Shown: piece after piece, positions 1 to 64,000 of the stretch
Layout: every line of letters starts with the position of its first letter
Numbering within the stretch: position 1 is the stretch's first letter
Translations under genes and position numbers: made by a program
The notes under the pieces: generated by a model
What the model saw: only the letters and a program-made list of their open reading frames with translations
What the model was told of the DNA's origin: nothing
The model's database searches: none
Assembly (NCBI GenBank): GCA_964437185.1
Contig: CAYTFU010000001.1
Span: 101,022-165,021 of the forward strand
Length of the DNA: 64,000 nt
Direction: 5' to 3'
Source: an uncultured Candidatus Saccharibacteria bacterium
GTDB lineage: Bacteria > Patescibacteriota > Minisyncoccia > Phycocordibacterales > UBA2100

Positions 1-1082
1 TGCTGTGCAAACACCTCCTCTTCCTTCGCGGATTTTGAAATTCCCTCCGAAAAAAATACATTGTCTATAGCTAGGACCCGATCCTCGCGGGGCTTATTCG
101 TATAACTTCCGGTCTCCCTCTGCTTCTTATCCCACTCGCTTTCATCAAAAAAATGAGCCCGCACTTCGTGCTGTAACCGAAAGTAGTGCCGCATTTCTGG
201 CGTGTAATCCTGCCATAAATCAATCGCCTCATACGGCCAATCGCCCATATCTCGACCTCTAAATTCCGCAAGGTATTCAGCCCGCCCTGTCGCAGCTTTC
301 TCATATGCAGGCCCGGCTTCGTTCAATTCCTCAAAAAGTTTATCGAGCTGCTGTGATTCACTCGCGGGGGCAACGATGCATACTGACCGGTCATGAACAG
401 TCGTAACAATGGCGTATTGCCGATTATTGATTCGAAACGGCATCATATTATCTTGGATTGCTGAACTCTTGAACCACGCGTCAGGGGCCGAACGTATCCT
501 CTCTTCCCAAGTTTTCGTGGCCAGATGGAGGAAATAGTTATCCGTGGGTTGATGGAAAGATTCGAGAAAGTTGATTGCAGTATCCGCAATCTGAGAACGT
601 TCTTGGGGGCTGATTCTATCGAACCAATCCCAATTGTGTACGTAGCCATTCACCACGGCCTGAGTGAGGCGTAATGCGTCGGAGAAAAAAGCCGGGTCAG
701 CAGATATTTCTCCCTTTATGAGCGCTGCGAGCGACTCGCGGAGCTCTCGCCCACTCTCCCCCAAGGCAAAACGTTGGAATTCAGTTTCCCATGCCTTGCA
801 TTGGTCATGATCACCCCAAGCAGCACGATGCTCATCGGTACCTACTCCAGTTTCCGATAGCCGCTTCTCGGTATCGTGGAGGTGATGAATCCATGATAGA
901 GAGTCTTTGGCTGCGACCGCTGGATTTAAATTAGGAAGTTGGCTTCGAAGAGAGTCCATGGCCTTCGTAAAATCACGCGGAAGTGATCGCCACGGATCTC
1001 GATCCTCTTTTGATTCAGCGGGTATTTTCTCGATCGTGGGTCCATCTTTTTTACGAGAGGGTGGCCGGGGCGATTGTCGCAT
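1..1082 (-). CDS. hypothetical protein, 5'-partial in window; the ORF continues past position 1
   Basis: Continuous minus-strand reading frame from ATG at 1080-1082 to the window edge (MRQSPRPPSRKKDGPTIEKIP...EEEVFAQ...), translated manually. Absent from the ORF track because it has no stop inside the window. No recognisable family. A second in-frame ATG lies at 957-959. Confidence 0.4.
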   Translation of the reverse strand, partial: MRQSPRPPSRKKDGPTIEKIPAESKEDRDPWRSLPRDFTKAMDSLRSQLPNLNPAVAAKDSLSWIHHLHDTEKRLSETGVGTDEHRAAWGDHDQCKAWETEFQRFALGESGRELRESLAALIKGEISADPAFFSDALRLTQAVVNGYVHNWDWFDRISPQERSQIADTAINFLESFHQPTDNYFLHLATKTWEERIRSAPDAWFKSSAIQDNMMPFRINNRQYAIVTTVHDRSVCIVAPASESQQLDKLFEELNEAGPAYEKAATGRAEYLAEFRGRDMGDWPYEAIDLWQDYTPEMRHYFRLQHEVRAHFFDESEWDKKQRETGSYTNKPREDRVLAIDNVFFSEGISKSAKEEEVFAQ

Positions 1083-1120
1083 CCCGCCAGCATATCATTC
1101 GGGCCCAAGTGCTCGCCATG

Positions 1121-1155
1121 ATAAGGTAAGAAAGCTATGGGGAATCCGTCTGAGC
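1121..1155. repeat. 35-bp perfect direct repeat, copy 1 (taaggtaagaaagctatggggaatccgtctgagca); the same sequence recurs at 1725-1759
   Basis: Exact 35/35 match to 1725-1759. Copy 2 carries the RBS and first 7 codons (MGNPSEQ) of the ECF sigma gene. Copy 1 opens a 22-codon ORF and sits upstream of hicB. Confidence 0.9.
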
Positions 1156-1217
1156 AGTTGAAAGCTCACCCTTCGTTGTATCGTTGTAATAAAGAGGCGT
1201 CGTGATATATTTTTCTT

Positions 1218-1466
1218 ATGAAGCAGACTTCGTATACATATAGTATTGTACTCACCCCTGCTGAAGAAGGTGGTTTTACGGTGACCGTACCGTCGCTTCC
1301 GGGCTGCATCACAGAAGGCGATTCCTTTGAAGAAGCAACGGCAAACGCGCGCGAGGCGATAGAACTAACTCTCGAATGTCTAAAGGAGCAAGGAGACCCC
1401 ATCCCACACGAACTCTCCCCGTCGATCACGAGCGCGGTAACCGTTGTGCACGCGCAGTATGCGTAA
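1218..1466 (+). CDS. hicB: HicB-family antitoxin (type II TA)
   Basis: 82 aa. Typical HicB N-terminal domain: YSIVLTPAEEGGFTVTVPSLPGCITEGDSFEEATANAREAIEL. It overlaps the start of the downstream hicA. Confidence 0.8.
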   Translation: MKQTSYTYSIVLTPAEEGGFTVTVPSLPGCITEGDSFEEATANAREAIELTLECLKEQGDPIPHELSPSITSAVTVVHAQYA

Positions 1467-1662
1467 GACGATTCGAGCGAAGGAACTGATAAAAATCTTG
1501 GAGGAGAAAGGATTCGTGTTTAAACGCCAATCGGGGAGCCATGCGCATTATCGACACCAGGACGGCCGATGGACGACGGTTCCGATGCACACCAAAGAAC
1601 TCAAACGTGCTACGTTGCACTCAATCCTCAGAGAAGTTGGGCTTACACTCGACGATCTCTAA
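1459..1662 (+). CDS. hicA: HicA-family mRNA interferase toxin (type II TA)
   Basis: The sequence MRKTIRAKELIKILEEKGFVFKRQSGSHAHYRHQDGRWTTVPMHTKELKRATLHSILREVGL matches the YcfA/HicA fold signature, including GSH..Y and VP.H...L. The ATG at 1459 overlaps the hicB stop by 8 nt. The track ORF begins at 1444. Confidence 0.8.
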   Translation: MRKTIRAKELIKILEEKGFVFKRQSGSHAHYRHQDGRWTTVPMHTKELKRATLHSILREVGLTLDDL

Positions 1663-1724
1663 CCGCGTTTGTCTTGAAATCAGTCCTCTGAACTCCCTGC
1701 ATGGGTCTAAGTAAGGAGCTGTGG

Positions 1725-1759
1725 TAAGGTAAGAAAGCTATGGGGAATCCGTCTGAGCA
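1725..1759. repeat. 35-bp direct repeat, copy 2; this is the native RBS and start of the sigma gene
   Basis: Identical to 1121-1155. Confidence 0.9.
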
Positions 1760-2273
1760 AAGGGAGGGAGAGCGAGCGTTTTTGGCGGCGTATGATGAAT
1801 TTGGGGATGCGATTTTTCGTTTTTTGACGATGAAGATCGCCGATCGAGAAGTAGCGAGAGACCTCACGCAAGAGACGTTTACACGTGCGTGGGACTTTTG
1901 CGTGGAGGGCGGAGAAATTCGAGAGTGGCGACCATTCTTGTATCGCACCGCCTACAATCTCGTCGTCGATACGTATCGCAAGAAAAAAGCGGTATCGCTC
2001 GATGCGCTTGTGGACGATGAAGGATTCTCGGTGACGGACGATAGCGTAGGTGAGAAGCAAACGGTCCAACACGCCGAGATGACAAGGGTGCGCGCGGCGA
2101 TTGATGAACTCGACGACACGTACCGAGACATTATGATTCTCCGGTACGTCGATGATCTGCCTCCCAAAATGATCGCCGAAGCAACGGGACTTTCCGAAAA
2201 TGTTGTTTCTGTCAGAATCCACCGCGGAGTCGAGAAACTTCGAATACTCCTCGGCCCCAAACAACACGTATGA
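1740..2273 (+). CDS. RNA polymerase sigma-70 factor, ECF subfamily
   Basis: 177 aa. Sigma-70 region 2 (DLTQETFTRAW, FLYRTAYNLVVD) and region 4 (YRDIMILRYVDDLPPKMIAEATGLSENVVSVRIHRGVEKLR). Confidence 0.9.
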   Translation: MGNPSEQREGERAFLAAYDEFGDAIFRFLTMKIADREVARDLTQETFTRAWDFCVEGGEIREWRPFLYRTAYNLVVDTYRKKKAVSLDALVDDEGFSVTDDSVGEKQTVQHAEMTRVRAAIDELDDTYRDIMILRYVDDLPPKMIAEATGLSENVVSVRIHRGVEKLRILLGPKQHV

Positions 2274-3322
2274 AATTCAAAGAATTTTTCAATAGAAGTA
2301 CCGACCGAGATATCGCGGAGCGTATGAAACGCGCGACGAAAATTTCAATGGGCGACGCTGTGCGTGATCGCATGCGTGCGCACCTTTCGGAATACACCAA
2401 AATGCGCCCGATCCGCGAAACGCGCGGCGCTCAGGCGCGAATTAATGGCTCATTCACTGCATTTTTTGCTCACATCCGCCCGATGCCCATCGTGGCCGCT
2501 CTTCTCATCATCTCAATCGGCAGCAGCACGGTGAGCGCCGAATCTTCTCTTCCTGGCGATCTCCTCTATCCAATAAAGGTGCACATAAATGAAGGGATAC
2601 GCTCTGCGATCACGCGGACTCCGGAAGCGCGCATTGAATGGGCCGTCGCGCGCGCGGAGCGCCGTCTCGAAGAGGCCGCTATTCTCGAACTCGTCGGCAA
2701 CCTCAGTGAAGCCACGCGCGCGGAGCTCGAAACCAACCTCGATGCGTACGAACAGTACGCACAGGAATCAGGTCAGGGGTACGCAGGGACAGGTGCACTT
2801 CCAGAGTTGGCGGAGAGCGTCGGAGCGATACGCATCGCGCGCCGCAACATCCTCGGCACGCTTGCCGAGGGGCGCAGAGCTGCCCATGTCACTCAGGCTG
2901 CGCAAGCAGAATCAGTAGGCGACGCGTCTACAGCAAACTTTACGATGGAAGCGCCCGAGGCGAGCATCATGAGCGCAAAGGCAGCTGCACCGATCCCCGA
3001 AGCTGCTCCCGCCCTCATGGCCGAAGCTATGGCGACCGATATCGACGATGAGGAGGGGCCCGAAGTCCGAGCGCGAGGGAATCGCACAGCCGCCAAAGTG
3101 CGTATTGGAGCAGCCGAGCGCTTCCTCGAAAAACAGAAAAATCTTGATGAGGGAACGCGGCAAGAAGCGCGCGAACTCCTCCAAGTCGCCCGCGAAAAGT
3201 TTGAGGAAGCCGACGAGAAGTCATCGCATGGCAAGCGCGAAGATGCAACGCGCGAATTTGAGCAGGCGCTCGAAAGCGCGATGCGAGTCGGTGCTGCCCT
3301 TTCTGAAGTGCGCGGAGAGTAG
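2270..3322 (+). CDS. putative anti-sigma factor or membrane protein cotranscribed with the ECF sigma
   Basis: ATGA overlap with the sigma stop. Single TM helix (PIVAALLIISIGSSTV), then a long coiled-coil/acidic extracytoplasmic region. The location fits a typical sigma/anti-sigma pair. Confidence 0.45.
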   Translation: MKFKEFFNRSTDRDIAERMKRATKISMGDAVRDRMRAHLSEYTKMRPIRETRGAQARINGSFTAFFAHIRPMPIVAALLIISIGSSTVSAESSLPGDLLYPIKVHINEGIRSAITRTPEARIEWAVARAERRLEEAAILELVGNLSEATRAELETNLDAYEQYAQESGQGYAGTGALPELAESVGAIRIARRNILGTLAEGRRAAHVTQAAQAESVGDASTANFTMEAPEASIMSAKAAAPIPEAAPALMAEAMATDIDDEEGPEVRARGNRTAAKVRIGAAERFLEKQKNLDEGTRQEARELLQVAREKFEEADEKSSHGKREDATREFEQALESAMRVGAALSEVRGE

Positions 3323-3328
3323 ACGCGC

Positions 3329-3997
3329 GTGGCGCAAACGAGTACACTGTCGCTCATGAATACAAAATCACACATGCGAACTACTAATGACGTCGGTACT
3401 GGCTCCCTCGGCGCTCGGGCGCAAATGTTGGTTCCCATGGTTATTGAAAAAACCTCCGCCGGCGAGCGCGCGTATGATATTTATTCGCGACTCCTCAAAG
3501 AGCGTATCGTTTTTTTGGGAGGACCGATTGACAGCGATGTTGCCAATCTCGTCGTCGCGCAATTTCTCTTTCTCGCGTCCGAAGACCCGAAAAAAGATAT
3601 CTCCTTCTACATCAACTCCCCTGGCGGTCACGTCTCAGCGGGCCTCGCCATCCTCGATACGATGAACCACATTCAGCCCAACGTCTCAACCGTCTGCGTC
3701 GGCATGGCGGCATCCATGGCCGCGATACTCCTCTCGGCAGGAGAAAAGGGCAAGCGCTTCGTACTCCCCAACGCAGAAGTCATGATCCACCAGCCGAGCG
3801 GAGGCGCCGAAGGCCAAGCGACCGATATCGACATCACGGCGAAGCAGATTCTCAAGCTCCGCGAGCGTCTCAATAGGATCCTTGCCAAAAATACGGGTCA
3901 AAAGCTTGAAAAAATCGCCACCGATGTAGAGCGTGATTTCTTCATGAGCGCCGACGAATCCGTCAAATACGGGGTGGTGGATAAGGTCTTGCACTAA
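3329..3997 (+). CDS. clpP: ATP-dependent Clp protease proteolytic subunit
   Basis: [30 protein letters not shown]...YINSPGG...MIHQPSGG: catalytic Ser/His context. The track ORF starts at GTG 3329. In-frame ATGs at 3356, 3374 and 3425 are alternative starts, with MLVPMVIE at 3425. Confidence 0.9.
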
Positions 3998-4197
3998 GGA
4001 TCAGGTCGCAGGGCTCCAAAACCACGAAAGTGGCCAACGGTACATTTCGTGCTATATTGGCGAAGTACCAATTAGCATGTGTATGAAATTCAATTTCGTT
4101 TTCGGTGAGACGCGTGTGATGCCTCTAGAACTTATTCATGATTTCAGTTTCGAAGTCAGTCTGATGCGCACATAAACTCACGCGGAAACATCCGCGT

Positions 4198-5727
4198 ATG
4201 TCATTAAAAACCATATTATTCCTTCTTGGCCTCGCAGGCCTCGTAGGCATTGCAATCGGATATTACCTCCGACTTATTATTTCGTTGGGAAAGCGCGGCT
4301 CGATGGAGCTCGAGATCCGCAAGATGATGCTCGACGCCGAAGAGCGCGCAAAAAAGATCGCTGAGGATGCTGATCGCGGGGCGAAGACCACGCTCGAACA
4401 CGCGACAGACGGGCTCAAAGAGCGCGAGAGAGATCTGAAGCAAACGGAAGAGCGCCTCGTTCGTAAAGAGGAACTGCTCGACAAGCGACAAACCAATCTC
4501 GACACTGAGCAAGAATCGCTCTCCAAAAAGGGTGAGGAATTGCTTGCTGCCAAGTCAAAAATCGAAGAAACTGCCCGCGCCCAGCAAGAAAAACTCGAGA
4601 AAATAGCCGGACTCACGACGGAAGAAGCCAAATCAGACCTCATAAAATCCGTAGAAAAACAGTACGAAAAAGACATAGAGAGCCGCATGCGCAAGCTTGA
4701 AATTTCCGGCAACGACCAACTCGAACATCGCGCAAAAGAGATACTCACGACGTCGGTTCACCGCCTCGGCAATTCGGTCGTTTCCGACGTTCTTGCGACC
4801 ACGATCTCTCTCCCTAATGAGGAAATTAAGGGCAAAATCATAGGTAAAGAGGGTCGCAACATTCGCGCCTTTGAGCGGGCAACGGGAGTCGACGTGATCG
4901 TTGACGATACGCCTGGCACTATTACGCTCTCCTCTTACGATCCGATTCGCAGGCAGATCGCTCGCATCGCGCTCGAAAATCTCATTCTCGACGGCCGTAT
5001 TCAACCGGCAAAGATCGAGGAGTCTGTTCAGAAAGCGGAGCAGGAGATCAACAACATCATCAAAAAGAAGGGCACCGAGGCTGCCTTTGAGGCGCGGGTC
5101 GCCAACCTCGATCCGAAGCTCCTCATGATCCTCGGCCGACTCTACTTCCGCTCAAGCTACGGCCAAAATGTGCTCGATCACTCCGTGGAAGTCGCGCATC
5201 TCGCGGGCATGCTCGCCGCAGAGCTTGGCGCGAATGAAGCGACCGCTCGCGCAGGCGCCCTCTTCCACGACATCGGCAAAGCCGTAGACCATGAAGTCCC
5301 GGGTACGCACGTGGAGATCGGACGACGCATATTGCAGAAATTCGGCGTCGGCGAAGATGTCGTGAAAGCGATGCAAGCGCACCACGAGGAATACCCTTAC
5401 GAAACCCCTGAGTCGATGATCGTACAGGTCGCCGACGCGATTTCTGGAGCTCGACCGGGCGCTCGTCGCGATTCTGTGGAGAATTACATCAAACGCCTTA
5501 CCGAACTCGAGGCGATTGCAAATGGAAATCCGGGCGTCGAAAAGAGTTATGCAATCGCTGCCGGCCGCGAAGTACGCGTCATCGTGAAGCCTACAGAGAT
5601 CACCGACCTTGAAGCGCGCAAGCTCGCTCGCGACATCGCCGACAAGATCGAAAAGGATATGCAATACCCCGGAGAAATTAAAATCTCTGTCATTCGCGAG
5701 ACTCGCGTCATCGAATACGCCAGATAA
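4198..5727 (+). CDS. rny: ribonuclease Y
   Basis: 509 aa. N-terminal TM anchor, coiled coil, KH domain (KIIGKEGRNIRAFERATGVDVIVDD) and HD domain (LFHDIGKAVDHE...HHEE). Confidence 0.9.
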   Translation: MSLKTILFLLGLAGLVGIAIGYYLRLIISLGKRGSMELEIRKMMLDAEERAKKIAEDADRGAKTTLEHATDGLKERERDLKQTEERLVRKEELLDKRQTNLDTEQESLSKKGEELLAAKSKIEETARAQQEKLEKIAGLTTEEAKSDLIKSVEKQYEKDIESRMRKLEISGNDQLEHRAKEILTTSVHRLGNSVVSDVLATTISLPNEEIKGKIIGKEGRNIRAFERATGVDVIVDDTPGTITLSSYDPIRRQIARIALENLILDGRIQPAKIEESVQKAEQEINNIIKKKGTEAAFEARVANLDPKLLMILGRLYFRSSYGQNVLDHSVEVAHLAGMLAAELGANEATARAGALFHDIGKAVDHEVPGTHVEIGRRILQKFGVGEDVVKAMQAHHEEYPYETPESMIVQVADAISGARPGARRDSVENYIKRLTELEAIANGNPGVEKSYAIAAGREVRVIVKPTEITDLEARKLARDIADKIEKDMQYPGEIKISVIRETRVIEYAR

Positions 5728-5937
5728 TGGCTCTATAGAGCGACATAATAGCGAGTGCTGCTTGTCCCCCGCCATCCACAGAAAACTGTGGATATTAGGG
5801 GTGTGTCAATTGACATCCCCAAAATACGGCTCAAAATGGTCGTAGGGGTGGCTTGCATGACCTGATCATGCGCCGCCAGTCCGAGATACTGTCTCGGACA
5901 AGAGTCGAGTGCGCATTTAATAAATAAGTAAAATCGC

Positions 5938-6213
5938 ATGGCAAATAAAATGGATTTGGTTGAGAAGGTCGCCGCCACAATCGGTTGCACAAAAGCCGAC
6001 GGCGAGCGAGCGGTCGAGGCGATTATCGCCACGATCACAGAGTGCCTCAAGCGAGGCGACGAGGTGTCGGTAGCGGGCTTGGGAATCTTCCAGGCAAAGA
6101 CACGTGCAGGTCGCACGGGTCGAAATCCGCGAACTGGTGCGACGATTCAGATCAAGGCAATGAAGGTGCCGAAGTTCCGCGCCTCCAAGACCTTGAAAGA
6201 CGCGATCAAATAG
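5938..6213 (+). CDS. hup: HU-family DNA-binding protein
   Basis: 91 aa. MNKMDLVEKVA...VAGLGIFQAKTRAGRTGRNPRTGATIQIKAMKVPKFRASKTLKDA. Confidence 0.9.
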   Translation: MANKMDLVEKVAATIGCTKADGERAVEAIIATITECLKRGDEVSVAGLGIFQAKTRAGRTGRNPRTGATIQIKAMKVPKFRASKTLKDAIK

Positions 6214-6229
6214 GATCTCCCCTATTCAC

Positions 6230-6263
6230 AAAAGCCGGCGCTACGCGCCGGCTTTTGTGTTTT
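6230..6263 (+). terminator. rho-independent terminator after hup
   Basis: gccggcgc-tac-gcgccggc: 8-bp GC stem, 3-nt loop, followed by ttttgtgtttt. Confidence 0.75.
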
Positions 6264-6338
6264 ATGTGCGGGATGGGAGAATCGGACTCCCATTTCGAGT
6301 TTGGAAAACTCGCGTGTTACCATTACACCAATCCCGCA

Positions 6339-7016
6339 TTAAGGCGCGCCTAACACTAGGTCTGACCAAGCAAGTATTTTCCGTGCCAAGAACACACCGA
6401 ACCTCTTCTCGCCTAAACCATTGACAGAAAGATGTACTGTCCCGTGTGGGAGTTTGCCCGACTTAAGGGCTTTTTTGTCTTTTCGCCAATCAACGACTGT
6501 CTTTTGAAATTGGCTCATCGGAATGGTAGTCTTTTCCGACCAAAACTGCAAACTTTGTTCCTCGTCACTATCGGGATATATATGTAGTCGTATTTTCAAA
6601 TTATCCTTTCTGAGTCCCACAGCCTTTATAAACCATTTGATCATAAAATTTATTATCGCTGGATTCGAGTTCACAAACCTGATTTGCTGCGTCGACTTCG
6701 CACCCTCCCCTATATACAATCCGAGTCCGAGCATGAAAAGGTCACGGCGAGAAAAGGCACTGATATCCGTTTTTGCTTCTGATCGCGCACGTTGAAACGA
6801 TTCCCTCTTCAGTCTACTCTTTGCCTCACCCGAAGCAGCCCGAGCCTTTCCAATACGCTCGACCGTTTCGTCGTTGGGGGTATACGGGATGTCGGCTAGC
6901 CAAACTGCTAATGTGCCCTTTGATACTCTCGCCACCTTCGCAATGTAATTATACGAATGTCCCGCCTTTCGTAACTCGATTGCACTTATTCGCGCATGCA
7001 CTTTAGTCACCTCCAT
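6339..7016 (-). CDS. putative free-standing LAGLIDADG-like homing endonuclease with N-terminal HTH
   Basis: 225 aa. N-terminal HTH (LRKAGHSYNYIAKVARVSKGTLAVWL). LAGLIDADG-like block LFMLGLGLYIGEGAK followed by ...IINFMIKWF.... Locus GC is about 45 % against about 58 % in the flanks. No homing-endonuclease target rRNA or intron is nearby. Confidence 0.4.
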   Translation of the reverse strand: MEVTKVHARISAIELRKAGHSYNYIAKVARVSKGTLAVWLADIPYTPNDETVERIGKARAASGEAKSRLKRESFQRARSEAKTDISAFSRRDLFMLGLGLYIGEGAKSTQQIRFVNSNPAIINFMIKWFIKAVGLRKDNLKIRLHIYPDSDEEQSLQFWSEKTTIPMSQFQKTVVDWRKDKKALKSGKLPHGTVHLSVNGLGEKRFGVFLARKILAWSDLVLGAP

Positions 7017-7113
7017 ATTATATAGTAGCAGTGCTTACAAACAAAGGTTCGATATCCACACAGTACGTGAGCGAGTCCTTGAGTCCGGGGCAGATGCGCC
7101 GTACATTGACTCG

Positions 7114-8184
7114 ATGCATCCCCTCATTCGCTCCTACTTTGCCGTCCTTGGCGCAGTCGCGATATCTATACTCCTGTTTCTCCTTTTTCCCCAAACGGGC
7201 TTGGCTCCCACACAACCAGCTGAAGATCGCCTGATCATTGGATCTCCGGTGACTCATACGCAGTTAAAAGAATCGCCATCCCCTGCAGCAACGCCCGTAA
7301 GTGAGGCCGTCAGAATCGTCAATCCCTATCCTTTCTCACCTCAGACTACGGATGATCTCACGAATACTGCTCAAGCGTCGCTCGTCAACATTTTCTGCGT
7401 ATCAAACAACCCCGCATTTCGATCGAGCTCGGGATCGGGGGTACTTATCGATCCGCGAGGTGTCATCCTCACCAATGCGCACGTTGCTCAATACGTACTT
7501 CTTTCTTCGCTACCCGACCTGGGGATCGTATGTACGATTCGGACAGGATCTCCTGCAATCGCAAGGTGGGAAGCGCAGGTGCTCTATATCCCACCGATTT
7601 GGGTACGGGGCCACGCGCACGAGATCAACTCGTTCAAACCGGCAAGTAGCGGTGAACACGACTACGCCCTGCTCTTGATTACAAAATCGATCGACGACAC
7701 CCCGCCCACACCCTTTCCGTATCTACCGATCGACACTCGTGAGGCGATTGCCTTTCCCGAAGATGAAGTCGCGACGGCGAGTTATCCAGTGGAATTTGTC
7801 GGCGGGATAAACGCGCCATTTAATCTTCGTCCGGCAAGCTCAGTATCGACGGTGTCCAAGCTATACACATTCACGTCAAAGACGGCCGATATTCTCTCGC
7901 TCGGCGAGGTGCCACTCGCACAAAGCGGATCTTCAGGTGGACTCGTAATTAATACGTGGGGATTTCTCGTAGGCTTACTGACCGCAATGAGCGACGAAAC
8001 AGCCGCATCAGGACGTGATCTTCGGGCCCTCTCGTTGAGCTACATTGATCGCGATTTAAAGGTGCAGGCCGGGTCGTCTCTGTCCCAAATTCTCGCGAGT
8101 GACATGACGGCCAATATGCTCGACTTCAACACGAGCACCGCCCCCGCACTGCTCGCACTTTACACGAATATGGTCGGGTTATAG
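7114..8184 (+). CDS. secreted trypsin-like serine protease (S1 family, no PDZ domain)
   Basis: Signal/TM segment (AVLGAVAISILLFLLF). His motif GSGVLIDPRGVILTNAHV. Ser motif QSGSSGGLV. Confidence 0.7.
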   Translation: MHPLIRSYFAVLGAVAISILLFLLFPQTGLAPTQPAEDRLIIGSPVTHTQLKESPSPAATPVSEAVRIVNPYPFSPQTTDDLTNTAQASLVNIFCVSNNPAFRSSSGSGVLIDPRGVILTNAHVAQYVLLSSLPDLGIVCTIRTGSPAIARWEAQVLYIPPIWVRGHAHEINSFKPASSGEHDYALLLITKSIDDTPPTPFPYLPIDTREAIAFPEDEVATASYPVEFVGGINAPFNLRPASSVSTVSKLYTFTSKTADILSLGEVPLAQSGSSGGLVINTWGFLVGLLTAMSDETAASGRDLRALSLSYIDRDLKVQAGSSLSQILASDMTANMLDFNTSTAPALLALYTNMVGL

Positions 8185-8286
8185 ATTGAAAATCCGACCG
8201 TATCGTACCTCTGCGGAAATTGACAAAAAAAATCGCCCCCCTATAGTTCGTCGGGCTGAACAACTTGCTGGAAAGGAACCTTCCAA

Positions 8287-9135
8287 ATGCTCTTTACATA
8301 TACCGTAATCGTCACAATACTTTTGTCGGTGAGCGTACACGAACTTGGTCACGCCTACGCCATGCGTCAATGTGGGGTACGCATCGCAAAGATCGGATTG
8401 CTCGGAATCCCAGGATTGGGTACATTCCGTCTCCCAATAAGATCTCGCTTCTTTCTCGGGACTCATTGGTACGTGCACCCACTGCTCATCGGCGCATATG
8501 TCGAACCGAACACGGACGACATGGAAAAGTTAGTGCGGAAAGATGCGCTCTACGTCTACGGGATGGGACCATTAGCGAATGTTCTGTTTTCGCTCGTGGT
8601 TATGTTTGCTCTTGGGACGATGACCCTCACATTCGACGTTGCGGTGTTTGCTCCCGAAACCATTCAAAAGTGGGGTGCACCCGGCTTACTCATTGCACTG
8701 GGAATTGTCGTCGCAGCGACATGGTACTTTAGGCGGATACTGTGCCAACTTATGCTGCTACCCGTTGGTTGGCTTCTTGCGATCTTCATCGCATACTTGA
8801 CTTGGAAAAGTGGTCCGCAGATTTCGGGCATTAGCGACATCATTGGCGATATCCATCGCGCCCGGCCTGTAATGATGAAAGCCCTGCCCGCATCGGCACT
8901 CAACGAAATCACAATGGCCGTGAAGCTCGGCGCAGGATTTTCAGTCTTGCTTGGACTGGTAAACCTCCTACCTCTCGTACCACTCGATGGTGGGCACATG
9001 ACACGCCACCTCTTTCCATCGAGATGGCAGAGTGCGTATGAATACGCCTCCACGCCAATCTTCGCACTCCTGATGTTGCTTCAATTTGGCAAAGACGCGC
9101 TCAACTTGGGGCACTGGCTGTGGAGCCTGCTCTAG
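8287..9135 (+). CDS. site-2 protease family (M50) membrane metalloprotease
   Basis: HELGHA zinc motif in TM1. NLLPLVPLDGGHM motif. Multi-TM. Confidence 0.8.
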   Translation: MLFTYTVIVTILLSVSVHELGHAYAMRQCGVRIAKIGLLGIPGLGTFRLPIRSRFFLGTHWYVHPLLIGAYVEPNTDDMEKLVRKDALYVYGMGPLANVLFSLVVMFALGTMTLTFDVAVFAPETIQKWGAPGLLIALGIVVAATWYFRRILCQLMLLPVGWLLAIFIAYLTWKSGPQISGISDIIGDIHRARPVMMKALPASALNEITMAVKLGAGFSVLLGLVNLLPLVPLDGGHMTRHLFPSRWQSAYEYASTPIFALLMLLQFGKDALNLGHWLWSLL

Positions 9136-9210
9136 CCTCCCCCTCAAAAAGTGGTCCGGTATCGTTCCGGGCCACTTTCTTTATATGCACAGCACTCTTC
9201 CTCATTTCAA

Positions 9211-9281
9211 TCGGGGCGCCGAGAATCGAACTCGGTCTACCTGCTCCCAAAGCAGGCGTACTACCGGTATACTACGCCCCG
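9211..9281 (-). tRNA. tRNA-Pro (anticodon TGG)
   Basis: Manual cloverleaf. Acceptor CGGGGCG/CGCCCCG with C1:G72, typical of bacterial Pro. Anticodon stem CCTGC/GCAGG, loop TTTGGGA. T-arm CCGAG-TTCGATT-CTCGG. No encoded CCA. Confidence 0.8.
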
Positions 9282-9390
9282 CACAAATCATCCGACATTA
9301 CTAACAACCATCGTATACTAGCACAACCTGCCCACAAACCCCAATGATGCGAACAATTAAGCCATATTATAAAGGACACGGCGATGTCCT

Positions 9391-9792
9391 TTAGAGATTA
9401 CTCTCTAGAGCCTGCTCGAAAAGCCTGCACCGCGCTTGCTTTGTCGCATGGTTCAGAATTACCCCAACGACGTCGATTTGATACTCGCGATTGTCGTGTG
9501 TAGCCTCCATGTAGAGTGCGGCTGTCCTAGCCACTTTACGGAGCTTCCGCGCATCCACGAGCTCCTCAGGCCGATAGTCGATTTCACGTGAACCATTCTG
9601 TGACATTTCACGTGAAACCGACTTCACCTCAACAAACCTAACTATTCCGGCCTTTTCAGCAATTATGTCGATCTCTCCCCAAGGCTTCCTAAAGTTGCGG
9701 CTGACGATTTTAAAGCCCTTTCCCTCGAGAAACTGGCATGCGATGCCCTCCCCTAGTTTGCCGATGCGCGCACGCTCGGTTTCCTTGCCCAT
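9391..9792 (-). CDS. yraN: YraN/UPF0102-family endonuclease
   Basis: GEGIACQFLEGKGFKIVSRNFRKPWGEIDIIAEKAGIVRFVEVK...EYQIDVVGV is the canonical UPF0102 fold. ATG at 9792. The track ORF starts at 9825. Confidence 0.8.
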   Translation of the reverse strand: MGKETERARIGKLGEGIACQFLEGKGFKIVSRNFRKPWGEIDIIAEKAGIVRFVEVKSVSREMSQNGSREIDYRPEELVDARKLRKVARTAALYMEATHDNREYQIDVVGVILNHATKQARCRLFEQALESNL

Positions 9793-10184
9793 CTGGCTAT
9801 TGTACACCGAATCGACCATCCCCACCTGTCAGGAGTTCGTACAAGACACCGATTCAGACCATGGTTCACGTGTAACCACCCTTTTATGTTACTTAAGTAA
9901 CAAAATTGGAGCTGTTACACGTGCCACCGGGAAACAACGGCGATTTGGGCCGTTCGTTACGGACAGTCCTTTATCCACATATCCACCGACTTGTCCACAG
10001 TTTCGGACATCGTTCTATGGCCTATTTGCTGTAATTTTCTGGACTTCGTTATTTTGTCCGTAAGATTGGTGCGTTTCATGTCCTTGTACATTAGATTTTA
10101 TCGAGGTTATAAGCCATAAAATCGTCTTTTACAACACATCTTTTGCTTGACTCCAAGGCCTTACATAGAATACGTTTTCCCTAT

Positions 10185-11150
10185 ATGAAGCGTCTTGCGA
10201 GCACACATTATCAATTGTTTCTGATTTCAGTTCTTGCTCTCGCTCTTTTTTCCTTGGCCACGCCCGTGCATGCGTCTACCATTGAGGTCTCCGCACAAAC
10301 TACTGCTGTGTTGCCGCCCGCTGCAAGCGGTGCAAGCTGCGCGCCAATCGCGCCAGACATGGTTACGCCGTTTATTTACGATGGAGCACTTCACTCATTT
10401 GAGTTTACAATCTCCGATCCATCGTACGTAGCACTCGTCGGCACGGTAGGGGATACGGCAATACCATTTCAGCTCATCACCAGACGGGTAAACGTTGATG
10501 GTTCTCTCAGAGTACATGTAGACATTGAAACAACGCAGATTCACGGTTCTTTGCCCTTACGAGTGACTTTGCTTTCGGCGCGCGCAGGTCAATCGGCCTG
10601 CCTCGGCGTAGTTTCGATCAACATCGTCAATCCGCCAGCACCCGAAGGCCCGTCACCGCTTTCGCAAAGCACTCCGGCGCTCGATACTCCCGCCATCACG
10701 ACAAAACCGACCGAGACAGACGTACCCACCCTACCGTCTGACGAACAAGTTGAAGAGACCGTACCTGCCGAGAGCGTGTCCGTGATCAATTCAATGCAAA
10801 ACCCGTTGCGCGATATATGCGCTTCGGAAGTGAGCGCGTACCGCACCTGGCTTATCGTGCTCGTGCTATTTACACTCCTCGTGGGCGGAGCGTTGTGGGC
10901 AGAATTTCCGATGTCGCTCCCATGGGCGCGCACGCCTGAGCGGATTGCGACGATAATCCTCACCATGTTGCTCGCCGTGCTCGCATTCTGGTATTTCTCG
11001 GTTTCTTGCCGCGCGGCTCTCTGGATGCCACTGCTTGCCTTCTTTATAGCCGTACTCGGCCTCCTTGCGGCGTTTTGGAACCATCCTCGCGTCACACAAC
11101 TTCTCCTTGTCCAGGACTCAAAGACGATCAAACTTCCGCCAGCAAAATAA
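10185..11150 (+). CDS. hypothetical secreted/membrane protein
   Basis: Signal peptide MKRLASTHYQLFLISVLALALFSLATPVHA. C-terminal TM helices. Confidence 0.5.
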   Translation: MKRLASTHYQLFLISVLALALFSLATPVHASTIEVSAQTTAVLPPAASGASCAPIAPDMVTPFIYDGALHSFEFTISDPSYVALVGTVGDTAIPFQLITRRVNVDGSLRVHVDIETTQIHGSLPLRVTLLSARAGQSACLGVVSINIVNPPAPEGPSPLSQSTPALDTPAITTKPTETDVPTLPSDEQVEETVPAESVSVINSMQNPLRDICASEVSAYRTWLIVLVLFTLLVGGALWAEFPMSLPWARTPERIATIILTMLLAVLAFWYFSVSCRAALWMPLLAFFIAVLGLLAAFWNHPRVTQLLLVQDSKTIKLPPAK

Positions 11151-11221
11151 TCGCACCGTCATTGGCTCGTTCAAGCAAGTGCTGTATAATCGCCGCACTG
11201 CTCACGACGTGAGACGGTAAA

Positions 11222-11292
11222 GCGGGTATGGTTTAGTGGTAGAACGCGTCCTTGCCAAGGACGAGAGCGGAGTTCGATTCTCCGTACCCGCA
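11222..11292 (+). tRNA. tRNA-Gly (anticodon GCC)
   Basis: Acceptor GCGGGTA/TACCCGC. Anticodon stem CGTCC/GGACG, loop TTGCCAA. T-arm CGGAG-TTCGATT-CTCCG. No encoded CCA. Confidence 0.85.
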
Positions 11293-11436
11293 CTACTTCG
11301 CTCTCGAGCGTAACTCGAGAGCTTCGAAGTGCACAGCACGACCCTTTTCCAGCTGTGAACATTGATGTATCGTGGCGAAGTAGCCCTTCGAAGTTCTTAT
11401 GAGCGTTAGCGAAACAAGAACGAAGTAGGGCATCGC

Positions 11437-11673
11437 ATGCACTACGTATATATTCTTCGGGATTCTGTTGGCCAGCTGTATGTCGGATACTCTGACAACT
11501 TGAAAAAAAGACTGCAGTATCATCTGAGGGGAGATGTTAAGACGACGCAAAAGTATCAGGGTGCAAAACTCATATGGTACTGTGCCTTCGCAAACAAAAA
11601 GAAAGCTCTCTATTTTGAAAGATACTTAAAAGCAGGTTCCGGACATGCCTTTGCGAGAAAACACCTTGTATAA
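11437..11673 (+). CDS. GIY-YIG nuclease family protein (UPF0213/YhbQ-like)
   Basis: 78 aa. VYILRDSVGQLYVGYSDNLKKRLQYH is the GIY-YIG core. Confidence 0.8.
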   Translation: MHYVYILRDSVGQLYVGYSDNLKKRLQYHLRGDVKTTQKYQGAKLIWYCAFANKKKALYFERYLKAGSGHAFARKHLV

Positions 11674-11724
11674 AGCCTTATCGTATCAGGACCTATCCAC
11701 AGGGAGAACCGCTTGACCTTAACC

Positions 11725-11749
11725 ATGTGCTCCCGCCAGGATTCGAACC
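11725..11749. repeat. 25-bp direct repeat of the tRNA-Arg 3' half (T-arm plus acceptor); att-like
   Basis: tgtgctcccgccaggattcgaacct is identical at 11725-11749 and 11876-11900, the latter inside the tRNA-Arg gene. Confidence 0.85.
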
Positions 11750-11877
11750 TTACAGGTTCAGTACACCTTTGCGGTTTTCTCACAGCTCCGCCGCTCGCAA
11801 ACATCGCAAAGGTCTTCGAATCACTGGTCGCACGCAAAGCAGTTTGCGTGCTCGGGAGCACACATGCTTCGCTTGTG

Positions 11878-11949
11878 TGCTCCCGCCAGGATTCGAACCT
11901 GGAACGACAGTTCCGAAGACTGTTGTGATATCCGTTTCACCACGGGAGC
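11878..11949 (-). tRNA. tRNA-Arg (anticodon TCG)
   Basis: Acceptor GCTCCCG/CGGGAGC. D-arm GTGA-AACGGATA-TCAC. Anticodon stem ACAGT/ACTGT, loop CTTCGGA. T-arm CCAGG-TTCGAAT-CCTGG. 72 nt, no CCA. Confidence 0.8.
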
Positions 11950-11971
11950 GTAGGGCATATAATGCACTAAA

Positions 11972-13447
11972 ATGGCCGATATGGAAACACGATTAAACAT
12001 TCCGGAAGAAGCAGGCAATCTTTGCAAGGCACTCAAAGATGCGGGGTTCGAGGCGTATTTAGTGGGCGGCTGCGTGCGCGATTCGCTCCTCAATCGAGAG
12101 CCGAAAGATTGGGACATCACAACCAACGCCACACCAGAAGAAATTCAAAAGCTTTTCTCCGACACTTTTTACGAAAACGATTACGGTACGGTCGGCGTGG
12201 TTACGCAATCTGAAAACCCGCGACTCAAGGTGATTGAGATTACCCCGTACCGCACCGAGGGGAAGTACACGAACGCACGTCACCCTGATTCTGTGGCTTT
12301 TAGCGACACTCTTTCTGAGGATCTGAAGAGGCGCGACTTCACCATCAATGCGATTGCGTACGACCCGATTACGCACACCCTTGTTGATGAACACGGGGGA
12401 AGGGAAGATCTGCTCTCTCGACGCATTAAGACAGTCGGGAACCCCTCAGAGAGATTCGGCGAGGACGCGCTACGTATGCTTCGTGCAGTGCGCCTCTCTG
12501 CAGAGCTCGATTTCGTGATAGATGCAGAAACTGCACAGGGAATCGTGACAAAAGCTGATCAACTCCAAAAAATATCACGCGAACGCGTGCGCGACGAGCT
12601 TATCCGCGTTCTTGAGAGTGACCGCCCGATGCAGGCCCTCTACGTTGCCCAAAAACTCGGCCTCGTGAAACACATCATCCCCGAGCTCGAGGAGGGGATC
12701 GGATGCGCGCAAAACCAGGCGCACTCCTTCGATGTATTTGAGCACCTCATGCGCGCGCTTCAATATGCGGCAGATCAGAAATGGTCACTCGACGTGCGTC
12801 TTGCTGCGCTCCTCCACGACGTAGGCAAGCCAGCGACCCGCCTGTGGTCGGATGAGAAAAAAGACTGGACATTCCATGGACACGACGTCGTGAGCGCAAA
12901 GATGGCCAAACGAATTCTCACTGATTTGCGTTTTCCCAAAGAAACGATCGAAAAAGTTTCCAAGCTCGTGAGGCTTCACATGTTTTTCTCCGACCCCGAC
13001 CAAATCACCCTCTCCGCAGTCCGTCGCGTGATATCAAAGGTTGGTACGGAACATATTACCGATCTCCTCAATCTCCGCGTATGCGATCGCATCGGAACCG
13101 GCCGTCCAAAAGCGCATCCCTTCCGCCTACGAAAGTATATGTCGATGATCGACGAAGCTATGCGAGACCCCGTGTCGGTGGCAATGCTCAAAATAGACGG
13201 CTCAAAATTGATAGAAATTGGGGAAAAGCCGAGCCCCCGCATCGGATGGATATTGCACGCACTCCTCGAAGAAGTGCTCGATGAGCCTGCAAAAAACACC
13301 GAAGAATACTTGCGCGAACGGACCGAACAGCTTATGAAATTGACTGAGGAAGAGTTACGCGCCTTGGGAGAAGCGGGAAAGGATCGTAAGGAGGGAGAGG
13401 ACGAGGCGGCGGTGCAGGAACTGCGGAAAAAACACCGCGTGAGCTAA
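11972..13447 (+). CDS. cca: CCA-adding enzyme (tRNA nucleotidyltransferase) with HD domain
   Basis: Pol-beta NTase head GGCVRDSLL...DWDITT. HD domain LLHDVGKP. This fits the absence of encoded CCA on all three tRNAs. Confidence 0.9.
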   Translation: MADMETRLNIPEEAGNLCKALKDAGFEAYLVGGCVRDSLLNREPKDWDITTNATPEEIQKLFSDTFYENDYGTVGVVTQSENPRLKVIEITPYRTEGKYTNARHPDSVAFSDTLSEDLKRRDFTINAIAYDPITHTLVDEHGGREDLLSRRIKTVGNPSERFGEDALRMLRAVRLSAELDFVIDAETAQGIVTKADQLQKISRERVRDELIRVLESDRPMQALYVAQKLGLVKHIIPELEEGIGCAQNQAHSFDVFEHLMRALQYAADQKWSLDVRLAALLHDVGKPATRLWSDEKKDWTFHGHDVVSAKMAKRILTDLRFPKETIEKVSKLVRLHMFFSDPDQITLSAVRRVISKVGTEHITDLLNLRVCDRIGTGRPKAHPFRLRKYMSMIDEAMRDPVSVAMLKIDGSKLIEIGEKPSPRIGWILHALLEEVLDEPAKNTEEYLRERTEQLMKLTEEELRALGEAGKDRKEGEDEAAVQELRKKHRVS

Positions 13448-13570
13448 CCCTGCTTCGCTGCAAACCCCATTAGAGAATGGGGCCTTGCGACAAATAGCAT
13501 GATTCATGAAAGACGATCTACAAACGCGGAGTAAAATGTTCTCTCGGATTCTCTAACGGGGCAAGAGAAA

Positions 13571-13640
13571 ATGCCGCCTCACCTGGCGACCCTTTTTCTA
13601 TTTTAGGTCGCCGCCGTGAAGCGGCATTTGTGTTTGTCTC
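13571..13640. terminator. long imperfect hairpin plus T-tract between the convergent cca and xth
   Basis: atgccgcctcacctggcgacc...ggtcgccgccgtgaagcggcat followed by ttgtgtttgtctc. A T-rich tract also lies on the opposite side. Confidence 0.5.
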
Positions 13641-13907
13641 CGTGCTTCTAAAAGCTACTTGAGATAATGATTTTCGGTACGTTTGCATTCAATCGATCGC
13701 AGAGGCGACCGTTATATTTTTATGCGAGAGTACCTAGTATCGTTATTTACTCGTTTACTTTTTGCGCAACGAGAGACGGAAAGAACATTCAGGAACTCTA
13801 TTGAGTTCCTACAAGCAATAATATCCTCATATCGGACAGTGTAAAGGACATCCATGTGGATAACCTTTGTCCTTTATATCGGACATCCTGACACGTCCAA
13901 TATGTGG

Positions 13908-14705
13908 CTACAAATCAATATCGAGCAAGATGGGGCAGTGATCCGAGCCAAGTACTTGAGGGTATATTCGGGCGGCCTTCACCTGAGATTTGAGCGCTTC
14001 ACTGACAAAAAAATAGTCGATACGCCATCCGACATTGCGCTCGCGCGCATTGCCGAAGTTACTCCACCACGTATAGTGCCCGTTGCCTTGCGTGAAAATT
14101 CTGAACGTATCAACAAAACCCTCCTCGACAATTACATCAATTCCGCCACGCTCTTCCTTTGTAAATCCATGATCGCCTTCATTCTCCTTCGGCTTGGCCA
14201 AGTCATCGGGAGTATGGGCGACATTGAGGTCCCCGCAGAAAATCACGGGTTTCCGCTTTTCGAGCTGTTTCACAAATGCAAAAAATGCAGGGTCCCAGTG
14301 CTTGTGGCGGAGTGTAAGGCGGCTAAGATCGGGTTTCGCGTTGGGAGTGTAGACATTGACCACAAAAACGGATTCATATTCCGCCGTAACGACCCGCCCC
14401 TCCTCATTGGGGTCGCCATACCCATCCTTGAGTTTGTATTTAGTGAGAATATCCTCCGGAAAACCGAAAATAAGGCTCAGAGGCTTGGTTTTTGAGAAAA
14501 TCGCGGTGCCCGCATACCCTCTCCGGCCCTTAGAAGAGTTCCAATATTCATCATACTCGGGCAAATCAACCTCCGACTGATGCTCCTCTGCCTTCGTCTC
14601 TTGGAAGCAGGCAATATCTGGCCTGACCTTTTCGAGAAAGGGGACAAGAGCATTTTTCCGATGGATACTGCGAATGCCGTTTACATTCCACGACACGAGT
14701 TTCAT
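13908..14705 (-). CDS. xth: exodeoxyribonuclease III (AP endonuclease)
   Basis: MKLVSWNVNGIRS...CFQETK...GDLNVAHTPDD...SDHCP are the EEP-family motifs. Confidence 0.9.
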   Translation of the reverse strand: MKLVSWNVNGIRSIHRKNALVPFLEKVRPDIACFQETKAEEHQSEVDLPEYDEYWNSSKGRRGYAGTAIFSKTKPLSLIFGFPEDILTKYKLKDGYGDPNEEGRVVTAEYESVFVVNVYTPNAKPDLSRLTLRHKHWDPAFFAFVKQLEKRKPVIFCGDLNVAHTPDDLAKPKENEGDHGFTKEERGGIDVIVEEGFVDTFRIFTQGNGHYTWWSNFGNARERNVGWRIDYFFVSEALKSQVKAARIYPQVLGSDHCPILLDIDL

Positions 14706-14723
14706 GCGAGCATCCTAGCACGA

Positions 14724-15659
14724 CTACTTCCTTCGTTTCCCGTGGAACGCCTGATGTACCGACCGAAGGTGCTTGTCGGTGACGTGCGTGTAGACTTGCG
14801 TTGTCGCAATGTTGGCGTGACCCAAGAGCGCCTGCACACTTCGAAGATCCGCGCCATTTTCCAGAAGGTCGGTCGCGAAGCTGTGACGAATTACATGGGG
14901 AGTCACCTTGCGGGTGATGCCAGCCTTGATTGCATACTGTTTCACAAGCCGCTCGACTGATCGAGGTGTAATCCGGTGCAGATCTTGATTGCCACCTTTC
15001 TTGCCCTGCGAAGCTTTGGCGAAGGAGGGGCCGTACGACACAAAGAGCGCGTCGCTCATGTCGCCGCGTTTCTTAATATACGCCGCGACGGCAGCCTTCG
15101 CAGAAGGGGAGAGGAAGACGACACGCACCTTCTCACCCTTACCCCGGACAGAAAACTCATCTCGCGATAGGTCTAAGTCGTGATTCAGACCGCACAGCTC
15201 AGAGACACGGAGGCCCGTGGAGAAGAAAAGCTCAAGAATTGCGCGATCACGCAGGGCTGGGAGCTCCTCACCCTGCGGCGCCTTCAGTATCCTGTTTAAC
15301 TCATCGGCAGTAATGAGGTCGAGATCTCGTCCTCCTACTTTGGCGAGCTCTATGCGCTCAGGGTTCAAAGACTCTATGTCTCGCTTGCGCAAGAATTTGA
15401 GAAACGCGCGCAATGCGATGAGGTGGTAATTCTGCGTATTTTTCTTCATTGTGCCCGACACACCGCCCGATCTATTGAGCGTAATGCGAAACTCCCGGAC
15501 CTTCTGCTCGGTAATCTGAGTAGGGGAGCTCACCTTTGCAAAGTTCAAAAATCGCATGAGGTACCGATCGTAATTCTCAACCGTCTTCACCCCGCGCCCT
15601 TTCTCAATCTCAATGTATTCCAAAAATTGCGTCTTGAGCGACTTCAAATCTGCAGCCAT
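14724..15659 (-). CDS. tyrosine site-specific recombinase, XerC/XerD family
   Basis: N-terminal SAM-like domain. C-terminal catalytic R...HVIRHSFAT...LLGH...TQVYTHV. Confidence 0.85.
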   Translation of the reverse strand: MAADLKSLKTQFLEYIEIEKGRGVKTVENYDRYLMRFLNFAKVSSPTQITEQKVREFRITLNRSGGVSGTMKKNTQNYHLIALRAFLKFLRKRDIESLNPERIELAKVGGRDLDLITADELNRILKAPQGEELPALRDRAILELFFSTGLRVSELCGLNHDLDLSRDEFSVRGKGEKVRVVFLSPSAKAAVAAYIKKRGDMSDALFVSYGPSFAKASQGKKGGNQDLHRITPRSVERLVKQYAIKAGITRKVTPHVIRHSFATDLLENGADLRSVQALLGHANIATTQVYTHVTDKHLRSVHQAFHGKRRK

Positions 15660-15777
15660 GCCCCCATTCTACCAACAAACATTGTGCGACGAATTCGTTT
15701 GCGCTGCCACAAAGTTTATGGTTTCATATTGCACAACACAAGGTCGCTGCGATTTTGTGTAGAATAGGGAGCTCAAG

Positions 15778-16023
15778 ATGGCCGACCCGATCGACATCTA
15801 CGAGGGGCTTAGCGTGCAAAAAGGCAACATGCCGACTCGCCCCAACGACTACTACGGATGCGTGCTGCCGAGTCTCTACAGAAAAGGTGACGACCCCAAA
15901 AGGAGTGCGGCCTTCAGGGATCGAGCCCTTGCCTACTTCGGCCCTGGAGGATTCCTCGAAAAACAAGGGGTCATGATTGATCGACGCGATCCGACCGTAT
16001 CCGACGATACATTCGCCCGATAA
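15778..16023 (+). CDS. hypothetical small protein
   Basis: 81 aa. AGGGAG-like RBS. Followed immediately by a strong terminator, which supports a real transcription unit. Confidence 0.45.
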   Translation: MADPIDIYEGLSVQKGNMPTRPNDYYGCVLPSLYRKGDDPKRSAAFRDRALAYFGPGGFLEKQGVMIDRRDPTVSDDTFAR

Positions 16024-16049
16024 CTACGCAGCTCCAGCTGCGCCACCTC

Positions 16050-16083
16050 GAAGACGGCAAACTCAGCCGTCTTCATTTTTTCA
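16050..16083 (+). terminator. rho-independent terminator
   Basis: gaagacggc-aaactca-gccgtcttc followed by atttttttc. Confidence 0.75.
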
Positions 16084-17304
16084 TGTGTCCTTTAAATACT
16101 TTTTCTTTTTTATCTTTTCTGGAAGAAACGATTCTGTGTCGCTTGTCCCGAGTTTATTCGAGGGATACATTTCATACCCTTTTCCATAGTCCAACCCTTT
16201 CATTAGTTTCGTCGGGGCGTTGCGGAGTTTGAGGGGAATGGGGAGGTTGCCGAATTTTTTGACGTCGTCGAGTGCAGCAAAGATTGCGTCGTAGGCGCGA
16301 CGATCTTTCTTACATTGCGCGAGGTAGGCTGCCCCGTGCGCGAGATTGATGGTCGCTTCGGGATAGCCGATTTTGCTCACTGCATCAAACACTGCGTTTG
16401 CGACCACGAGCGCGGTCGGCTGTGCGAGGCCTATGTCTTCGCTCGCAAAAATAACCATACGCCGCGCGATAAATTTGGGATCCTCACCCGCTTCCACCAT
16501 GCGCGCCAAGTAGTAGAGCGCGGCGTCGGGCTGCGAAGCGCGCAAAGATTTAATAAACGCGCTCACGGTGTTGTAGTGCTCCTCGCCCTTCTTGTCATAC
16601 CGAATGTGTCGCGATTGGGCCACCTCTTTCAGATTCTCGAGGGTGATCTTTCCGTAGAGACTCTGCGTAGTCTCGAGTGTTGTGATCGCCTGGCGCGCAT
16701 CTCCGCCAGCCATGCGAAAAATCCAATCACGTGCCGTCTTCGGCAATTTTATTTTCGTCCGCGCCAAAATTTTTTCCATCTCCGTCTCTGTGTGTTCGTT
16801 GAGCACAAACACGCGACACCGAGAGAGGAGCGGAGCGATGATCTCAAAACTCGGGTTCTCCGTGGTCGCTCCAATGAATGTAATGTCGCCGCGCTCGACA
16901 AATGGTAGGAGAAAATCTTGTTGTGCTTTATTAAAACGGTGAATCTCGTCGACGAAAAGTATTTTCGGCTTTCGCGTGAGGAGCGTTCCGCGAGTTCCGA
17001 CGACCTTCTTGATATCCTCCTTTCCTGAATCCACGGCGGATAATTCGTAAAACTCCGCGCCGATAGCATTCGCGTAAATTCGCGCGAGCGTCGTCTTCCC
17101 CGAACCGGGAGGCCCCCACAGGATGAAGGAGAAGAGCTCGTTCTTTTCTATCGCGACACGGAGTGGTTTCCCCGGACCCGTCAAATGCTCCTGCCCCACG
17201 AATTCGTCGAGCTTCTTCGGCCTTATCCTTGAGGCGAGAGGCTCTCGGTTTCCATCACGAACGTGCGAGGGATAGGAAACCGCAGTGCCTTTGAGGTGTT
17301 CCAT
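16081..17304 (-). CDS. rarA: replication-associated recombination protein A (AAA+ ATPase)
   Basis: Walker A GPPGSGKTTLAR. Walker B ILFVDEIHRFNKAQQD. MgsA C-terminal helical domain. Confidence 0.9.
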   Translation of the reverse strand: MEHLKGTAVSYPSHVRDGNREPLASRIRPKKLDEFVGQEHLTGPGKPLRVAIEKNELFSFILWGPPGSGKTTLARIYANAIGAEFYELSAVDSGKEDIKKVVGTRGTLLTRKPKILFVDEIHRFNKAQQDFLLPFVERGDITFIGATTENPSFEIIAPLLSRCRVFVLNEHTETEMEKILARTKIKLPKTARDWIFRMAGGDARQAITTLETTQSLYGKITLENLKEVAQSRHIRYDKKGEEHYNTVSAFIKSLRASQPDAALYYLARMVEAGEDPKFIARRMVIFASEDIGLAQPTALVVANAVFDAVSKIGYPEATINLAHGAAYLAQCKKDRRAYDAIFAALDDVKKFGNLPIPLKLRNAPTKLMKGLDYGKGYEMYPSNKLGTSDTESFLPEKIKKKKYLKDT

Positions 17305-17386
17305 ACGCCCATTCTACGCCCAACCGTACTTTATACACACACCCCTCATCTTGCGCATCTGTTTTTTTGCGATATCGTGTCGATAT

Positions 17387-17914
17387 ATGAATATACAAAC
17401 TATCATTATTGGTATCGTCGTTATTATTGTTATCGCTGTTGGTGGGTACGGAATTTATAGTTCTAAGTCTGCTCCTGCCGCTCCGGCAGATGCCCCCACG
17501 GACCAAGCAGCTAATACCCAGCCCGCAGCGGGCGGCGCAGATCAGGTACAAGGTCAGGATGTGAAGGTCGGTACGGGCCGAGAAGCAAAGCCGGGTGACA
17601 CCGTTTCGGTGCTCTACGTCGGTAAATTCTCCGATGGCACCGTTTTCGACAGCTCAGCAGCACATGGCGGCGAGCCGCTCACGTTTGTCTTGGGTTCAAA
17701 TGGCCTCATCCCTGGCTTCCAGGTAGGCATCAACACCATGAAGGAAGGCGGTCAGAGACTGCTCTCGATCCCACCGTCTCTCGGATATGGAGCTGAGGAC
17801 GTCAAAGATCCCTCCGGTAAGGTGATCATACCTGCAAATTCGACCCTTATTTTCGAAATCGAGCTTGTGAAGGTCGCCGACACTCCGGCAGCACCCGCCT
17901 CAGAGACACCGTAA
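17387..17914 (+). CDS. FKBP-type peptidyl-prolyl cis-trans isomerase with N-terminal membrane anchor
   Basis: ATG at 17387 (MNIQTIIIGIVV...). FKBP domain VSVLYVGKFSDGTVFDSS...LTFVLGSNGLIPGFQVGINTMKEGG...IPPSLGYG...IPANSTLIFEIELV. Confidence 0.85.
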   Translation: MNIQTIIIGIVVIIVIAVGGYGIYSSKSAPAAPADAPTDQAANTQPAAGGADQVQGQDVKVGTGREAKPGDTVSVLYVGKFSDGTVFDSSAAHGGEPLTFVLGSNGLIPGFQVGINTMKEGGQRLLSIPPSLGYGAEDVKDPSGKVIIPANSTLIFEIELVKVADTPAAPASETP

Positions 17915-17936
17915 TCCGTCGCTCTAAACATGGGCC

Positions 17937-17985
17937 CCAAAGGGTGGCAAACCGCCCTTGGGGCCCTTTGTATTTGCATAATCGG
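17937..17985 (+). terminator. hairpin terminator after the FKBP gene
   Basis: gggcccca...tggggccc stem followed by tttgtatttg. Confidence 0.6.
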
Positions 17986-18008
17986 CTCAAATGTGATACT
18001 GTTGTTCA

Positions 18009-18275
18009 ATGCTTACGAAGCGAAAGAAGGCCAATGAGATCACTAAGTCGCGCCGCCACGACACCGATACGGGGTCTCCGGAGGTACAGGTGACGCTCCT
18101 GACGCGCCGAATTGAGGAGCTTTCTGCTCATTTGGACAAGAATCGCAAGGACAAACACGGCCGACGAGGTCTTTTGGGGCTCGTTGCCGACCGCCGCAAG
18201 CATTTGAAGTACTTGGAAGCCAACAATAAGCGCTCGTACGGTACTTTGATCAAAAAGCTGGGTCTCAAGAAGTAA
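18009..18275 (+). CDS. rpsO: 30S ribosomal protein S15
   Basis: 88 aa. GSPEVQVTLLTRRIEELSAHL...HGRRGLLGLVADRRKHLKYL. Confidence 0.95.
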   Translation: MLTKRKKANEITKSRRHDTDTGSPEVQVTLLTRRIEELSAHLDKNRKDKHGRRGLLGLVADRRKHLKYLEANNKRSYGTLIKKLGLKK

Positions 18276-18400
18276 TACTCGGGCGATCCGCTCGGTTTGT
18301 GGTTATTTCTTCCAAGTGAGTGTGGTATATTCTGTGTAGAGAATATTTTTATATGATTTTCACTAGCGGCTACACCCCCTAGTGACTAAGAACTTATTGT

Positions 18401-19036
18401 ATGGCTATCATCAAGCATCAAGAACAGCGTGTCGGCGTATTCGTCGACACACAAAATCTTTACCATAGCGCGAAAAACCTCTATCATGCGCGCGTCAATT
18501 TCGGCAACGTCCTTAAGGATTCCGTCGGCGATCGACGCCTCATTCGCGCGCGCGCATACCTCGTAACCACCGAGACAGGTGAGGAAAAAGCTTTTCTCGA
18601 AGCGCTCACGAAAATGGGCATCGAACCAAAGACCAAAGATCTCCAGATATTTTACGGGGGAGCGAAGAAGGCCGACTGGGATGTCGGCATGGCGGTCGAC
18701 GCGATTACCGCCTCTACCAAGCTCGATACGGTCATTCTCTTTACGGGAGACGGCGACTTCGTGCCCCTTGTCGAATACTTAAAGATTCACGCAGGCTGCC
18801 AAGTGGAAGTGGTCTCGTTTGGACGCTCCACTTCGGGCAAATTGCGCGAGGCGACCGATCACTTCCTCGACCTCGACGAAGATCCGCGCCGCTACCTCAT
18901 CAACTACCGAGGCCCCACGCGGCCCCGAGGTCGCGCACCACGCGGAAGCGCCGATATTCGAGTCTCCGCACCCGACGATTCAATCGCGCCCGACGACGAA
19001 GCAGGAGAGGTGGGCCGCATCACCGGCGTAGAGTAA
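18401..19036 (+). CDS. NYN-domain (LabA-like PIN) protein with Arg/Gly-rich tail
   Basis: VGVFVDTQNLYHSAKN...DWDVGMAVDAI...VILFTGDGDFVPLVEYL. Confidence 0.65.
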   Translation: MAIIKHQEQRVGVFVDTQNLYHSAKNLYHARVNFGNVLKDSVGDRRLIRARAYLVTTETGEEKAFLEALTKMGIEPKTKDLQIFYGGAKKADWDVGMAVDAITASTKLDTVILFTGDGDFVPLVEYLKIHAGCQVEVVSFGRSTSGKLREATDHFLDLDEDPRRYLINYRGPTRPRGRAPRGSADIRVSAPDDSIAPDDEAGEVGRITGVE

Positions 19037-19045
19037 CGCGGGAGG

Positions 19046-19267
19046 CTACCGCGCGTTCCTCAACACAAATGCGAGTACCGCCATCAGCGCGGCCGCGAGA
19101 AACGCGCACGCCACAAGACCGAAACCGCCAAGAAATGTGAATTCTTTGTTCACGCTCCACCGTACGTACGCTTCCGCAAACGTAAGTGCAAAAAAAGCGA
19201 TGATGGAAAAGGCAGACGAGCCTGCGGCCAGCCAAAAGACGAACGCTTCACGGTACTCTTTTTTCAT
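19046..19267 (-). CDS. small hypothetical membrane protein
   Basis: Two hydrophobic helices. Start at MKKEYREAFVFW. The track ORF extends to 19339. Confidence 0.35.
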   Translation of the reverse strand: MKKEYREAFVFWLAAGSSAFSIIAFFALTFAEAYVRWSVNKEFTFLGGFGLVACAFLAAALMAVLAFVLRNAR

Positions 19268-19283
19268 AGATAACGATACTGTA

Positions 19284-20282
19284 TCACGCCGCGGCACCCT
19301 CAGGCGCGCGCATTTTGCGGCGTGAGGAAAAATAGGCAAACGTAATAAATACGAGACCGATAAGCCCCGTGATCACCTCCGGCACGTGGATGAAAATCCC
19401 CACGAGCATCGCGAGTGCGAGCCCAAGAATGGCCCAATGTGCACCGTGTTCGAGGTAGGGGAGCGCGTCGAGCGTCTTTGCGCGAACGAGATAGACGGTA
19501 AAGGCTCGCACGAAAAGCGCGCCGATCCCCAAGCCGGCGATAATGACCGGCAGCGCGGAAGTAACCGCGAAGGCGCCGACAACGCCATCGAGCGAGAACG
19601 CTGAGTCGAGCACGTTGAGATAGATAAAGAGGGCCGCCCCAGCACTCGCCGCGTGTTCGCCAGCCTGCACCTCAAACGATTGGGCAATACCCTCGATCAC
19701 GATGAAGAGCACGACACCGATAAGGCCGGCGATGAGGAGAGTTGCCGCTTCGTGCGGCACGGCAAATGCGCACCCAAGGAGAATGACGAGCACGAGAGCG
19801 ATTTCGATTGCCTCGATGCCGCCCCACCGTGAGAGGTAGCGCTCCACAATATCGATCCAGTGCACTGTCTTTTTTTCATTAAAGAAATATTTGAGCGATA
19901 CGAGCAGCAAGAACGCGCTACCAAACGCGCCGATTGCAACGTGCGCATCTGCAAGCCGGTGGCCATACTCGGCAGCGTCAAAGAAGGCAAGCTGAGTTAC
20001 GAAGATAGGGGAAAGGCCGGCCGCGGCCGCGACGATAAAGATGGGAAGAACGAAACGCGTGCCAAACACCGCGACTGGGATGCCCCACACGAGGAAGCGC
20101 TTCTGCCAGAGCGGGTCCATGCGCTGGAGCACCTTCGCATTTACAACGGCGTTGTCGAAAGAGAGGGTGGTTTCCAAAATCGCCAGTAGCACTACCAGAA
20201 GCAGCGCCGTAAGCCCTCCCCAGGAGAACGCCCCCGCAAACGCGACGATGGATACGATGGCCGGAAAAATGAATACGCGCAT
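19284..20282 (-). CDS. TerC/DUF475-family integral membrane protein
   Basis: LSFDNAVVNA and FSLDGVVGAFAVT motifs. Multi-TM. Confidence 0.8.
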   Translation of the reverse strand: MRVFIFPAIVSIVAFAGAFSWGGLTALLLVVLLAILETTLSFDNAVVNAKVLQRMDPLWQKRFLVWGIPVAVFGTRFVLPIFIVAAAAGLSPIFVTQLAFFDAAEYGHRLADAHVAIGAFGSAFLLLVSLKYFFNEKKTVHWIDIVERYLSRWGGIEAIEIALVLVILLGCAFAVPHEAATLLIAGLIGVVLFIVIEGIAQSFEVQAGEHAASAGAALFIYLNVLDSAFSLDGVVGAFAVTSALPVIIAGLGIGALFVRAFTVYLVRAKTLDALPYLEHGAHWAILGLALAMLVGIFIHVPEVITGLIGLVFITFAYFSSRRKMRAPEGAAA

Positions 20283-20305
20283 AACAATGCGGGTATCCTA
20301 CCACA
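20228..20305. repeat. 78-bp direct repeat, copy 1: the native start and upstream region of the TerC-family gene
   Basis: About 92 % identical to 21536-21613. Includes the minus-strand ATG of the TerC gene at 20280-20282 and its first 18 codons. Confidence 0.9.
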
Positions 20306-20416
20306 ATTTGGTTTATGAGTGCCCAAATGAGATACGCCTAGATTGGCGGGCACCGAGGGACCGGGACCGAGCGGAGACAGACTCCATGCCTGCCATTGAA
20401 AGAGGCGAAGAAAATC

Positions 20417-21469
20417 CTATTCAACTAGGGTGATACTTCTAACAAACTGATTCGCAGCTTGTTTTTGAGAATCAGTCATGTAGGACATATCAATCATCAC
20501 ATCTGACTCGCTGTCACCGTTAGAGTCAATAAATAACACTGCGAACGGCCTGCCATTTAATTTCTCCCAGTTTCCATACCCGTCTCCCTCATTCCAGTCG
20601 TATGTGTCGTATATTCTTAAAACCCTAGCCTGGCCAGCAATTTCCACAGCCGAGGAAGAAATCTCAGCAATGGGAACTCCCGCATTCCATTCCCCAAAAT
20701 AAGCATCTGCGGATATATCGATGGTACCGTCACCATAGAAGATTTGTATATGCTCTGGTTCAAATGTTGATCGTGGCGGGTGGGGCCAGTCAAGTATCTT
20801 TACAATACTCACAGCATTCTCAGGTGGAATAAAACTTATACCTGCTTTTTCAAAAATAAACTTTTGATTTTTTGAAAAACGCTGAATGCTCTCTTTGTTT
20901 GCATCCTCAAAAGCAAAAGCGTCACTTATACCTAAAATCTCAGATGTGTTATTCTTTTCCCTTACTTTGGCAACAAAGAAGTATTTACTCTTTGTATCTA
21001 ACTCACATTCAAGTGCGGGCACGACGTACTTAACTTCCTCGAAAGCCACAACATTTGAAGCGACCTTACACTCAGAATCCTCGCTATTTAAATAAAGGTC
21101 AAAGACGCTGATGTTCGTATCCCTGCTTAGTGACCATCTAACAGGGAATGCAAGGTTCCGACTGAGGCGAGTATCTCCGTTCGGGTCGATAAAAACCAGA
21201 GGAGATACTGCTTTCTTTTCATTTTCCGGTGTTGGTGTATCAAGTGCTGCAAAGCCTTCCGTTCTTGCGTCAGATTCAACTTTAACTACTGAAATTCTCT
21301 CCACCCTAACAAAATTCTCAGGGGCAAATGAATACCAAACCCACCCACCAATAAGCGACAAAGTCACAAAAAGCGCCATCGCTAAATACTTTGGAGGCGG
21401 AGTTGCGGTGCCTCCAACACTTGCTGGTCTCTCGAGTGAGACTGACTCTCGAGCTTGCTCAGGCTCCAT
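20417..21469 (-). CDS. hypothetical secreted/membrane-anchored protein in a low-GC insert
   Basis: ATG at 21469 (MEPEQARES...). The track ORF starts at TTG 21490. Signal-anchor ALFVTLSLIGGWVWYSF. About 42 % GC against about 58 % in the flanks. No family recognised. Confidence 0.55.
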   Translation of the reverse strand: MEPEQARESVSLERPASVGGTATPPPKYLAMALFVTLSLIGGWVWYSFAPENFVRVERISVVKVESDARTEGFAALDTPTPENEKKAVSPLVFIDPNGDTRLSRNLAFPVRWSLSRDTNISVFDLYLNSEDSECKVASNVVAFEEVKYVVPALECELDTKSKYFFVAKVREKNNTSEILGISDAFAFEDANKESIQRFSKNQKFIFEKAGISFIPPENAVSIVKILDWPHPPRSTFEPEHIQIFYGDGTIDISADAYFGEWNAGVPIAEISSSAVEIAGQARVLRIYDTYDWNEGDGYGNWEKLNGRPFAVLFIDSNGDSESDVMIDMSYMTDSQKQAANQFVRSITLVE

Positions 21470-21535
21470 CGAATTTATGATACCACGCAAAGTTGAAGTT
21501 CGAAGGCGCTGTAGTCAGACCCCGCGGACCAAAGC

Positions 21536-21613
21536 ACGCCCCCGCAAACGCGACGATGGATACAATGGTCGGAAAAATAAATACCGGCATAACAATGCGG
21601 GTATCCTACCACA
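21536..21613. repeat. 78-bp direct repeat, copy 2, upstream of the inserted low-GC gene
   Basis: Carries a duplicated TerC start (MPVFIFPTIVSIVAFAGA...) that opens a roughly 43-codon leader ORF. Its TGA lies 8 nt past the ATG of the insert gene. Confidence 0.9.
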
Positions 21614-21682
21614 CCAAGGTGATCCCTTGACGCGCCACGAGCCTTTGTTATAATCTCGTTATAACATAACCGATCTACCTGT

Positions 21683-21925
21683 ATGTCACAAAAAGTGATC
21701 CGAATAGGTTCTTCAGCCGGGCTTACGATTTCTCCAGATATATTGGAGGCTCTCGGCATCCAGATAGGGGACGCTGTTGAGGTCTCGGCACACAGATCTG
21801 CACGAACACTCACGGTGAGACCCAAAGAAGAAACTGGAGAACAGGTGAATCCCGATGTAGTCGTGTGGACGAATGCATTCATCGACAAAAACCGAAAGCT
21901 TCTGATGCGACTTGCTGACAAGTAG
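21683..21925 (+). CDS. AbrB/MazE/SpoVT-fold antitoxin (Phd-like partner of Doc)
   Basis: 80 aa. Swapped-hairpin signature IRIGSSAGLTISPDILEALGIQIGDAVEV. Immediately upstream of the doc gene. Confidence 0.7.
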   Translation: MSQKVIRIGSSAGLTISPDILEALGIQIGDAVEVSAHRSARTLTVRPKEETGEQVNPDVVVWTNAFIDKNRKLLMRLADK

Positions 21926-21926
21926 C

Positions 21927-22325
21927 ATGAATTATCTTTCGGCAGCTGACATACTTGCTATCCACGACCGCGTTATCGAGGAGACGGGCGGCATGTTGGG
22001 TGTGCGCGAAGAAAACCTATTGCAATCTATCGCGCAACGCCCCAAGACCTCATTAGGGGGCATTGAACAATTTCCAGATATTTTCACGAAAGCAGCAGTG
22101 TACCTCGAATCCATCGCGACCTATCATGTCTTTCTCGACGGCAATAAACGCACCGCACTTTCCGCGGCGGCCGTGTTTCTGCGTCTAAATGAATATGAGA
22201 TGACACTTCCAATCACAGCGACGGAAGAATTCATGGTGGCAGCAGCGCAGAGGAAGTATTCACTCGAGCAAATCGCCGCCTGGCTCAAAACCCACTCAAA
22301 GCGAATTGCGAAAGGTAAATCCTGA
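21927..22325 (+). CDS. doc: death-on-curing (Doc/Fic-family) toxin
   Basis: Fic motif HVFLDGNKRTALSAA. ATG 1 nt after the antitoxin stop. The track ORF starts at TTG 21912. Confidence 0.85.
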   Translation: MNYLSAADILAIHDRVIEETGGMLGVREENLLQSIAQRPKTSLGGIEQFPDIFTKAAVYLESIATYHVFLDGNKRTALSAAAVFLRLNEYEMTLPITATEEFMVAAAQRKYSLEQIAAWLKTHSKRIAKGKS

Positions 22326-22353
22326 CGCAAGAACATTGCGACACACTTTTCCC

Positions 22354-22376
22354 ATTCCCGTGGGGTCAGACCCCAT
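22354..22376. repeat. palindromic 23-mer attcccgTGGGGTCaGACCCCAt, copy 1, with an extra GACCCCATGTC half-site repeat downstream
   Basis: Perfect 7-bp inverted arms around a single nt. The second copy is at 23371-23393. cagaccccatgtc is directly repeated at 22367-22379 and 22388-22400. Confidence 0.85.
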
Positions 22377-22678
22377 GTCCACATGTCCAGACCCCATGTC
22401 TCTCAACCAACGAATAAAACAGGACGCCATCTCTCTTGTTGAGCCGTCATTGCACAGTCCGCTGAAGGTAGAGGGGTTCTTTCGACACAAAATATTCCCC
22501 GACCTAGTCTTCCATACAAAGGCACACCCCTAACTTCACGCCATCGGCTAAAGTTAGTGGTGCATGTTTCTTGCGACCTCATCTCCCGTGGGATTTTACC
22601 CCGTGATCGTGCCATATTGACACACGATTCAATTGGGTGTTTATTCCTCGGAGAGCAACTTTTGAGGAGGACTTTGAC

Positions 22679-23218
22679 ATGCCTACGAACTGGACAATCG
22701 CTGACACTGCGAAGCTGAATGGATTTGATGCGGCCGCGTTCTGGGAGTGGCTGCGGACGGGATTGCGTGATTGGGACATCGACGAGTTACGGTGGCAAGC
22801 TTTTGCGCCCGTTGTGTACCGATTCGATCCATTCGACGATCCCGAAGATAGCATTGCAAGAATGTTTGAGGCACTTTCAGAAGACCGGCAAAGTGTCTTT
22901 TGTGAGGCACTTGCGTTCGGATTTTCTGCAGCAAACATCACCCCGGAAGCATTCGACTTTTTGCAGAACATTCTGGTTCTGCTGAAAAGGTCGGAGCCCG
23001 TGGAGGCAATGGTCGCCCGTCTGTGCGAATCCAACTACCTCGACGCAACTTCACATGAGGTTGCCGATCAATTGTTTGCAAGAGTATTCGCCGTGGAGGC
23101 GCTCTACACGCATCCGCGGTGGGAAGCGCTCTATGCTCGCCTTAAGGCGTCATCATACTTCAGGGAGACATACCGACCACGAATCGAAGAACGGATCGCA
23201 GCGGCTCAGCAGCGATGA
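22679..23218 (+). CDS. hypothetical protein (orphan)
   Basis: Strong SD GAGGAGG 8 nt upstream of the ATG at 22679. Acidic, Trp-rich, no known motif. Confidence 0.5.
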   Translation: MPTNWTIADTAKLNGFDAAAFWEWLRTGLRDWDIDELRWQAFAPVVYRFDPFDDPEDSIARMFEALSEDRQSVFCEALAFGFSAANITPEAFDFLQNILVLLKRSEPVEAMVARLCESNYLDATSHEVADQLFARVFAVEALYTHPRWEALYARLKASSYFRETYRPRIEERIAAAQQR

Positions 23219-23273
23219 TTCTGGCTACCCGCGGCATGAAATGTGCCGCGGGACATCTACTTCATTTCGATGG

Positions 23274-23340
23274 AAAAGATAGCGCAGCAATGCAATCGTG
23301 GTATTGTGCCCACATTAAAGGCGGCCCGAGGATAGGTAGT
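23274..23340. repeat. degenerate tandem repeat A upstream of pnp, containing an extended -10-like CGTGGTATTGTGC
   Basis: Shares aagatagcg, aatcgtggtat(t/a)gtgcc, catta and ggatagg(t/c)agt with repeat B at 23432-23507. Confidence 0.6.
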
Positions 23341-23370
23341 TCTCAAACTCGGTTTGAGACCTAAAATCCG

Positions 23371-23393
23371 ATTCCCGTGGGGTCTGACCCCAT
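23371..23393. repeat. palindromic 23-mer attcccgTGGGGTCtGACCCCAt, copy 2
   Basis: 22/23 identical to copy 1. Preceded by the hairpin tctcaaac-tcg-gtttgaga at 23339-23360. Confidence 0.85.
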
Positions 23394-23431
23394 TGACCCG
23401 ATCCGGAAGGGTAGCCCTTACCTTCGGACGC

Positions 23432-23507
23432 GAGAAAGATAGCGTGTGCTAGAAATCGTGGTATAGTGCCTGCATTAGTAAATAGTTGTGGCGGGCGGAT
23501 AGGCAGT
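23432..23507. promoter_or_regulatory. repeat B: likely pnp promoter/leader with extended -10 CGTGGTATAGTGC
   Basis: TGgTATAGT matches the extended -10 consensus TGnTATAAT. It lies about 90 bp upstream of the pnp start. Confidence 0.5.
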
Positions 23508-23555
23508 GTTGACCATATGGCTCACTACTGAAATCCGAACGTCACCCAAAGAAAA

Positions 23556-25733
23556 ATGGAAAAGAAAGTATATTCTCTCGAAATCGGGGGAAAGACGATG
23601 TCCGCTGAGTTCAACGATTGGGCGGATCAGACAAACGGATCGGTGTTGGTGCGCTACGGCAACAGCGCGGTACTCGCGACTGCCGTGATGGGCAAGGAAT
23701 CCGACAAAGATTATTTCCCACTCTCAGTGGAATACGAGGAGAAGTTTTATGCAGCGGGCGCAATTCTCGGCAGCCGCTTTATGCGCAGGGAAGGCCGGCC
23801 TTCGGATGAAGCCATCCTCTCAGGACGTATCGTGGATAGAACCATTCGCCCACTCTTTCCGAAAGGAATGAAGCGCGAAGTGCAAGTCATCATCACCGTC
23901 CTTTCTATTGAAGAGTACGACACCGACATTTTGGCGGTCAACGCGGCATCACTCGCGCTCGCCACATCCGACATTCCATGGAATGGTCCGGTTTCATCGG
24001 TGCGCATCGGAGTCGAAGAAGATAACGACGCCCTCATCGTCAACCCTACCTACAAGCAGCGTGAAGAAGAATTGCCACCGAAGGCGGTTCTCGACCTCAC
24101 AGCCTGTGGCAAAGACGGACTCATCAACATGATCGAGGTCGGCGCACGAGAGGTATCCGAAGCGATGCTCGAAAAGTCGCTCGCGCGTGCAAGTGAGGAA
24201 ATCGAGAAGATTCAGAAATGGCAAAAGATGATCGTCGCTGAGCGAGGGAAAACGAAGTGGGATTTCAAATCGCCTGAAGCGACAGCTGAAATGAAAGCGG
24301 CTTTTGCCGAAATTGTTGAGCCAAAGCTGAAGGCATCGGGAGGCAAATTGCCCAAACAGGAACTCGGCCCGATGAAATCCGAGTGGATGACATTCGCTAC
24401 CGAGAAACTCCCGGAGACCCCAAAGGGTCAGCTTGACGCATATTACGAAGAGCGTCTCGACGCATTCGTACACGACCTCGCGATCAATGAAGACAAACGC
24501 GTTGATGGCCGCGCGCTCGATCAAATCCGCCCACTCTTTGCGCAGGCTGGCGGCGTTTCTCCCGTTATTCACGGCACCGGCATCTTCTATCGCGGCGAAA
24601 CGCACGTACTCGCGGCGCTCACGCTCGGCGGCCCAGGCGACGCGCAACTCATCGACACCATCGAATTCCAGGACACGAAAAAGACCTTCATGCTCCACTA
24701 CAACTTCCCACCGTTCTCAGTAGGGGAGACAGGGCGCGTCGGAGGATTCAACCGACGTATGACAGGTCACGGTGCGCTCGCCGAAAAAGCATTGCGCGTC
24801 ATGATGCCGTCTAAGGACGTATTTCCGTACACGGTGCGTATCGTTTCCGAGTGTCTCGCATCCAACGGCTCTACCTCTATGGCCACGGTATGCGCAGGCA
24901 CGATTGCGCTCATGGACGCGGGAGTGCCGATTCAGCGCCCCGTCGCCGGAATCGCAATGGGCATGATGAGCGATTCGAAAGCGGGGAAGTACAAGGTGCT
25001 CACCGACATTCAGGGACCCGAAGATCACCACGGCGACATGGACTTTAAGGTCGCGGGCACGTCAGAGGGCGTGACCGCCGTACAAATGGACGTGAAAGTA
25101 GAAGGCGTACCGCTCAAAGTACTCACCGAGGCATTCGCGCAAGCAAAGAAAGCCCGCATGCAAATTCTCGACGTCATCACAAAAGAGATCGCATCACCAC
25201 GCGCGAGCATTTCTGAGCGCGCTCCGAAAATCCTCACGCTCGTCGTGAAGAAAGATCAAATCGGACTCGTGATTGGTCCCGGAGGAAAAATGATCAACGG
25301 CATCCGTGAGCGCACAGGCGTCGATGACATTACGATTGAGGAAGACGGCACCGTCTTCATCACCGGAAAGAATGGCTCGGCCGAAGAAGCATTTAAAGAG
25401 ATCAGTGATCTTACTCGCGAATATATGGTGGGCGATCGATTCGAAGGTGAAGTGGTGCGGATTATGGATTTCGGTGCGTTCGTGAAGATAGGTCCCAACA
25501 ACGACGGCCTCGTCCACGTCTCAGAAGTAGCGCCGTTCCGCATTGCGAAAATTACCGATGCCGTTCAGCTCGGCGACGTCGTACCCGTCGTCCTCAAAGA
25601 AATCGACGAGAAAGGACGGTATAATCTGTCCATCAAAGCCGCTGATCCCGAATGGGCCGCTCGCAAGGGTCTGAAGCCGGATCAAGGTGGCGGAGATTCA
25701 CATGGCGGAAGTCGACCACGGAGACATTTCTAA
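23556..25733 (+). CDS. pnp: polynucleotide phosphorylase
   Basis: 725 aa. Two RNase PH domains, KH (IGPGGKMINGIRERTG) and S1 (GDRFEGEVVRIMDFGAFV). Confidence 0.95.
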   Translation: MEKKVYSLEIGGKTMSAEFNDWADQTNGSVLVRYGNSAVLATAVMGKESDKDYFPLSVEYEEKFYAAGAILGSRFMRREGRPSDEAILSGRIVDRTIRPLFPKGMKREVQVIITVLSIEEYDTDILAVNAASLALATSDIPWNGPVSSVRIGVEEDNDALIVNPTYKQREEELPPKAVLDLTACGKDGLINMIEVGAREVSEAMLEKSLARASEEIEKIQKWQKMIVAERGKTKWDFKSPEATAEMKAAFAEIVEPKLKASGGKLPKQELGPMKSEWMTFATEKLPETPKGQLDAYYEERLDAFVHDLAINEDKRVDGRALDQIRPLFAQAGGVSPVIHGTGIFYRGETHVLAALTLGGPGDAQLIDTIEFQDTKKTFMLHYNFPPFSVGETGRVGGFNRRMTGHGALAEKALRVMMPSKDVFPYTVRIVSECLASNGSTSMATVCAGTIALMDAGVPIQRPVAGIAMGMMSDSKAGKYKVLTDIQGPEDHHGDMDFKVAGTSEGVTAVQMDVKVEGVPLKVLTEAFAQAKKARMQILDVITKEIASPRASISERAPKILTLVVKKDQIGLVIGPGGKMINGIRERTGVDDITIEEDGTVFITGKNGSAEEAFKEISDLTREYMVGDRFEGEVVRIMDFGAFVKIGPNNDGLVHVSEVAPFRIAKITDAVQLGDVVPVVLKEIDEKGRYNLSIKAADPEWAARKGLKPDQGGGDSHGGSRPRRHF

Positions 25734-27150
25734 GGGTGGTACAACGCCCTCTTCGCCCACACCTGCGCCGGTGCGCGCACACTCAGAAATTGATGAAGCC
25801 GTTATTCTTGAGGAAGAGGTGACGCCTCGAAAACATGCGGAGCAATCTCTCTCCGGCGAGACGGCAGAAAAAAAAGAGAGTGCCGCGGCACCAGCGCTGA
25901 AATCAGTTGTAAAAATGCCGGCGTCTGAGCTCGCCGAGTCTTCGCCGACGCCAGCTACGATGTCGGCCTCGCCCCATACTCCGCTTCCACCACAACCATC
26001 GACATCGCTCGACATTCCACTGCCCGAGCCGCCGCATGATTCGCCCATACCGGAGGCTGCACCCGCGCGACCCATTATTCAGCCGCAAAATCCGGCGGCG
26101 GTGAGCGCGAGCATGCCAGGAATACTGAAGTCGGTAAAACTTCCGGAGCGATACGAGCAGAAGGGGGCGGCCGATAAAAAAATCGCCCCGGTGACAATCA
26201 CCGAAGAACCCGCGCACGAAAAAGTTGTTACGGAAATAATCACACCCAAAAATGCGCGACCGAATGCTCATACACCCGTCACCCCCGTGCACACGCTCAA
26301 GCAAGATTTGCAGGACCTTTCGCGGGAACAAAAAGTTTCTCTCGTACGTGCCGTCGCACTCGAAGAAGATCGCCGTGCGCACGATTCGAAAGAGCTAGAG
26401 ACACCCGCGGTACAGCAACGATCAAAGCGGACGTTTGCAATCCTTTTTGCCACCCTCCTTTTCCTCACCATAGGCGGCGGAATTTTGTTTGTCGCGCTGA
26501 GCGCAATGCGTGCACCGACGAATCTCCCGCCCTCACTCAATGTCCCCTCGCTGCTCTTTGCCGAAGATATCGTTCCGCTTCCGCTTACCGGCAACTCTTC
26601 CACCAACCTGCGTGCAACGCTTGAGGCGGCTCGATCGAACAGCACTCAGCCGCTTGGCGCAATGACTCGTATCGTGCCGATCACATCGGTTCGCGGCGAA
26701 GACGGGGTGCAGCGCGAAGCGGTGGCGACTTTTGCAGAATTTATGAAGAGCCTCAACGCAAACATTCCATCGGATCTGCTGCGCGCGCTGAGTGATGATT
26801 TCTTCTTGGGACTACACTCAATAGATGAAAACGCCCCGCTCCTCGTGATTCCCGTTACCGCCTACGACCGAGCGTTTGCCGGTATGCTCACGTGGGAGAA
26901 ATCGCTCAATGCCGACCTCGGCCAACCTTTTACCATCCTGCCACCCCTCATGCTCACGAACGGAATCGTTGAAACACGTGCGTTTCAGGATCTCATCATT
27001 CGCAACCACGATGTACGCGCCCTCAAGGACGATCGGGGAGAAATCCAACTGTACTATGCGTTTCCGAACCAAGATGTATTAGTAATTGCCGAAAGTCCGT
27101 ACTCGTTTGTCGAAATTCTGAGCCGCTTGCAGGCAGGGCGCAATCTCTAG
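25687..27150 (+). CDS. hypothetical Pro-rich membrane protein
   Basis: Pro/Ala-rich N-terminal region, one TM helix (FAILFATLLFLTIGGGILFVALSA), C-terminal globular domain. The 47-nt overlap with pnp suggests the true start lies further downstream. Confidence 0.45.
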   Translation: MAEIHMAEVDHGDISKGGTTPSSPTPAPVRAHSEIDEAVILEEEVTPRKHAEQSLSGETAEKKESAAAPALKSVVKMPASELAESSPTPATMSASPHTPLPPQPSTSLDIPLPEPPHDSPIPEAAPARPIIQPQNPAAVSASMPGILKSVKLPERYEQKGAADKKIAPVTITEEPAHEKVVTEIITPKNARPNAHTPVTPVHTLKQDLQDLSREQKVSLVRAVALEEDRRAHDSKELETPAVQQRSKRTFAILFATLLFLTIGGGILFVALSAMRAPTNLPPSLNVPSLLFAEDIVPLPLTGNSSTNLRATLEAARSNSTQPLGAMTRIVPITSVRGEDGVQREAVATFAEFMKSLNANIPSDLLRALSDDFFLGLHSIDENAPLLVIPVTAYDRAFAGMLTWEKSLNADLGQPFTILPPLMLTNGIVETRAFQDLIIRNHDVRALKDDRGEIQLYYAFPNQDVLVIAESPYSFVEILSRLQAGRNL

Positions 27151-27191
27151 GGGCTTGGAAATTTTCTAATCTGCACGGTATACTTGCCCCC

Positions 27192-27551
27192 ATGGAAACA
27201 CACACTGCGGAGGAGATAGAGGAGTTGCGAGCGATGCTCGAAGCCGAGCGCGATTCACTCGAAGAAGAGCTCGCGAGTTATGGCCGCGTGCAGGGCGAGG
27301 GCGGCGATTGGCAGGGAAGCTCGGGCGGCGGTATGGAAGCGGATCCGACAGATGCTGCCGATCAAATTGAAGAACTCGTTACCAACGTCCCCCTTGTAGA
27401 AGAATTGGAAAAACGGCACAAAGAAGTCCTCGTCGCGATTGAAAAGATAGATGGGGAAGGGTACGGGCTGTGCGAGACCTGCGGCACGCTCATTCCATTA
27501 GACCGACTCGAAGCGAATCCTGCTGCGAGCATGTGCATGAAGCACGCATAG
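27192..27551 (+). CDS. DksA/TraR-family zinc-finger protein
   Basis: Coiled-coil N-terminus, then C4-type finger CETCGTLIPLDRLEANPAASMC. Confidence 0.65.
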   Translation: METHTAEEIEELRAMLEAERDSLEEELASYGRVQGEGGDWQGSSGGGMEADPTDAADQIEELVTNVPLVEELEKRHKEVLVAIEKIDGEGYGLCETCGTLIPLDRLEANPAASMCMKHA

Positions 27552-27680
27552 GGGCCGTTCACAAATAACATACTTGTTATTTGTGATTACGACCCCTTGT
27601 GCCGCGTTCATAATTTATGAAGCTTGTTTATGAACGCGGCCGTGGCGCTTCTTCGGCCCTTCGTTTGATACAATCACGGG

Positions 27681-29246
27681 GTGGGTAAACAAAAAATCGC
27701 CTCGGGCTTTGCGCGCGTCTTTGGAGCGCAGCCGATGTTACCGAAAGGAGCAATCGTTTCTGTTGAGTGCGATATCGTAAAAGGACTTCATGCATTTGCG
27801 ATTGTCGGCCTCCCCGATAAATCTGTCGAAGAGGCGAAAGATCGCATCGCCGCCGCTATCAAAAATACATCTCGTCAATCAGAATCGGGAGGTGAAGATT
27901 TTGAATCTCCAAAACGAAGCAACAAAAAAATCGTCCTCTCACTCGCGCCCGCGGCGCTGAAAAAAGAAGGCGCGGTTTTCGACGTACCCCTTGCGCTTTC
28001 TTTCTTACTTGCGTCGGAACAAATACGATTCGACCCCGCTCGCAAAATGTTTGCGGGGGAACTCTCACTCGATGGCACCGTCTCCCCGATACTCGGATGC
28101 TTGTCGATCGCAGCGGCCGCTCGCGATGGAGGGTTCACCGACATTTACGTTCCAGCCGCAAATGCCGACGAAGCGGCCCTCATATCGGGCCTCCATGTCC
28201 ACCCAATCACATCGCTCGAAGACACGATTATGCAGCTCGCGAGCACTGCGCGCACTCGACCTGCAAACCGCACTCCAGAGCGCGCACAAGACGAGAGCGT
28301 TGCGTTTGATGAAATACGTGGGCAAGAAAGTGCGAAGCGCGGGCTCGTCATTGCGGCAGCTGGGGCTCACAATATCGCCCTATACGGGCCGCCCGGAACC
28401 GGCAAAACACTGCTCGCACGCGCCACCGTCTCGATTCTGCCCGATCTGAGCGAAGAGGAAATGATTGAGGTCACCACCATCCACTCGCTTTCAGGCACAT
28501 TAAGCGGGCATGGGATTTTCCGGCCGCCTTTTCGCTCTCCGCACCACACGTCGTCGTACGCCGCACTCATCGGGGGAGGGTCGAATGGTATACGCCCAGG
28601 CGAAGCGACGCTCGCGCATCGCGGCGTCCTCTTTGCCGACGAGTTTCCAGAATTTCACCGCGATGTCATCAATGCACTGCGTGAGCCGCTCGAAGATCGC
28701 GTCATATCTATAGCGCGCGCAAAAGGCTCTGCCATCTTTCCTGCGAATTTCATGCTCATCGCAGCTCTTAATCCATGCCCGTGCGGCTTTTGGGGGACCC
28801 AGCGATGCCGTTGCATGCCGCACCTCGTAGAAAAATATCGGAGAAAAATTTCTGGCCCCGTCGCGGATCGCATCGACATGTGGGTCTCGGTGGGGGAGAT
28901 ATCGCCCGAAACACTTTCGACCCAAAAGAAAAGCGTATCGGGAGAGACAGCACGTGCACGCGCAAGCGTCGCGGAGGCACGAAAGCGCCAACGAGAGCGA
29001 TTCAAGAACGCAAAGAACGTCGCGACCAATGCCGACATGGGGCCGAAAGAAATAGAATCGCTTGCCGAGCTTACGCCCGAAGGAGAAAAGACACTCGTCG
29101 GTGCCGCGCGCGCGATGAAACTCTCTCCGCGCGGCTACCACCGCACGATCAAACTCGCACGCACCATCGCCGACCTTGCCAACTCAAAAACAATCGAACC
29201 CTCACATATGTTGGAGGCGCTGCAATACCGCGCGCGGGAGCTGTAG
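27681..29246 (+). CDS. comM: YifB/ComM-family Mg-chelatase-like AAA+ ATPase
   Basis: Lon-like N-domain. Walker A GPPGTGKTLLA. FADEFPEF. C-terminal ChlI domain. The start may instead be the ATG at 27735. Confidence 0.9.
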   Translation: MGKQKIASGFARVFGAQPMLPKGAIVSVECDIVKGLHAFAIVGLPDKSVEEAKDRIAAAIKNTSRQSESGGEDFESPKRSNKKIVLSLAPAALKKEGAVFDVPLALSFLLASEQIRFDPARKMFAGELSLDGTVSPILGCLSIAAAARDGGFTDIYVPAANADEAALISGLHVHPITSLEDTIMQLASTARTRPANRTPERAQDESVAFDEIRGQESAKRGLVIAAAGAHNIALYGPPGTGKTLLARATVSILPDLSEEEMIEVTTIHSLSGTLSGHGIFRPPFRSPHHTSSYAALIGGGSNGIRPGEATLAHRGVLFADEFPEFHRDVINALREPLEDRVISIARAKGSAIFPANFMLIAALNPCPCGFWGTQRCRCMPHLVEKYRRKISGPVADRIDMWVSVGEISPETLSTQKKSVSGETARARASVAEARKRQRERFKNAKNVATNADMGPKEIESLAELTPEGEKTLVGAARAMKLSPRGYHRTIKLARTIADLANSKTIEPSHMLEALQYRAREL

Positions 29247-29426
29247 CAAATTCTCACGTTCCGCAGGTACTCCGCCATTCTCTCATTCGCCGAAACACTC
29301 CGTGATGTGTTTCATACGGGGAGGGAACATTTTCGCTGATACTCAACGTCCGCACCGTACTAAATCGAAGCGCCGACGATTCATACTGCGGATGAACCCG
29401 GGAATGTACGTGCCGAAAGCTCCAGT

Positions 29427-29957
29427 CTAACGACTGATGAAAATTTGAGACCATGCGTGGTGGAACCTGCCTTTGTCATATTGACCACATCCGTTCAACA
29501 ATATGGCCAGCAAAAGAAAGGCTGCACCAACATATAGAAGTAAATAACTTGTGTTGAAAAACTTTCCTCCACCATTTATATTTCCAGCACTTTCCCATTT
29601 TGGGGGATAGACGGAATCGGCCTCACCATCAAAAATACCCGGAGTGAAGAGGCCAAGTGTTTTTTCCAATCGGACGGCAACTCGCTGTTGTGCCTGAAAC
29701 CCAGTACAGAGGTCATCGAGGTACTTAAATCGCAATACCGCTATTGCGACCACTACGCCTATTAGATAAAGCAATTTCTGTCCGGATGTAAGGACAATAT
29801 CACTCTGAATGAACCACCCTCCTGCGGTAAGCAGAAGTCCCAATGCCCATACGCCGACACTTTGGACGCGGTCGCGGATTGTCCGCATGACTGTGTACCG
29901 TTCCTCAAGTGCCGATAGAAGCACTGTTGTTTTTTGTTCTGTGTTTAGCGGATGCAT
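29427..29957 (-). CDS. small multi-TM protein, putative SLATT-like membrane effector partnered with the upstream NTase
   Basis: 176 aa. Amphipathic N-helix then 2-3 TM helices (VGVWALGLLLTAGGWFI; LLYLIGVVVAIAVLRF; YLLLYVGAAFLLLAILL). ATG 1 nt after the NTase stop. Low GC. Confidence 0.4.
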   Translation of the reverse strand: MHPLNTEQKTTVLLSALEERYTVMRTIRDRVQSVGVWALGLLLTAGGWFIQSDIVLTSGQKLLYLIGVVVAIAVLRFKYLDDLCTGFQAQQRVAVRLEKTLGLFTPGIFDGEADSVYPPKWESAGNINGGGKFFNTSYLLLYVGAAFLLLAILLNGCGQYDKGRFHHAWSQIFISR

Positions 29958-29958
29958 A

Positions 29959-30891
29959 TTACGGTTCGAGATAGTTCCATGCCCTATGCATGAACAATTC
30001 GGCCTGAGCGGGGGTGCGATGCGCTTCCCGCAGGAGCCACTTCAACTCGCTTACTTCTTTGTAGTTCTGTGCCGTTGCGAGTACCCTCATATCATTCCAC
30101 ACTGCGGCCGCAACCGCACGGGCATCTTCACGGTATGTTGCACTGGTAAAGTGATGATTTCCTGCGTTCCATACTAGGGACTCCAGAAAAAAGGACGGCA
30201 TACTATCTTTAACGATAATGCCTTTGTCAGTCATTTCGTTGCGAGTATTTTTAAGTACTCGCACTGCCGCCTTGAAAGCTGTACTCGTGGCTTCGTTCTT
30301 ACTCACGCCACTATCGTAGTGCTGTTCGGGGAAACTGTGCGTCAGCTTCTTGTCGTTGTCGGTAATAAAACCGATACCCCTATGAGCGACAACCCCAAGC
30401 GCACTGTAGCGGTTGGAGCGGAACGCTGGCACCACATCGGCATTTATACGGGTACTGTTTCCAGCGACACGTATGCATTTATTTTTGCGGCTGACCCCTA
30501 GCAGACCGAATTTCTTTACCAAAGCATCGTGCGTATCCTTTTTGAACTGCTCAAAGCTATAGGTTGCTGGTACCAACGCATTCCAGTAATGCGTCTGGTG
30601 GTCTGCGGGAAGCCACTCCACGTCCGAAAAATACGAATCCTCATACACAACCGCTATATCCACATCGCTGTCGGCACGGACATTCGTCCGGTTAGCGTGG
30701 GAACCTTGGTGGATGATTTTTACGCTATTACCAAAACGCTCCCGCATGACATCGGTAATCTGACGTATGGCACTTTGGCATTTTTCTTCCTCCGTATCGC
30801 CTATTGGCTTTGCCCAGAGGTTAATTCTTTCATCGCTGACATTCATAACTTGTCCATAAAATATACGCTTCTCCGAGGAGTGGGGCAACAA
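29959..30891 (-). CDS. SMODS/CD-NTase-like nucleotidyltransferase (pol-beta fold)
   Basis: KIIHQGSHANRTNVRADSDVDIAVV matches the GS-x10-DxD motif of cGAS/OAS/SMODS-type NTases. A later acidic residue lies in RINADVVPAF. About 300 aa with a helical C-domain. Locus GC about 47 %. A probable alternative ATG start is at 30846. Confidence 0.55.
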   Translation of the reverse strand: MLPHSSEKRIFYGQVMNVSDERINLWAKPIGDTEEEKCQSAIRQITDVMRERFGNSVKIIHQGSHANRTNVRADSDVDIAVVYEDSYFSDVEWLPADHQTHYWNALVPATYSFEQFKKDTHDALVKKFGLLGVSRKNKCIRVAGNSTRINADVVPAFRSNRYSALGVVAHRGIGFITDNDKKLTHSFPEQHYDSGVSKNEATSTAFKAAVRVLKNTRNEMTDKGIIVKDSMPSFFLESLVWNAGNHHFTSATYREDARAVAAAVWNDMRVLATAQNYKEVSELKWLLREAHRTPAQAELFMHRAWNYLEP

Positions 30892-31016
30892 TGTATATAT
30901 TTTTGCGGCTTTTTCCTAGTTTTTGTAAATCAACCGACCTGATCAATGTCTCATAAAAAGTCGGGGCCCGGGGAAGCGGTGGCGTGTGCCAGCACTTCAC
31001 CCGGGACCTTTCGTCT

Positions 31017-31412
31017 TCACGGGAGTACTTTCGCCTCCCGAAGTGCGGCCGTGAGATCGACGGCACCAAACGCCCCCCTCTCCACAAGCGCGGAAACCCC
31101 TGCCTCCTTCATCTTATTGCGAAACGATTTACTTACGTCCCACGTGCACACGATGATTGGGGGCGGGGAGAAGACGCTGCACTCGCGAAGACGCGCGAGA
31201 TACCCCTGGATGTCCTTCTTGAAGACCCCGAGAATCACGACATGAAGATTCGCGACGCTGTAGACACCAACGGCCTCTGACATATTTCTCGCGAGAAACA
31301 AACAGAGGTTTGCGTTCAAAGCATCCAACTGCCCGCTCACAGTCGAAAGTAATGCACGATCTCCCACCAGGAGAATATCGGTCGTGCCGGCGATTTCGAA
31401 TTCGTCTGACAT
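31017..31412 (-). CDS. stand-alone degenerate receiver (REC-like) domain protein
   Basis: REC-like secondary-structure pattern (ILLVGDRALL; HVVILGVF; PPPIIVCTW; GVSALVERGAFG), but the phospho-acceptor Asp positions are substituted. GGATAGG RBS before the ATG at 31412. Confidence 0.4.
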   Translation of the reverse strand: MSDEFEIAGTTDILLVGDRALLSTVSGQLDALNANLCLFLARNMSEAVGVYSVANLHVVILGVFKKDIQGYLARLRECSVFSPPPIIVCTWDVSKSFRNKMKEAGVSALVERGAFGAVDLTAALREAKVLP

Positions 31413-31603
31413 TGGTCCTATCCCTTTTGCTTGGACGTCTCTGTATCGCAACATCCGGTTCAATCCAGCCACGAGTATTGAAAAAATGAGATGCCTTGTC
31501 AAATGCCGGGCAAGTCTGATGGACATTTCATTTCCTCACAACCAATTAGAAAAATCGCCCCCTTCGGAGCGATTTTTCAATCAACGTCGCCCATCATAAT
31601 CAA

Positions 31604-32275
31604 CTACCGAGCTGTGACAAACACCGTCGGCCATGAGTACGTGACGTTACCGTTTACGTCCTCAGACTTCAGCGCGTAGAAGTACGATGTGTTCGGCGCT
31701 AGCCCAGCAACATTGATATTGTGAGTTAGCCCAAACGAAACTTCGCTGATGGGCTGTCCGCCCATGACTGCAGGACCCGTTGGAGAACCTTCCAACATTG
31801 GAAGCGGCGAGGGGCTGTAATGCACGGTCCCGCGCGCCAACTCATTGGAGGTCCACATGATCGTCGCGCTTCCCGTCGTCGTAGAGATTACCGGACGACT
31901 CATGATCGGAGCCGAGCTATCGCTCACGCTACCTCCCGTGATCGCCGCATTGAGCGCAGCAAGCGTTCGCGGACCAACGCGACCATACCCCGTCGACTCT
32001 GGCGTGCCCGCGCAGACGATGTTTTGCCTGCACTGAAAACGCTCCACTGCCGACTCGGTAAGAGAGCCAAAGTACCCCGTGACGAGACCTTCCGGATAGA
32101 TTGTGGAATCCATCGCAAGATACTGCTGAAGCGAGGTCACATTGGCACCGCGATCTCCGAAATCGAGCGTCGAGGTTATCGTGGTTGCAGCCATTGCAGT
32201 TCCCGTAAACACGAGAGCCACGATGCCCAACACTACTCCGACAAAGCTCATACGCGCTATGACATACTTGTTCAT
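31604..32275 (-). CDS. secreted peptidoglycan-binding domain protein
   Basis: Signal peptide. PG_binding_1 signature LQQYLAMDSTIYPEGLVTGYFGSLTESAVERFQ. C-terminal FN3 or PAP-N-like beta domain. Confidence 0.6.
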   Translation of the reverse strand: MNKYVIARMSFVGVVLGIVALVFTGTAMAATTITSTLDFGDRGANVTSLQQYLAMDSTIYPEGLVTGYFGSLTESAVERFQCRQNIVCAGTPESTGYGRVGPRTLAALNAAITGGSVSDSSAPIMSRPVISTTTGSATIMWTSNELARGTVHYSPSPLPMLEGSPTGPAVMGGQPISEVSFGLTHNINVAGLAPNTSYFYALKSEDVNGNVTYSWPTVFVTAR

Positions 32276-32482
32276 ACGTGTGTGATGTGTGGTTTTATTA
32301 ATGCTTCGAGGAAATCGACCTGCGCTTCCTCTTATATGAATGAAGACGTCGTGCCTTTATCACTCTTACTCCGCGAATAATAAAACTTCATGAAACCTTC
32401 ATCTCCTGCCCCTTATACTCGGGACAGCGTGTAAGGATGCGCGCCATTCGTCCGTCTCATATTAATGAAGGAGATTGATGGT

Positions 32483-33154
32483 ATGAAAATACTTCTTGTT
32501 GAAGATGAAGAAAAGCTCGCCGATGTTCTTCGGCGCGGACTCACCCTTGAGGGGCATACCGTGGACACAATCTCAGACGGACAAAAAGCACTCACGCGGA
32601 TGTCGCTCCATCGAGACGACTACGATGCCGTGATTCTTGACTTGATGCTTCCATCAATGGGCGGAGATGAGGTGTGCGCCGAATCGCGCGCACGCGGAGT
32701 GACGACTCCAATATTGATCTTAACCGCCCGATCTGAAACCGACACGAAAGTTCGCGTGCTGCTCGCAGGCGCCGACGACTATGTGGTCAAACCATTCTCC
32801 TTTGCCGAGCTATCAGCACGGCTCAAGGCCCTCAATCGTCGACCATACGAGACCGTTGTCGAAAAACTCCACATCGGCGACATCGTCCTCGATCCAAATA
32901 TGCGGAGTGTGACTCTCGGCGGGGACGATGTACAGCTCACGCTCAAAGAATTTTCCTTGCTCGAGTACTTTATGCGCCACCCGAATACGGTCGTTAATCG
33001 GGAGGATTTACTTAGTCACCTATGGGATTTTAATTATGCAGGCTTTAGCAACGTGGTTGACGTACATGTCAAAAACCTTCGCAAAAAACTCGGCGATGAT
33101 GGTGGGCGGGTACTCGAAACAGTTCGCGGGGTTGGTTACCGGCTACGCGCATAA
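32483..33154 (+). CDS. OmpR-family response regulator
   Basis: GAAGGAG SD. REC domain MKILLVEDEE...DAVILDLMLP...ILILTA...GADDYVVKPF. Winged-helix domain LTLKEFSLLEY...VRGVGYRL. Confidence 0.9.
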   Translation: MKILLVEDEEKLADVLRRGLTLEGHTVDTISDGQKALTRMSLHRDDYDAVILDLMLPSMGGDEVCAESRARGVTTPILILTARSETDTKVRVLLAGADDYVVKPFSFAELSARLKALNRRPYETVVEKLHIGDIVLDPNMRSVTLGGDDVQLTLKEFSLLEYFMRHPNTVVNREDLLSHLWDFNYAGFSNVVDVHVKNLRKKLGDDGGRVLETVRGVGYRLRA

Positions 33155-34235
33155 GTATCGGTTTGATCCATTTTTTCGCACGCAGGTGAACGTTGTGGCG
33201 CTTCAGCTGACGTTCGCCGGTTTTCTCCTTCTCGTGGTGGGCGTTATCGCGTCGACCCTGTATCACGACGCATCGACAGCAGTGTCCGAAGGCATTAGCA
33301 AGTCGCTTTCACCCAACGCAAGCTTCACTTCTATCGGCAGTACCGTCGTCTCCGATTTGAGCGTCATGCGTTCTCGAACGGTGATAATTTCAGCAGTGAC
33401 CATCCTGTGCACCACGGTGGTCTTTACGTACATCATCATGTACGTGGCCCTGACTCCGACACGGAAGGCGCTCGAATCCCAGAAACAATTTATCGGCAAT
33501 GTTGCTCACGAGCTTCGAACGCCGCTCTCGATCAGCAAAACCAACATTGAGGTCGCCCTCATGGAACCGTCTATCGAGGCATCCTTACAGGAATCCCTCA
33601 TTTCCACCGTGGACGAACTTGATCGTATTTCGGAGATTATCAATAATCTATTAACGCTTTCAAGCTCTGTGCGTCCAGAACGAATGGAGTTTCGGGATGT
33701 AGATCTCGGCGAGATCGTAAACACGGTCGTCCAAAAGCTTAGGACATTGGCGGAGCCCAAGCACCTGACCATCGAGACTAAAATGGGAGAGCGCAGAGTG
33801 GTACTCGGAAATTCAACGGCATTAGAACAGGTGTTAATGAACGTCTTAAAAAATGCCATAGCGTACACTCCCTCCGAAGGAAACATACTCATAAGCGTGG
33901 AGCCAATATATCCGAACTTTATGGAACTTACTGTGAGAGATTCTGGACGGGGCATTGCACGTAAAAATCTTTTTAGGATATTTGAGCCATACTACCGTGC
34001 AGACCCATCGCGCACGCGCGCGGATGGAGGGAGCGGTCTCGGACTGACGATTGTTTCAGAGTTAGTCAAACTACACCACGGGAAGATCGCGGTCCGGAGC
34101 GCCGAGGGTCGCGGGACAACAATCACAATACTTCTACCGGCAGGTCGACCAGATACGGATAAGAAAGGGCGTGCAGATGTTGCAAGCGAAGTATCGGTCG
34201 ACTTTACGCGGGGCACTCGGACCACCCACAAATAG
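33096..34235 (+). CDS. sensor histidine kinase
   Basis: TM segment. H-box FIGNVAHELRTPLS. HATPase N/G boxes VLMNVLKNAIAYT, DSGRGI and GSGLGL. The start is uncertain: ATG 33096/33099 overlaps the response regulator, and a GTG at 33186 is an alternative. Confidence 0.85.
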   Translation: MMVGGYSKQFAGLVTGYAHKYRFDPFFRTQVNVVALQLTFAGFLLLVVGVIASTLYHDASTAVSEGISKSLSPNASFTSIGSTVVSDLSVMRSRTVIISAVTILCTTVVFTYIIMYVALTPTRKALESQKQFIGNVAHELRTPLSISKTNIEVALMEPSIEASLQESLISTVDELDRISEIINNLLTLSSSVRPERMEFRDVDLGEIVNTVVQKLRTLAEPKHLTIETKMGERRVVLGNSTALEQVLMNVLKNAIAYTPSEGNILISVEPIYPNFMELTVRDSGRGIARKNLFRIFEPYYRADPSRTRADGGSGLGLTIVSELVKLHHGKIAVRSAEGRGTTITILLPAGRPDTDKKGRADVASEVSVDFTRGTRTTHK

Positions 34236-34505
34236 ACTTGATCCTCGTTCATCAAATACTCATCCCATATCGATACGATAAGCGAAGATGTTCTATAAGC
34301 CATGTTCTTTCTTTAATCGCTTAGGTATCAACGTCAATGAGTCACATGCACACAAAACATTTCGACTCTTATGATGTTCTGCATCACGGGAGATTCGTTC
34401 GATGAGCCGGGGGCCGCGCAGTACGACACCGTACGTGCGGCCCCCGGCGTATATACGACAAACAGTAGTTCGTCGTCACTAGAACGTCTCCCCAGTCCAT
34501 AACAC

Positions 34506-35432
34506 GTGGAAACCTTGGCTGCTCCAACATGTATTAGAATGCGGTGGAGCGCAACGTACATGGACCTACACGCAGATCGCAAACAAAAGCATCCCGGCTA
34601 CGCACAGTGGCATTCAAACCCGCAGCGCAACAGGCATCACTTTGCGGCGTTTCTTCTTGTCGCATGTGGAGTCACGTTTGGCATCATCACGACCATTGCA
34701 CAAGACATGCCGATCTACGCGTACACCCCGCCAAACGTAACGCCGCCGCCTTCCGTCCGTTCGCTTACCAACGAAATGCTCACGGCCATCCAAGCGTATG
34801 AAGCGACGCCCGCGCACGTACGCGCCGAACTTTTGGTTCTCGTAGAGCCGATCATCGAACGTCGCAATAGCGCACTCGCGCGACTGCACGCGAAAGATGC
34901 TGATCGCGCCGCGCTCGAAACGCTTCCCCCAGAATTCATTGCGCAACTCTCTCCAGAAATCGCGGCGTGGTTTACTAGCGAAACATTTGCGCCTGAGGGC
35001 GACGAGATCAGTCTTGTCGCCGCAGCGGGCGCGAGCATAGAATCAGCAGTATCAGCCGTTACGGAGAGCGGGGGAGAAGACGGGAGAGAGTGCGTGCGCG
35101 GAACAACGACTGCCGTCATCACACCCCGATCCGCCGTGGCGTATGGACCGCACGACACACTCTCATACACACTTACAATTACCAACGCCGATAGCGGAGG
35201 GTGCACGCCGAGCGTTTACACAATATCGACGATGCTTCCGAGCGGCTGGATGGGATCTATATCTCCGTCTGAGATTACGATAGATCCCGCCTCGTCGGAT
35301 TCAATTCAGCTTACTGCCACAGCGCCCGCAAGCGCGGCGACGGGCATGTACACACTTTCCGCGCGCGCCGCGGGAGACACAGCCGATCACAGCGCCGAAA
35401 TCGCCGCGACACAGATTATCTTTCCTCGTTAG
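34506..35432 (+). CDS. hypothetical membrane-anchored protein
   Basis: TM helix FAAFLLVACGVTFGIITTIA, then an Ala/Ser/Thr-rich extracytoplasmic region. No recognisable motif. Confidence 0.4.
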   Translation: METLAAPTCIRMRWSATYMDLHADRKQKHPGYAQWHSNPQRNRHHFAAFLLVACGVTFGIITTIAQDMPIYAYTPPNVTPPPSVRSLTNEMLTAIQAYEATPAHVRAELLVLVEPIIERRNSALARLHAKDADRAALETLPPEFIAQLSPEIAAWFTSETFAPEGDEISLVAAAGASIESAVSAVTESGGEDGRECVRGTTTAVITPRSAVAYGPHDTLSYTLTITNADSGGCTPSVYTISTMLPSGWMGSISPSEITIDPASSDSIQLTATAPASAATGMYTLSARAAGDTADHSAEIAATQIIFPR

Positions 35433-35439
35433 GAGTACC

Positions 35440-36447
35440 TTAGATCGTCTCCTTACTGTCTGAGAAAAATACTTTGCTTTTTGCAATTCCAAACGATTTG
35501 AGTCGCTTGAGGACAAAGGCTTGCATCGCTTTTTCGCCCGAGAATGCTACGACCGTATCGTGATCAATCACCGCCCATGCGCCTACGGCACGCAATACAT
35601 CCGTCTTGCTGAATACTATGTGCGTGACGCCGTTCATGCGGACGGCGCGCTCAAGCGTCTGCATGTTCATCCAGTTAGTTTGCCGGCGGCGGCCCGTCGT
35701 CGCGCCAAATTCCTCACCCACGTCACCAATCGTATTAAACACATCACCATCCGGCTGAAATTTCTTGCTCCCGACGTACGTCTCGTAAATTTTTGCAACT
35801 CCCCACACGTCTTTTACTGATTTTGAGGGGAGGCCGTTGAGCAAAGCTCCTGCGGTCGTGCAGTGGCTGGAGGTGACAAACGGGTAGTCGCCCCAATCAA
35901 TGTCGAGCCCGAAGCCTTGCGCCCCTTCGGCGAGAATGTACGGATCTTTCTTTGCATCAAACCATTCGTGGTAGAGATCAATTAAGTACGGCTGCAGCCT
36001 CGGCACGTCGGCTGCGCGGAGTCCCGTGCGACCGTACTTGTCGCGATATGCGGGGCCGTTGCCGCGGCCCGTCGTCCCGATCTTCGCCCCCACCTGCTTA
36101 TCTTCGTTCTTGTGATTGTCGGTAATGACGTGCGTGTTGGTGGCCACAAAGATCTTGCCCTTGGTTTTTACGCCCCCTTCTTCGAGCATCGCGATCTCGC
36201 TGAAGAATTGTTCCGGGTCGAGTACGCATCCCGAACCGATTATGGACTTCACGCCAAAAAAAACGCCCGCCGGAATGTGGTGGGTTACAAATTTCTTTCC
36301 CTTATGAAAAATCGTGTGGCCCGCATTGCATCCGCCATTGTAGCGAAGCACGTGCGTGTAGGGGTTTTTATGGCTCAAATAGTGGGCAACTTTGCCTTTC
36401 CCGCAATCTCCATATTGGAGATCGACTATGACATCCATTTTCAACAC
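35440..36447 (-). CDS. purA: adenylosuccinate synthetase (short form)
   Basis: QYGDCGKGK P-loop. RYNGGCNAGHT. GTTGRGNGPAY. GAQGFGLDIDWGDYPFVTSS. Confidence 0.85.
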   Translation of the reverse strand: MLKMDVIVDLQYGDCGKGKVAHYLSHKNPYTHVLRYNGGCNAGHTIFHKGKKFVTHHIPAGVFFGVKSIIGSGCVLDPEQFFSEIAMLEEGGVKTKGKIFVATNTHVITDNHKNEDKQVGAKIGTTGRGNGPAYRDKYGRTGLRAADVPRLQPYLIDLYHEWFDAKKDPYILAEGAQGFGLDIDWGDYPFVTSSHCTTAGALLNGLPSKSVKDVWGVAKIYETYVGSKKFQPDGDVFNTIGDVGEEFGATTGRRRQTNWMNMQTLERAVRMNGVTHIVFSKTDVLRAVGAWAVIDHDTVVAFSGEKAMQAFVLKRLKSFGIAKSKVFFSDSKETI

Positions 36448-36572
36448 AACTGACCTAATCTACCATTTCTGAGACGGAGTACAAGCGCTCTGCGACGCTG
36501 AGCAATCGACGCACTATCGAAACGCGCGGAAGAGGAGTGCGAGGTGTTGGATGAGATCGCTCATGGTGCTCC

Positions 36573-37583
36573 TTAGAACGGATTGCGGATGCCGTTGCGA
36601 ATTTCGAAGTGCACGTGGGGGCCCGTCGACTTGCCCGTCGTTCCTACCGTACCAATCACCTGTCCGCGCGCCACCTGCTGGCCGACTGAGACCGAGACAG
36701 ACGCTGCGTGTGAGTAAAGCGTCTGACTACCATTTGAATGCTGAATCACGATATAGTCGCCGTACCCACCGTTCCATCCTGTGTGCTTTGCGATGATGAC
36801 CTCGCCATCCGCCGAAGCGAGGATTGGCGTACCCATAGGGGCCGCGAGATCTACTCCGTTGTACCCGTGAACTCCCTGTGTCCTCGTGTAGCGGGCGAGC
36901 GGTGAGGCATAGTATCCAATCTGTGCTGCTGTCCCGCCCCTTACCGCGATCCCGCCCGACTTTTTGGGCTTTGGAGCTGGGGCCGCGCGGATCTCGCCGT
37001 CCGGAATAATGATCTCCGATCCAACAGACAATTTTCCATCCTCTATTCCGTTGTAGCTCGCGATCTCCACCGCATCAGCAGAAAACTGCTTGGCTACAGA
37101 CGCCAACGTATCCCCTTTCTTGACCGCGTACTTAACGCCGGGAACGGGAAGGATGGTGAGCACCTGGCCAGCACGAAGCTTCGACGCGCTTGAGAGATCG
37201 TTTGCCCAAAGAATGGTGTTGGGGGTTACGTCAAACAATTTCGCGATCCCCGAGAGAGTATCCCCGGGCCGTACGGTATAGGTGCTAATGACATCCTTGG
37301 GCTTTTCGATATCGGCGATAGTTCCCGATGGCCCCTCCTCAGGCATGAGCGCGGTGTCATCGACAATCTTGATGTCACCCCCGCCCCTCCCGGCCATAGG
37401 GTCGGCGTTCATCGCCGGCTTTGGCAGCGGCATCGTTTGCACGCTGCTACCGGTAGATTCGAGCGGTATATCTTTTTCGGATGAACCCATGACCGATGCG
37501 ACGATGTCTCCAATGATGCTCGCACGGGACTCGACAGGTAGGAGGACCCCCACCACGAGCAAGAGTGATATGAGCGTCGCCAC
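36573..37583 (-). CDS. LysM-domain M23-family peptidoglycan endopeptidase
   Basis: Two LysM repeats (YTVRPGDTLSGIAKLF; YAVKKGDTLASVAKQF). M23 motifs HGYNGVDLAAPMGTPI and YSHAASVSVSVGQQV...HVHFEI. Confidence 0.85.
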   Translation of the reverse strand: MATLISLLLVVGVLLPVESRASIIGDIVASVMGSSEKDIPLESTGSSVQTMPLPKPAMNADPMAGRGGGDIKIVDDTALMPEEGPSGTIADIEKPKDVISTYTVRPGDTLSGIAKLFDVTPNTILWANDLSSASKLRAGQVLTILPVPGVKYAVKKGDTLASVAKQFSADAVEIASYNGIEDGKLSVGSEIIIPDGEIRAAPAPKPKKSGGIAVRGGTAAQIGYYASPLARYTRTQGVHGYNGVDLAAPMGTPILASADGEVIIAKHTGWNGGYGDYIVIQHSNGSQTLYSHAASVSVSVGQQVARGQVIGTVGTTGKSTGPHVHFEIRNGIRNPF

Positions 37584-37929
37584 CCGTTTCGAGGTGACTT
37601 TTTTATACTTTGGCTCATGCCGGCTCCTAAAAGCCGGCTGAGAATAGGGTTTTTTTATTTCTATAAGCCTTTTGGAGGCGTTCGCGTCCGCTCAATTAAT
37701 GGTACAGAGATATTGCACAATCTCTTGTATGCCAGCATCAAGCGAACAAAGAGGCCTCGTAATAACGGCAGCACACGGGAATCTCAGATATTTGGCTTTA
37801 AATCTCGATATTATCGGGATCAGCCTGCGGTACGGGCAGCCATGCTTCCGTCCTCTTCACTGTACTTACACACACTTTGGCGTCAACCACCCGCGTATTG
37901 CATAAGGGGATAGTGGATGTGTCAAATAT

Positions 37930-39870
37930 TTGAAACGTGCGTGGTATAGTGCGCACGTGGAATACTTACAGGGTCTAAATGAGGCTCAAAAGCAGGCTGT
38001 TTTGCATACCGAGGGGCCGCTCCTCATCGTCGCGGGGGCGGGAGCGGGGAAAACCAAAACCATCACGCACCGCATCGCCCACCTAGTGGAGAACGGTATA
38101 GCGCCTTCGTCAATACTTGCGGTCACCTTTACCAACAAGGCCGCGGGGGAGATGCGTGATCGAGTGCACAAGCTTCTCAAAGGGAAGCGCGCGGGGCAAC
38201 CTTTTGTTTCCACCTTCCATTCGCTCGGCGTGAGACTCCTGCGAGAGTTTCACGAAATCGCCGGCCTCGCCCGTGGATTCAGCATTTGGGATCGCGATGA
38301 CAGTCTCCGCACCGTAAAGGCCGAGCTCAAGCGCCTCGATACCGAAGAGTGGACTCCCCGCCAGATCCTCTCCGCCATCTCACGCGAGAAGGGGGGAGGA
38401 AAAACCCTGGCTGAGTACCGCGAGCACGCCTCGACGCGGCGGGAGCAGGTCACCGCATTGGTGTGGGAGCGCTACGAGCAGGCGCTTCGCGAAGAAGACA
38501 GTCTCGATTTCGATGATCTTCTTGTGAGAACACTAAGGCTCTTGCAGGAGTCTCCCGAAACCCTTGCGCTCCTCCAGAACCGCTGGCAGTACCTCATCGT
38601 CGACGAGTACCAGGATACGAGTAACGTGCAGTACGAACTCATGCGCCTCCTCAGCGGCAATCGACACAATATATGTGTAGTGGGCGACTTGGACCAATGC
38701 ATTTACACATGGAGACAAGCGGAAATTGAAAATCTCCTCTCGTTCGAGCGGCTCTTTCCCAACGTCACGACCGTGCGCCTTGAGCAAAACTACCGATCAA
38801 CACGCACGATCATTTCCGCCGCAAATGCGATCATTGAGAAAAACGTCAATCGTGTACCAAAAACTCTCTTCAGCGAAAACGAAACGGGCGATCCTATTGT
38901 GCTTTATGCCGCGCTCGACGAGCGGTACGAAGCATGGTTTGTGGCAGAACAAGCCGCCGCTCTCATCGGGCGCGAGGTACCCGCGCATCAAATCGCCATC
39001 CTCTATCGGGAAAATGCGCAATCGCGAGTACTTGAAGAAGCGCTTCTGCATGCAGGGTTGCCCTACCGAGTACTCGGCACGCGCTTTTTCGAACGCAAAG
39101 AAGTAAAAGACGTCCTTTCATACTTACGCGCCTCACTTAACCCAAAGAGCAAAGGCGATATCGCGCGCGTTGTGAGCGTCCCTCCGCGGGGGATCGGAAA
39201 AGTGACGCTTGAAAAAATGTTTTCGGGTCAGCCTCTCGGCGCGGCGGCGGCAAAAGTACTCGCGTTTCAAGATACGATCAAAAAGATTCGCCATGCGGTG
39301 CAGACACTTCCCACATCGGAGGCGGTGCGTTTTTGCATTGAAGAGAGTGGGATACAAAAGATGTACGAAGGTAAGACTGAAGAAGATGCGGAGCGCCTCG
39401 GCAACGTGCGTGAGCTTGCGAACCTCGCAGTAAAATACGAAAACGACGAACCGCCGATGGGAATCGAACGATTGCTTGAAGAAGCAGCGCTGCAGAGTGA
39501 ACAAGATCAGCTTGATATAGACAAAGACAAGGGGGGAATTTCGCTCATGACCGTGCATGCCGCGAAGGGACTCGAATTTGATGCGGTGTTTGTGGTCGGA
39601 CTCGAACAGGGACTTTTCCCTTCAATTCGGAGCGATGACTCTTCGGGAGGACGCGACCCTGAAGAGGAGCGTCGCCTTTTTTACGTCGCGCTCACCCGCG
39701 CACGCAAAAACCTTTTCCTTAGCTACGCGCACGAGCGCACGAAGTACGGCACGCGCGAGCACGCACTCCCTTCCGAATTCCTCTCTGATATAGATGAGCG
39801 TCTCTATGCAGACCCTTCAATGCCCGCATTCAAAAAGCGCGGGCTCCTTGATGATTATGAAATCCGTTAA
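37930..39870 (+). CDS. pcrA: ATP-dependent DNA helicase PcrA/UvrD family
   Basis: LNEAQKQAV...LLIVAGAGAGKT. DEYQDT. Helicase motifs IV-VI (VHAAKGLEFD, LFYVALTRAR). The TTG at 37930 may be too far upstream. An extended -10-like TGGTATAGT sits at 37940-37952 and a GTG at 37960 is an alternative start. Confidence 0.9.
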   Translation: MKRAWYSAHVEYLQGLNEAQKQAVLHTEGPLLIVAGAGAGKTKTITHRIAHLVENGIAPSSILAVTFTNKAAGEMRDRVHKLLKGKRAGQPFVSTFHSLGVRLLREFHEIAGLARGFSIWDRDDSLRTVKAELKRLDTEEWTPRQILSAISREKGGGKTLAEYREHASTRREQVTALVWERYEQALREEDSLDFDDLLVRTLRLLQESPETLALLQNRWQYLIVDEYQDTSNVQYELMRLLSGNRHNICVVGDLDQCIYTWRQAEIENLLSFERLFPNVTTVRLEQNYRSTRTIISAANAIIEKNVNRVPKTLFSENETGDPIVLYAALDERYEAWFVAEQAAALIGREVPAHQIAILYRENAQSRVLEEALLHAGLPYRVLGTRFFERKEVKDVLSYLRASLNPKSKGDIARVVSVPPRGIGKVTLEKMFSGQPLGAAAAKVLAFQDTIKKIRHAVQTLPTSEAVRFCIEESGIQKMYEGKTEEDAERLGNVRELANLAVKYENDEPPMGIERLLEEAALQSEQDQLDIDKDKGGISLMTVHAAKGLEFDAVFVVGLEQGLFPSIRSDDSSGGRDPEEERRLFYVALTRARKNLFLSYAHERTKYGTREHALPSEFLSDIDERLYADPSMPAFKKRGLLDDYEIR

Positions 39871-40663
39871 GAAAAAACGCGGTGCGCGGCTCGGACAACA
39901 CTTTCTCACGGGCGAGTGGGCAGCGCGCGCCCTTGCCGAGGCCGTGCAGATCAGGGCCGGAGAGACCGTGCTCGAAATCGGCCCCGGCAAGGGCGCGCTC
40001 ACCAAGCATCTTCTCGAAACGGGCGGCAACGTAATTGCGATTGAAAAAGATGAAAAACTCGCAAAAGATCTTGAGGTAATTTTTCCGCACGAGATAGCCT
40101 CGGGCCGCCTCATCGTTCTTGCCGATGACGTGCGCAACTTCGACGCCCAAAGACTAAACCTCGGGGCAGGGAAGTATGTGCTCGCCGCGAATATTCCGTA
40201 CTACATTACAGGCGAAATCATCCGGCAGTTTCTTTCGATCGCCGCTCAGCCGCGCGCGATGGCGCTCCTCATCCAAAAGGAAGTCGCGGATCGCATTATC
40301 GCGCGCAACCACAAAGAAAGCATTCTTTCACTTTCAGTAAAAATATTCGGTACACCGCGAATCATCGCCAAAGTCTCAAAGGGAAATTTCTCACCACCTC
40401 CATCGGTCGACTCTGCGATCCTGTTGGTGAATGATATTTCCAAAAGCGCATTCGCCGATGTGAGCGAGCGCGACTTTTTCAGAGTCGTGAAAGCTGGATT
40501 TTCATCCAAAAGAAAATTCCTTGCAAATAATCTCGCCAACGAATTTTCAAAAGAAACAGTGGCACATGCCTTTGCGCAGTCCGAGTTGGCGCTCAACATC
40601 CGCGCTGAGGACGTTACCATTGCGCAGTGGCTTACGATCACCGAAAGACTTTCATCAACGTGA
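39851..40663 (+). CDS. rsmA: 16S rRNA (adenine1518/1519-N6)-dimethyltransferase
   Basis: LGQHFL...VLEIGPGKGALT...NIPYYIT. The ATG at 39851 overlaps pcrA by 20 nt. Confidence 0.9.
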   Translation: MIMKSVKKKRGARLGQHFLTGEWAARALAEAVQIRAGETVLEIGPGKGALTKHLLETGGNVIAIEKDEKLAKDLEVIFPHEIASGRLIVLADDVRNFDAQRLNLGAGKYVLAANIPYYITGEIIRQFLSIAAQPRAMALLIQKEVADRIIARNHKESILSLSVKIFGTPRIIAKVSKGNFSPPPSVDSAILLVNDISKSAFADVSERDFFRVVKAGFSSKRKFLANNLANEFSKETVAHAFAQSELALNIRAEDVTIAQWLTITERLSST

Positions 40664-40975
40664 TGACCCCATCATCATGATGGATATTCCAGGTGCGACG
40701 AGGAGGGGGGCGACGGAGTACAAGCAATAGTAGGGGACGCCGGAGAGTCCAAGGAGCCATTGCCCCGAGTGCACCGGCGGGCCAAACTGGTAGGTCTTTG
40801 TAGCGAGCGTCCAGATGTAGGGGCCTCCGATTGGAGGGCCGAGCACCGCATATATCGCCTGGTTGAAGCAAAAGTGCACGAGGCTCGCCTGACCGCCAAA
40901 TGGAAATGCATGCGAAACTGATGGGGTGAGGAAAAGGAGGGCGACGAGTAGTGATGCGATCCGCGATCGGAACAT
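40655..40975 (-). CDS. possible small secreted two-helix protein (pilin-like); could be a spurious ORF
   Basis: Signal peptide MFRSRIASLLVALLFLTPSVSHA plus two hydrophobic segments. Three overlapping minus ORFs in a GC-rich gap. No RBS. Confidence 0.25.
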   Translation of the reverse strand: MFRSRIASLLVALLFLTPSVSHAFPFGGQASLVHFCFNQAIYAVLGPPIGGPYIWTLATKTYQFGPPVHSGQWLLGLSGVPYYCLYSVAPLLVAPGISIMMMGSSR

Positions 40976-41044
40976 GCCGTAATCGTATCATGGAGAATCG
41001 CACTCAGTATCCTTGTTGCAGCGGCATCCATGCCTGATACTTAG

Positions 41045-42016
41045 ATGGTCATGCCGCACGACTTTCCGAATTTTAAAAACGAAGGCTTTGGGAATTTCAA
41101 ACCGCACCAGCCACCGCACGGCGTCGAATGGATGCGCGAACACCCCTACGCATTTCTGACATACGGTATCATCATTGCACTTCTCATCGGCGTCGTCTTT
41201 TTCATCCGACGCGACACCGCGCCACAGACGCACATCACCGCGTGGAGCGGCGTGCCGGCGACACCGGATGCGGGGGACTACAATCCGCCCGCGCCACCGC
41301 CGCCGCCACCCGCAACGACGACACCAACGATTCTTGAAGACCTCTCACGCAACGACAAACCATTCGATATTCCATACGCCGCGCCAGAAGCCCCGCTCGC
41401 CCCCTCAACAGGTTTCGATCTCAATGAATTCATACAGCGGCTGCGCCCGAATACAAGCAGCGCGGGGACGAGCACAGATTCCACGTCCGCAATCGACCTC
41501 ATAAAAGAAGCGTACTCATATATTCCGAGCGGCCTCATCAACACCGTATCGGCACCGACGATGACCACGCTACAGAAAGAGATTTTCAATTACGGCAACG
41601 AAATCGGCGCGCGCATTCTTTCGTTTGAAGATCGCTACCCCAATGCAATCGCGATCCTAAAAGATCAGGCGACGGACCGCGGCAACGCGCAAAAAGCAGC
41701 CGCCCTCACACTCTATGCAGAAGGTATGTCGGGCGTCGGCTATCAAATGCTCGCACTCAACGATGTGCCCAAAGAGGTAGCACCATCGAACCAGTCGCTC
41801 GCAAAGAGCTACATCAAAATCGGCGAAAACCTCGCGCTCGTCGCAAAGAGCATATCAGAAGCCGATTTTCTGCACGCAATCGAGGTGTACAACAAATCGG
41901 TTGAGGCACATACCAACGAGTTCGTGGCGATGGCGACGCTCTTTGGTGCTTACGACGTACATTTTGGCAACGCCGACAGCGGCCGCGTCTTCACCTTTAC
42001 GCAAGCAACTTTTTAG
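41045..42016 (+). CDS. membrane-anchored hypothetical protein with Pro-rich linker
   Basis: TM helix AFLTYGIIIALLIGVVFFI. PPAPPPPPPATT linker. Helical C-domain. Confidence 0.5.
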   Translation: MVMPHDFPNFKNEGFGNFKPHQPPHGVEWMREHPYAFLTYGIIIALLIGVVFFIRRDTAPQTHITAWSGVPATPDAGDYNPPAPPPPPPATTTPTILEDLSRNDKPFDIPYAAPEAPLAPSTGFDLNEFIQRLRPNTSSAGTSTDSTSAIDLIKEAYSYIPSGLINTVSAPTMTTLQKEIFNYGNEIGARILSFEDRYPNAIAILKDQATDRGNAQKAAALTLYAEGMSGVGYQMLALNDVPKEVAPSNQSLAKSYIKIGENLALVAKSISEADFLHAIEVYNKSVEAHTNEFVAMATLFGAYDVHFGNADSGRVFTFTQATF

Positions 42017-42125
42017 GGGCCGCTCACTAATGTCGTGACTATTATTAGTGTTACGGCCCCTTAGTCATCGTCCGACGGTAGCAACTTATTAATGGACGAG
42101 GATTTAATGCGCAGATTTCCCCTAA

Positions 42126-42953
42126 ATGCTCATTCTTAGAGCCTACTATCTGTCTGCGGGGGGTTATACTAACCACGTGGAAACGCGACGCTTACACACT
42201 AGCGGTTTTTCGGCTATTCGTGTCGCGGCGGTACTCTCAGTTGTGGTTCTCATGGGAGCGGTGGGGTGGCGAGGGTATGAATACTTGGGAGGCGCAACAC
42301 TTTCTGCGACGAACACAGGGGTCGCCACAAGTACGAGTAGCGCGACAGATAATCAAATCCCGATCACACAAACAGTCGGAAGCACGGCGATCGGAGCCGC
42401 AGTACTCGATGACTTGGTGTCGCGATACAACTCGCTGCAGGAGCGGGGGATATATACGCCCGAAATCGGACAAAAAGTCGCCGAAGAAATGGCAAGCACT
42501 CTCATACCTGAAGTGCCTTTTACTCGTCATACCGCAGCAGAGGTGGTTACCGACCCGACCATGTCTTCCGACCGCGCGCTTACGTATCGTCGTGATTTGC
42601 AAGAATCACTGAAGCCTTTGCTCGAAAATAAACAGGCGGGATTTGAAATTTTCGCCCTCTATACTGACACGCGCGATCCCAAATATTTGACGGAGCTACG
42701 GCAAGCTGCCGAAAATTACCGAAAGGCCGTTCACGCAAGCATGCAAGTGATCGTGCCGAAAGATGCCGTCGATGAGCACGTGGCGATTCTCAATGCGCTC
42801 GAACAGTTTGCGGCAACGCTCGACGCGCAGGCGATGAATGCGAATGACCCGCTCGCCTCCGTCGCGCTTCTGCGCACATACAATGAATCAGAGGCCGGCG
42901 TGCTCTCATCCTTCAACGCGCTCGCCACGTACTTCCGGGAAAAAACATCATGA
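42126..42953 (+). CDS. membrane-anchored hypothetical protein with architecture similar to the upstream gene
   Basis: TM helix AAVLSVVVLMGAVGW. Helical C-domain. Confidence 0.5.
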   Translation: MLILRAYYLSAGGYTNHVETRRLHTSGFSAIRVAAVLSVVVLMGAVGWRGYEYLGGATLSATNTGVATSTSSATDNQIPITQTVGSTAIGAAVLDDLVSRYNSLQERGIYTPEIGQKVAEEMASTLIPEVPFTRHTAAEVVTDPTMSSDRALTYRRDLQESLKPLLENKQAGFEIFALYTDTRDPKYLTELRQAAENYRKAVHASMQVIVPKDAVDEHVAILNALEQFAATLDAQAMNANDPLASVALLRTYNESEAGVLSSFNALATYFREKTS

Positions 42954-44644
42954 ACATTCGCACTTTCGTTCTTATATCCTTCTCACTCACCGGACTTGCT
43001 CCATCCCTTGCATTTGCCCAACCAGTAACAATAACTACGTCTGGACCCCAAATCTGCGAGGTAGTGAACGGCCAGCAGGTGTGCGCCCCCGTTCCACAAA
43101 ATCCACCTCTCCCCACCGATCCTCCGAGGCCACCGTTAACAACTACGCAGGGAATTTTCGGATGCAATCGAAACGGCGCGTACGCGATGGACGTCGGCTC
43201 GCTCTCGGCGCAGGGGGGAGTGTATGTGCCCGTCTCGGATGCGGCAGTCACGCTCAACACCGGCATCATCGTCTACAAAGAGTGCGTGTTACGCAATCAG
43301 ATTGTCCGCATGCGCGAGGCCGCGTCGGTCGGTCTTGCAAAGACCGCGAGCCGAGCAATAGAGACAGGTCGCGGTGGAGAGGCGCAGTACATGCGAAGTC
43401 CGGAGGAGCTTGTTACGGAAGCAAGCGATCCGGCGTTTATCAATTTCATGCAAACGGTCCCGCAAAATGCAAATGCTGCATTCCGCGAAGAGATTACGCG
43501 CGCGCTCGCAGTGACGTACGATCGCGAGACGCGAGGCAAAGAAACTGCGCTCAATTGTCCTTACGAGGGCGACGTGAGGCAAGCCATTACCAACCCTTAC
43601 ACGAATTTTAGCTGGGAGGGGTTTGGTCAGCTTTCGGATCCCGCCTGCAGCCCACTGACCGCATACTACATTCTTGACGATATGGCCGATGCGGCAACAG
43701 CACGCTGCATGGAGTACATGCAAGAGCAGTTGAGCTACGGCCGCGGATACTATCCAATGTTTGATGATCCGAACAACCCGTGCAGCGGACAAATCGTTAC
43801 TCCGGCGGTAAACGTGCAAGAAAATTTCCAAGCAATCCTCAACAGCCCGATCCATCAGCTTGAGAGCGCCAACGACATCGGCCAGATGATCGGCGCGCTC
43901 TACTCAGGCATGTCGACACAGATGATTTCTGATAATCGCGGACTTGCAGGCATGACGCAGGGGATAGGGGGCCAGCCATCATTTATGGATCAGCTCGTCT
44001 CCGAATCCTCGGCGGGCGTGCGCAACTCCACACTCAACACAGCTCTCACCATCCTCAATTCCGCAAAACAGGTCGAGACTGCCTACCTCAGTGCCGTCAC
44101 ATCGATCCTCAGCGTGCTCACGCAGACCAGCACCGCACTCCGCAACGCGGAGAATCAATGCTGGAATCTCATCATTCCAAAAGTGTGCTCTACCACGCTC
44201 AATGCACAGAATGAATGCACCGACGGCAGCGGCATCACCTACAAAGTCGCGACGTCGACGGCCGGCTACGCGCAGGGCGTCATCACAGCACGCGTGACAC
44301 CGCTCGTCGGCCCCACGACACAGAAAGTCACCACCTCTCAAAACGCGCTCCGCGCTATCGACCAGCTCCTCATTGCGGTCTCGGGCACCGCTTCTCTCGC
44401 CGCGCAACGACTCGCCATTCAACAACTCGACACCCTCATCGCGCAAAAGGTGCTCCACATACCGCCCGATGTCGATGGCCCTACAGGAGTCGTAAAGCAA
44501 CTCTCGGATGTACGCTCGCTCACCAACACCCTCATTCAAGACACGGTGCGCGCGTGGGCCGACGACCCATCACCGACGGTCGGCTGGTGCAACGTCAACA
44601 ATCCCGCAGTAATCGACGCGTGGAAATCACGCTGGAGAAAATAG
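42950..44644 (+). CDS. secreted Cys-containing surface protein, first gene of the T4SS-like block
   Basis: Signal peptide MNIRTFVLISFSLTGLAPSLAFAQP. ATGA overlap with the upstream gene. 564 aa. Confidence 0.5.
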   Translation: MNIRTFVLISFSLTGLAPSLAFAQPVTITTSGPQICEVVNGQQVCAPVPQNPPLPTDPPRPPLTTTQGIFGCNRNGAYAMDVGSLSAQGGVYVPVSDAAVTLNTGIIVYKECVLRNQIVRMREAASVGLAKTASRAIETGRGGEAQYMRSPEELVTEASDPAFINFMQTVPQNANAAFREEITRALAVTYDRETRGKETALNCPYEGDVRQAITNPYTNFSWEGFGQLSDPACSPLTAYYILDDMADAATARCMEYMQEQLSYGRGYYPMFDDPNNPCSGQIVTPAVNVQENFQAILNSPIHQLESANDIGQMIGALYSGMSTQMISDNRGLAGMTQGIGGQPSFMDQLVSESSAGVRNSTLNTALTILNSAKQVETAYLSAVTSILSVLTQTSTALRNAENQCWNLIIPKVCSTTLNAQNECTDGSGITYKVATSTAGYAQGVITARVTPLVGPTTQKVTTSQNALRAIDQLLIAVSGTASLAAQRLAIQQLDTLIAQKVLHIPPDVDGPTGVVKQLSDVRSLTNTLIQDTVRAWADDPSPTVGWCNVNNPAVIDAWKSRWRK

Positions 44645-44645
44645 T

Positions 44646-47600
44646 ATGGGAAACAAGAAAATCTTTGCCATTTTGCTCGGTTCCGTCGCGATTATATCGT
44701 TCGCTCCGGTTTCCTCAGTCCACCTCACACCAGGATTAAATACCGCCCTTGCTCAAACAACGCAATCTTGTAGCGGAATGGGAAGTCTCTCAAATCCGTC
44801 TGGCCGCATTACCGATCTCTCGACCCTCCCTCCGAACGTGGCACCGCAAAGGGCGGCATACTATTGTACTGGCACAGGTTTCGTGGGAACCCAGTACATC
44901 TTTTTCGACTCTAACGATAGGGAAATCGCCAACATAGCTAGTCCAGCCCCTGGAACCTTTGTGAGCACCGGGTTAGGCGGAGCGACTGGCGGAAGGGCTA
45001 AAACTCTGACCCTCGGCCCCCAGGACTGTAACTTCGAGAAAAGCTGGGCTCCATTCTTTAAGCCCGGCTGTTGGGGAAGGCTACTTGGAGCTCTGGTAGC
45101 CAGTATTTTTGTCTCGATAGGCGCATCACTCCTCGAATTGGCTGGTTGGTTTTTCAATCACGTGCTCCAAAATACGATCGTTGACTTCAAAGGGGCAATA
45201 TTCGGAAAAATCGAGGGTGCGATAAATATTGGCTGGACCGTATTTCGAGACCTCGCCAACATCACGATCATCGGCGTATTTACCTTCATCGCGCTCTCAA
45301 TCATCTTTGGCCTCAAATCCTACGGGCAAAAAAAACTTGTCGCCAACGTACTCATCGTCGCGGTACTCATCAATTTCAGCCTGCTCTTTACGAAGATAAT
45401 TATCGATGCGTCAAATTTTACGGCAACTCAATTTTACAGGGCAGCAATCGCCGACGCGGCTGCGAGTAAAGGAAGCGTCAGTGCGGCAACCTCAATATCG
45501 CCTACGGGAAGCACGTCTTCCGAATCATCGCCCACTCACACTACGAAGGGAATTTCTGGCTCATTCATGGAAACGATCGGCATTACCGGATTTGCGGATT
45601 CATACAAATACGTTCGCAGTATCCAGGAAGAGAAAGATAGCGGGATCGCGGGATTTCTTTTCGGGCTCATGTCGTTTATTTTTCTCCTGGGTGCCGCAAT
45701 TGTCCTTTTTTACGGCAGCTTCCTGCTCATTACTCGTGCCGTACTTCTCATATTTCTAATGCTGACGTCTGCGGCGGCGTTTGCGACCTACCTCATCCCA
45801 AACATTGAAAAGGCATCGTATGGGTGGAAAACGTGGATTGAATCTTTGGCGCAAGTTGCCGTGTTTGCCCCGCTACTCCTACTCTTCTTGTGGATCACCC
45901 TCACGATTGCAAAGGCCCTCAAACCAATTACCACCATGTCAACTACCACATCAACATTGGGCCAGGCAGGCAGTTCGCCCGGAGGCGCCGTCGCCGCCAT
46001 GTTTGGGTACTTCCTAATACTAGGAATGCTCTTCCTCTCATTCAAACTATCGAGCAAACTCTCGGGCAAGATCGCTGGTTTCAGTACCGCGGCGATGGTG
46101 CCGGGAGCGGCACTCGGATTGGGGCTCCGAGGGGTCGGCGCTCTTGGTACGGGGTTAGGATGGGGAGCCTCTGCACTGAGAGGAAAGATGCTGAACAATG
46201 GCTGGACAGACGCTGACGTTAACAAGGGAGTACGTGGATTTTTGATGAGGGGCGCAACTGTAGCCGCAAACAAGGCTGCGACGACCAATTTCAATGCATT
46301 GCAAAACAAGACTTTTGGTAAATTTACTAAGGCCCTCGGTATACCAAAAGCACTATCTGGCGGAATTGATACAAAAGGTGGGTTTGATGGCCTCATGACG
46401 CGAAGGGCGCAAGCGGGAGTCGCGAAGGGTAAAGCACTCGCGCCGACTGCAAGCTACCTTGCGGCCAAAGGCAAGGCAGCGGCTGAGACTGCCGCCCAAG
46501 CCGTGAGGGAGGAGATCAACGGACTGAAGGGCGAAAGGGCCGCACTCGACGGACAAAAGCAGACGCTGTCGGAAATCGCACGTGCTGAAATCGATCACGA
46601 GAAAAAGATTGGAATCTCCCGAGCGCAAGCAGCAGCCGAAGCGGGGCTATCAGGTGCACTTACCAACTCGAGTGCGCTTGCAAGGGTCGCGATGGAGCGT
46701 GCGGCGGCGAATCAACCCGATTCGCCAGAGGCGCGGGAGGGGATTGCGCTCGCACAAAGTGCGCAGGCCGCAACGGACAAAGCCAACATGCTCGCCGAAT
46801 CCGCAGAGTCTCAGCGGAAAATCGCCGAAGAGGCACACGCCAACGCAGAAACGCTCAAAGCGGACGCAGCGGCCAACCCCAGTGATCCCGAAAAAGCTGG
46901 GGCGGCAGATGGGGCAAGTAAGGCGATGCTCGAAGCCACAAACGAAGCGGAGCGGCTCGCAAAAGACGCGAGTGCCGCGCGCGTACAGGAAGAACAAGCG
47001 CATCAAGCAGCACTTAACAAGATGGTCGAAGCTACGAGCAAGCTCGAGAAAACGGCTGCTGCTCCCGCGCCTGCCGCCGCATCGGGTGGATCGGCGGCAC
47101 CAGGCGCCGCGAGTTCGGGTGGCAGCGGCTCGGCGGCGCAGGGAGGTGACCGCGCAACAGCCGAAAAAATCAACGAGGTTACAGAGGCGGTCAAAGAAGT
47201 GGGCAAGGAGCAGAGGCAACAGCACGAAGAGGGTCTCCGTGTGAGCATACCCAAAGCGCTCTCCGAGGCGGCGCAACAAATCCTCGACGCACAAGCAGAG
47301 CTTCGCCACGCACAGGAAGAAAAGCAGAACGTACATCTCACCGCCGAGGCGCGAGCAAAAAGGATGATTGAAACAAGCCCAGTCATAAAAGACATCACCG
47401 ACCAAATATCTGCACGAGACAAAAAACTTGTGGAGATCAGAATTAAAAACGGCGTGAAGGGGGAAGACGTGTACTCTGGACGAGGGGATGACAAGATGAT
47501 CAGAGACATCGCAGAAAAAGTCTCCAAAGAAACAATCGGAAGAACACAGATAACAGTGGCAAAATCGTTCATCAGGGATCCGCGAGCCCGCACCAAGGTC

Positions 47601-47741
47601 GAAGGAATGTTACGCGAGCGCCAAAAGACAGACCGAATCAAAGACCTCGCCGCAGCGTTCACCGAAACCGGGGCGATCGAAACGCCGCCTGCACCCGCGC
47701 CTGCGCCGTCTCCGACACCTCCCACCGGAGGAACCGTATAA
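44646..47741 (+). CDS. VirB6/TrbL-like polytopic membrane protein with about 550-aa Ala/Glu/Lys-rich coiled-coil C-terminal extension
   Basis: Signal peptide, at least 6 TM helices between residues about 130-480, then a long low-complexity helical tail ending in a Pro-rich segment. Position is 5' of the PrgI/VirB4 genes. Confidence 0.55.
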   Translation: MGNKKIFAILLGSVAIISFAPVSSVHLTPGLNTALAQTTQSCSGMGSLSNPSGRITDLSTLPPNVAPQRAAYYCTGTGFVGTQYIFFDSNDREIANIASPAPGTFVSTGLGGATGGRAKTLTLGPQDCNFEKSWAPFFKPGCWGRLLGALVASIFVSIGASLLELAGWFFNHVLQNTIVDFKGAIFGKIEGAINIGWTVFRDLANITIIGVFTFIALSIIFGLKSYGQKKLVANVLIVAVLINFSLLFTKIIIDASNFTATQFYRAAIADAAASKGSVSAATSISPTGSTSSESSPTHTTKGISGSFMETIGITGFADSYKYVRSIQEEKDSGIAGFLFGLMSFIFLLGAAIVLFYGSFLLITRAVLLIFLMLTSAAAFATYLIPNIEKASYGWKTWIESLAQVAVFAPLLLLFLWITLTIAKALKPITTMSTTTSTLGQAGSSPGGAVAAMFGYFLILGMLFLSFKLSSKLSGKIAGFSTAAMVPGAALGLGLRGVGALGTGLGWGASALRGKMLNNGWTDADVNKGVRGFLMRGATVAANKAATTNFNALQNKTFGKFTKALGIPKALSGGIDTKGGFDGLMTRRAQAGVAKGKALAPTASYLAAKGKAAAETAAQAVREEINGLKGERAALDGQKQTLSEIARAEIDHEKKIGISRAQAAAEAGLSGALTNSSALARVAMERAAANQPDSPEAREGIALAQSAQAATDKANMLAESAESQRKIAEEAHANAETLKADAAANPSDPEKAGAADGASKAMLEATNEAERLAKDASAARVQEEQAHQAALNKMVEATSKLEKTAAAPAPAAASGGSAAPGAASSGGSGSAAQGGDRATAEKINEVTEAVKEVGKEQRQQHEEGLRVSIPKALSEAAQQILDAQAELRHAQEEKQNVHLTAEARAKRMIETSPVIKDITDQISARDKKLVEIRIKNGVKGEDVYSGRGDDKMIRDIAEKVSKETIGRTQITVAKSFIRDPRARTKVEGMLRERQKTDRIKDLAAAFTETGAIETPPAPAPAPSPTPPTGGTV

Positions 47742-47744
47742 TCT

Positions 47745-48284
47745 ATGGACCAAGAGATTGATTTGCGAGAAGCATTGAAAGAGCGTTTTTTTGAACTCCC
47801 CAAAGTCGTACAAGACGCCATCACCTCGACTGACATACAAAAACTCCTTCAAGGTCTTGCGGAGACAAGTAAGCTACATGTCGATCAGTGGCAAATACTT
47901 GAAAATGAAGTGATTATGGCCCTCTATGGAGTCACTGAGGTCACAGATTTACAAACCAATATCCAGAAACATGTCAATGTTCCCGCCGAAATGGCCGCAC
48001 TTCTTGCGACGAACATCTCAAAAATGGTATTTGAGCCAATTCGCGGAGAGATTGAGAGCTCTCTGCGTCACCCCGATGCGCAGGCCGCTGTGGCAAGCGG
48101 CGTCGACACGGTTCGATCCCAGATACTCGCAAACAATGCCCAGCCCAGCCCCGCGACGCCTCCACCTCCCTCGCCGACGCAGAAAGTGGCGCGCGCGCCG
48201 ATTTCTGCGGCATACCACGCTGGCGAACCGTCGAGCGCGCGCGCCTCTGTCGACGACGATCCGTACCGAGAGTCACCGACCTGA
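47745..48284 (+). CDS. hypothetical T4SS-associated protein
   Basis: 179 aa. Tight spacing within the cluster. Pro-rich C-terminus. Confidence 0.4.
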   Translation: MDQEIDLREALKERFFELPKVVQDAITSTDIQKLLQGLAETSKLHVDQWQILENEVIMALYGVTEVTDLQTNIQKHVNVPAEMAALLATNISKMVFEPIRGEIESSLRHPDAQAAVASGVDTVRSQILANNAQPSPATPPPPSPTQKVARAPISAAYHAGEPSSARASVDDDPYRESPT

Positions 48285-48349
48285 GGCGAGTTATCAAGAA
48301 GTCTTTTTGAATTGCGATTCGACGCTTTCTGCGCTGATATAATGCGTGC

Positions 48350-48865
48350 ATGCAGTTTCAAGTGCCTCAATTCATCGAGGTAGAGGATAAGATCTTTGGT
48401 CCGCTGACCTTCAAGCAATTTATCTACGTGGGCGGCGGAGCAGGAGCGTGCTACATAATCTGGCGCATGCTGCCCATCTATGCGAGCGCACCCCTTATTG
48501 CCGCAGTAGCGGGCCTTGCTGTGAGTCTTGCGTTTTTTCAATTCAACGGCCGGCCATTTATCACGAGCCTTGAAAATGGCTTCTACTTCCTCATCCGAGG
48601 CAAGCTGTACCTCTGGAGCAACGCCCCAAAGAAAAGCACCATCGCGATAAAGGGAAAACCGCTGCGCGGCGACCTTTCCAACATATACATACCGAAGCTC
48701 TCCGAGAGCAAACTTCACGAACTCTCGTGGAGCCTCGATATCAAAGAAAGGATAGCGCAGGGAATAGCAAGTGACGTTGAGCGTGAGGGAGAACATCCGG
48801 GCGCACCCTCACTCATGAGAAGTCCCCAGCAAGTGCGCGACTCGATATTGAGCCAATCTGCGTAA
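48350..48865 (+). CDS. PrgI/VirB3-like small membrane protein
   Basis: MQFQVPQFIEVEDKIFGPLTFKQFIYVGGGAGACYIIW followed by two TM helices. Confidence 0.55.
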   Translation: MQFQVPQFIEVEDKIFGPLTFKQFIYVGGGAGACYIIWRMLPIYASAPLIAAVAGLAVSLAFFQFNGRPFITSLENGFYFLIRGKLYLWSNAPKKSTIAIKGKPLRGDLSNIYIPKLSESKLHELSWSLDIKERIAQGIASDVEREGEHPGAPSLMRSPQQVRDSILSQSA

Positions 48866-48868
48866 TAT

Positions 48869-49534
48869 ATGCCTACCAAATCCGAAAACCCTCGCGCGAG
48901 CGCTCGATCAACACAGGAATTTTTGCCCGTTTCCGAGGTGCGTGATGGCGTCGTGGTACTAAAAGACGGAAGTCTCCGAGCAATACTCCTCGCATCATCG
49001 ATCAACTTCGCGCTCAAATCCGAAGACGAGCAGACTGCCTTCATTATCCAGTTTCAAAACTTCCTCAATTCCCTCGACTTTTCTGTGCAGATTTTCGTGC
49101 AATCGCGCACGCTCGACATCCGCCCCTATATTGCCACTCTTGAGGTGGCATACAAAGAGCAGCTCGACGATCTCATGCGCATCCAGATTCGGGAGTACAT
49201 TCAATTCATCAAAAGCTTTACCGAAGCAGCGAATATCATGTCCAAAAACTTTTTCGTCTCCGTACCCTATAGCCCGGCAATTCAACTGAGCAAGAGCGGC
49301 ATCGCGTCGATGCTCCCGTTTGGAAAATCTAAAACGAGCTCTGAGGAGTCGAACAAAACGTTTGAAGAAAGCGTCTCTCAGCTGGAGCAGCGGGTCTCTA
49401 TTGTGCAGCAAGGCCTCGTCCGCACGGGCGTGCGCACCGTACAGCTCGGCACCGAAGAGGCGATCGAGCTTCTCTACAAAATGTTTAATCCCGGCGAAGA
49501 AGGCAAGCCGATGCCGCTGAACAGTCAACAGTAA
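48869..49534 (+). CDS. VirB4-family N-terminal domain protein; possibly a detached part of VirB4
   Basis: FLPVSEVRDGVVVLKDGSLRAILLASSINFALKSEDEQ...FQNFLNSLDFSVQIF resembles the VirB4/TrbE N-terminus. 3-nt gap after the PrgI-like gene. This assignment rests on motif memory rather than a database search. Confidence 0.5.
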   Translation: MPTKSENPRASARSTQEFLPVSEVRDGVVVLKDGSLRAILLASSINFALKSEDEQTAFIIQFQNFLNSLDFSVQIFVQSRTLDIRPYIATLEVAYKEQLDDLMRIQIREYIQFIKSFTEAANIMSKNFFVSVPYSPAIQLSKSGIASMLPFGKSKTSSEESNKTFEESVSQLEQRVSIVQQGLVRTGVRTVQLGTEEAIELLYKMFNPGEEGKPMPLNSQQ

Positions 49535-49609
49535 ATAGTACGTAGAATCTAAAAAATACCGCTACAATCCACCTAACGACTACTGACTATTTTCTACTGA
49601 CTACCTACT

Positions 49610-51538
49610 ATGGCTCTTCTCGACTTTCTCACAAAAAAGCAGGCGGACTCTCCAGACGTTTTGCCCATACTTCCGGAAGAAATCTATAAGATGGGCATCC
49701 TCGACCTGCAAGATGTGATCGCGCCGCACGCGCTCCACATCTCGCCGCGCGAACTCGACCTCGGCGAGAAGATCGCGCGCACATTCTTTGTCATCTCGTA
49801 TCCGCGCTTTCTCACGACGGGCTGGTTTGCTCCGATCATCAACATGGACAAAGTCCTCGACATTTCGATCTTCATACACCCGCTCGATACCAATGAGATG
49901 CTGCGTAAATTTCAGAAGAAGGTTGCCGAGGTGCAAAGCCAGATCTCGACGCGCGAGGCGAAGGGGATGGTCCGCGACCCGATGCTCGACACCGCGTACT
50001 CCGATCTCGAACAACTCCGCGATTCCTTGCAGCAGGCGCAGGAGCGCATGTTTGACGTGGGGCTCTACATTACGATTTATGGAAACACGCGAGAGGAGAT
50101 CGACAAGGTGGAAACTGATGTGCGCTCGGTGCTCGAATCTCGACTCGTCTACATTCGCCCCGCGCTCTTTCAGCAAGAGCAGGGATTCCGCTCCGTGCTC
50201 CCGATCGCGACCGACGAGCTCGACGTCCATACGAAGCTCAACTCCGCACCTCTCTCGTCCATATTTCCGTTCATTTCGTTCGACCTGACGTCGGATAGGG
50301 GAATACTCTACGGAATCAACCGGCACAATTCGTCGCTCGTACTCTTCGATCGGTTCTCTCTCGAAAACTACAACTCCGTCACCTTTGCAAAATCGGGAGC
50401 CGGAAAATCGTACACAACGAAGCTCGAGATTTTGAGAAGTCTTATGTTCGACACCGAAGTTATCGTCATCGACCCCGAGCGAGAGTATGAATACTTGGCA
50501 GTCACGGTGGGTGGGCGATACTTCAATATCTCGCTCTCGTCGGAACACCACATCAACCCGTTTGATCTCCCGATTCCACGCGGCGACGAAAGCCCTTCGG
50601 ATGTCTTGCGCAACAACATCATCACGCTCGTGGGGCTTTTTCGCATCATGCTCGGCGGCTTGACGCCGGAAGAAGACGCGATCATCGATAGAGCGATTAC
50701 CGAGACGTACGCGCTCAAAGACATCACCGCGGACGCAAACTTCGCCCAAATCGAACCGCCACTGCTTTCAGACTTCGAGCTCGTGCTCTCCGGCATGGAA
50801 GGCTCAGAATCGCTCGTCTCGCGGCTATCGAAATATACGAAAGGCACGTGGTCGGGCTTTATGAACCGCCCAACCAACGTAGACATGAACAAGAAATTGA
50901 CGGTCTTTTCGGTGCGCGACATGGAGGATGATTTGAAACCGGTCGCTATGTACATCATCACGCACCACATCTGGAACACGGTGCGCAAGGAGCTCCGCAA
51001 GCGTCTCCTCATCATCGACGAAGCGTGGTGGATGATGAAATCGCAGGATACCGCCTCGTTCCTCTTCGGAATCGCGAAACGCGGCCGCAAATACTACCTC
51101 GGCCTTTCAACGATCACCCAAGACGTCAACGACTTCCTCACATCGCCCTACGGGACGGCCATGATCACCAACTCTTCGATTCAATTATTACTACGACAGT
51201 CGCCGACCTCCGTCGATCTCGTACAACAAACCTTCAAGCTCTCCGACGAGGAAAAATATCTGCTCCTTGAATCAGACGTGGGGGAGGGGATCTTCTTTGC
51301 GGGCCTCAAGCACGTGGCGATGAAAGTAATCGCCTCATACACCGAAGATCAGATCATTACCTCGGATCCGTCTCAGATACTCGCGATCAAAAAGGCCAAA
51401 CAAGAGCTCGAAGCGGCGAATGATGCGGGGCAGACGGTGAGCACGCCCGACACGACGTCAACCCACGCCGGACAAATTAAAGAGGCGCCAGTAAATCTCG
51501 GCGCTGCGCCGGCGAGCGCGCCAATAACCCCGCAATGA
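49610..51538 (+). CDS. virB4: VirB4/TrbE/CagE-family T4SS ATPase
   Basis: Walker A KSGAGKSYTTK. Walker B LLIIDEAWWMM. The DEAW motif is diagnostic. Also DVIAP...FFVISYP. Confidence 0.85.
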   Translation: MALLDFLTKKQADSPDVLPILPEEIYKMGILDLQDVIAPHALHISPRELDLGEKIARTFFVISYPRFLTTGWFAPIINMDKVLDISIFIHPLDTNEMLRKFQKKVAEVQSQISTREAKGMVRDPMLDTAYSDLEQLRDSLQQAQERMFDVGLYITIYGNTREEIDKVETDVRSVLESRLVYIRPALFQQEQGFRSVLPIATDELDVHTKLNSAPLSSIFPFISFDLTSDRGILYGINRHNSSLVLFDRFSLENYNSVTFAKSGAGKSYTTKLEILRSLMFDTEVIVIDPEREYEYLAVTVGGRYFNISLSSEHHINPFDLPIPRGDESPSDVLRNNIITLVGLFRIMLGGLTPEEDAIIDRAITETYALKDITADANFAQIEPPLLSDFELVLSGMEGSESLVSRLSKYTKGTWSGFMNRPTNVDMNKKLTVFSVRDMEDDLKPVAMYIITHHIWNTVRKELRKRLLIIDEAWWMMKSQDTASFLFGIAKRGRKYYLGLSTITQDVNDFLTSPYGTAMITNSSIQLLLRQSPTSVDLVQQTFKLSDEEKYLLLESDVGEGIFFAGLKHVAMKVIASYTEDQIITSDPSQILAIKKAKQELEAANDAGQTVSTPDTTSTHAGQIKEAPVNLGAAPASAPITPQ

Positions 51539-52596
51539 AAACACGATCATTGACCACATCGCGGAGACATCTCGTGTTCACGGCGCTTATACTTTGTGCG
51601 GCGCTGCTCGCGACATCACGCGCTCACGCACAGAGCGGCCTTCTCGGATTTGAGCGTTCGCTCGTCATACAGATGAACCCGCAGTATCCGAGGCCGGGAG
51701 ACATCGTATCGCTCAAGGTAACGAGCCCCATTCAAGATATTTCGGAGGGAGAAATAGCATGGACTACAAACGGCAAGCCACTCTCATCGGGGACGGGGGA
51801 GCTCACTGCGCAAATCGAACTCGGTCCACTCGGGAGCAGGACCGTGATCGGCGTGAACGTCATCACAGACAACGGAGAGGCATTCGGAGAAATGACCATC
51901 ATCCCCACAGAGATCGATCTCCTCGTCGACACCGACGCGTACGTGCCGCCTTTCTACCGCGGGAGAGCCCTCCCATCGGTTGGAACGACCGTGTACCTTG
52001 AAGCGAAACCTCGTTTCCTTCTGCCGAGCGGCGCGAGCGTGCCCACGAGCGACATCTTTTTCACATGGAAGAAAAACAACGACACGTTGACTGCTCTGAG
52101 CGGTAAAGGAAAATCCGTCGCGCGCATACCCTTACAAAATCTTTTCGGCACGTATGTGGTGTCGGTCGAAGCATACACGAGCGACCGCAGTCTTTCGGGT
52201 CGCGCTACCCACACACTCACTCACACGCCGCCAGCCGTTTTACTCTACCAAGACCACCCCCTCTACGGCATCATGTACCACCGCGCCCTCACAAGCCCAG
52301 CGACATTTTCTGAAAACGAAATCACGTTTGCACTCGTGCCATTTTTTGCACAGGCAACAAGCCCCAACGACCCTGGGCTCACGTTTGCATGGAGCGTAAA
52401 TGGACAAAGTATCCCCGCAGACGCAAACAATCCGAGCCGAATCACCATCAATGCCGATAATTCATCGGGCGAAGCACTCTTGAAGCTCGGCCTGTCGCAC
52501 AAAACCAACTATTTCTTTTCTTCTGACACGACGTGGAATATGACGCTCTCTTCAAGAGAACCTTCATCGGCGACGTTTAGCCCTTTCACTGAGTAG
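51535..52596 (+). CDS. secreted protein with Ig-like beta repeats (T4SS-associated)
   Basis: Signal peptide ALILCAALLATSRAHA. ATGA overlap with virB4. Confidence 0.5.
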   Translation: MKTRSLTTSRRHLVFTALILCAALLATSRAHAQSGLLGFERSLVIQMNPQYPRPGDIVSLKVTSPIQDISEGEIAWTTNGKPLSSGTGELTAQIELGPLGSRTVIGVNVITDNGEAFGEMTIIPTEIDLLVDTDAYVPPFYRGRALPSVGTTVYLEAKPRFLLPSGASVPTSDIFFTWKKNNDTLTALSGKGKSVARIPLQNLFGTYVVSVEAYTSDRSLSGRATHTLTHTPPAVLLYQDHPLYGIMYHRALTSPATFSENEITFALVPFFAQATSPNDPGLTFAWSVNGQSIPADANNPSRITINADNSSGEALLKLGLSHKTNYFFSSDTTWNMTLSSREPSSATFSPFTE

Positions 52597-52597
52597 T

Positions 52598-53956
52598 ATG
52601 ACGAGAACCATCATCGAATATACACTCGCGGCAGTTGTTGTCGTCATCCTCGGCGCTTTAGTAGGGTGGTATTTCTTCCTCGAAAAAAAATCCGATGGAG
52701 CAGTGCCCCCGAGCGCCGCACGGGAATACGAAGTGCCGATCGCAGAACAGTCCGATCATCCTGCAAGCGCCCCGAGCCCGTCGTTCCTTTCGAAACTGCG
52801 CGAGAGCATCTTCGGGTCGGGGGATGGGGTATCTGAGACACCGAGCGCGGCGTTCGGCGAAAGCACTGTTACAACGCCCGCAGGGCCCGCAGCCATCGTC
52901 GAGCAGGTGGTAAAGCGGCCTCCGCAGCTCTCACAGGTACACGCAAAACCAATCGCGGGCATGTCTTTTATAGCAACGCCCGAAGGCGAGCGCCTCCGAT
53001 TTGTCGAGCGCGCAACGGGGTACGTCTACGATGCTAACCTAGAGACTGGGGCCGTGGCACGCATCAGCAACACACTGTCTCCAAAAGTGTACGAGGTGAT
53101 TATTTCAAAAAGCGGCCGTGTCATCGAGCGTACCCTCGACGCTGATGGCCGCATATCGACCACGGCACATCTTTTCGCAGCATCAAGCACCGCAAGTGCA
53201 ACGACCTCCGCCGCAACCTCAACGCGTTTACTTCCAAAAGACATCGAGCGCATCGCCGTAGACCCCAAAACCGAAAATCTTTTTTATCTCATCCGCAGCG
53301 CATCGGGCGTCGAGGGCCATCAATCAGAATGGGGCGGAACAAAAGCGACGCGAGTGTTTTCTTCCGGCGTACTCCATTGGATCCCCCTGTGGCTTTCCGA
53401 CGGTCGCGTCATTCTCACGCAGAATGCCGCAAGCGGCGTCCCGGGATTCGCATATGAAATCGTGAGAGGGGAGACGCGTCCGCTCCTTCGGAACATCGCG
53501 GGACTCACGCTCCTGCCGCGCGCGTCGGGTTCGGTGATTTTTGGCGAGGCGACGAGCGGCTCGTTCAATCTTTTCGCTCAGGCAGGCCCTACGAGCACTG
53601 CGATGCGACTCTCAATCAAAACCGCGGCGGACAAATGCGCTTGGACACCGGACCTATTAACACAGAGCACGAGTACCGGAAAGATTGTCACGAAGGTAAC
53701 GCGCACCTACACGGCGCTCTGCGGAGTCCCGGAAGAATCGCCTGCGCCTGGTTTTCTCGAAAATTGGTACCGCGGCGTCACGCACACATCGGACACCTTG
53801 TGGTGGGTGGATGCAGGCTCCGGCAACGCAACACTCGTATATAATCCAAACGTATCGGTGGATGTGGATCGCCCACAATTTAATGGCACAGGAGGATACC
53901 TCGCATTCATAAACAAAACTGATTTGTCTCTGTGGATATTCCGCGTAGAAAAATAA
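52598..53956 (+). CDS. membrane-anchored extracytoplasmic protein (T4SS-associated)
   Basis: N-terminal TM helix AAVVVVILGALVGWYFFL. 452 aa. Confidence 0.5.
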   Translation: MTRTIIEYTLAAVVVVILGALVGWYFFLEKKSDGAVPPSAAREYEVPIAEQSDHPASAPSPSFLSKLRESIFGSGDGVSETPSAAFGESTVTTPAGPAAIVEQVVKRPPQLSQVHAKPIAGMSFIATPEGERLRFVERATGYVYDANLETGAVARISNTLSPKVYEVIISKSGRVIERTLDADGRISTTAHLFAASSTASATTSAATSTRLLPKDIERIAVDPKTENLFYLIRSASGVEGHQSEWGGTKATRVFSSGVLHWIPLWLSDGRVILTQNAASGVPGFAYEIVRGETRPLLRNIAGLTLLPRASGSVIFGEATSGSFNLFAQAGPTSTAMRLSIKTAADKCAWTPDLLTQSTSTGKIVTKVTRTYTALCGVPEESPAPGFLENWYRGVTHTSDTLWWVDAGSGNATLVYNPNVSVDVDRPQFNGTGGYLAFINKTDLSLWIFRVEK

Positions 53957-53958
53957 CT

Positions 53959-54399
53959 ATGATAAAAAAGCTCTTTCATGCCATTCGAACACGCGCTCGG
54001 AATGTTCTTTTCCAGGGAGCTGCGTTTGCGCCGCTTGCGAAGTATTCCGGGACCCCTCTCGAGGGCATATATTCCAGTACCGCGGTGTGGGATCTCGGCG
54101 ACTTTTTGGGTGGATTTTTCAAATTCGCGATTGCGGTCGGTGCGATCGCCGCCATACTTCGCATCGCATACGCGGGATACCTCTATATGGGCTCAGACAT
54201 TACAAACAACAAGGGGAGGGCCAAAACCATTCTTACTGATGTCGTAATTGGCCTGCTTCTCCTCCTTTCGATCTGGATCATCCTGTATCAGATCAATCCG
54301 AATATTCTGAAAATCGATCTCCTGAAAACCCTAAACGAATCGGAACAAAAACTGCAGCAGCAGCGCGAAGCCAACAGGGCTGGATCTGCTGGGGAATGA
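53959..54399 (+). CDS. VirB2/TrbC-like pilin candidate (two-TM small protein)
   Basis: ATG 2 nt after the upstream stop. Two hydrophobic helices (FAIAVGAIAAILRIAYAGYLYM; VVIGLLLLLSIWIILYQI). Confidence 0.4.
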   Translation: MIKKLFHAIRTRARNVLFQGAAFAPLAKYSGTPLEGIYSSTAVWDLGDFLGGFFKFAIAVGAIAAILRIAYAGYLYMGSDITNNKGRAKTILTDVVIGLLLLLSIWIILYQINPNILKIDLLKTLNESEQKLQQQREANRAGSAGE

Positions 54400-54411
54400 T
54401 AGGGCCACGCA

Positions 54412-54909
54412 CTACGCCGCGTACTTAATGACGACGCGGCGATTTCGCCCTTCTCCGTGCGATTCTGTCTTTACGTTTGGAGCACCCTGCAGTGCCGTAT
54501 GCACGATAAGGCGTTCGTATGAACTCATAGGGGAGAGCTCGACATCGTACTGAAACGAGCGAGCGCGCTCTGCCATCATGAGGGCTTTCGTCTCAAGATC
54601 TTTGAGCTGCCGCGTGCGGTAGCCATTCACGTCGATAAGCGGCATCGGGGTGCGCGGAGATCCTTCGGCCTCTGCCGCCTCTCCCTCAGGCTGCGCGAGC
54701 CGCGCATCAAGACTCTTCTCGTAAATTTTCTTAACCAAAAAATCAATTGCATAGAGCGTATCCCCATGGACGCCGATGAGCGAGCGCGCATCTCCCTCGG
54801 TGCGAATGGAGTAGATTTCCTGCCCCGCAACGGTGCTGTGCTCTATCGCAGTATACGGAACGCCGAGTTTGGTGAGTACTTCGGTGAGAATCGTTTCAAC
54901 AGATTTCAT
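54412..54909 (-). CDS. jag: Jag/KhpB RNA-binding protein (Jag_N, KH and R3H domains)
   Basis: MKSVETILTEVLTKLGV... start. C-terminal R3H domain (LSPMSSYERLIVHTAL). Downstream of yidC. Confidence 0.75.
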   Translation of the reverse strand: MKSVETILTEVLTKLGVPYTAIEHSTVAGQEIYSIRTEGDARSLIGVHGDTLYAIDFLVKKIYEKSLDARLAQPEGEAAEAEGSPRTPMPLIDVNGYRTRQLKDLETKALMMAERARSFQYDVELSPMSSYERLIVHTALQGAPNVKTESHGEGRNRRVVIKYAA

Positions 54910-54995
54910 ACGGGGCACTATACCCCGCAGTACAAATCTCAGCAAATAAAGGGTATTCATACCGCGGGGTATTCGACCTGTGTTGCGTCTTCGCT

Positions 54996-55025
54996 CGGAG
55001 AAAATGAGAGCGCTCTCTCATTTTC
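54996..55025 (-). terminator. hairpin plus T-run between yidC and jag on the minus strand
   Basis: Near-perfect palindrome aaaatgagag-cgct-ctctcatttt, followed by tttctcc on the minus strand. Confidence 0.45.
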
Positions 55026-55093
55026 CATCCTCGCTAGCCGCAATAAACCTCAACTCCTCATTGTTATGTACGACCGGGGGCAGGCTCCACTAA

Positions 55094-55816
55094 TCAACCA
55101 TTCCACTTTCTACCCGCGGCAAATTCCTGCGCAATCATGAAGAGGTTACTCGTTATGAGGTAGAGGGGAACCGCCGCAATGAGCCAGTACCCAACGACTC
55201 CCATAATCACGGGGAGTACGTACCGAGCCTGCAAATCAAAACTGCGCGCCATGTCGTTTGAAAATGTGGCCTCCACAGCGGTCTGCGACCCGCGCGGCCC
55301 CATGGAGAGCCGGCTGTAGATCAGCTGTGTTACTCCTGCGAATACTGCGAGTACAATACTGTGACTTTGCATGCCGATGAGGCCGAAGAATTCCATGTTG
55401 ACCATTTCTGGAATCGGCACAAACGAGTACAATATCGTCGCGTCAACTTCTGGCAATCCGCCACCGCTGAATACCCAGTAGAGCCCGATGAGGACGGGGA
55501 ACTGCGCGAGGAGGAGTCCGAGGCCCGCAAGCGGATGCACTCCCCGCTCACGGTAGAGCGCGAATATGGCCTTCGCCTGCTCTTGTTTGTCATCTTTGTA
55601 CTTTTCCTTAAGAACCTCCACCTCGGGGGCAATCTTCTTCATCGCAATCTGCGTCTCTACAGCACGGCGAGAGAGGGGATAGATAACGACGCGCGCGACA
55701 ATCGTGAGCAGAATGACCGCCACACCCATGTCGTGGGTGGGGATGATGTCGACCAAAAAAACGAGCCCATTGTAGAGCGGGGCGTAAATCGCAATATGAA
55801 AGAATTCTGAAATCAT
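55094..55816 (-). CDS. yidC: membrane protein insertase YidC (short Gram-positive-type form)
   Basis: LLTIVARVVIYPLS...KYKDDKQEQAKAIFALYRERGVHP. 5 TM helices. Confidence 0.9.
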   Translation of the reverse strand: MISEFFHIAIYAPLYNGLVFLVDIIPTHDMGVAVILLTIVARVVIYPLSRRAVETQIAMKKIAPEVEVLKEKYKDDKQEQAKAIFALYRERGVHPLAGLGLLLAQFPVLIGLYWVFSGGGLPEVDATILYSFVPIPEMVNMEFFGLIGMQSHSIVLAVFAGVTQLIYSRLSMGPRGSQTAVEATFSNDMARSFDLQARYVLPVIMGVVGYWLIAAVPLYLITSNLFMIAQEFAAGRKWNG

Positions 55817-55835
55817 TGGAGGATTGTATCTCGTA

Positions 55836-56177
55836 TCAGGATATCAAGCGAGCCCGCTTCAAGAGCCGCTCGACGTCGCGCCCGAGTTCAACATTCGCCG
55901 CATGCGCGGCAGCCGCTTTTGCACGAAACACGAGAGCGAGAGGTTCTGACATGGCGCGCATGTGCGACTGGAGCGTTTCGCGGCACTGCCGCTCAATCCT
56001 ATTTCGGTCGACCGCTCGTGCCGACACTTTTTTGGACACTACGCTCGCCATCTTCGGGCCATCACTCTGCGGCAGAGGAGCGATGGAGAGCGAAAAAAAA
56101 TCCCCATGCACGCGCTCGTGCTTTGATTTCTCTAGCCGCACAAAATCGGCACGAGAGAGCCGAAATTTCTTGGGCAT
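55836..56177 (-). CDS. rnpA: ribonuclease P protein component
   Basis: MPKKFRLSRADF...ASVVSKKVSARAVDRNRIERQ. Located between rpmH and yidC. The track ORF extends to 56270. Confidence 0.8.
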   Translation of the reverse strand: MPKKFRLSRADFVRLEKSKHERVHGDFFSLSIAPLPQSDGPKMASVVSKKVSARAVDRNRIERQCRETLQSHMRAMSEPLALVFRAKAAAAHAANVELGRDVERLLKRARLIS

Positions 56178-56219
56178 AGCGCTGGGTTGGCGTTGGGCTG
56201 GAAAAAATTTTGCAAAGCG

Positions 56220-56354
56220 ACTACACAGAAAGCTTCGCGCGACCCTTTCGGCGACGGCGGCGCAACACATTGAGGCCGGAAGTGCTCGCGCTGCGCGCTC
56301 GGTACCCGTGCGTCTTCGCTCGCTTACGCTTCTTTGGCTGCCATGTTCGTTTCA
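56220..56354 (-). CDS. rpmH: 50S ribosomal protein L34
   Basis: Manual translation [44 protein letters not shown], 44 aa. Below the ORF-track length cutoff. Coordinates +/-1. Confidence 0.85.
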
Positions 56355-56645
56355 TGCGGACACTATACGCATTTTTTTCATTCTCACAACCCCCGGGAAC
56401 ATTGGCCCGTGGCCTTCTGAGAACCTCGCGCAGCGATTATTCAATGGACCGCAACATCGCGCAGTGGTGATAGGGGATAAACTTGGCACGAACGACGAGT
56501 TCGAAGACGCGCCACAGGCCAATGTTCCTCGTCCCCACACTATCCACACCTTATGCCCACCCCTTCGCGATGCCACACTCCTTTCATTGCGGAGCGCCGC
56601 GCGTATAATGTCCAAGCTCTCGCATTCTTCATGACCACCTACACA
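56355..56645. promoter_or_regulatory. rpmH-dnaA divergent intergenic region with DnaA-box-like sites and the dnaA promoter
   Basis: cactatccacacc matches TATCCACA. ggggataaac. TATAAT at about 56606. Confidence 0.5.
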
Positions 56646-57995
56646 ATGAGTAATAGAGAATTGTGGCAAAACGCACTTGTTCAGATTGAGCTTGGCACAT
56701 CGGAGGCGTCCTTCAGGACGTGGTTTAAAAATACCGATATCGCGAGCCGCGATGGGGGGACCGTTCATGTGGCCGTTCCGTCCAAGATAGTCAAGGAATG
56801 GCTCATGGAAAAACATCATAAGCTCATCCTTAAGGCTTTACGCGGCCTTGACCCGACGATCCGCACCATTGAATTTACCGTACATCGCTCGGCGACCACG
56901 CCGACTGAAAGGAAGCCCCAACGACCACAAGCGCCCGAGAACACATCGCTCGATCTCGCGAGCCTCTATATCGACAAGCGCGACAACCTGAACCCCCGCT
57001 ACACCTTCGAGACCTTTGTCGTCGGTCCATTCAACGAACTCGCGCACGCTGCGGCAAAAGCCATACTCGATCGCCCGGGCCTCGCGTACAACCCCCTCTT
57101 TATCTACGGCTCCACCGGCCACGGAAAGACCCACCTTATTCAAGCGGTTGGAAATTACTTCAAGAAACTTCACAGCAATAAGAAAGTGCTGTACGTGACG
57201 TCCGAGAGATTTTCTATCGACTACATCAATGCCGTGAGGTCGGGGCACGCCAACAACTTCAAAGATCAGTACCGACAATATGATGTTCTTATCATGGACG
57301 ACGTCCAGTTCATCGCGAACACGGAAAAAACCCAGGAGGAGCTTTTTCACCTCTTCAATGCGATGCGCGATAATAACAAACAGATCGTCTTTTCCTCCGA
57401 CAAACACCCGGCGCTTCTCCCAGGCCTTGAAGATCGCCTGAAGGGGCGCTTTGGCGCCGGCATGATCGCAGAAATACCGGAGCCTGATGTCGAGTCGCGC
57501 ATCGCAATCATCCGCGCAAAAATTGAGCAGCACGGATTCTCCATTCCCGAAGACATCATTCAGTACATTGCGGAGAGTTTGCGCGGAAATATACGAGAGC
57601 TTGAAGGGGTACTCAATATGATTGTGTGTAAGTCCCAACTCAAAGGGAAGGTTATCTCTCAAACCGACGTGCGCGCGCTCATAAAGCACAACGTGAAGCC
57701 GAATCGAGGGGTATCGGTTGATGAAGTTGTCCGTCGTATCGCGCAGTACTATGATATTGCGGAGAAGAGTATTTACGAGAAGACGCGCAAAAAAGAGGTG
57801 GTAAAACCGCGCCAAATCATCATGTACATGCTTCGAGAAGAATTCAGTGTCTCATATCCCTCGATAGGTGAAAAACTAGGAGGACGCGATCACACGACCG
57901 TCATCCACTCATGCGAAAAGATAAAAGAAGAAATGAAATCCAATCTCTCGCTCGAGCAAGAGCTTGATCACATCCGAACACTCATACACGCATAA
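56646..57995 (+). CDS. dnaA: chromosomal replication initiator protein
   Basis: NPLFIYGSTGHGKTHL. LIMDDVQF. Sensor/box VII. C-terminal DNA-binding domain. ATG at 56646. Confidence 0.95.
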   Translation: MSNRELWQNALVQIELGTSEASFRTWFKNTDIASRDGGTVHVAVPSKIVKEWLMEKHHKLILKALRGLDPTIRTIEFTVHRSATTPTERKPQRPQAPENTSLDLASLYIDKRDNLNPRYTFETFVVGPFNELAHAAAKAILDRPGLAYNPLFIYGSTGHGKTHLIQAVGNYFKKLHSNKKVLYVTSERFSIDYINAVRSGHANNFKDQYRQYDVLIMDDVQFIANTEKTQEELFHLFNAMRDNNKQIVFSSDKHPALLPGLEDRLKGRFGAGMIAEIPEPDVESRIAIIRAKIEQHGFSIPEDIIQYIAESLRGNIRELEGVLNMIVCKSQLKGKVISQTDVRALIKHNVKPNRGVSVDEVVRRIAQYYDIAEKSIYEKTRKKEVVKPRQIIMYMLREEFSVSYPSIGEKLGGRDHTTVIHSCEKIKEEMKSNLSLEQELDHIRTLIHA

Positions 57996-58207
57996 CTATG
58001 TGGATAGCACCTGCTAATGTAATGAATAAACCTATACTATCCACACTCAACATTCCAAAATTCCACTAACTACCAAGATATCAAATCCAAACCTTTAACT
58101 TCTCAACACCCTCCACTCCCAAAAAATCAATAATCTAAAACATATTTCCAACTTCTCCACACCATCCACACCACTAATAGTAGTAATAGTATTAATAAAG
58201 TATCTCT
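57996..58207. other. candidate oriC: DnaA boxes plus an AT-rich unwinding element between dnaA and dnaN
   Basis: tatgtggata (reverse TATCCACA), ctatccacac and atccacacc boxes. AT-rich tract aatagtagtaatagtattaataaag immediately before dnaN. Confidence 0.6.
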
Positions 58208-59302
58208 ATGAAAATCTCAACAACAAAAGAATCATTTCTAAACGCGGTGTTGTTGGGAGAAAAAATAGTAGGGAAGAAAGAATCACTCCCGGTACTTTCT
58301 TGTGTGCTTATTGATGTAGGAAGTCAGTGTGTGATTCGGGCCACCAATCTCGAGGCGGGAATAGAGATCGTGCTACCGTGTGATATTCAAGAAGTGGGAA
58401 TTGTCGCAGTCCGTGCAAATATCCTCACGCAGACACTCCGCGCTATTTCCGGGGATAAGGTAGTAATCTCACTTGAGGATGGAAACCTTATTGTCGAATC
58501 TCGGGGGACAAGAACTCTTATTAAGGCGGTTCCACACGAGGAGTTTCCTAAACTCAACGCTGCTCAAGGGGGAGATGTGATGGTTTCAAGGGCCGATTTT
58601 TTGAGAAGTATGCATTCTGTTTCGTACGCGGCATCCCCATCAATGATTCGTCCAGAATTGGGCAGTGTGTATATTTCCGTGTCACAGGGCTCAGTCACGG
58701 CGGTAGCGACAGATTCTTTTCGGTTGGCAGAAAAGGTGGTGCCCACAACGCGGAATAAGGGAGATGTCGATCTCCTTATCCCACTTAAGCATGCTCAGGA
58801 GCTGTCTCATATACTAGAAGCGTCTAGTACAGACGAACTTCACCTCACAACAAACGAATCGCAAATGTCCGTGAGGATTAACGGTATCGTTTATACTTCC
58901 AGGATTATCGAGGGTACGTTTCCGAATTATAAGGAGATAGTTCCCAAGACATTTGAGACAGAAGCAACACTCATAAAAGCAGATTTTGCAGAAATGTTGC
59001 GCAAGGCACGGGTCTTTTCTGGGAGCGACCAACATGTTGGCTTGCACATATACCCAAAAAAGAAAATATTCAGCGCGACCGCGCAGAGTGCAGATGTGGG
59101 GGAGATGTCTGACACCTTGGATGCGGCTCTAAAAGGAGAAGACCTCGATATTAATTTTCATATCGGATATTTATCAGATTGCCTTCCTGTGGTCGAATCG
59201 GATTCCATCACGCTTCATTTTGCGGGACCAGGAAAACCACTGGTGGTGCGCGGGGCTTCGGACACCACGTTTAGATACCTCGTAATGCCGCTCAATAGGT
59301 AG
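58208..59302 (+). CDS. dnaN: DNA polymerase III beta sliding clamp
   Basis: 364 aa. Three-domain clamp. Position directly after dnaA. Confidence 0.9.
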   Translation: MKISTTKESFLNAVLLGEKIVGKKESLPVLSCVLIDVGSQCVIRATNLEAGIEIVLPCDIQEVGIVAVRANILTQTLRAISGDKVVISLEDGNLIVESRGTRTLIKAVPHEEFPKLNAAQGGDVMVSRADFLRSMHSVSYAASPSMIRPELGSVYISVSQGSVTAVATDSFRLAEKVVPTTRNKGDVDLLIPLKHAQELSHILEASSTDELHLTTNESQMSVRINGIVYTSRIIEGTFPNYKEIVPKTFETEATLIKADFAEMLRKARVFSGSDQHVGLHIYPKKKIFSATAQSADVGEMSDTLDAALKGEDLDINFHIGYLSDCLPVVESDSITLHFAGPGKPLVVRGASDTTFRYLVMPLNR

Positions 59303-59309
59303 TGCATCG

Positions 59310-61724
59310 TTACTGTACGGAGATTGAAATGTTGTATTCCTGCGTCGATCCATCGACGAGCGATGCCACTGCTCGTACGATCCCCTGACCGCGTCCATTG
59401 GGCGAGAAAATGACCGTAAAGGGCGCTTCGCCGGATGATCCAACGAGAGCACCGTTTACAAAATATGAAACACGCAGGACGGGCGCGGGACCTTGGAATG
59501 CAGAAGTGAACGTAATCGGTGTTCCTTGTTGAAACGATGCGCCTTGTTGTGGTGAGGTGATACGAAACATCGCGAGCGGCACGGTACCTCCCGGAGTATC
59601 TGGGTTTGGGGCGGGCGTCCAATTTTGTCCCGCCCACAGGGAAACTGGGTAATCCCAGTATGCGAACTGTGAATCCGCAGCGGGGTTTGCGGGGCGACCG
59701 CTGCGCGGATTGTTTTTATCTACCCAATATAAAATTTCATGAATACCATGTGACGCATCCGTGTTCCAGTTTCCTGTAAGTGCCGGTGGAATGGAGTCAA
59801 CCTCTGAATCAGGCGCAGGAGGAGGGAAGGAATCGGAAGGTGAAGAATATTTCTGCAGCGCCTCGAGCATAAACTCGTGCCACATGGGCGCGATGATGAA
59901 TGCAGCGATCCTCTTTGCCATTTCAGAATTGTCATTGTTGCCTGCCCACGCGCCGACCGCGATGCCGGGCGTGTAGCCCAAAATCCACACATCGCGGAAA
60001 TCGTTGGTCGTTCCCGTTTTATCGGCGACATCGTACTCGGGGAAATAGAGTGGTGAGTTTGCGCCAAACTCCGGAGTTCGTGCCACATTGTCTGAGAGGA
60101 TGTCGTTGATCTGTCGTGCTACTTGCGGTTCGAGCACTTGCGCGCTCTCAGCCGTGTATTCCTCAAGCACCTTTCCCGACTTATCTTCCACGCGGAGAAT
60201 TCCCGTCGGCGCATTGCGCGTCCCGTCGTTTGCAAACACACCATACGCCCCTGTCAGTTCAAGAAGGCTCACCTCGCCGCCGCCGAGTACGAGCGTGAGT
60301 CCATACTGATTCGCACTGCCGAGCGTCGTGATGCCGAGCGCGCGCGCCATCGAGAGTGCCTCAGTGAGGCCTGTGAGGTAGAGCGTTTTAATTGCGGGGA
60401 TGTTGGTCGACTGCGCGAGCGCATCGCGCAGTTTCATAGGGCCCTTGAAGAGACCATCGTAATTTTCGGGCGAGTAACAGGGCGGCTCACTATTAAGCAC
60501 GTCTTCGGGCTTGCAGTGCGTTGAGAACTGCGTTTTGAGATCGAAGACAACCGTATCGGGCGTGTAGCCTTTTTGAAACGCTGCGGCGTACACGATCGGT
60601 TTGAATGAGGAGCCTGGCTGACGGTGCGCGAGCGCGACGTTCACCTTTCCATCGATTGTGTCGTCAAAATATCCTTTTGAACCGATCATCGTGAGAATTT
60701 GCCCTGTCTTTGGATCTATTGCCACGATCGATTGATTGGACGCATTAAAATCCCGCAGCATGCCTGGCGCGTGCTTTGCGACGATGTCCTCCGCCTTTTT
60801 CTGGAGGTCGTAGTCGAGGGTTGTAATGACGCGCAGGCCCTCTTTTACTATGGCATCCGGGCCGTATTTCGCTTCAAGGTACTCGCGGACATAAAAGACG
60901 AAGTGCGGCGCCTTGATGCCCGCCTCCGCGGTGTTGCGAAACTCCACCGTTTCACCAATCGCGGCGGTAAACTCCTCTTCCGTAATGAAGTTGTGTTCGC
61001 GCATCTTTGAGAGGACGAGCTTGGCGCGGCCATCGAGTTCGTCGCGGTGGTTGCCATAGGGAGAATAGTACGTCGGCGCCTGGGGGAGCGCGGCGAGGTA
61101 CGCCGCTTGCGAGAGCGTCACGTCTTTTGCATCCACGCCAAAAAAGTATTGACTTGCTTCCTGTACGCCGTACACCGTTCCGCCGTAGGGATTTTCGTTG
61201 AGGTACGTGGAAAGAATTTGGTCCTTAGTAAAAACGCGCTCGAGTTTGATGGCGAGAATAATTTCTTTGATCTTGCGTAGGATGGTTTTGTCTTGGGTGA
61301 GGAGCGCGTTTTTCACGACCTGTTGCGTGATCGTAGATCCTCCCTGCCCAGAATATCCCTCGCGGAGGCCAAGCTGCACGAGCGTTGCGCGCAAAAGCGC
61401 CAGTGGGCGGACGCCACGGTGTGTGTAAAAGGTGGCATCCTCAATCGCGACCGACGCTTTTTGAATGTAGGAAGAAATTTCCTCAAGCGGCACCGCGGTG
61501 CGTCGCATCGTGCCGTGTACATCGTAGAGGACGACATTGCCCGTGCGATCATAAATCTTGGTCGATTCCGAAACGCGCCTATTTTCAAATCCGTTGATCG
61601 AGGGGATCGCCACAAACGCCGCCCAAATGAGAAGGGCGCCCACGGCGCAGAGCCCCGCAATTCCGCCAACGAGGATAGTTACTTCCATCCACGCTGGCAA
61701 CCATCGTCCTTTTCGAGCTGACAT
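59310..61724 (-). CDS. class A penicillin-binding protein (glycosyltransferase plus transpeptidase)
   Basis: N-terminal TM. GT51 motifs (EDATFYTHRG, GGSTITQQ). TP motifs SSFKP, SxN and KTG. C-terminal beta domain. Confidence 0.9.
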   Translation of the reverse strand: MSARKGRWLPAWMEVTILVGGIAGLCAVGALLIWAAFVAIPSINGFENRRVSESTKIYDRTGNVVLYDVHGTMRRTAVPLEEISSYIQKASVAIEDATFYTHRGVRPLALLRATLVQLGLREGYSGQGGSTITQQVVKNALLTQDKTILRKIKEIILAIKLERVFTKDQILSTYLNENPYGGTVYGVQEASQYFFGVDAKDVTLSQAAYLAALPQAPTYYSPYGNHRDELDGRAKLVLSKMREHNFITEEEFTAAIGETVEFRNTAEAGIKAPHFVFYVREYLEAKYGPDAIVKEGLRVITTLDYDLQKKAEDIVAKHAPGMLRDFNASNQSIVAIDPKTGQILTMIGSKGYFDDTIDGKVNVALAHRQPGSSFKPIVYAAAFQKGYTPDTVVFDLKTQFSTHCKPEDVLNSEPPCYSPENYDGLFKGPMKLRDALAQSTNIPAIKTLYLTGLTEALSMARALGITTLGSANQYGLTLVLGGGEVSLLELTGAYGVFANDGTRNAPTGILRVEDKSGKVLEEYTAESAQVLEPQVARQINDILSDNVARTPEFGANSPLYFPEYDVADKTGTTNDFRDVWILGYTPGIAVGAWAGNNDNSEMAKRIAAFIIAPMWHEFMLEALQKYSSPSDSFPPPAPDSEVDSIPPALTGNWNTDASHGIHEILYWVDKNNPRSGRPANPAADSQFAYWDYPVSLWAGQNWTPAPNPDTPGGTVPLAMFRITSPQQGASFQQGTPITFTSAFQGPAPVLRVSYFVNGALVGSSGEAPFTVIFSPNGRGQGIVRAVASLVDGSTQEYNISISVQ

Positions 61725-61763
61725 TGCGGAATTGTAGCTTCTTTCCTACCTTTTCTCTACTGT

Positions 61764-62258
61764 TTACCGTGCGCGGGCGAGATGGGTGACGGCGATTGCT
61801 ATAGCATCGTATTCGTCGTCGTGCTCGATTTTTTTATCAATCTTCACGAGCGCGCGAAGCATTTGCGCCACCGCTTTTTTATCAGCACCACCCCAGCCTG
61901 CCGCAGCACTTTTCACTTCGCCTGGTGTGTATTCAAATACTTTGAGTCCGGCGCTGCTTGCGGCAGAAATAAGCGCGCCGCGGACTTCCGCGACACGCAT
62001 CGCCGTCTTTTGATTCTTCTCAAAAAATAATTTCTCCAGCGCCACGCAATCAGGGGAGTGCTCGCGCATAAGCCGCACACACTCGTCGACGACTGTAGCG
62101 AGGCGCTCGGTAAACTCGCTTTTCGGTGACGTCTCGATGCATGCGGAATATAGAAGAATCTCTTTGTTCGCCCTGAGTCCAGTCGAGGGGTCGATCCCAT
62201 CCTTCTCCACCACCGCCACCCCACACCTCCCATACCCCGGATCAATCCCCAAGACTTT
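61764..62258 (-). CDS. ruvC: crossover junction endodeoxyribonuclease RuvC
   Basis: MKVLGIDPGYGRCGVAVVE... C-terminal acidic/His catalytic residues. Confidence 0.9.
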   Translation of the reverse strand, partial: KVLGIDPGYGRCGVAVVEKDGIDPSTGLRANKEILLYSACIETSPKSEFTERLATVVDECVRLMREHSPDCVALEKLFFEKNQKTAMRVAEVRGALISAASSAGLKVFEYTPGEVKSAAAGWGGADKKAVAQMLRALVKIDKKIEHDDEYDAIAIAVTHLARAR

Positions 62259-62376
62259 CATGTAGGGAGTATAGCTCAAACAGCGTCAGCGACGATTTTG
62301 TTGCAAATGAGCTTGGTGATGGCATGATTGAGGAAGACAACTGTGTCATATCCGCTGCAACCGGGAGTAACGTGCA

Positions 62377-63363
62377 ATGTCTGGGAAGAAAGTCACTTTT
62401 CCACCCGTGCCTAAGCCATTGCATGATCTGCATTGGCCGTCTATACGCTGGTATGCCTGGGTGCACTTGATGGGTGCTTTGGGCGTATGGTACCTCTACA
62501 AGCCGTTCGACGTCGTGCTGCCTGCCGGTAGCATTGCGCATGAATTTTTGAGGACGTATTTTGGCGATACGATAATCATCTCACGATACTCGCATTGGGC
62601 GCTTGCGATTTCAGTAGCGTTGTTCTTTTTGGTCCACCTATCCATCGGGGCGCTTGCGCACCGGTACTACAGCCATCGATCGTACGTCGCTTCCGCAAGG
62701 ATGCAGTACATGCTGCTGCCGTTCTTTGCTGCGGCTGCGCAAGGGCCGATGTTGTACTGGGCCTTGATCCATGTTGATCACCACGCCGACACGGACGGTC
62801 CCGGTGACCGGCATTCTCCGTATCGAAGCGGGAACGGGTTTGTCGGCAGGATCGCCGGTTTCTTCTACTCGCAAATGGGATGGCCATGTACAAACCATGG
62901 AAAACGGGAGCCGCGAATGGAGGTCTTGAAGGCTTTCATGAGGAATAAGGACGCGTACGTTCCCGCTAAGTGGGAGAAGGATAACCACAAGAAGCTAGCC
63001 TTTAGGATTGGGTTTGTTCTACCCATCGCACTGTGTAGCCTTGTCGGGGACCCTGTTACTGGTATGACTGTGGGGTGGGGGCTTCGTCTTGTGTGCAATT
63101 ATCACGGGACGTGGATAGTGAACTCGATCGCTCACACGATCGGTAAGGTCACGAAGCCGGGCCAGACTGCACGCAATGCTTGGTGGTGGCTCCAAATACC
63201 GCTGGGAATTGCGTCAATCGGCGAGGCGAACAATCATGCCGAGCACCACGACGACACAAACCGTTGGATACTCGGGTGGTTTGACCCGGCCGGATGGTTC
63301 ATCTGGTGCTGGATGCAGATTCGCTTGGCATCAGAGAACGAACCGAAGACTGCAACTGCCTAA
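62377..63363 (+). CDS. membrane fatty-acid desaturase (Delta9 acyl-lipid/CoA desaturase-like)
   Basis: Three His boxes HRYYSH, HVDHH and HAEHH with the typical spacing. 4 TM helices. Confidence 0.8.
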   Translation: MSGKKVTFPPVPKPLHDLHWPSIRWYAWVHLMGALGVWYLYKPFDVVLPAGSIAHEFLRTYFGDTIIISRYSHWALAISVALFFLVHLSIGALAHRYYSHRSYVASARMQYMLLPFFAAAAQGPMLYWALIHVDHHADTDGPGDRHSPYRSGNGFVGRIAGFFYSQMGWPCTNHGKREPRMEVLKAFMRNKDAYVPAKWEKDNHKKLAFRIGFVLPIALCSLVGDPVTGMTVGWGLRLVCNYHGTWIVNSIAHTIGKVTKPGQTARNAWWWLQIPLGIASIGEANNHAEHHDDTNRWILGWFDPAGWFIWCWMQIRLASENEPKTATA

Positions 63364-63445
63364 GCATGTCCTAGGCGAAGGGCGGGTCCGTGTGATCCGC
63401 CTTTTTCTTTTGGGTAAGAGTGTCGGTGAGTGATAGGATGTGTGA

Positions 63446-63937
63446 ATGAGTGTTTTTGATAAGAACGATGCGGTGCATTTGCGGAATCTGGTGTTTGGTG
63501 TGGAAGATGGGATCGTCTCGACTGTTGGATTGCTCTCGGGCATCGCGATTGCAGGTGTGCCCCGCGCGACGATTTTACTTACAGGTGTCGTGCTCATCTT
63601 TGTGGAAGCAATATCGATGGCGGCAGGGAGTTTTCTTTCAGAAGCATCTGTCGATGATTTGTCCGAGGAGTCTGCGCCCAAGGCCTCGATCTCCGCAGGA
63701 GTGATTATGTTTTCCTCGTACTTTGCGGCTGGCTTCGTGCCGCTCATGCCGTATCTCTTTTTGGATGTCGGGCAAGCATTTGTTGCGTCTATCTTTGTCT
63801 CGCTCGCCTCGCTTTTCGTGCTCGGCTATTGGAGCGGTAATGGCTCGCGGAAGCCGATGAAGAAGGCGCTCCGCATGATGCTCGTAGGCGGCGCAGCGAT
63901 ATTGGTAGGTGTCCTCGCTGGAAGTTTGCTCGCCTAA
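63446..63937 (+). CDS. VIT1/CCC1-family Fe/Mn transporter (short form)
   Basis: VEDGIVSTVGLLSGIA motif. 4-5 TM helices. Confidence 0.65.
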   Translation: MSVFDKNDAVHLRNLVFGVEDGIVSTVGLLSGIAIAGVPRATILLTGVVLIFVEAISMAAGSFLSEASVDDLSEESAPKASISAGVIMFSSYFAAGFVPLMPYLFLDVGQAFVASIFVSLASLFVLGYWSGNGSRKPMKKALRMMLVGGAAILVGVLAGSLLA

Positions 63938-64000
63938 CCGTCACTCCGCGTTGGTGTATACCTCCTCGACATCGTCGTGCGAATCTATCTTTTCCAAAAT

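Follow-up and report, generated by a model that had tools for sequence, protein, structure and literature searches.

In an uncultured Kaiserbacteria (CPR) genome, the DNA upstream of a conserved, transporter-like DUF475 (TerC-clan) membrane protein gene carries a real scar, of a fairly ordinary kind, left by the acquisition of a gene at a hot spot for insertions; foreign DNA lies here between two direct copies of the start of the target gene. The locus was found in a stretch of 64,000 nucleotides, analysed over its whole length and referred to here as the window. Comparison with relatives settles the history of the locus, and the analysis shows an insertion with a duplication, the state that preceded it, the layout of the promoters and the presence of a hot spot. 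The arrangement is an insertion scar, not a designed leader-peptide control system. The features at its centre are listed here by their coordinates in the window.

19284–20282, minus strand: intact DUF475 (TerC-clan) membrane protein gene of 332 aa, the target (Pfam DUF475 E = 4e-95, TerC E = 2.5e-15)
20225–20305, minus strand: direct repeat copy 1, with the extended −10 element TGGTAGGAT (20303–20295) and, 12 nt further on, the gene start (ATG at 20282, codons 1–19); continuous with the gene body and collinear with the sister lineage L168 from exactly 20305
20306–21532, minus strand: inserted DNA of 1227 nt (111-nt 3′ flank, 350-aa gene, 63-nt 5′ flank), absent from L168, L171, L174, L006, L007, L009 and other relatives
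20417–21469, minus strand: insert gene of 350 aa, modelled with low confidence as an N-terminal membrane anchor, a β-sandwich and a PsbP/Mog1-like C-terminal domain
21459–21590, minus strand: 43-codon ORF seen on translation, with 18 DUF475 codons and 25 read from the insert; its TGA overlaps the start region of the insert gene
21477–21485, minus strand: extended −10 TGGTATCAT belonging to the insert gene, whose ATG follows after 7 nt; a predicted leaderless-type promoter, from the peak of this motif 6 nt before start codons
21514–21527, minus strand: dyad-type motif CCGCGGGGTCTGAC, separated from repeat copy 2 by 5 nt, one of three copies
21533–21613, minus strand: direct repeat copy 2, a relic DUF475 promoter with the first 19 codons, beside Phd; collinear with L168 via Doc, Phd and the intergenic DNA

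The inserted DNA and its flanking repeats

The target gene product is 80–84% identical to DUF475 proteins of Kaiserbacteria and gives a full-length match to the family profile (residues 42–325, Pfam). The two direct repeats are 81 nt long and identical at 75 of the 81 positions (93%), with a strict core of 78 nt (20228–20305 and 21536–21613). The repeat corresponds to positions −23 to +58 of DUF475, a contiguous segment of the target locus, and copy 1 accordingly holds the 23 nt upstream of the gene and its first 58 nt. A reading made earlier from the sequence alone had described repeats of 78 bp that duplicate the TerC start, and this description is borne out. The same reading took copy 1 for the native promoter and start; copy 1 is indeed the one joined to the gene body, but the ancestral position next to Phd is occupied by copy 2. 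Each half of the repeat is present exactly twice in the window, where shuffled sequences lead to an expectation of 0. A dispersed repetitive element, which would have undermined the sequence-only reading, is thus ruled out as the source of the repeats.

In copy 2 the ATG is preserved together with 18 codons (MPVFIFPTIVSIVAFAGA), which differ from copy 1 by two amino acids, R2P and A8T, and encode a fragment of a TM helix. The first 27 nt, from the promoter to one nucleotide past the ATG, are identical in the two copies, for which we calculate a chance probability of ∼ 0.09. The six mismatches are the same in all contigs that span both copies and, when polarised by L168, the relic copy 2 shows more derived states than copy 1. 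At codon 2 the relic has Pro, where most of the close relatives read have Arg and none has Pro. Such a change would suit a fragment that has ceased to act as a DUF475 start, and is silent on any use of the relic peptide itself.

The insert region is present, at 99.9–100% identity, on eight separate contigs that come from different runs and from MEGAHIT and Logan assemblies and represent one population; five of them span both repeat copies and three hold only copy 2. The genome is metagenome-derived and the sister lineage co-occurs in the same samples, which would be the setting for a chimeric join, at the repeat, between two strains present together. Such a chimera is extremely improbable. The five spanning contigs, from different runs and two assemblers, are identical across both copies, which rules out an assembly artefact, and the longest identical stretch between the copies is 28 nt, shorter than the assembly k-mers (contig names give k141, and Logan assemblies use k = 31).

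The insert is compositionally foreign DNA, and it is genuinely inserted. Its ORF has a GC content of 43.2% and a GC3 of 0.39, against 0.62–0.69 in the neighbouring genes, and together with the relatives that lack the insert this composition upholds the earlier proposal of a foreign insertion upstream of the TerC-family gene. The description of the gene as an orphan has to be relaxed: among 334 matches to the protein most share its N-terminal anchor, three proteins share its C-terminal domain, and the homologues are membrane-anchored proteins. No Pfam or NCBIfam match was obtained for this ORF, the only long one in 20306–21532, and a single-sequence AlphaFold model of the 350-aa protein was uninformative (pLDDT 36). 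The insert contains no transposase gene, no recombinase was found between the repeats, and the insert ends show no convincing terminal inverted repeats beyond a 6-bp inverted match (TTTGGT...ACCAAA) that may be due to chance. A viral origin was rejected, as neither a homologue nor the dyad motif had a match in IMG/VR.

The insertion site in relatives and the neighbouring island

PNPase and DUF475 are divergent and adjacent, separated by a gap of 126–231 bp, in eight relatives (L006, L007, L009, L087, L088, L089, L092 and L099). In the sister lineage L168, from the same samples, the order is PNPase–Doc–Phd–(93 nt)–DUF475, again with no insert. A search of relatives for an uninterrupted locus had been suggested together with the proposal of an insertion, and was therefore successful; the interval had been named as NYN–TerC, whereas the insert actually lies between DUF475 and the Phd/Doc–PNPase side. 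The window is collinear with L168 on both sides of the insert and the collinearity breaks exactly at the repeat, with window positions 22341–21571 being 76.9% identical to L168 positions 5249–6020 and running into repeat copy 2. As L168 and the eight further relatives are free of the insert, the cassette entered DUF475 at about +58 to +61, duplicating positions −23 to +58.

Four other relatives (L008, L090, L091 and L133) have unrelated inserts at the same site. These inserts have no DUF475-start repeats, and the idea that the same mechanism acted there was rejected. Taken together, the genomes compared show that insertions recur in the PNPase/DUF475 interval of Candidatus Kaiserbacteria and make it a hot spot. 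Repeats near DUF475 in L022 and L113 were also set aside as parallels, as they are tRNA 3′ ends or tRNA paralogues. In the window itself the 3′ end of a tRNA-Arg is duplicated at 11726–11750, and another tRNA case was seen at L022. An exact look-up of the DUF475 protein returned no record, and no donor of copy 2 was found, the closest DUF475 among 5.8 billion proteins being 84% identical. Look-ups with the exact Phd, HicB and DUF475 proteins gave no insert-free allele, all contigs having the same layout.

Three further features occupy the other side of the insert.

21627–22325, plus strand: Phd/Doc toxin–antitoxin operon (Phd 21683–21925, Doc 21927–22325; NCBIfam and Pfam matches) with the promoter TTGACG-16-TATAAT
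22342–23412, plus strand: second insertion relative to L168, comprising orf179 (22679–23218) and a truncated foreign copy of a PNPase promoter/5′ UTR (23294–23371), from repeat and identity comparison
23454–25733, plus strand: native PNPase promoter/leader (23454–23555) and PNPase gene (23556–25733), the other conserved flank of the hot spot, from comparison with relatives

Doc matches TIGR01550 (DOC_P1, E = 2.5e-20) and Pfam Fic (E = 6.7e-18), both beyond their cut-offs, and the Phd match to TIGR02609 (doc_partner, E = 1.3e-9) scores 38.3 bits, below the curated cut-off of 55.9. Adjacent antitoxin and Fic/Doc toxin genes that match these profiles place the pair in the type II Phd/Doc systems. 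L168 carries the same pair, of 80 and 132 aa, and Phd/Doc was the older resident of the hot spot, common to this sister lineage. The orf179 unit is bounded by 27-nt direct repeats (22350–22376 and 23367–23393) that contain the dyad TGGGGTCWGACCCCA. The truncated PNPase leader in this second insertion (copy B) is 80% identical to that of L009 and only 64% identical to the window's own PNPase leader. This shows that DNA arriving here does carry along parts of the conserved flanking genes of other Kaiserbacteria.

The 14-nt dyad motif has three copies in the 64 kb, all at cassette borders of one 3.2-kb island, and in two cases it directly follows a truncated promoter-plus-5′ fragment. Among 165 loci its pattern, CCGYGGGGTCWGAC, occurs only in contigs of this population. 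An Rfam scan of the window returned four tRNAs only, with no yybP-ykoY riboswitch and no PNPase leader element. Elsewhere in the window, the same repeat architecture is found at the sigma factor/hicBA site (1119–1759), with a duplication of 38 nt; the likeness to hicBA noted earlier is thus sound. The nearest recombinase gene, at 14724–15659, encodes an Xer-like enzyme (Pfam Phage_integrase E = 7e-42) and is conserved also in relatives that lack the insert.

Promoters and the 43-codon reading frame

The repeat begins at an extended −10 element (TGnTAnnnT), TGTGGTAGGAT, placed 12 nt before the DUF475 ATG. Extended −10 elements are located 6 nt before start codons at 10 sites in the window, against 0–3 for control motifs, a spacing that points to leaderless mRNAs and to a genome whose genes are largely leaderless. 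The repeat contains no Shine–Dalgarno sequence, so that the earlier statement that copy 2 keeps one does not hold, the conserved element being the extended −10; that copy 2 preserves a promoter element and the ATG is confirmed. The −10 element of DUF475 and the −35 element of Phd are separated by only 13 nt. If the donor cassette lay between such promoters, the border of homology would fall at the −10 element, which would explain where the repeat starts. In a genome that relies largely on extended −10 leaderless promoters, about 30 nt would make up a complete and portable expression unit, and short duplications of promoter and start could therefore keep the target gene alive after an insertion.

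The insert gene appears to be served by a promoter of this kind. The layout of its own element is shared by a distant homologue in another genome, P0006 (TGCTATGAT, 6 nt, ATG), and with TGGTATCAT standing 7 nt before the ATG neither the duplicated promoter nor a leader nor coupling would be necessary. This runs against the proposal that the insert is expressed from a duplicated copy of its neighbour's promoter and leader. Both promoters are predicted to be active.

The 43-codon ORF and its overlap with the insert gene are present as they had been described: the TGA (21461–21459) lies inside ATGGAGCCTGA (21469–21459), the insert-gene ATG is at 21469, and the stop is 8 nt past this ATG. A scheme of transcription from copy 2, translation of the 43-codon leader and reinitiation at the overlapping ATG (ATGGAGCCTGA) would draw on this overlap, on the 27 nt from −10 to ATG that are unchanged in copy 2 and on the lack of any terminator-like structure between copy 2 and the cassette gene; moreover the cassette ATG has no Shine–Dalgarno sequence and would need coupling if it were on a long transcript. 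We nevertheless consider the scheme unlikely. The cassette gene has independent initiation signals like those of many other genes in the window, the leader would be a mutated TM-helix fragment, the insert is known from a single population, and the position of the stop is compatible with chance, a stop within about 10 nt of an ATG being expected in roughly 10% of cases by our estimate. As in known cases of translational coupling or upstream leader ORFs, stop and start overlap, the upstream stop at this locus being 8 nt downstream of the next ATG, but here the upstream ORF is a gene fragment that arose with the insertion, and a leaderless-type promoter of its own precedes the downstream gene. 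Gene calls in the metagenome contigs place no gene over the 43-codon ORF. It is most simply a relic 5′ gene fragment and its 43-aa product is probably non-functional, with read-through from copy 2 and reinitiation at the insert gene being possible. A similar stop/start overlap occurs between hicB and hicA in the window (ATGCGTAA).

Routes of insertion

Integration by the Campbell route involves circular non-replicating DNA with short homology, and is the basis of insertion-duplication mutagenesis in Streptococcus pneumoniae and of suicide-plasmid integration. At this locus the mechanism judged most likely is insertion-duplication through a single crossover with circularised DNA from a close relative, and the explanation as a whole is one that we hold with moderate confidence. 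In the immediate ancestor the hot spot contained the Phd/Doc module only, and Phd started about 93 nt upstream of DUF475. A 1.23-kb cassette, with a membrane-anchored surface-protein gene presumably from a lower-GC relative and with the leaderless promoter of that gene, then entered DUF475 at about +58 to +61, and the −23 to +58 segment was duplicated on its entry. A circularised fragment with ∼ 80 nt of homology would leave, after one crossover, foreign DNA between two target segments. The downstream copy keeps DUF475 intact and presumably promoted; the upstream copy is a relic, with an intact core promoter and 18 codons running into the insert up to a chance stop 8 nt past the ATG. The donor was presumably a closely related strain, with the cassette already in place immediately upstream of its DUF475 −10 element, and a circular intermediate is likewise presumed.

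The observed topology is exactly what single-crossover integration yields, with heterologous DNA between repeats of a contiguous target segment and the unduplicated target present in L168 and the eight other relatives. As in Campbell-type integration, one copy sits on an intact gene body and precise excision by recombination between the repeats is possible. The locus differs in being a natural event with only 81 nt of homology (38 nt at hicBA) and a circular donor that was not observed, and in the duplication of a core promoter and gene start, which leaves a promoter on the cargo side as well as at the target. Several findings weigh against insertion-duplication, the fruitless search for a donor among them. 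For RecA-type recombination, homologies of 81 and 38 nt are short, the six mismatches are just as compatible with divergence after a duplication in situ, and the identity of the first 27 nt could mean selection for the copy 2 promoter. In addition, the dyad beside truncated fragments, here and on the PNPase side, hints that breakage or recombination took place at a more specific site than random circularisation would give, and the four other inserts at the site in relatives lack such repeats.

Duplication of the target site could have occurred if a staggered double-strand break, with one nick at the promoter and the other ∼ 81 nt away in the early transcribed region, captured foreign DNA and was filled in, the repeats then diverging in place; a transposase or integrase acting in trans, or end-joining repair, would have been the agent. 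This reading, agents included, is rather unlikely. It would accommodate the more derived relic copy, the 6-bp match between the insert ends and the fact that the DUF475 and hicBA repeats both begin 0–2 nt from an extended −10 and end in the early coding region, but 81 and 38 nt far exceed the known target duplications of transposons and differ from each other, and the xenologous PNPase leader copy cannot come from a duplication in situ. Transposons and IS elements do leave direct target duplications around the inserted DNA. The copies here are 93% rather than 100% identical, and the transposase and convincing terminal inverted repeats of such elements are missing, as is the short identical duplication. 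A published system (PMC6350997) was rejected as an analogue, as it is IS-dependent.

Site-specific recombination at the dyad CCGYGGGGTCWGAC, by a recombinase in trans such as the Xer-like protein, would make the truncated promoter fragments parts of a mobile unit. The confinement of the motif to cassette borders and the dyad-bearing repeats around the orf179 unit speak for it. Taken as a whole it is nonetheless quite improbable, given that the 350-aa cassette has the motif at one end only and is bracketed instead by a DUF475 segment, and that the motif was absent from the hicBA event, from relatives and from IMG/VR. The dyad is a 7-1-7 palindrome without a central spacer, which the core sites of tyrosine recombinases possess, and the Xer-like gene is conserved as a housekeeping gene in relatives without these cassettes. 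There is no GC-skew switch at the island, and identification of the dyad with the chromosomal dif/terminus was rejected by that criterion. Integrative elements at gene ends (attL/attR, tRNA 3′ ends), which bring a replacement copy of that end, also leave gene-end direct repeats and an intact target. In this locus no tyrosine or serine recombinase gene lies inside the repeats, the site of entry belongs to a protein gene, at its 5′ end and with its promoter, and the cargo is a single gene. The integron hallmarks of an adjacent intI/attI and an attC site 3′ of the cassette were not found either, there being no integrase between PNPase and DUF475; unlike integron cassettes, the genes here are in mixed orientation, each with its own promoter and with the dyad 5′ of the cargo genes.

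Homology-facilitated illegitimate recombination and sequential displacement at conserved anchors are exemplified by the T6SS effector–immunity arrays of Vibrio cholerae (PMC5361080, which cites de Vries and Wackernagel, 2002, and Prudhomme et al., 2002). Those arrays resemble the present locus in having foreign modules beside a conserved anchor, displaced older residents and fragments of donor flank left as scars, the counterpart here being PNPase leader copy B. With a linear fragment, however, homology-facilitated illegitimate recombination results in the replacement or loss of recipient DNA and, on its own, produces no second copy of the anchor; moreover the anchor here is a promoter with a gene 5′ end and not an upstream gene.

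The locus offers a clean and instructive before-and-after view of how an ultra-small CPR genome gains accessory genes at a hot spot between conserved divergent genes. A more ambitious reading is that in Kaiserbacteria small cassettes with promoters of their own are added repeatedly, perhaps by a dedicated route, at the transcription-start regions of leaderless genes, with the dyad CCGYGGGGTCWGAC at the head of the unit and with duplication of the core promoter and first codons of the target. We regard this as doubtful and rather unlikely; were it true, cargo and target would both stay expressed and the cassette would stay excisable. Occurrence of the dyad with promoter–start duplications across the genome would point to an undescribed route of cassette exchange in Patescibacteria. 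The three or four candidate scars that such a route may have left in the 64 kb are the 81-nt duplication at DUF475, the 38-nt duplication at hicBA, the PNPase leader copy and the 27-nt repeats of orf179.

The duplicated DUF475 start and the ancestral locus

The start of the DUF475 gene, which encodes a membrane protein of the TerC clan, is present twice, and the two copies bracket a cassette (20306-21532, minus strand) holding a gene for a 350-residue protein.

Direct repeats flanking the cassette, as delimited by the repeat finder
20225-20305, minus strand: copy 1, 81 nt, 75/81 identical to copy 2
21533-21613, minus strand: copy 2, 81 nt, 75/81 identical to copy 1

Under stricter alignment the repeat core is 78 nt. 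Read on the minus strand, the repeat consists of TGTGGTAGGATACCCGCATTGTT-ATG followed by 19 codons. Copy 1 runs on into the full-length DUF475 gene (19284-20282; Pfam DUF475, E = 4e-95; TerC, E = 2.5e-15), and copy 2 into unrelated sequence for 25 codons, which makes up a 43-codon ORF (21459-21590) whose TGA lies inside ATGGAGCCTGA, 8 nt beyond the ATG (21469) of the 350-residue ORF (20417-21469). The latter has 43.2% GC and a GC3 of 0.39, compared with 0.62-0.69 in neighbouring genes, which bears out the claim of the sequence-only reading that a duplicated neighbour start brackets a gene of foreign composition. In the 64-kb window, exactly two occurrences were counted for either half of the repeat, where shuffles predict none, so that a dispersed element, the alternative raised in that reading, is ruled out as its source.

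The insert region is found, at 99.9-100% identity, on eight distinct metagenome contigs from MEGAHIT and Logan assemblies of different runs; both copies, with an unchanged set of six mismatches, are present on five of these, and copy 2 alone on the other three. The arrangement is therefore genuine and fixed in that population. All five short cassette-bearing contigs (L001-L005) end inside DUF475, at differing points (window 19437-19990), and an exact look-up of the DUF475 protein (listed as P0152) gave no record; strain variation or a drop in coverage within DUF475 are possible causes of the contig breaks and the failed match.

All six differences between the copies lie in the coding part of the repeat.

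Codon differences, copy 1 to copy 2
CGC to CCG: R2P
TTC to TTT: synonymous
GCC to ACC: A8T
ATC to ATT: synonymous
TTC to TGC: F to C, at the border

With Pro at codon 2, where the close relatives read have mostly Arg and none has Pro, copy 2 appears not to have been kept up as a DUF475 start. A stretch of 26 nt, TGTGGTAGGATACCCGCATTGTTATG, is the same in copy 1, copy 2 and the sister lineage L168.

The best DUF475 matches come from Candidatus Kaiserbacteria and other Patescibacteria MAGs. In relatives with preserved local synteny of RarA, FKBP, S15, NYN, DUF475 and PNPase, the PNPase and DUF475 genes are divergent neighbours. They are separated by 126-231 bp in eight loci (L006, L007, L009, L087, L088, L089, L092 and L099), unrelated inserts of 1.35-4.3 kb occupy the same place in L008, L090, L091 and L133, and the interval in the window is 3273 bp. 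The PNPase-DUF475 interval is an insertion hot spot, and it lies on the other side of the DUF475 gene from the NYN-TerC interval to which the insert had been assigned. The uninterrupted locus expected in relatives is found in those eight loci and also in L168, which comes from the same sample series (DUF475 83% identical). Its order is PNPase, Doc (132 aa), Phd (80 aa), 93 nt and DUF475, with neither the 350-residue gene nor orf179, a second inserted gene of the window, at this locus. Two stretches of the window are collinear with L168. The first, 22341-21571, takes in Doc, Phd, the intergenic region and the beginning of copy 2 and matches L168 5249-6020 at 76.9% identity; the second, 20305-19307, comprises copy 1 and DUF475 and matches L168 5978-6976, its alignment starting at the exact repeat border. 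Because its collinearity with L168 runs through Doc, Phd and the intergenic region, copy 2 marks the ancestral position, and the event was a 1227-nt insertion at about +58 to +61 of DUF475 with -23 to +58 duplicated.

Promoters and the cassette gene

The motif TGnTAnnnT, an extended -10 element, was counted where it preceded the start codon (ATG or GTG) of a long ORF by exactly 6 nt. Ten such sites occur in the window, against 0-3 at any offset for three control motifs of the same composition; genes so preceded include S15, hicB and a Xer-like recombinase.

Examples of extended -10 sites 6 nt before a start codon
Plus strand: 17994, 27666, 37942, 48335, 63431
Minus strand: 40990, 15674, 14720, 1097

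Because this spacing sets the transcription start at or beside the start codon, many genes would be leaderless, which implies that leaderless mRNAs are common in this Kaiserbacteria genome. The Xer-like tyrosine recombinase (14724-15659, minus strand; Pfam Phage_integrase, E = 7e-42), with its leaderless-type promoter, occupies the same place in L168, L171 and L174, and is therefore regarded as a housekeeping gene and not as part of the PNPase-DUF475 island.

In the DUF475 genes of the window and of most relatives aligned, an extended -10 lies 6-12 nt before the ATG, and the repeat is predicted to combine a core promoter with a near-leaderless start and 19 codons. Copy 2 had been described as preserving the ATG, a Shine-Dalgarno sequence and the first 18 codons; the ATG and codons stand, but there is no Shine-Dalgarno sequence in the repeat and an extended -10 is found instead. 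DUF475 would keep an intact predicted promoter in copy 1, and the cassette gene, which is preceded at 7 nt from its ATG by a TGGTATCAT element of its own, could start from this predicted element. Copy 2 probably still fires, giving a transcript that would encode the 43-residue fragment and then enter the cassette gene; between copy 2 and that gene there was no sign of a terminator-like site or of unusual structure. Reinitiation at the overlapping cassette ATG is possible and would not be required. The first 27 nt are the same in both copies (chance probability about 0.09 by our calculation), which faintly hints that the copy 2 promoter is maintained. The insert and the 43-codon ORF are carried by one population only. 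As the coupled leader peptide that had been proposed, the 43-codon ORF has the appropriate stop/start geometry but not the dependence, the cassette gene having a promoter element of its own.

The cassette gene had been taken for an orphan. Its product has no Pfam or NCBIfam match, and a word-indexed search returned the gene itself alone; an exhaustive HMMER search, however, recovered 334 proteins at E <= 0.001, and the gene is not a strict orphan. Most of these share the N-terminal ~70 residues only, and the C-terminal domain of the product is shared by P0002, P0003 and P0118, with 37% identity to P0002 across residues 91-348 (E = 3e-34). The N-terminal module, which reads MEPEQ...SKYLAMALFVxLPFIGGWVGYxxAPEK, is joined to varied, unrelated ectodomains (TPR in P0019) and is predicted to be a widespread, unannotated membrane anchor (proteins P0006-P0150); none of eight other module-bearing proteins scanned gave a significant Pfam match. 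That the MEPEQ start is conserved speaks for the ATG at 21469. One homologue, on a 38%-GC contig, has TGCTATGAT, 6 nt and then ATG. The leaderless-type promoter of this genome thus seems to serve the cassette gene family as well, and this one short contig suggests that the family may be at home in lower-GC relatives.

Other insertions in the island and at hicBA

A second insertion relative to L168 (window 22342-23412) holds orf179 and a truncated copy of the PNPase promoter and 5' UTR. The two copies of this leader, 23294-23371 (distal, truncated) and 23454-23555 (native, proximal), both have the conserved blocks GGATAGGNAG and CTRAAATCCGA. Identity of the truncated copy reaches 80% with the L009 lineage and only 64% with the native PNPase leader of the window; since it is closer to L009, incoming DNA at the hot spot demonstrably, to judge from these alignments, brings pieces of the conserved flanks from other Kaiserbacteria.

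Upstream of Phd, an inverted repeat of the GTTATAAC...GTTATAAC type overlaps the promoter (window 21640-21665) and is conserved in L168 (about 5915-5940) and L133 (about 5785-5812). The Phd/Doc pair at the same site in L133 is only 33-44% identical, yet has the same type of inverted repeat, which is probably the Phd/Doc operator.

A dyad motif, CCGYGGGGTCWGAC (core palindrome TGGGGTCWGACCCCA), is present in three copies in the window, all at cassette borders of the 3.2-kb PNPase-DUF475 island.

Copies of the dyad motif
21514-21527, minus strand: 5 nt past the end of copy 2
Within 22350-22376: after Doc
Within 23367-23393: directly past the truncated PNPase leader copy

The latter two belong to 27-nt direct repeats bracketing the orf179 unit, and the order of truncated promoter-plus-5' fragment, motif, cargo, and intact promoter plus gene is seen at both hot-spot flanks. 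We put at about 2e-5 the probability that a 14-mer, with one mismatch allowed, falls inside a given 60-nt junction. The motif was not found in the 160 other loci compared, in IMG/VR or in the hicBA event; a recombination site, or a REP-like dyad acting as a breakpoint, would be possible readings. In L133 a different perfect palindrome, GCTAATTCGCGCGAATTAGC, lies at 5938-5964, the insert border beside the DUF475 promoter, and again at 10136-10162, 4.2 kb away, which suggests that lineage-specific REP-like dyads may occur at variable regions in Kaiserbacteria.

The hicBA site (1119-1759) does share the architecture, as had been noted: HicB (1218-1466) and HicA (1459-1662) lie between 38-nt direct repeats of promoter and start (1119-1156 and 1722-1759, one mismatch). 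The repeat begins at the extended -10, TGGTAAGGT, of an ECF-type sigma factor gene (1740-2273) and takes in the first 6-7 codons. The hicB gene has its own TGATATATT, 6 nt and then ATG, and the upstream repeat copy adjoins the promoter of a divergent gene (TGATATGCT at 1097). The context is the same in all contigs with the exact HicB.

Origin of the insertion

Target segment, foreign DNA and target segment follow one another at the locus, and this topology is the product of single-crossover circular integration ('insertion-duplication'). Such a Campbell route, in which circular DNA carrying one copy of the target segment would integrate by a single crossover, has about an even chance of being the origin of the insert. 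Several local facts favour import from related strains over in-situ duplication: the second insertion carries flank pieces of other Kaiserbacteria, and some relatives have a plain insert immediately before the DUF475 promoter, as the donor would need to have. Only 13 nt separate the DUF475 -10 from the Phd -35, and 21 nt the two divergent -10 elements at the hicBA site; in the donor, a tolerated insertion between divergent promoters would have to abut the -10, so that the homology, and hence the repeat, would start at the -10 in both events. Against the Campbell route count the shortness of the repeat homology and the fact that no donor allele was found, and an in-situ duplication followed by decay would account for the six mismatches just as well.

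The locus behaves like an insertion-duplication at a genomic hot spot. It is unlike a transposon, having no transposase, no real terminal repeats and an 81-nt imperfect duplication, unlike an integrase element, with no recombinase inside, and unlike an integron cassette, with neither intI nor attC. A long staggered-break duplication is an unlikely source of the repeats, and a dedicated cassette system duplicating promoter and start is likewise improbable; promoter-start duplication at least twice in 64 kb is mildly unusual, as is a duplicated unit that is a complete leaderless promoter-start module. The dyad motif marking the cassette borders is also mildly unusual, and an undescribed site-specific recombination system is given little credence. 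The remaining probability is spread over other alternatives. The locus is mostly an ordinary scar of horizontal acquisition.

Elsewhere in the window, the 3' end of the tRNA-Arg(tcg) gene (11877-11949, minus strand) has an exact 25-nt duplicate 150 nt away (11726-11750 and 11876-11900), which looks like an att-type scar of an integrative element. In another Patescibacteria MAG (L022), inserted genes amounting to about 1.3 kb lie just upstream of DUF475 between serial fragments of a tRNA 3' end (32-nt exact repeat; 1676-1707, about 1810-1840 and 3008-3039), a case of classical tRNA-targeted integration at the equivalent position.

Follow-up and report, generated by a model that had tools for sequence, protein, structure and literature searches.

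What kind of machine is encoded by the T4SS-like gene block beside the chromosomal origin of this bacterium, and does it serve conjugation or contact with a host? A chromosomal T4SS cluster beside the replication origin is carried by most ultra-small bacteria that belong to the candidate phyla radiation (CPR). The gene cluster and its proximity to dnaA and ksgA are already known and were described in 2023-2025. Its function is called 'completely unknown' in the literature to mid-2026 (PMC11665869), which holds no experimental datum for the T4SS of Paceibacteria. Here we add the anatomy of the unannotated genes of a Paceibacteria block and a part-by-part comparison of conservation. The block is very probably a vertically inherited chromosomal 'Patescibacteria-clade' T4SS of MPF_FATA descent; its most likely mechanism, inferred, is a pilus or conduit powered by VirB4 that serves contact with a host rather than conjugation.

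Layout of the gene block

A sequence-only reading of the window (the whole 64-kb stretch of DNA that was analysed) had placed a T4SS-like block at 41045-54399, and the block is present there. ORF calling fills this region with eleven co-directional ORFs on the + strand instead of the ten counted previously. They are packed as tightly as described, with gaps of mostly 1-3 nt or 4-nt overlaps and three longer spacers of 109, 65 and 75 nt.

41045..42016, + strand: g1, single-pass membrane protein, 323 aa (ORF, translation, hydropathy)
42126..42953, + strand: g2, single-pass membrane protein, 275 aa, TM at aa 28-46 (hydropathy)
42950..44644, + strand: g3, secreted, Cys-containing, all-alpha elongated protein, 564 aa (models and profiles)
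44646..47741, + strand: g4, extended VirB6/TrbL-like channel protein, 1031 aa (hydropathy, ortholog Pfam, profile vs PDB)
47745..48284, + strand: g5, cytoplasmic protein, 179 aa (hydropathy, ortholog alignment)
48350..48865, + strand: g6, PrgI/VirB3-like small membrane protein (Pfam PrgI PF12666)
48869..49534, + strand: g7, TrsD-like, detached VirB4 N-terminal domain, 221 aa (NCBIfam)
49610..51538, + strand: g8, VirB4 ATPase, 642 aa, middle and C-terminal ATPase domains (NCBIfam, Pfam, PDB, motifs)
51535..52596, + strand: g9, secreted protein with three Ig-like repeats, 353 aa (signal peptide, ortholog consensus, profiles)
52598..53956, + strand: g10, membrane-tethered beta-propeller, 452 aa (AF2 model, Foldseek, profile)
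53959..54399, + strand: g11, VirB2-like T4SS pilin (Pfam PF18895, ortholog matches)

Judged by sequence, the parts that can be recognised are a split VirB4, an extended VirB6 of 1031 aa, PrgI/VirB3 and a single VirB2-like pilin, and the reading as a T4SS-like block that is based on VirB4 and belongs to the Gram-positive (PrgI, CD1110) type is supported. As had been noted, most accessory genes lack a recognisable family: g1, g2, g3, g5, g9 and g10 matched no curated one. Within the block, neither a VirB8-like nor a VirB1-like component could be recognised.

The VirB4 motor, the VirB6-like protein and the pilin

The ATPase g8 matches the NCBIfam model 'VirB4-like conjugal transfer ATPase, CD1110 family' at 5.8e-108 (362 bits; cutoff 325), spanning positions 185-732 of the 752-position model, and Pfam P-loop_TraG at 1.1e-22. 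The Walker A motif GAGKS lies at aa 263 (nt 50396-50410), and the VirB4 Walker B motif DEAW, already pointed out from the letters, at aa 470 (nt 51017-51028). In the PDB search, the best solved relative was the Thermoanaerobacter VirB4 4ag5 (1e-40) and TrwK was matched at 3e-6, with no VirD4, FtsK or HerA chain at or below 1e-3. By the CD1110 score and the 4ag5 match, the protein groups with VirB4 and not with FtsK or TraG(VirD4). With CD1110 as best NCBIfam model and a Firmicute VirB4 as best PDB match, its affinity is monoderm (FATA); the top plasmid VirB4 matches listed come from Actinobacteria or Firmicutes, none of them exceeding 36% identity. Orthologous loci were taken as the best 80 of 589 species-representative loci, ranked by VirB4 similarity, and across these g8 is 74-91% identical.

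The preceding ORF, g7, aligns with VirB4 models over their ~180 N-terminal positions and with the TrsD/TraD family (NCBIfam VirB4_plasma, 2.9e-9, model positions 93-233; CD1110, 1.7e-6, 11-112; TrsD/TraD, 4.6e-6; VirB4_CagE, 9.4e-6, 2-180). Public gene calls label it PF26593 TraC-like. It is a separate ORF in 78 of the 80 loci, at a median identity of 62.6%. These matches establish that virB4 is split, by its predicted products, into a 221-aa TrsD-like N-domain and the 642-aa ATPase. Upstream of both, the predicted PrgI/VirB3-like protein ahead of the ATPase was borne out: g6 passes the gathering score of PF12666 (2.9e-8, 34.6 bits against 27, aa 9-83). It stands immediately upstream of g7 in 77/80 loci and is presumed to be the membrane anchor of VirB4. 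The split of VirB4 is absent from the sequence-only reading.

For g4 and g11, the assignment in the window leans partly on orthologs, since the Pfam scores of the window copies are at or below threshold. The window copy of g4 has no Pfam match; 11 of 59 orthologs match TrbL/VirB6 (PF04610, best 4e-7), and the ortholog profile matches TrwI, the VirB6 of R388 (7o3v_F, E=0.0095), over the C-terminal TM region. This agrees with the 'VirB6-like giant' proposed earlier. The protein starts with a signal peptide and a ~115-aa external Cys-containing domain, followed by about seven TM helices (aa 142-466, hydropathy) and a hydrophilic tail of ~510-560 aa that is rich in Ala, Glu and Lys (composition). 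W197, R201, N243-F244-S245, N257 and R364 are invariant. The pilin-like ORF with two TM segments was also recovered as g11, the sole pilin copy within the window. Its two hydrophobic helices (aa 49-67 and 91-109) enclose a basic loop. On T4SS_pilin PF18895 the window copy reaches 23.9 bits (4.5e-5), slightly short of the gathering score of 26.6, whereas 45/51 orthologs match this family (best 2.4e-10) and 9/51 match TrbC/VirB2; NCBIfam Mbov_0395 pilin-like gives 0.016. The protein has 146 aa from ATG, the form used in public gene calls, or 155 aa from GTG at 53932.

Chromosomal setting and inheritance

The block is flanked by ksgA and by jag-yidC-rnpA-rpmH/dnaA-dnaN, with rpmH, rnpA, yidC and jag on the - strand and dnaA and dnaN on the + strand. 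The suggested proximity to the chromosomal origin is supported by these neighbours, by the cumulative GC-skew minimum at 56-58 kb of the window and by DnaA-box-like sites in the dnaA-dnaN spacer. The order uvrD-ksgA-[g1..g11]-jag-yidC-dnaA-dnaN recurs in the 80 related loci wherever the contig reaches. The accessory genes co-occur with virB4 in related genomes, which speaks against unrelated housekeeping genes, and the synteny is established as conserved. Median identity is ~78% for VirB4 and ~56% for DnaA, VirB4 being the more conserved in 40/41 loci (Spearman 0.67 between the two), where picking loci by VirB4 similarity inflates VirB4 identity relative to other genes. GC content of the block is in line with that of its flanks. 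As claimed before, relaxase, VirD4 and VirB11 are missing from the window: no relaxase, T4CP or VirB11 domain was found in likely-gene ORFs of at least 150 aa in these 64 kb, which establishes the lack of linked conjugation genes. The sole integrase-family gene in the window is a lone tyrosine recombinase ~25 kb from the block.

The fixed gene order, the tracking of DnaA by VirB4, the flank-like GC and the lack of relaxase, T4CP and VirB11 in 64 kb indicate that the block is not a mobile element. It might still be imagined as a remnant or functional module of an MPF_FATA integrative conjugative element that moves DNA between cells, with relaxase and coupling protein encoded elsewhere. Every recognisable part is homologous to Gram-positive conjugation proteins, most Patescibacteria genomes have VirD4-like genes away from virB4, and relaxases occur in about 3% of Patescibacteria genomes (PMC12102498). 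However, the insertion point is constant across the related species genomes fetched, the composition is not anomalous, no integrase adjoins the block, and the closest plasmid VirB4 among the listed matches is only 36% identical. We therefore regard such an element as highly improbable. A VirD4-like coupling protein may be encoded elsewhere in the same genome, in which case substrates could be secreted or even DNA transferred.

The earlier likeness to T4SS of CPR/Saccharibacteria holds for the machinery, which is of CPR type, chromosomal and origin-proximal, but not for the organism. VirB4 shares 74-93% identity with proteins of Kaiserbacteria and Paceibacterota, and the genome is that of a Paceibacteria/Kaiserbacteria-type patescibacterium, not a Saccharibacterium. 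The Patescibacteria-clade T4SS descends from the conjugation machinery of monoderms (PMC12102498). Its Paceibacteria arrangement (Quinonero-Coronel et al. 2025, PMC12102498) has TrsD-like, VirB4, PrgI/VirB3, VirB6 and VirB2-like pilin components and the neighbours dnaA, dnaN, ksgA, rnpA and rpmH in common with the window; neither has a relaxase or T4CP adjoining virB4, and there is no essential difference. The clade is formally defined by VirB4 phylogeny, and membership of the window is taken from components, neighbourhood and VirB4 identity.

In the cultured Saccharibacterium Southlakia epibionticum ML1, epibiotic growth requires the homologous T4SS cluster SEML1_0004-0019 (Wang et al. 2023, PMC10633639), essentiality being demonstrated for that cluster and not for the window cluster. 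Both lie near the origin by dnaA/dnaN, are transcribed toward it and have no linked relaxase or T4CP. The core order is also shared (VirB6 ... PrgI - 0009, an unannotated small ORF at the TrsD position - VirB4), as are exported Ig-like or beta-sandwich proteins after VirB4 and the pilin family PF18895. Only in Southlakia are there six divergent pilins, along with another membrane protein of ~1000 aa, a gene of the NTF2-like (VirB8-like) kind, and lysozyme/CHAP and DD-peptidase genes inside the cluster. The block in the window encodes a single pilin and no hydrolase, and no NTF2 protein was recognised; it has instead a beta-propeller protein and g1-g3.

Among monoderm MPF_FATA conjugation systems (pGO1 TrsC/TrsD/TrsE; pCF10 PrgH/PrgI/PrgJ; C. 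difficile CTn CD1110), the likeness lies in the CD1110-family VirB4 above the model cutoff, the PrgI-type VirB3, the TrsD-like N-domain as a separate ORF as in pGO1, and the lack of an outer-membrane core (VirB7, VirB9, VirB10). In contrast to these, the window system is chromosomal and vertically inherited, lacks a linked relaxase, T4CP or adhesin, has a VirB4 at most 36% identical to plasmid VirB4 among the matches listed, and includes a VirB2-like pilin, which is absent from Gram-positive systems (PMC12857230). Homologs of VirB2, VirB3, VirB4 and VirB6 are shared with the core of diderm VirB-type T4SS that lies in the inner membrane and assembles the pilus (R388 TrwK, TrwI, TrwM, TrwL). Unlike in R388, no VirB5, VirB7-VirB11 or VirD4 was recognised in the block, the VirB6 carries ~500 extra cytoplasmic residues, and the organism is monoderm.

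Surface proteins and proposed working

The ATPase is followed, as predicted, by secreted or anchored proteins. The secreted g9, directly after virB4 in 78/80 loci, shows a W..NG motif in every repeat (aa ~76, ~178 and ~286, visible in the ortholog consensus). Its profile gives weak matches to Ig-like proteins (Hoc at 0.0019), with scattered Ig_3, PKD and BiPBP_C matches among orthologs. In g10, found in 70/80 loci, a TM helix at the N-terminus is joined by a disordered linker of ~75 aa to a propeller that spans aa ~110-450 (AF2 mean pLDDT 80.6, pTM 0.73); Foldseek against PDB returned generic propellers (WD40, TolB; E~2e-7) and the profile TolB (0.0016).

At the other end of the block, g1 has a TM at aa 36-54, a Pro-rich linker and an extracytoplasmic domain that is probably helical, with no Pfam or NCBIfam match. 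By tblastn it was matched in 18/80 loci, each time as the first gene of the block, and only in closer relatives. For g2, the Pfam search matched no family; it was matched in 28/80 loci, and distant loci carry a protein of g2-like architecture at its position (a 299-aa single-TM ORF in L025). Speculatively, g3 may be a pilus-tip or VirB5-like analogue. The protein g5 has a conserved ~100-aa N-terminal domain, judged helical by eye only, then a variable linker rich in Pro and, at the C-terminal end, an invariant DPYRE motif (DPYR[ED] 3-5 residues from the C-terminus in 42/49 orthologs). It has no TM segment by hydropathy and no Pfam, NCBIfam or PDB match, and may be a docking adaptor.

VirB4 acts to dislocate pilins, and in the R388 structure VirB6 serves as the platform on which the pilus is assembled. 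We infer the formation of a pilus, the tasks of the accessory proteins, and the substrate and its direction as follows. The TrsD-like domain g7 and the ATPase g8 would make up a cytoplasmic motor that g6 keeps at the membrane. The motor would pull the pilin g11 out of the membrane and pass it to the extended VirB6 platform g4, and feeding onto g4 would yield a pilus or conduit across the cell wall. The external, lineage-specific g3, g9, g10, g1 and g2 would scaffold or tip the structure and touch the host cell. The machine would be used for host attachment and macromolecule exchange, either effector export or nutrient import, and not for plasmid conjugation. A monoderm T4SS that forms a pilus has been put forward (PMC12857230), and in Patescibacteria no pilus has been observed that could be attributed to a T4SS (PMC12206443).

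Import could mean a DNA or nucleotide uptake machine like Helicobacter ComB or archaeal Ced, through which host DNA would feed a cell that cannot make nucleotides. This role has been raised in the literature (PMC11665869), the block is without a linked export-type coupling protein, and g8 gives partial weak matches to CedB (33 bits) and CedD (11.5 bits). These scores are, however, far under the cutoffs of 700 and 600 bits, CedA-like and ComB7-10-like parts were not found in the block, and direct evidence for any substrate is absent. In Southlakia, the T4SS is essential and ComEC-dependent uptake is dispensable (PMC12857230), so that import, if any, would not use the known route. Uptake seems unlikely to us.

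Somewhat less unlikely, though still doubtful, is an effector-translocating T4SS that would inject proteins into the host bacterium, either through a VirD4-like coupling protein encoded far away or without one, as in Bordetella Ptl or Brucella VirB. Effector translocation has been speculated for Saccharibacteria (PMC11665869; PMC10633639), and protein-secreting systems without T4CP exist (PMC12102498). On the other hand, no effector or chaperone candidate is recognisable in or beside the block, and the distant t4cp homolog of Southlakia is non-essential whereas its T4SS genes are essential (PMC12102498). The fast-evolving external parts would suit such a host-facing device. For the proposed host-contact machine as a whole, identity across loci falls from the cytoplasmic motor (VirB4 78%, TrsD-like 63%) over the membrane parts (PrgI 49%, pilin 36%, VirB6 28%) to the external proteins (27-29%), which is consistent with a host-facing surface; the motor is under strong purifying selection.

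Layout of the block and its VirB4 motor

Eleven ORFs, all co-directional on the + strand, occupy positions 41045-54399 of the window. The sequence-only reading had described a T4SS-like gene block at this place; its position was correct, its count of ten genes was one short, and its interpretation as T4SS-like is supported by the component assignments given below.

Genes of the block (window coordinates)
g1: 41045-42016, + strand, single-pass membrane protein
g2: 42126-42953, + strand, single-pass membrane protein
g3: 42950-44644, + strand, helical secreted protein
g4: 44646-47741, + strand, putative extended VirB6
g5: 47745-48284, + strand, cytoplasmic protein with DPYRE tail
g6: 48350-48865, + strand, PrgI/VirB3
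g7: 48869-49534, + strand, TrsD-like, detached VirB4 N-domain
g8: 49610-51538, + strand, VirB4 ATPase
g9: 51535-52596, + strand, secreted protein with three Ig-like repeats
g10: 52598-53956, + strand, membrane-tethered beta-propeller
g11: 53959-54399 (alternative GTG start 53932), + strand, VirB2-like pilin

Most adjacent ORFs lie 1-3 nt apart or share 4 nt, with longer spacers between g1 and g2 (109 nt), g5 and g6 (65 nt) and g7 and g8 (75 nt). Promoters and terminators were counted no more often than in shuffled sequence and therefore give no operon boundaries. Identical contigs with public gene calls cover g5-g11 only, and for these genes the calls agree with our gene model. The 564-aa ORF of g3 is backed by homologs that span its full length. 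In one public gene call, g3 begins at an internal Met, resulting in a 485-aa protein that has lost its signal peptide.

The ATPase of the block is g8, which carries a Walker A motif (GAGKS, aa 263) and a Walker B motif (DEAW, aa 470), the two motifs expected in the VirB4-family ATPase of a T4SS. Among NCBIfam models, g8 scored best on 'VirB4-like conjugal transfer ATPase, CD1110 family' (362 bits, 5.8e-108; curated cutoff 325), with lower scores on Mycoplasma ICE VirB4, F-type TraC and VirB4_CagE. In the PDB, the nearest solved chain was Thermoanaerobacter VirB4 (4ag5, 1e-40), followed by TrwK of R388 (3e-6), and no VirD4, FtsK or HerA chain was observed among the matches. A weak match to DUF87, the central domain of HerA, was also found (28 bits vs 362 bits on the CD1110 model). 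As g8 scores best on VirB4 models and matches no VirD4, FtsK or HerA chain in the PDB, an FtsK/HerA/VirD4 (TraG) ATPase is not supported, and the earlier claim of a VirB4 with a DEAW motif withstands the test of grouping with FtsK/TraG. The Pfam family 'P-loop_TraG' represents the Bacteroides TraG family, a VirB4 homolog.

The alignment of g8 to the VirB4 model begins at model position 185, and g7 matches positions ~1-180 of several VirB4 models as well as TrsD/TraD (NF041427, 4.6e-6; NCBIfam). VirB4 is therefore split into two ORFs, and in 78 of 80 related loci g7 is likewise an ORF of its own. The g7/g8 split matches the TrsD/TrsE split of pGO1, and a TrsD-like ORF that is separate from virB4 and adjoins it is also found in the T4SS of the Patescibacteria clade. 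A profile search of the PDB with g7 alone gave no match.

The further core components had likewise been named from the sequence, as a PrgI/VirB3-like protein, a VirB6-like giant and a pilin-like protein, and all three assignments were borne out, the second via orthologs only. Near virB4, g6 matches Pfam PrgI with 34.6 bits (gathering score 27). The predicted architecture of g4 consists of a signal peptide, an external Cys-containing domain, about 7 TM helices and an Ala/Glu/Lys-rich tail of ~510-560 aa. The window copy of g4 had no Pfam match; 11 of 59 orthologs match TrbL/VirB6 (PF04610, best 4e-7), and the ortholog profile matched TrwI, the VirB6 of R388, in the PDB (E=0.0095). We accept g4 as a putative extended VirB6 on this transitive evidence, through its orthologs only. 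The window copy of g11 reached 23.9 bits on the T4SS_pilin family (PF18895), just under the gathering score of 26.6. Its orthologs match PF18895 in 45 of 51 cases (best 2.4e-10) and TrbC/VirB2 in 9 of 51, and g11 shows the pair of hydrophobic helices with a basic loop that is typical of VirB2. No extra copies of g11, g4, g3, g5, g9 or g10 were found in the window.

Accessory proteins of the block

Pfam and NCBIfam scans of the window copies of g1, g2, g3, g5, g9 and g10 gave nothing above threshold, consistent with the earlier statement that most accessory components have no recognisable family. When 119 orthologs of the accessory proteins other than g3 were scanned singly, no curated family was assigned, and only sporadic Ig, PKD and PD40 matches were observed. 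A paralogous relationship of g1 and g2 was rejected (BLASTP E=0.33). The ortholog profile of g3 had no match in the PDB, and that of g5 gave only noise.

In the cytoplasmic protein g5, a highly variable Pro-rich tail is followed by the sequence DPYRE; in 42 of 49 orthologs (window g5 and the 80 fetched loci), it lies 3-5 residues from the C-terminus. This looks like a candidate short linear docking motif. The secreted protein g9 has three Ig-like repeats bearing a W..NG motif. For g10, an N-terminal TM helix, a disordered linker of ~75 residues and a beta-propeller are predicted (mean pLDDT of the model 80.6). Foldseek and profile searches with g10 returned generic WD40 or TolB propellers; as the Foldseek matches are generic propellers only, g10 is not assigned to TolB.

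Neither a VirB8-like (NTF2-fold) protein nor a VirB1-like wall hydrolase was recognised by Pfam and NCBIfam in any block protein or in the 119 orthologs. By these scans, the block does not show the combination of a VirB8-like single-pass protein and a VirB1-like wall hydrolase that is characteristic of a monoderm T4SS cluster. VirB8 has been reported to be largely undetectable in Patescibacteria, and M23/LysM-containing VirB1-like matches near virB4 have been noted in Paceibacteria (PMC12102498). Outside the block, four genes upstream, an M23 peptidase with two LysM domains is encoded at 36573-37583 (- strand). This peptidase may substitute for the missing VirB1-type wall hydrolase.

Relatives, described systems and possible function

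Thousands of proteins from MAGs of Kaiserbacteria, Paceibacterota and Parcubacteria share 85-93% identity with g8. For comparison, we used the best 80 of 589 species-representative loci with matches, selected by VirB4 similarity. Their organism labels are inconsistent (Kaiser-, Nomura-, Campbell-, Taylor-, Adler- and Wolfebacteria, Paceibacterota and some 'Saccharibacteria'). Many Paceibacteria-type loci (L001, L006, L007 and others; VirB4 75-91%) are labelled 'uncultured Candidatus Saccharibacteria bacterium'. This is probably due to bulk mislabelling, which makes the database labels unreliable for taxonomy.

The order uvrD-ksgA-[block]-jag-yidC-dnaA-dnaN is kept in the 80 loci wherever the contig reaches that far. 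g4-g11 are detectable in 50-80 of the 80 loci and g1-g3 in closer loci only, with proteins of the same architecture at their place in one distant locus; the pilin gene of distant loci is located between g9 and g10. Conservation is highest in the cytoplasmic motor and drops towards the surface proteins: in the fetched, VirB4-selected loci, the median identity is 77.7% for VirB4 (g8), 62.6% for the TrsD-like protein (g7), 49% for PrgI (g6), 36% for the pilin (g11), 29% for g9, 28% for VirB6 (g4) and 27% for g10. The corresponding values for the neighbouring core genes are 56% (DnaA), 43% (YidC) and 40% (DnaN). In 40 of the 41 loci with both genes, VirB4 identity is higher than DnaA identity, and these identities are correlated (Spearman 0.67), in a set chosen by VirB4 similarity. 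As judged from these sequence comparisons, this indicates vertical descent and a very strong constraint on the VirB4 motor.

A conjugative element would have a relaxase, a type IV coupling protein (T4CP, VirD4-like) and an integrase or replication module linked to its MPF genes. In agreement with the sequence-only reading, which had noted the absence of relaxase, VirD4 and VirB11, Pfam scans of the block and of the other large window ORFs judged to be genes detected none of the three in the 64 kb, and such a linked set was not found there; a lone Xer-like recombinase lies about 25 kb from the block. The GC content of the block equals that of its flanks. Base composition, synteny and the co-divergence of VirB4 with DnaA led us to reject a mobile element. 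In a search of 72,556 plasmids, the best VirB4 match to g8 showed 36% identity, and the plasmid VirB4s among the top matches listed come from Actinobacteria or Firmicutes. A DNA-import system of the Ced or ComB type was also considered and is not indicated by the scores for CedB (33 bits vs a cutoff of 700) and CedD (11.5 vs 600); no other Ced- or ComB-specific parts (CedA, CedA1, CedA2; ComB2-4 and ComB6-10 sets) were recognised.

The block is most probably an instance of a T4SS that has already been described at phylum and class level and is not new. The suggested likeness to T4SS-like machines of CPR bacteria is supported, and this system has been published for Patescibacteria (PMC12102498). 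Patescibacteria VirB4 proteins form a monophyletic clade nested in MPF_FATA (Quinonero-Coronel et al. 2025, PMC12102498). g8 is a candidate member of this clade: its 85-93% identity to VirB4 of Kaiserbacteria and Paceibacterota, its identity of 36% or less to plasmid VirB4s, the nearest of which are from monoderms, and CD1110 as its best model all point the same way. According to the same study, TrsD is the commonest virB4 partner, PrgI/VirB3, VirB6 and VirB2-like pilins are encoded nearby, relaxases are missing from about 97% of Patescibacteria genomes, T4CP homologs are usually far from virB4, and dnaA, dnaN, ksgA, rnpA and rpmH are the virB4 neighbours in Paceibacteria (PMC12102498). The block follows this Paceibacteria pattern: it is chromosomal, lies near dnaA, ksgA and rnpA, and has no adjacent relaxase or T4CP. 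A homologous cluster in Southlakia (SEML1_0004-0019), which adjoins dnaA/dnaN as the window block does, is essential for epibiotic growth (Wang et al. 2023, PMC10633639). Its order is VirB6-NTF2-0011-PrgI-0009-VirB4-peptidase-lysozyme/CHAP-Ig-like-beta-sandwich, with six pilins (PMC10633639).

In reviews, the function of the T4SS is called 'completely unknown', and uptake, the delivery of effectors and a pilus conduit have been put forward as speculative roles (PMC11665869, PMC12857230). In the 2025-2026 literature we found no function assigned to the Patescibacteria T4SS, and a cryo-ET paper on Mycosynbacter mentions the T4SS in its reference list only. Few envelope machines are conserved in candidate-phyla-radiation bacteria; this system is one of them, and it is essential in the one species tested. 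With its eleven genes and only one pilin, the locus described here is a clean and compact example. To the published picture it adds fold-level descriptions of Paceibacteria accessory genes that are unnamed in current family libraries, the conserved DPYRE tail of g5 and the conservation gradient from cytoplasmic motor to surface proteins, all of which are concrete targets for AlphaFold-multimer and cryo-ET.

In VirB-type systems, VirB4 acts as pilin dislocase and VirB6 as the site of pilus assembly. By analogy to these roles, the PrgI-anchored TrsD/VirB4 motor would extract the pilin and assemble it into a polymer on the VirB6 platform. This structure might be scaffolded or tipped by the external proteins, which would touch the host, and the device would then serve host interaction or exchange, not conjugation. 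A further-reaching reading, which we regard as rather unlikely, is that Paceibacteria swapped the wall-spanning parts usual in monoderms (VirB8, VirB1, adhesins) for a conserved external module of their own, made up of g9, g10 and, as tip, g3 around the single VirB2-like pilin, with g5 as a cytoplasmic adaptor docking via its invariant C-terminal DPYRE. The machine would then be an essential housekeeping conduit for the import of host nucleotides, lipids or other macromolecules, which would explain why the motor is more conserved than DnaA.

Chromosomal surroundings of the block

The block had been placed beside the chromosomal origin among core genes, and its neighbourhood agrees with this. 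uvrD/pcrA and ksgA lie upstream; downstream, jag, yidC, rnpA (55836-56177) and rpmH (56221-56355; L34, 44 aa), all four on the - strand, converge on the block, followed by dnaA, dnaN and a class A PBP. The cumulative GC skew has its minimum at 56-58 kb of the window. DnaA-box-like 9-mers (<=1 mismatch) cluster in the dnaA-dnaN spacer (57999-58161), with one more at 56540, just upstream of dnaA, and the whole window contains 17 vs 8.5 expected. oriC therefore probably lies here. The dnaA start at 56553 is possibly too far upstream, as one public call gives 454 aa. A 272-aa + strand ORF at 55816-56634 is probably spurious, the real genes being rnpA and rpmH on the - strand.

Being encoded on the lagging strand, the block is transcribed in the direction of the origin and meets replication head-on. 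The Southlakia cluster, located on the other side of dnaA/dnaN, likewise points toward the origin; with two lineages only, this shared orientation could be a coincidence.

The other large window ORFs judged to be genes are housekeeping genes by Pfam scans. A CBASS-type oligonucleotide cyclase (CD-NTase) is encoded at 29959-30891 (- strand), with a PADLOC match to 'Cyclase' (PDLC00801, 1.2e-89) and weak NTP_transf_2 and SMODS matches only in Pfam. It is followed on the same strand by a 176-aa ORF (29427-29957, - strand) with no family match, a candidate effector. Together, the two resemble a system for anti-phage signalling, here in the genome of a candidate-phyla-radiation bacterium.
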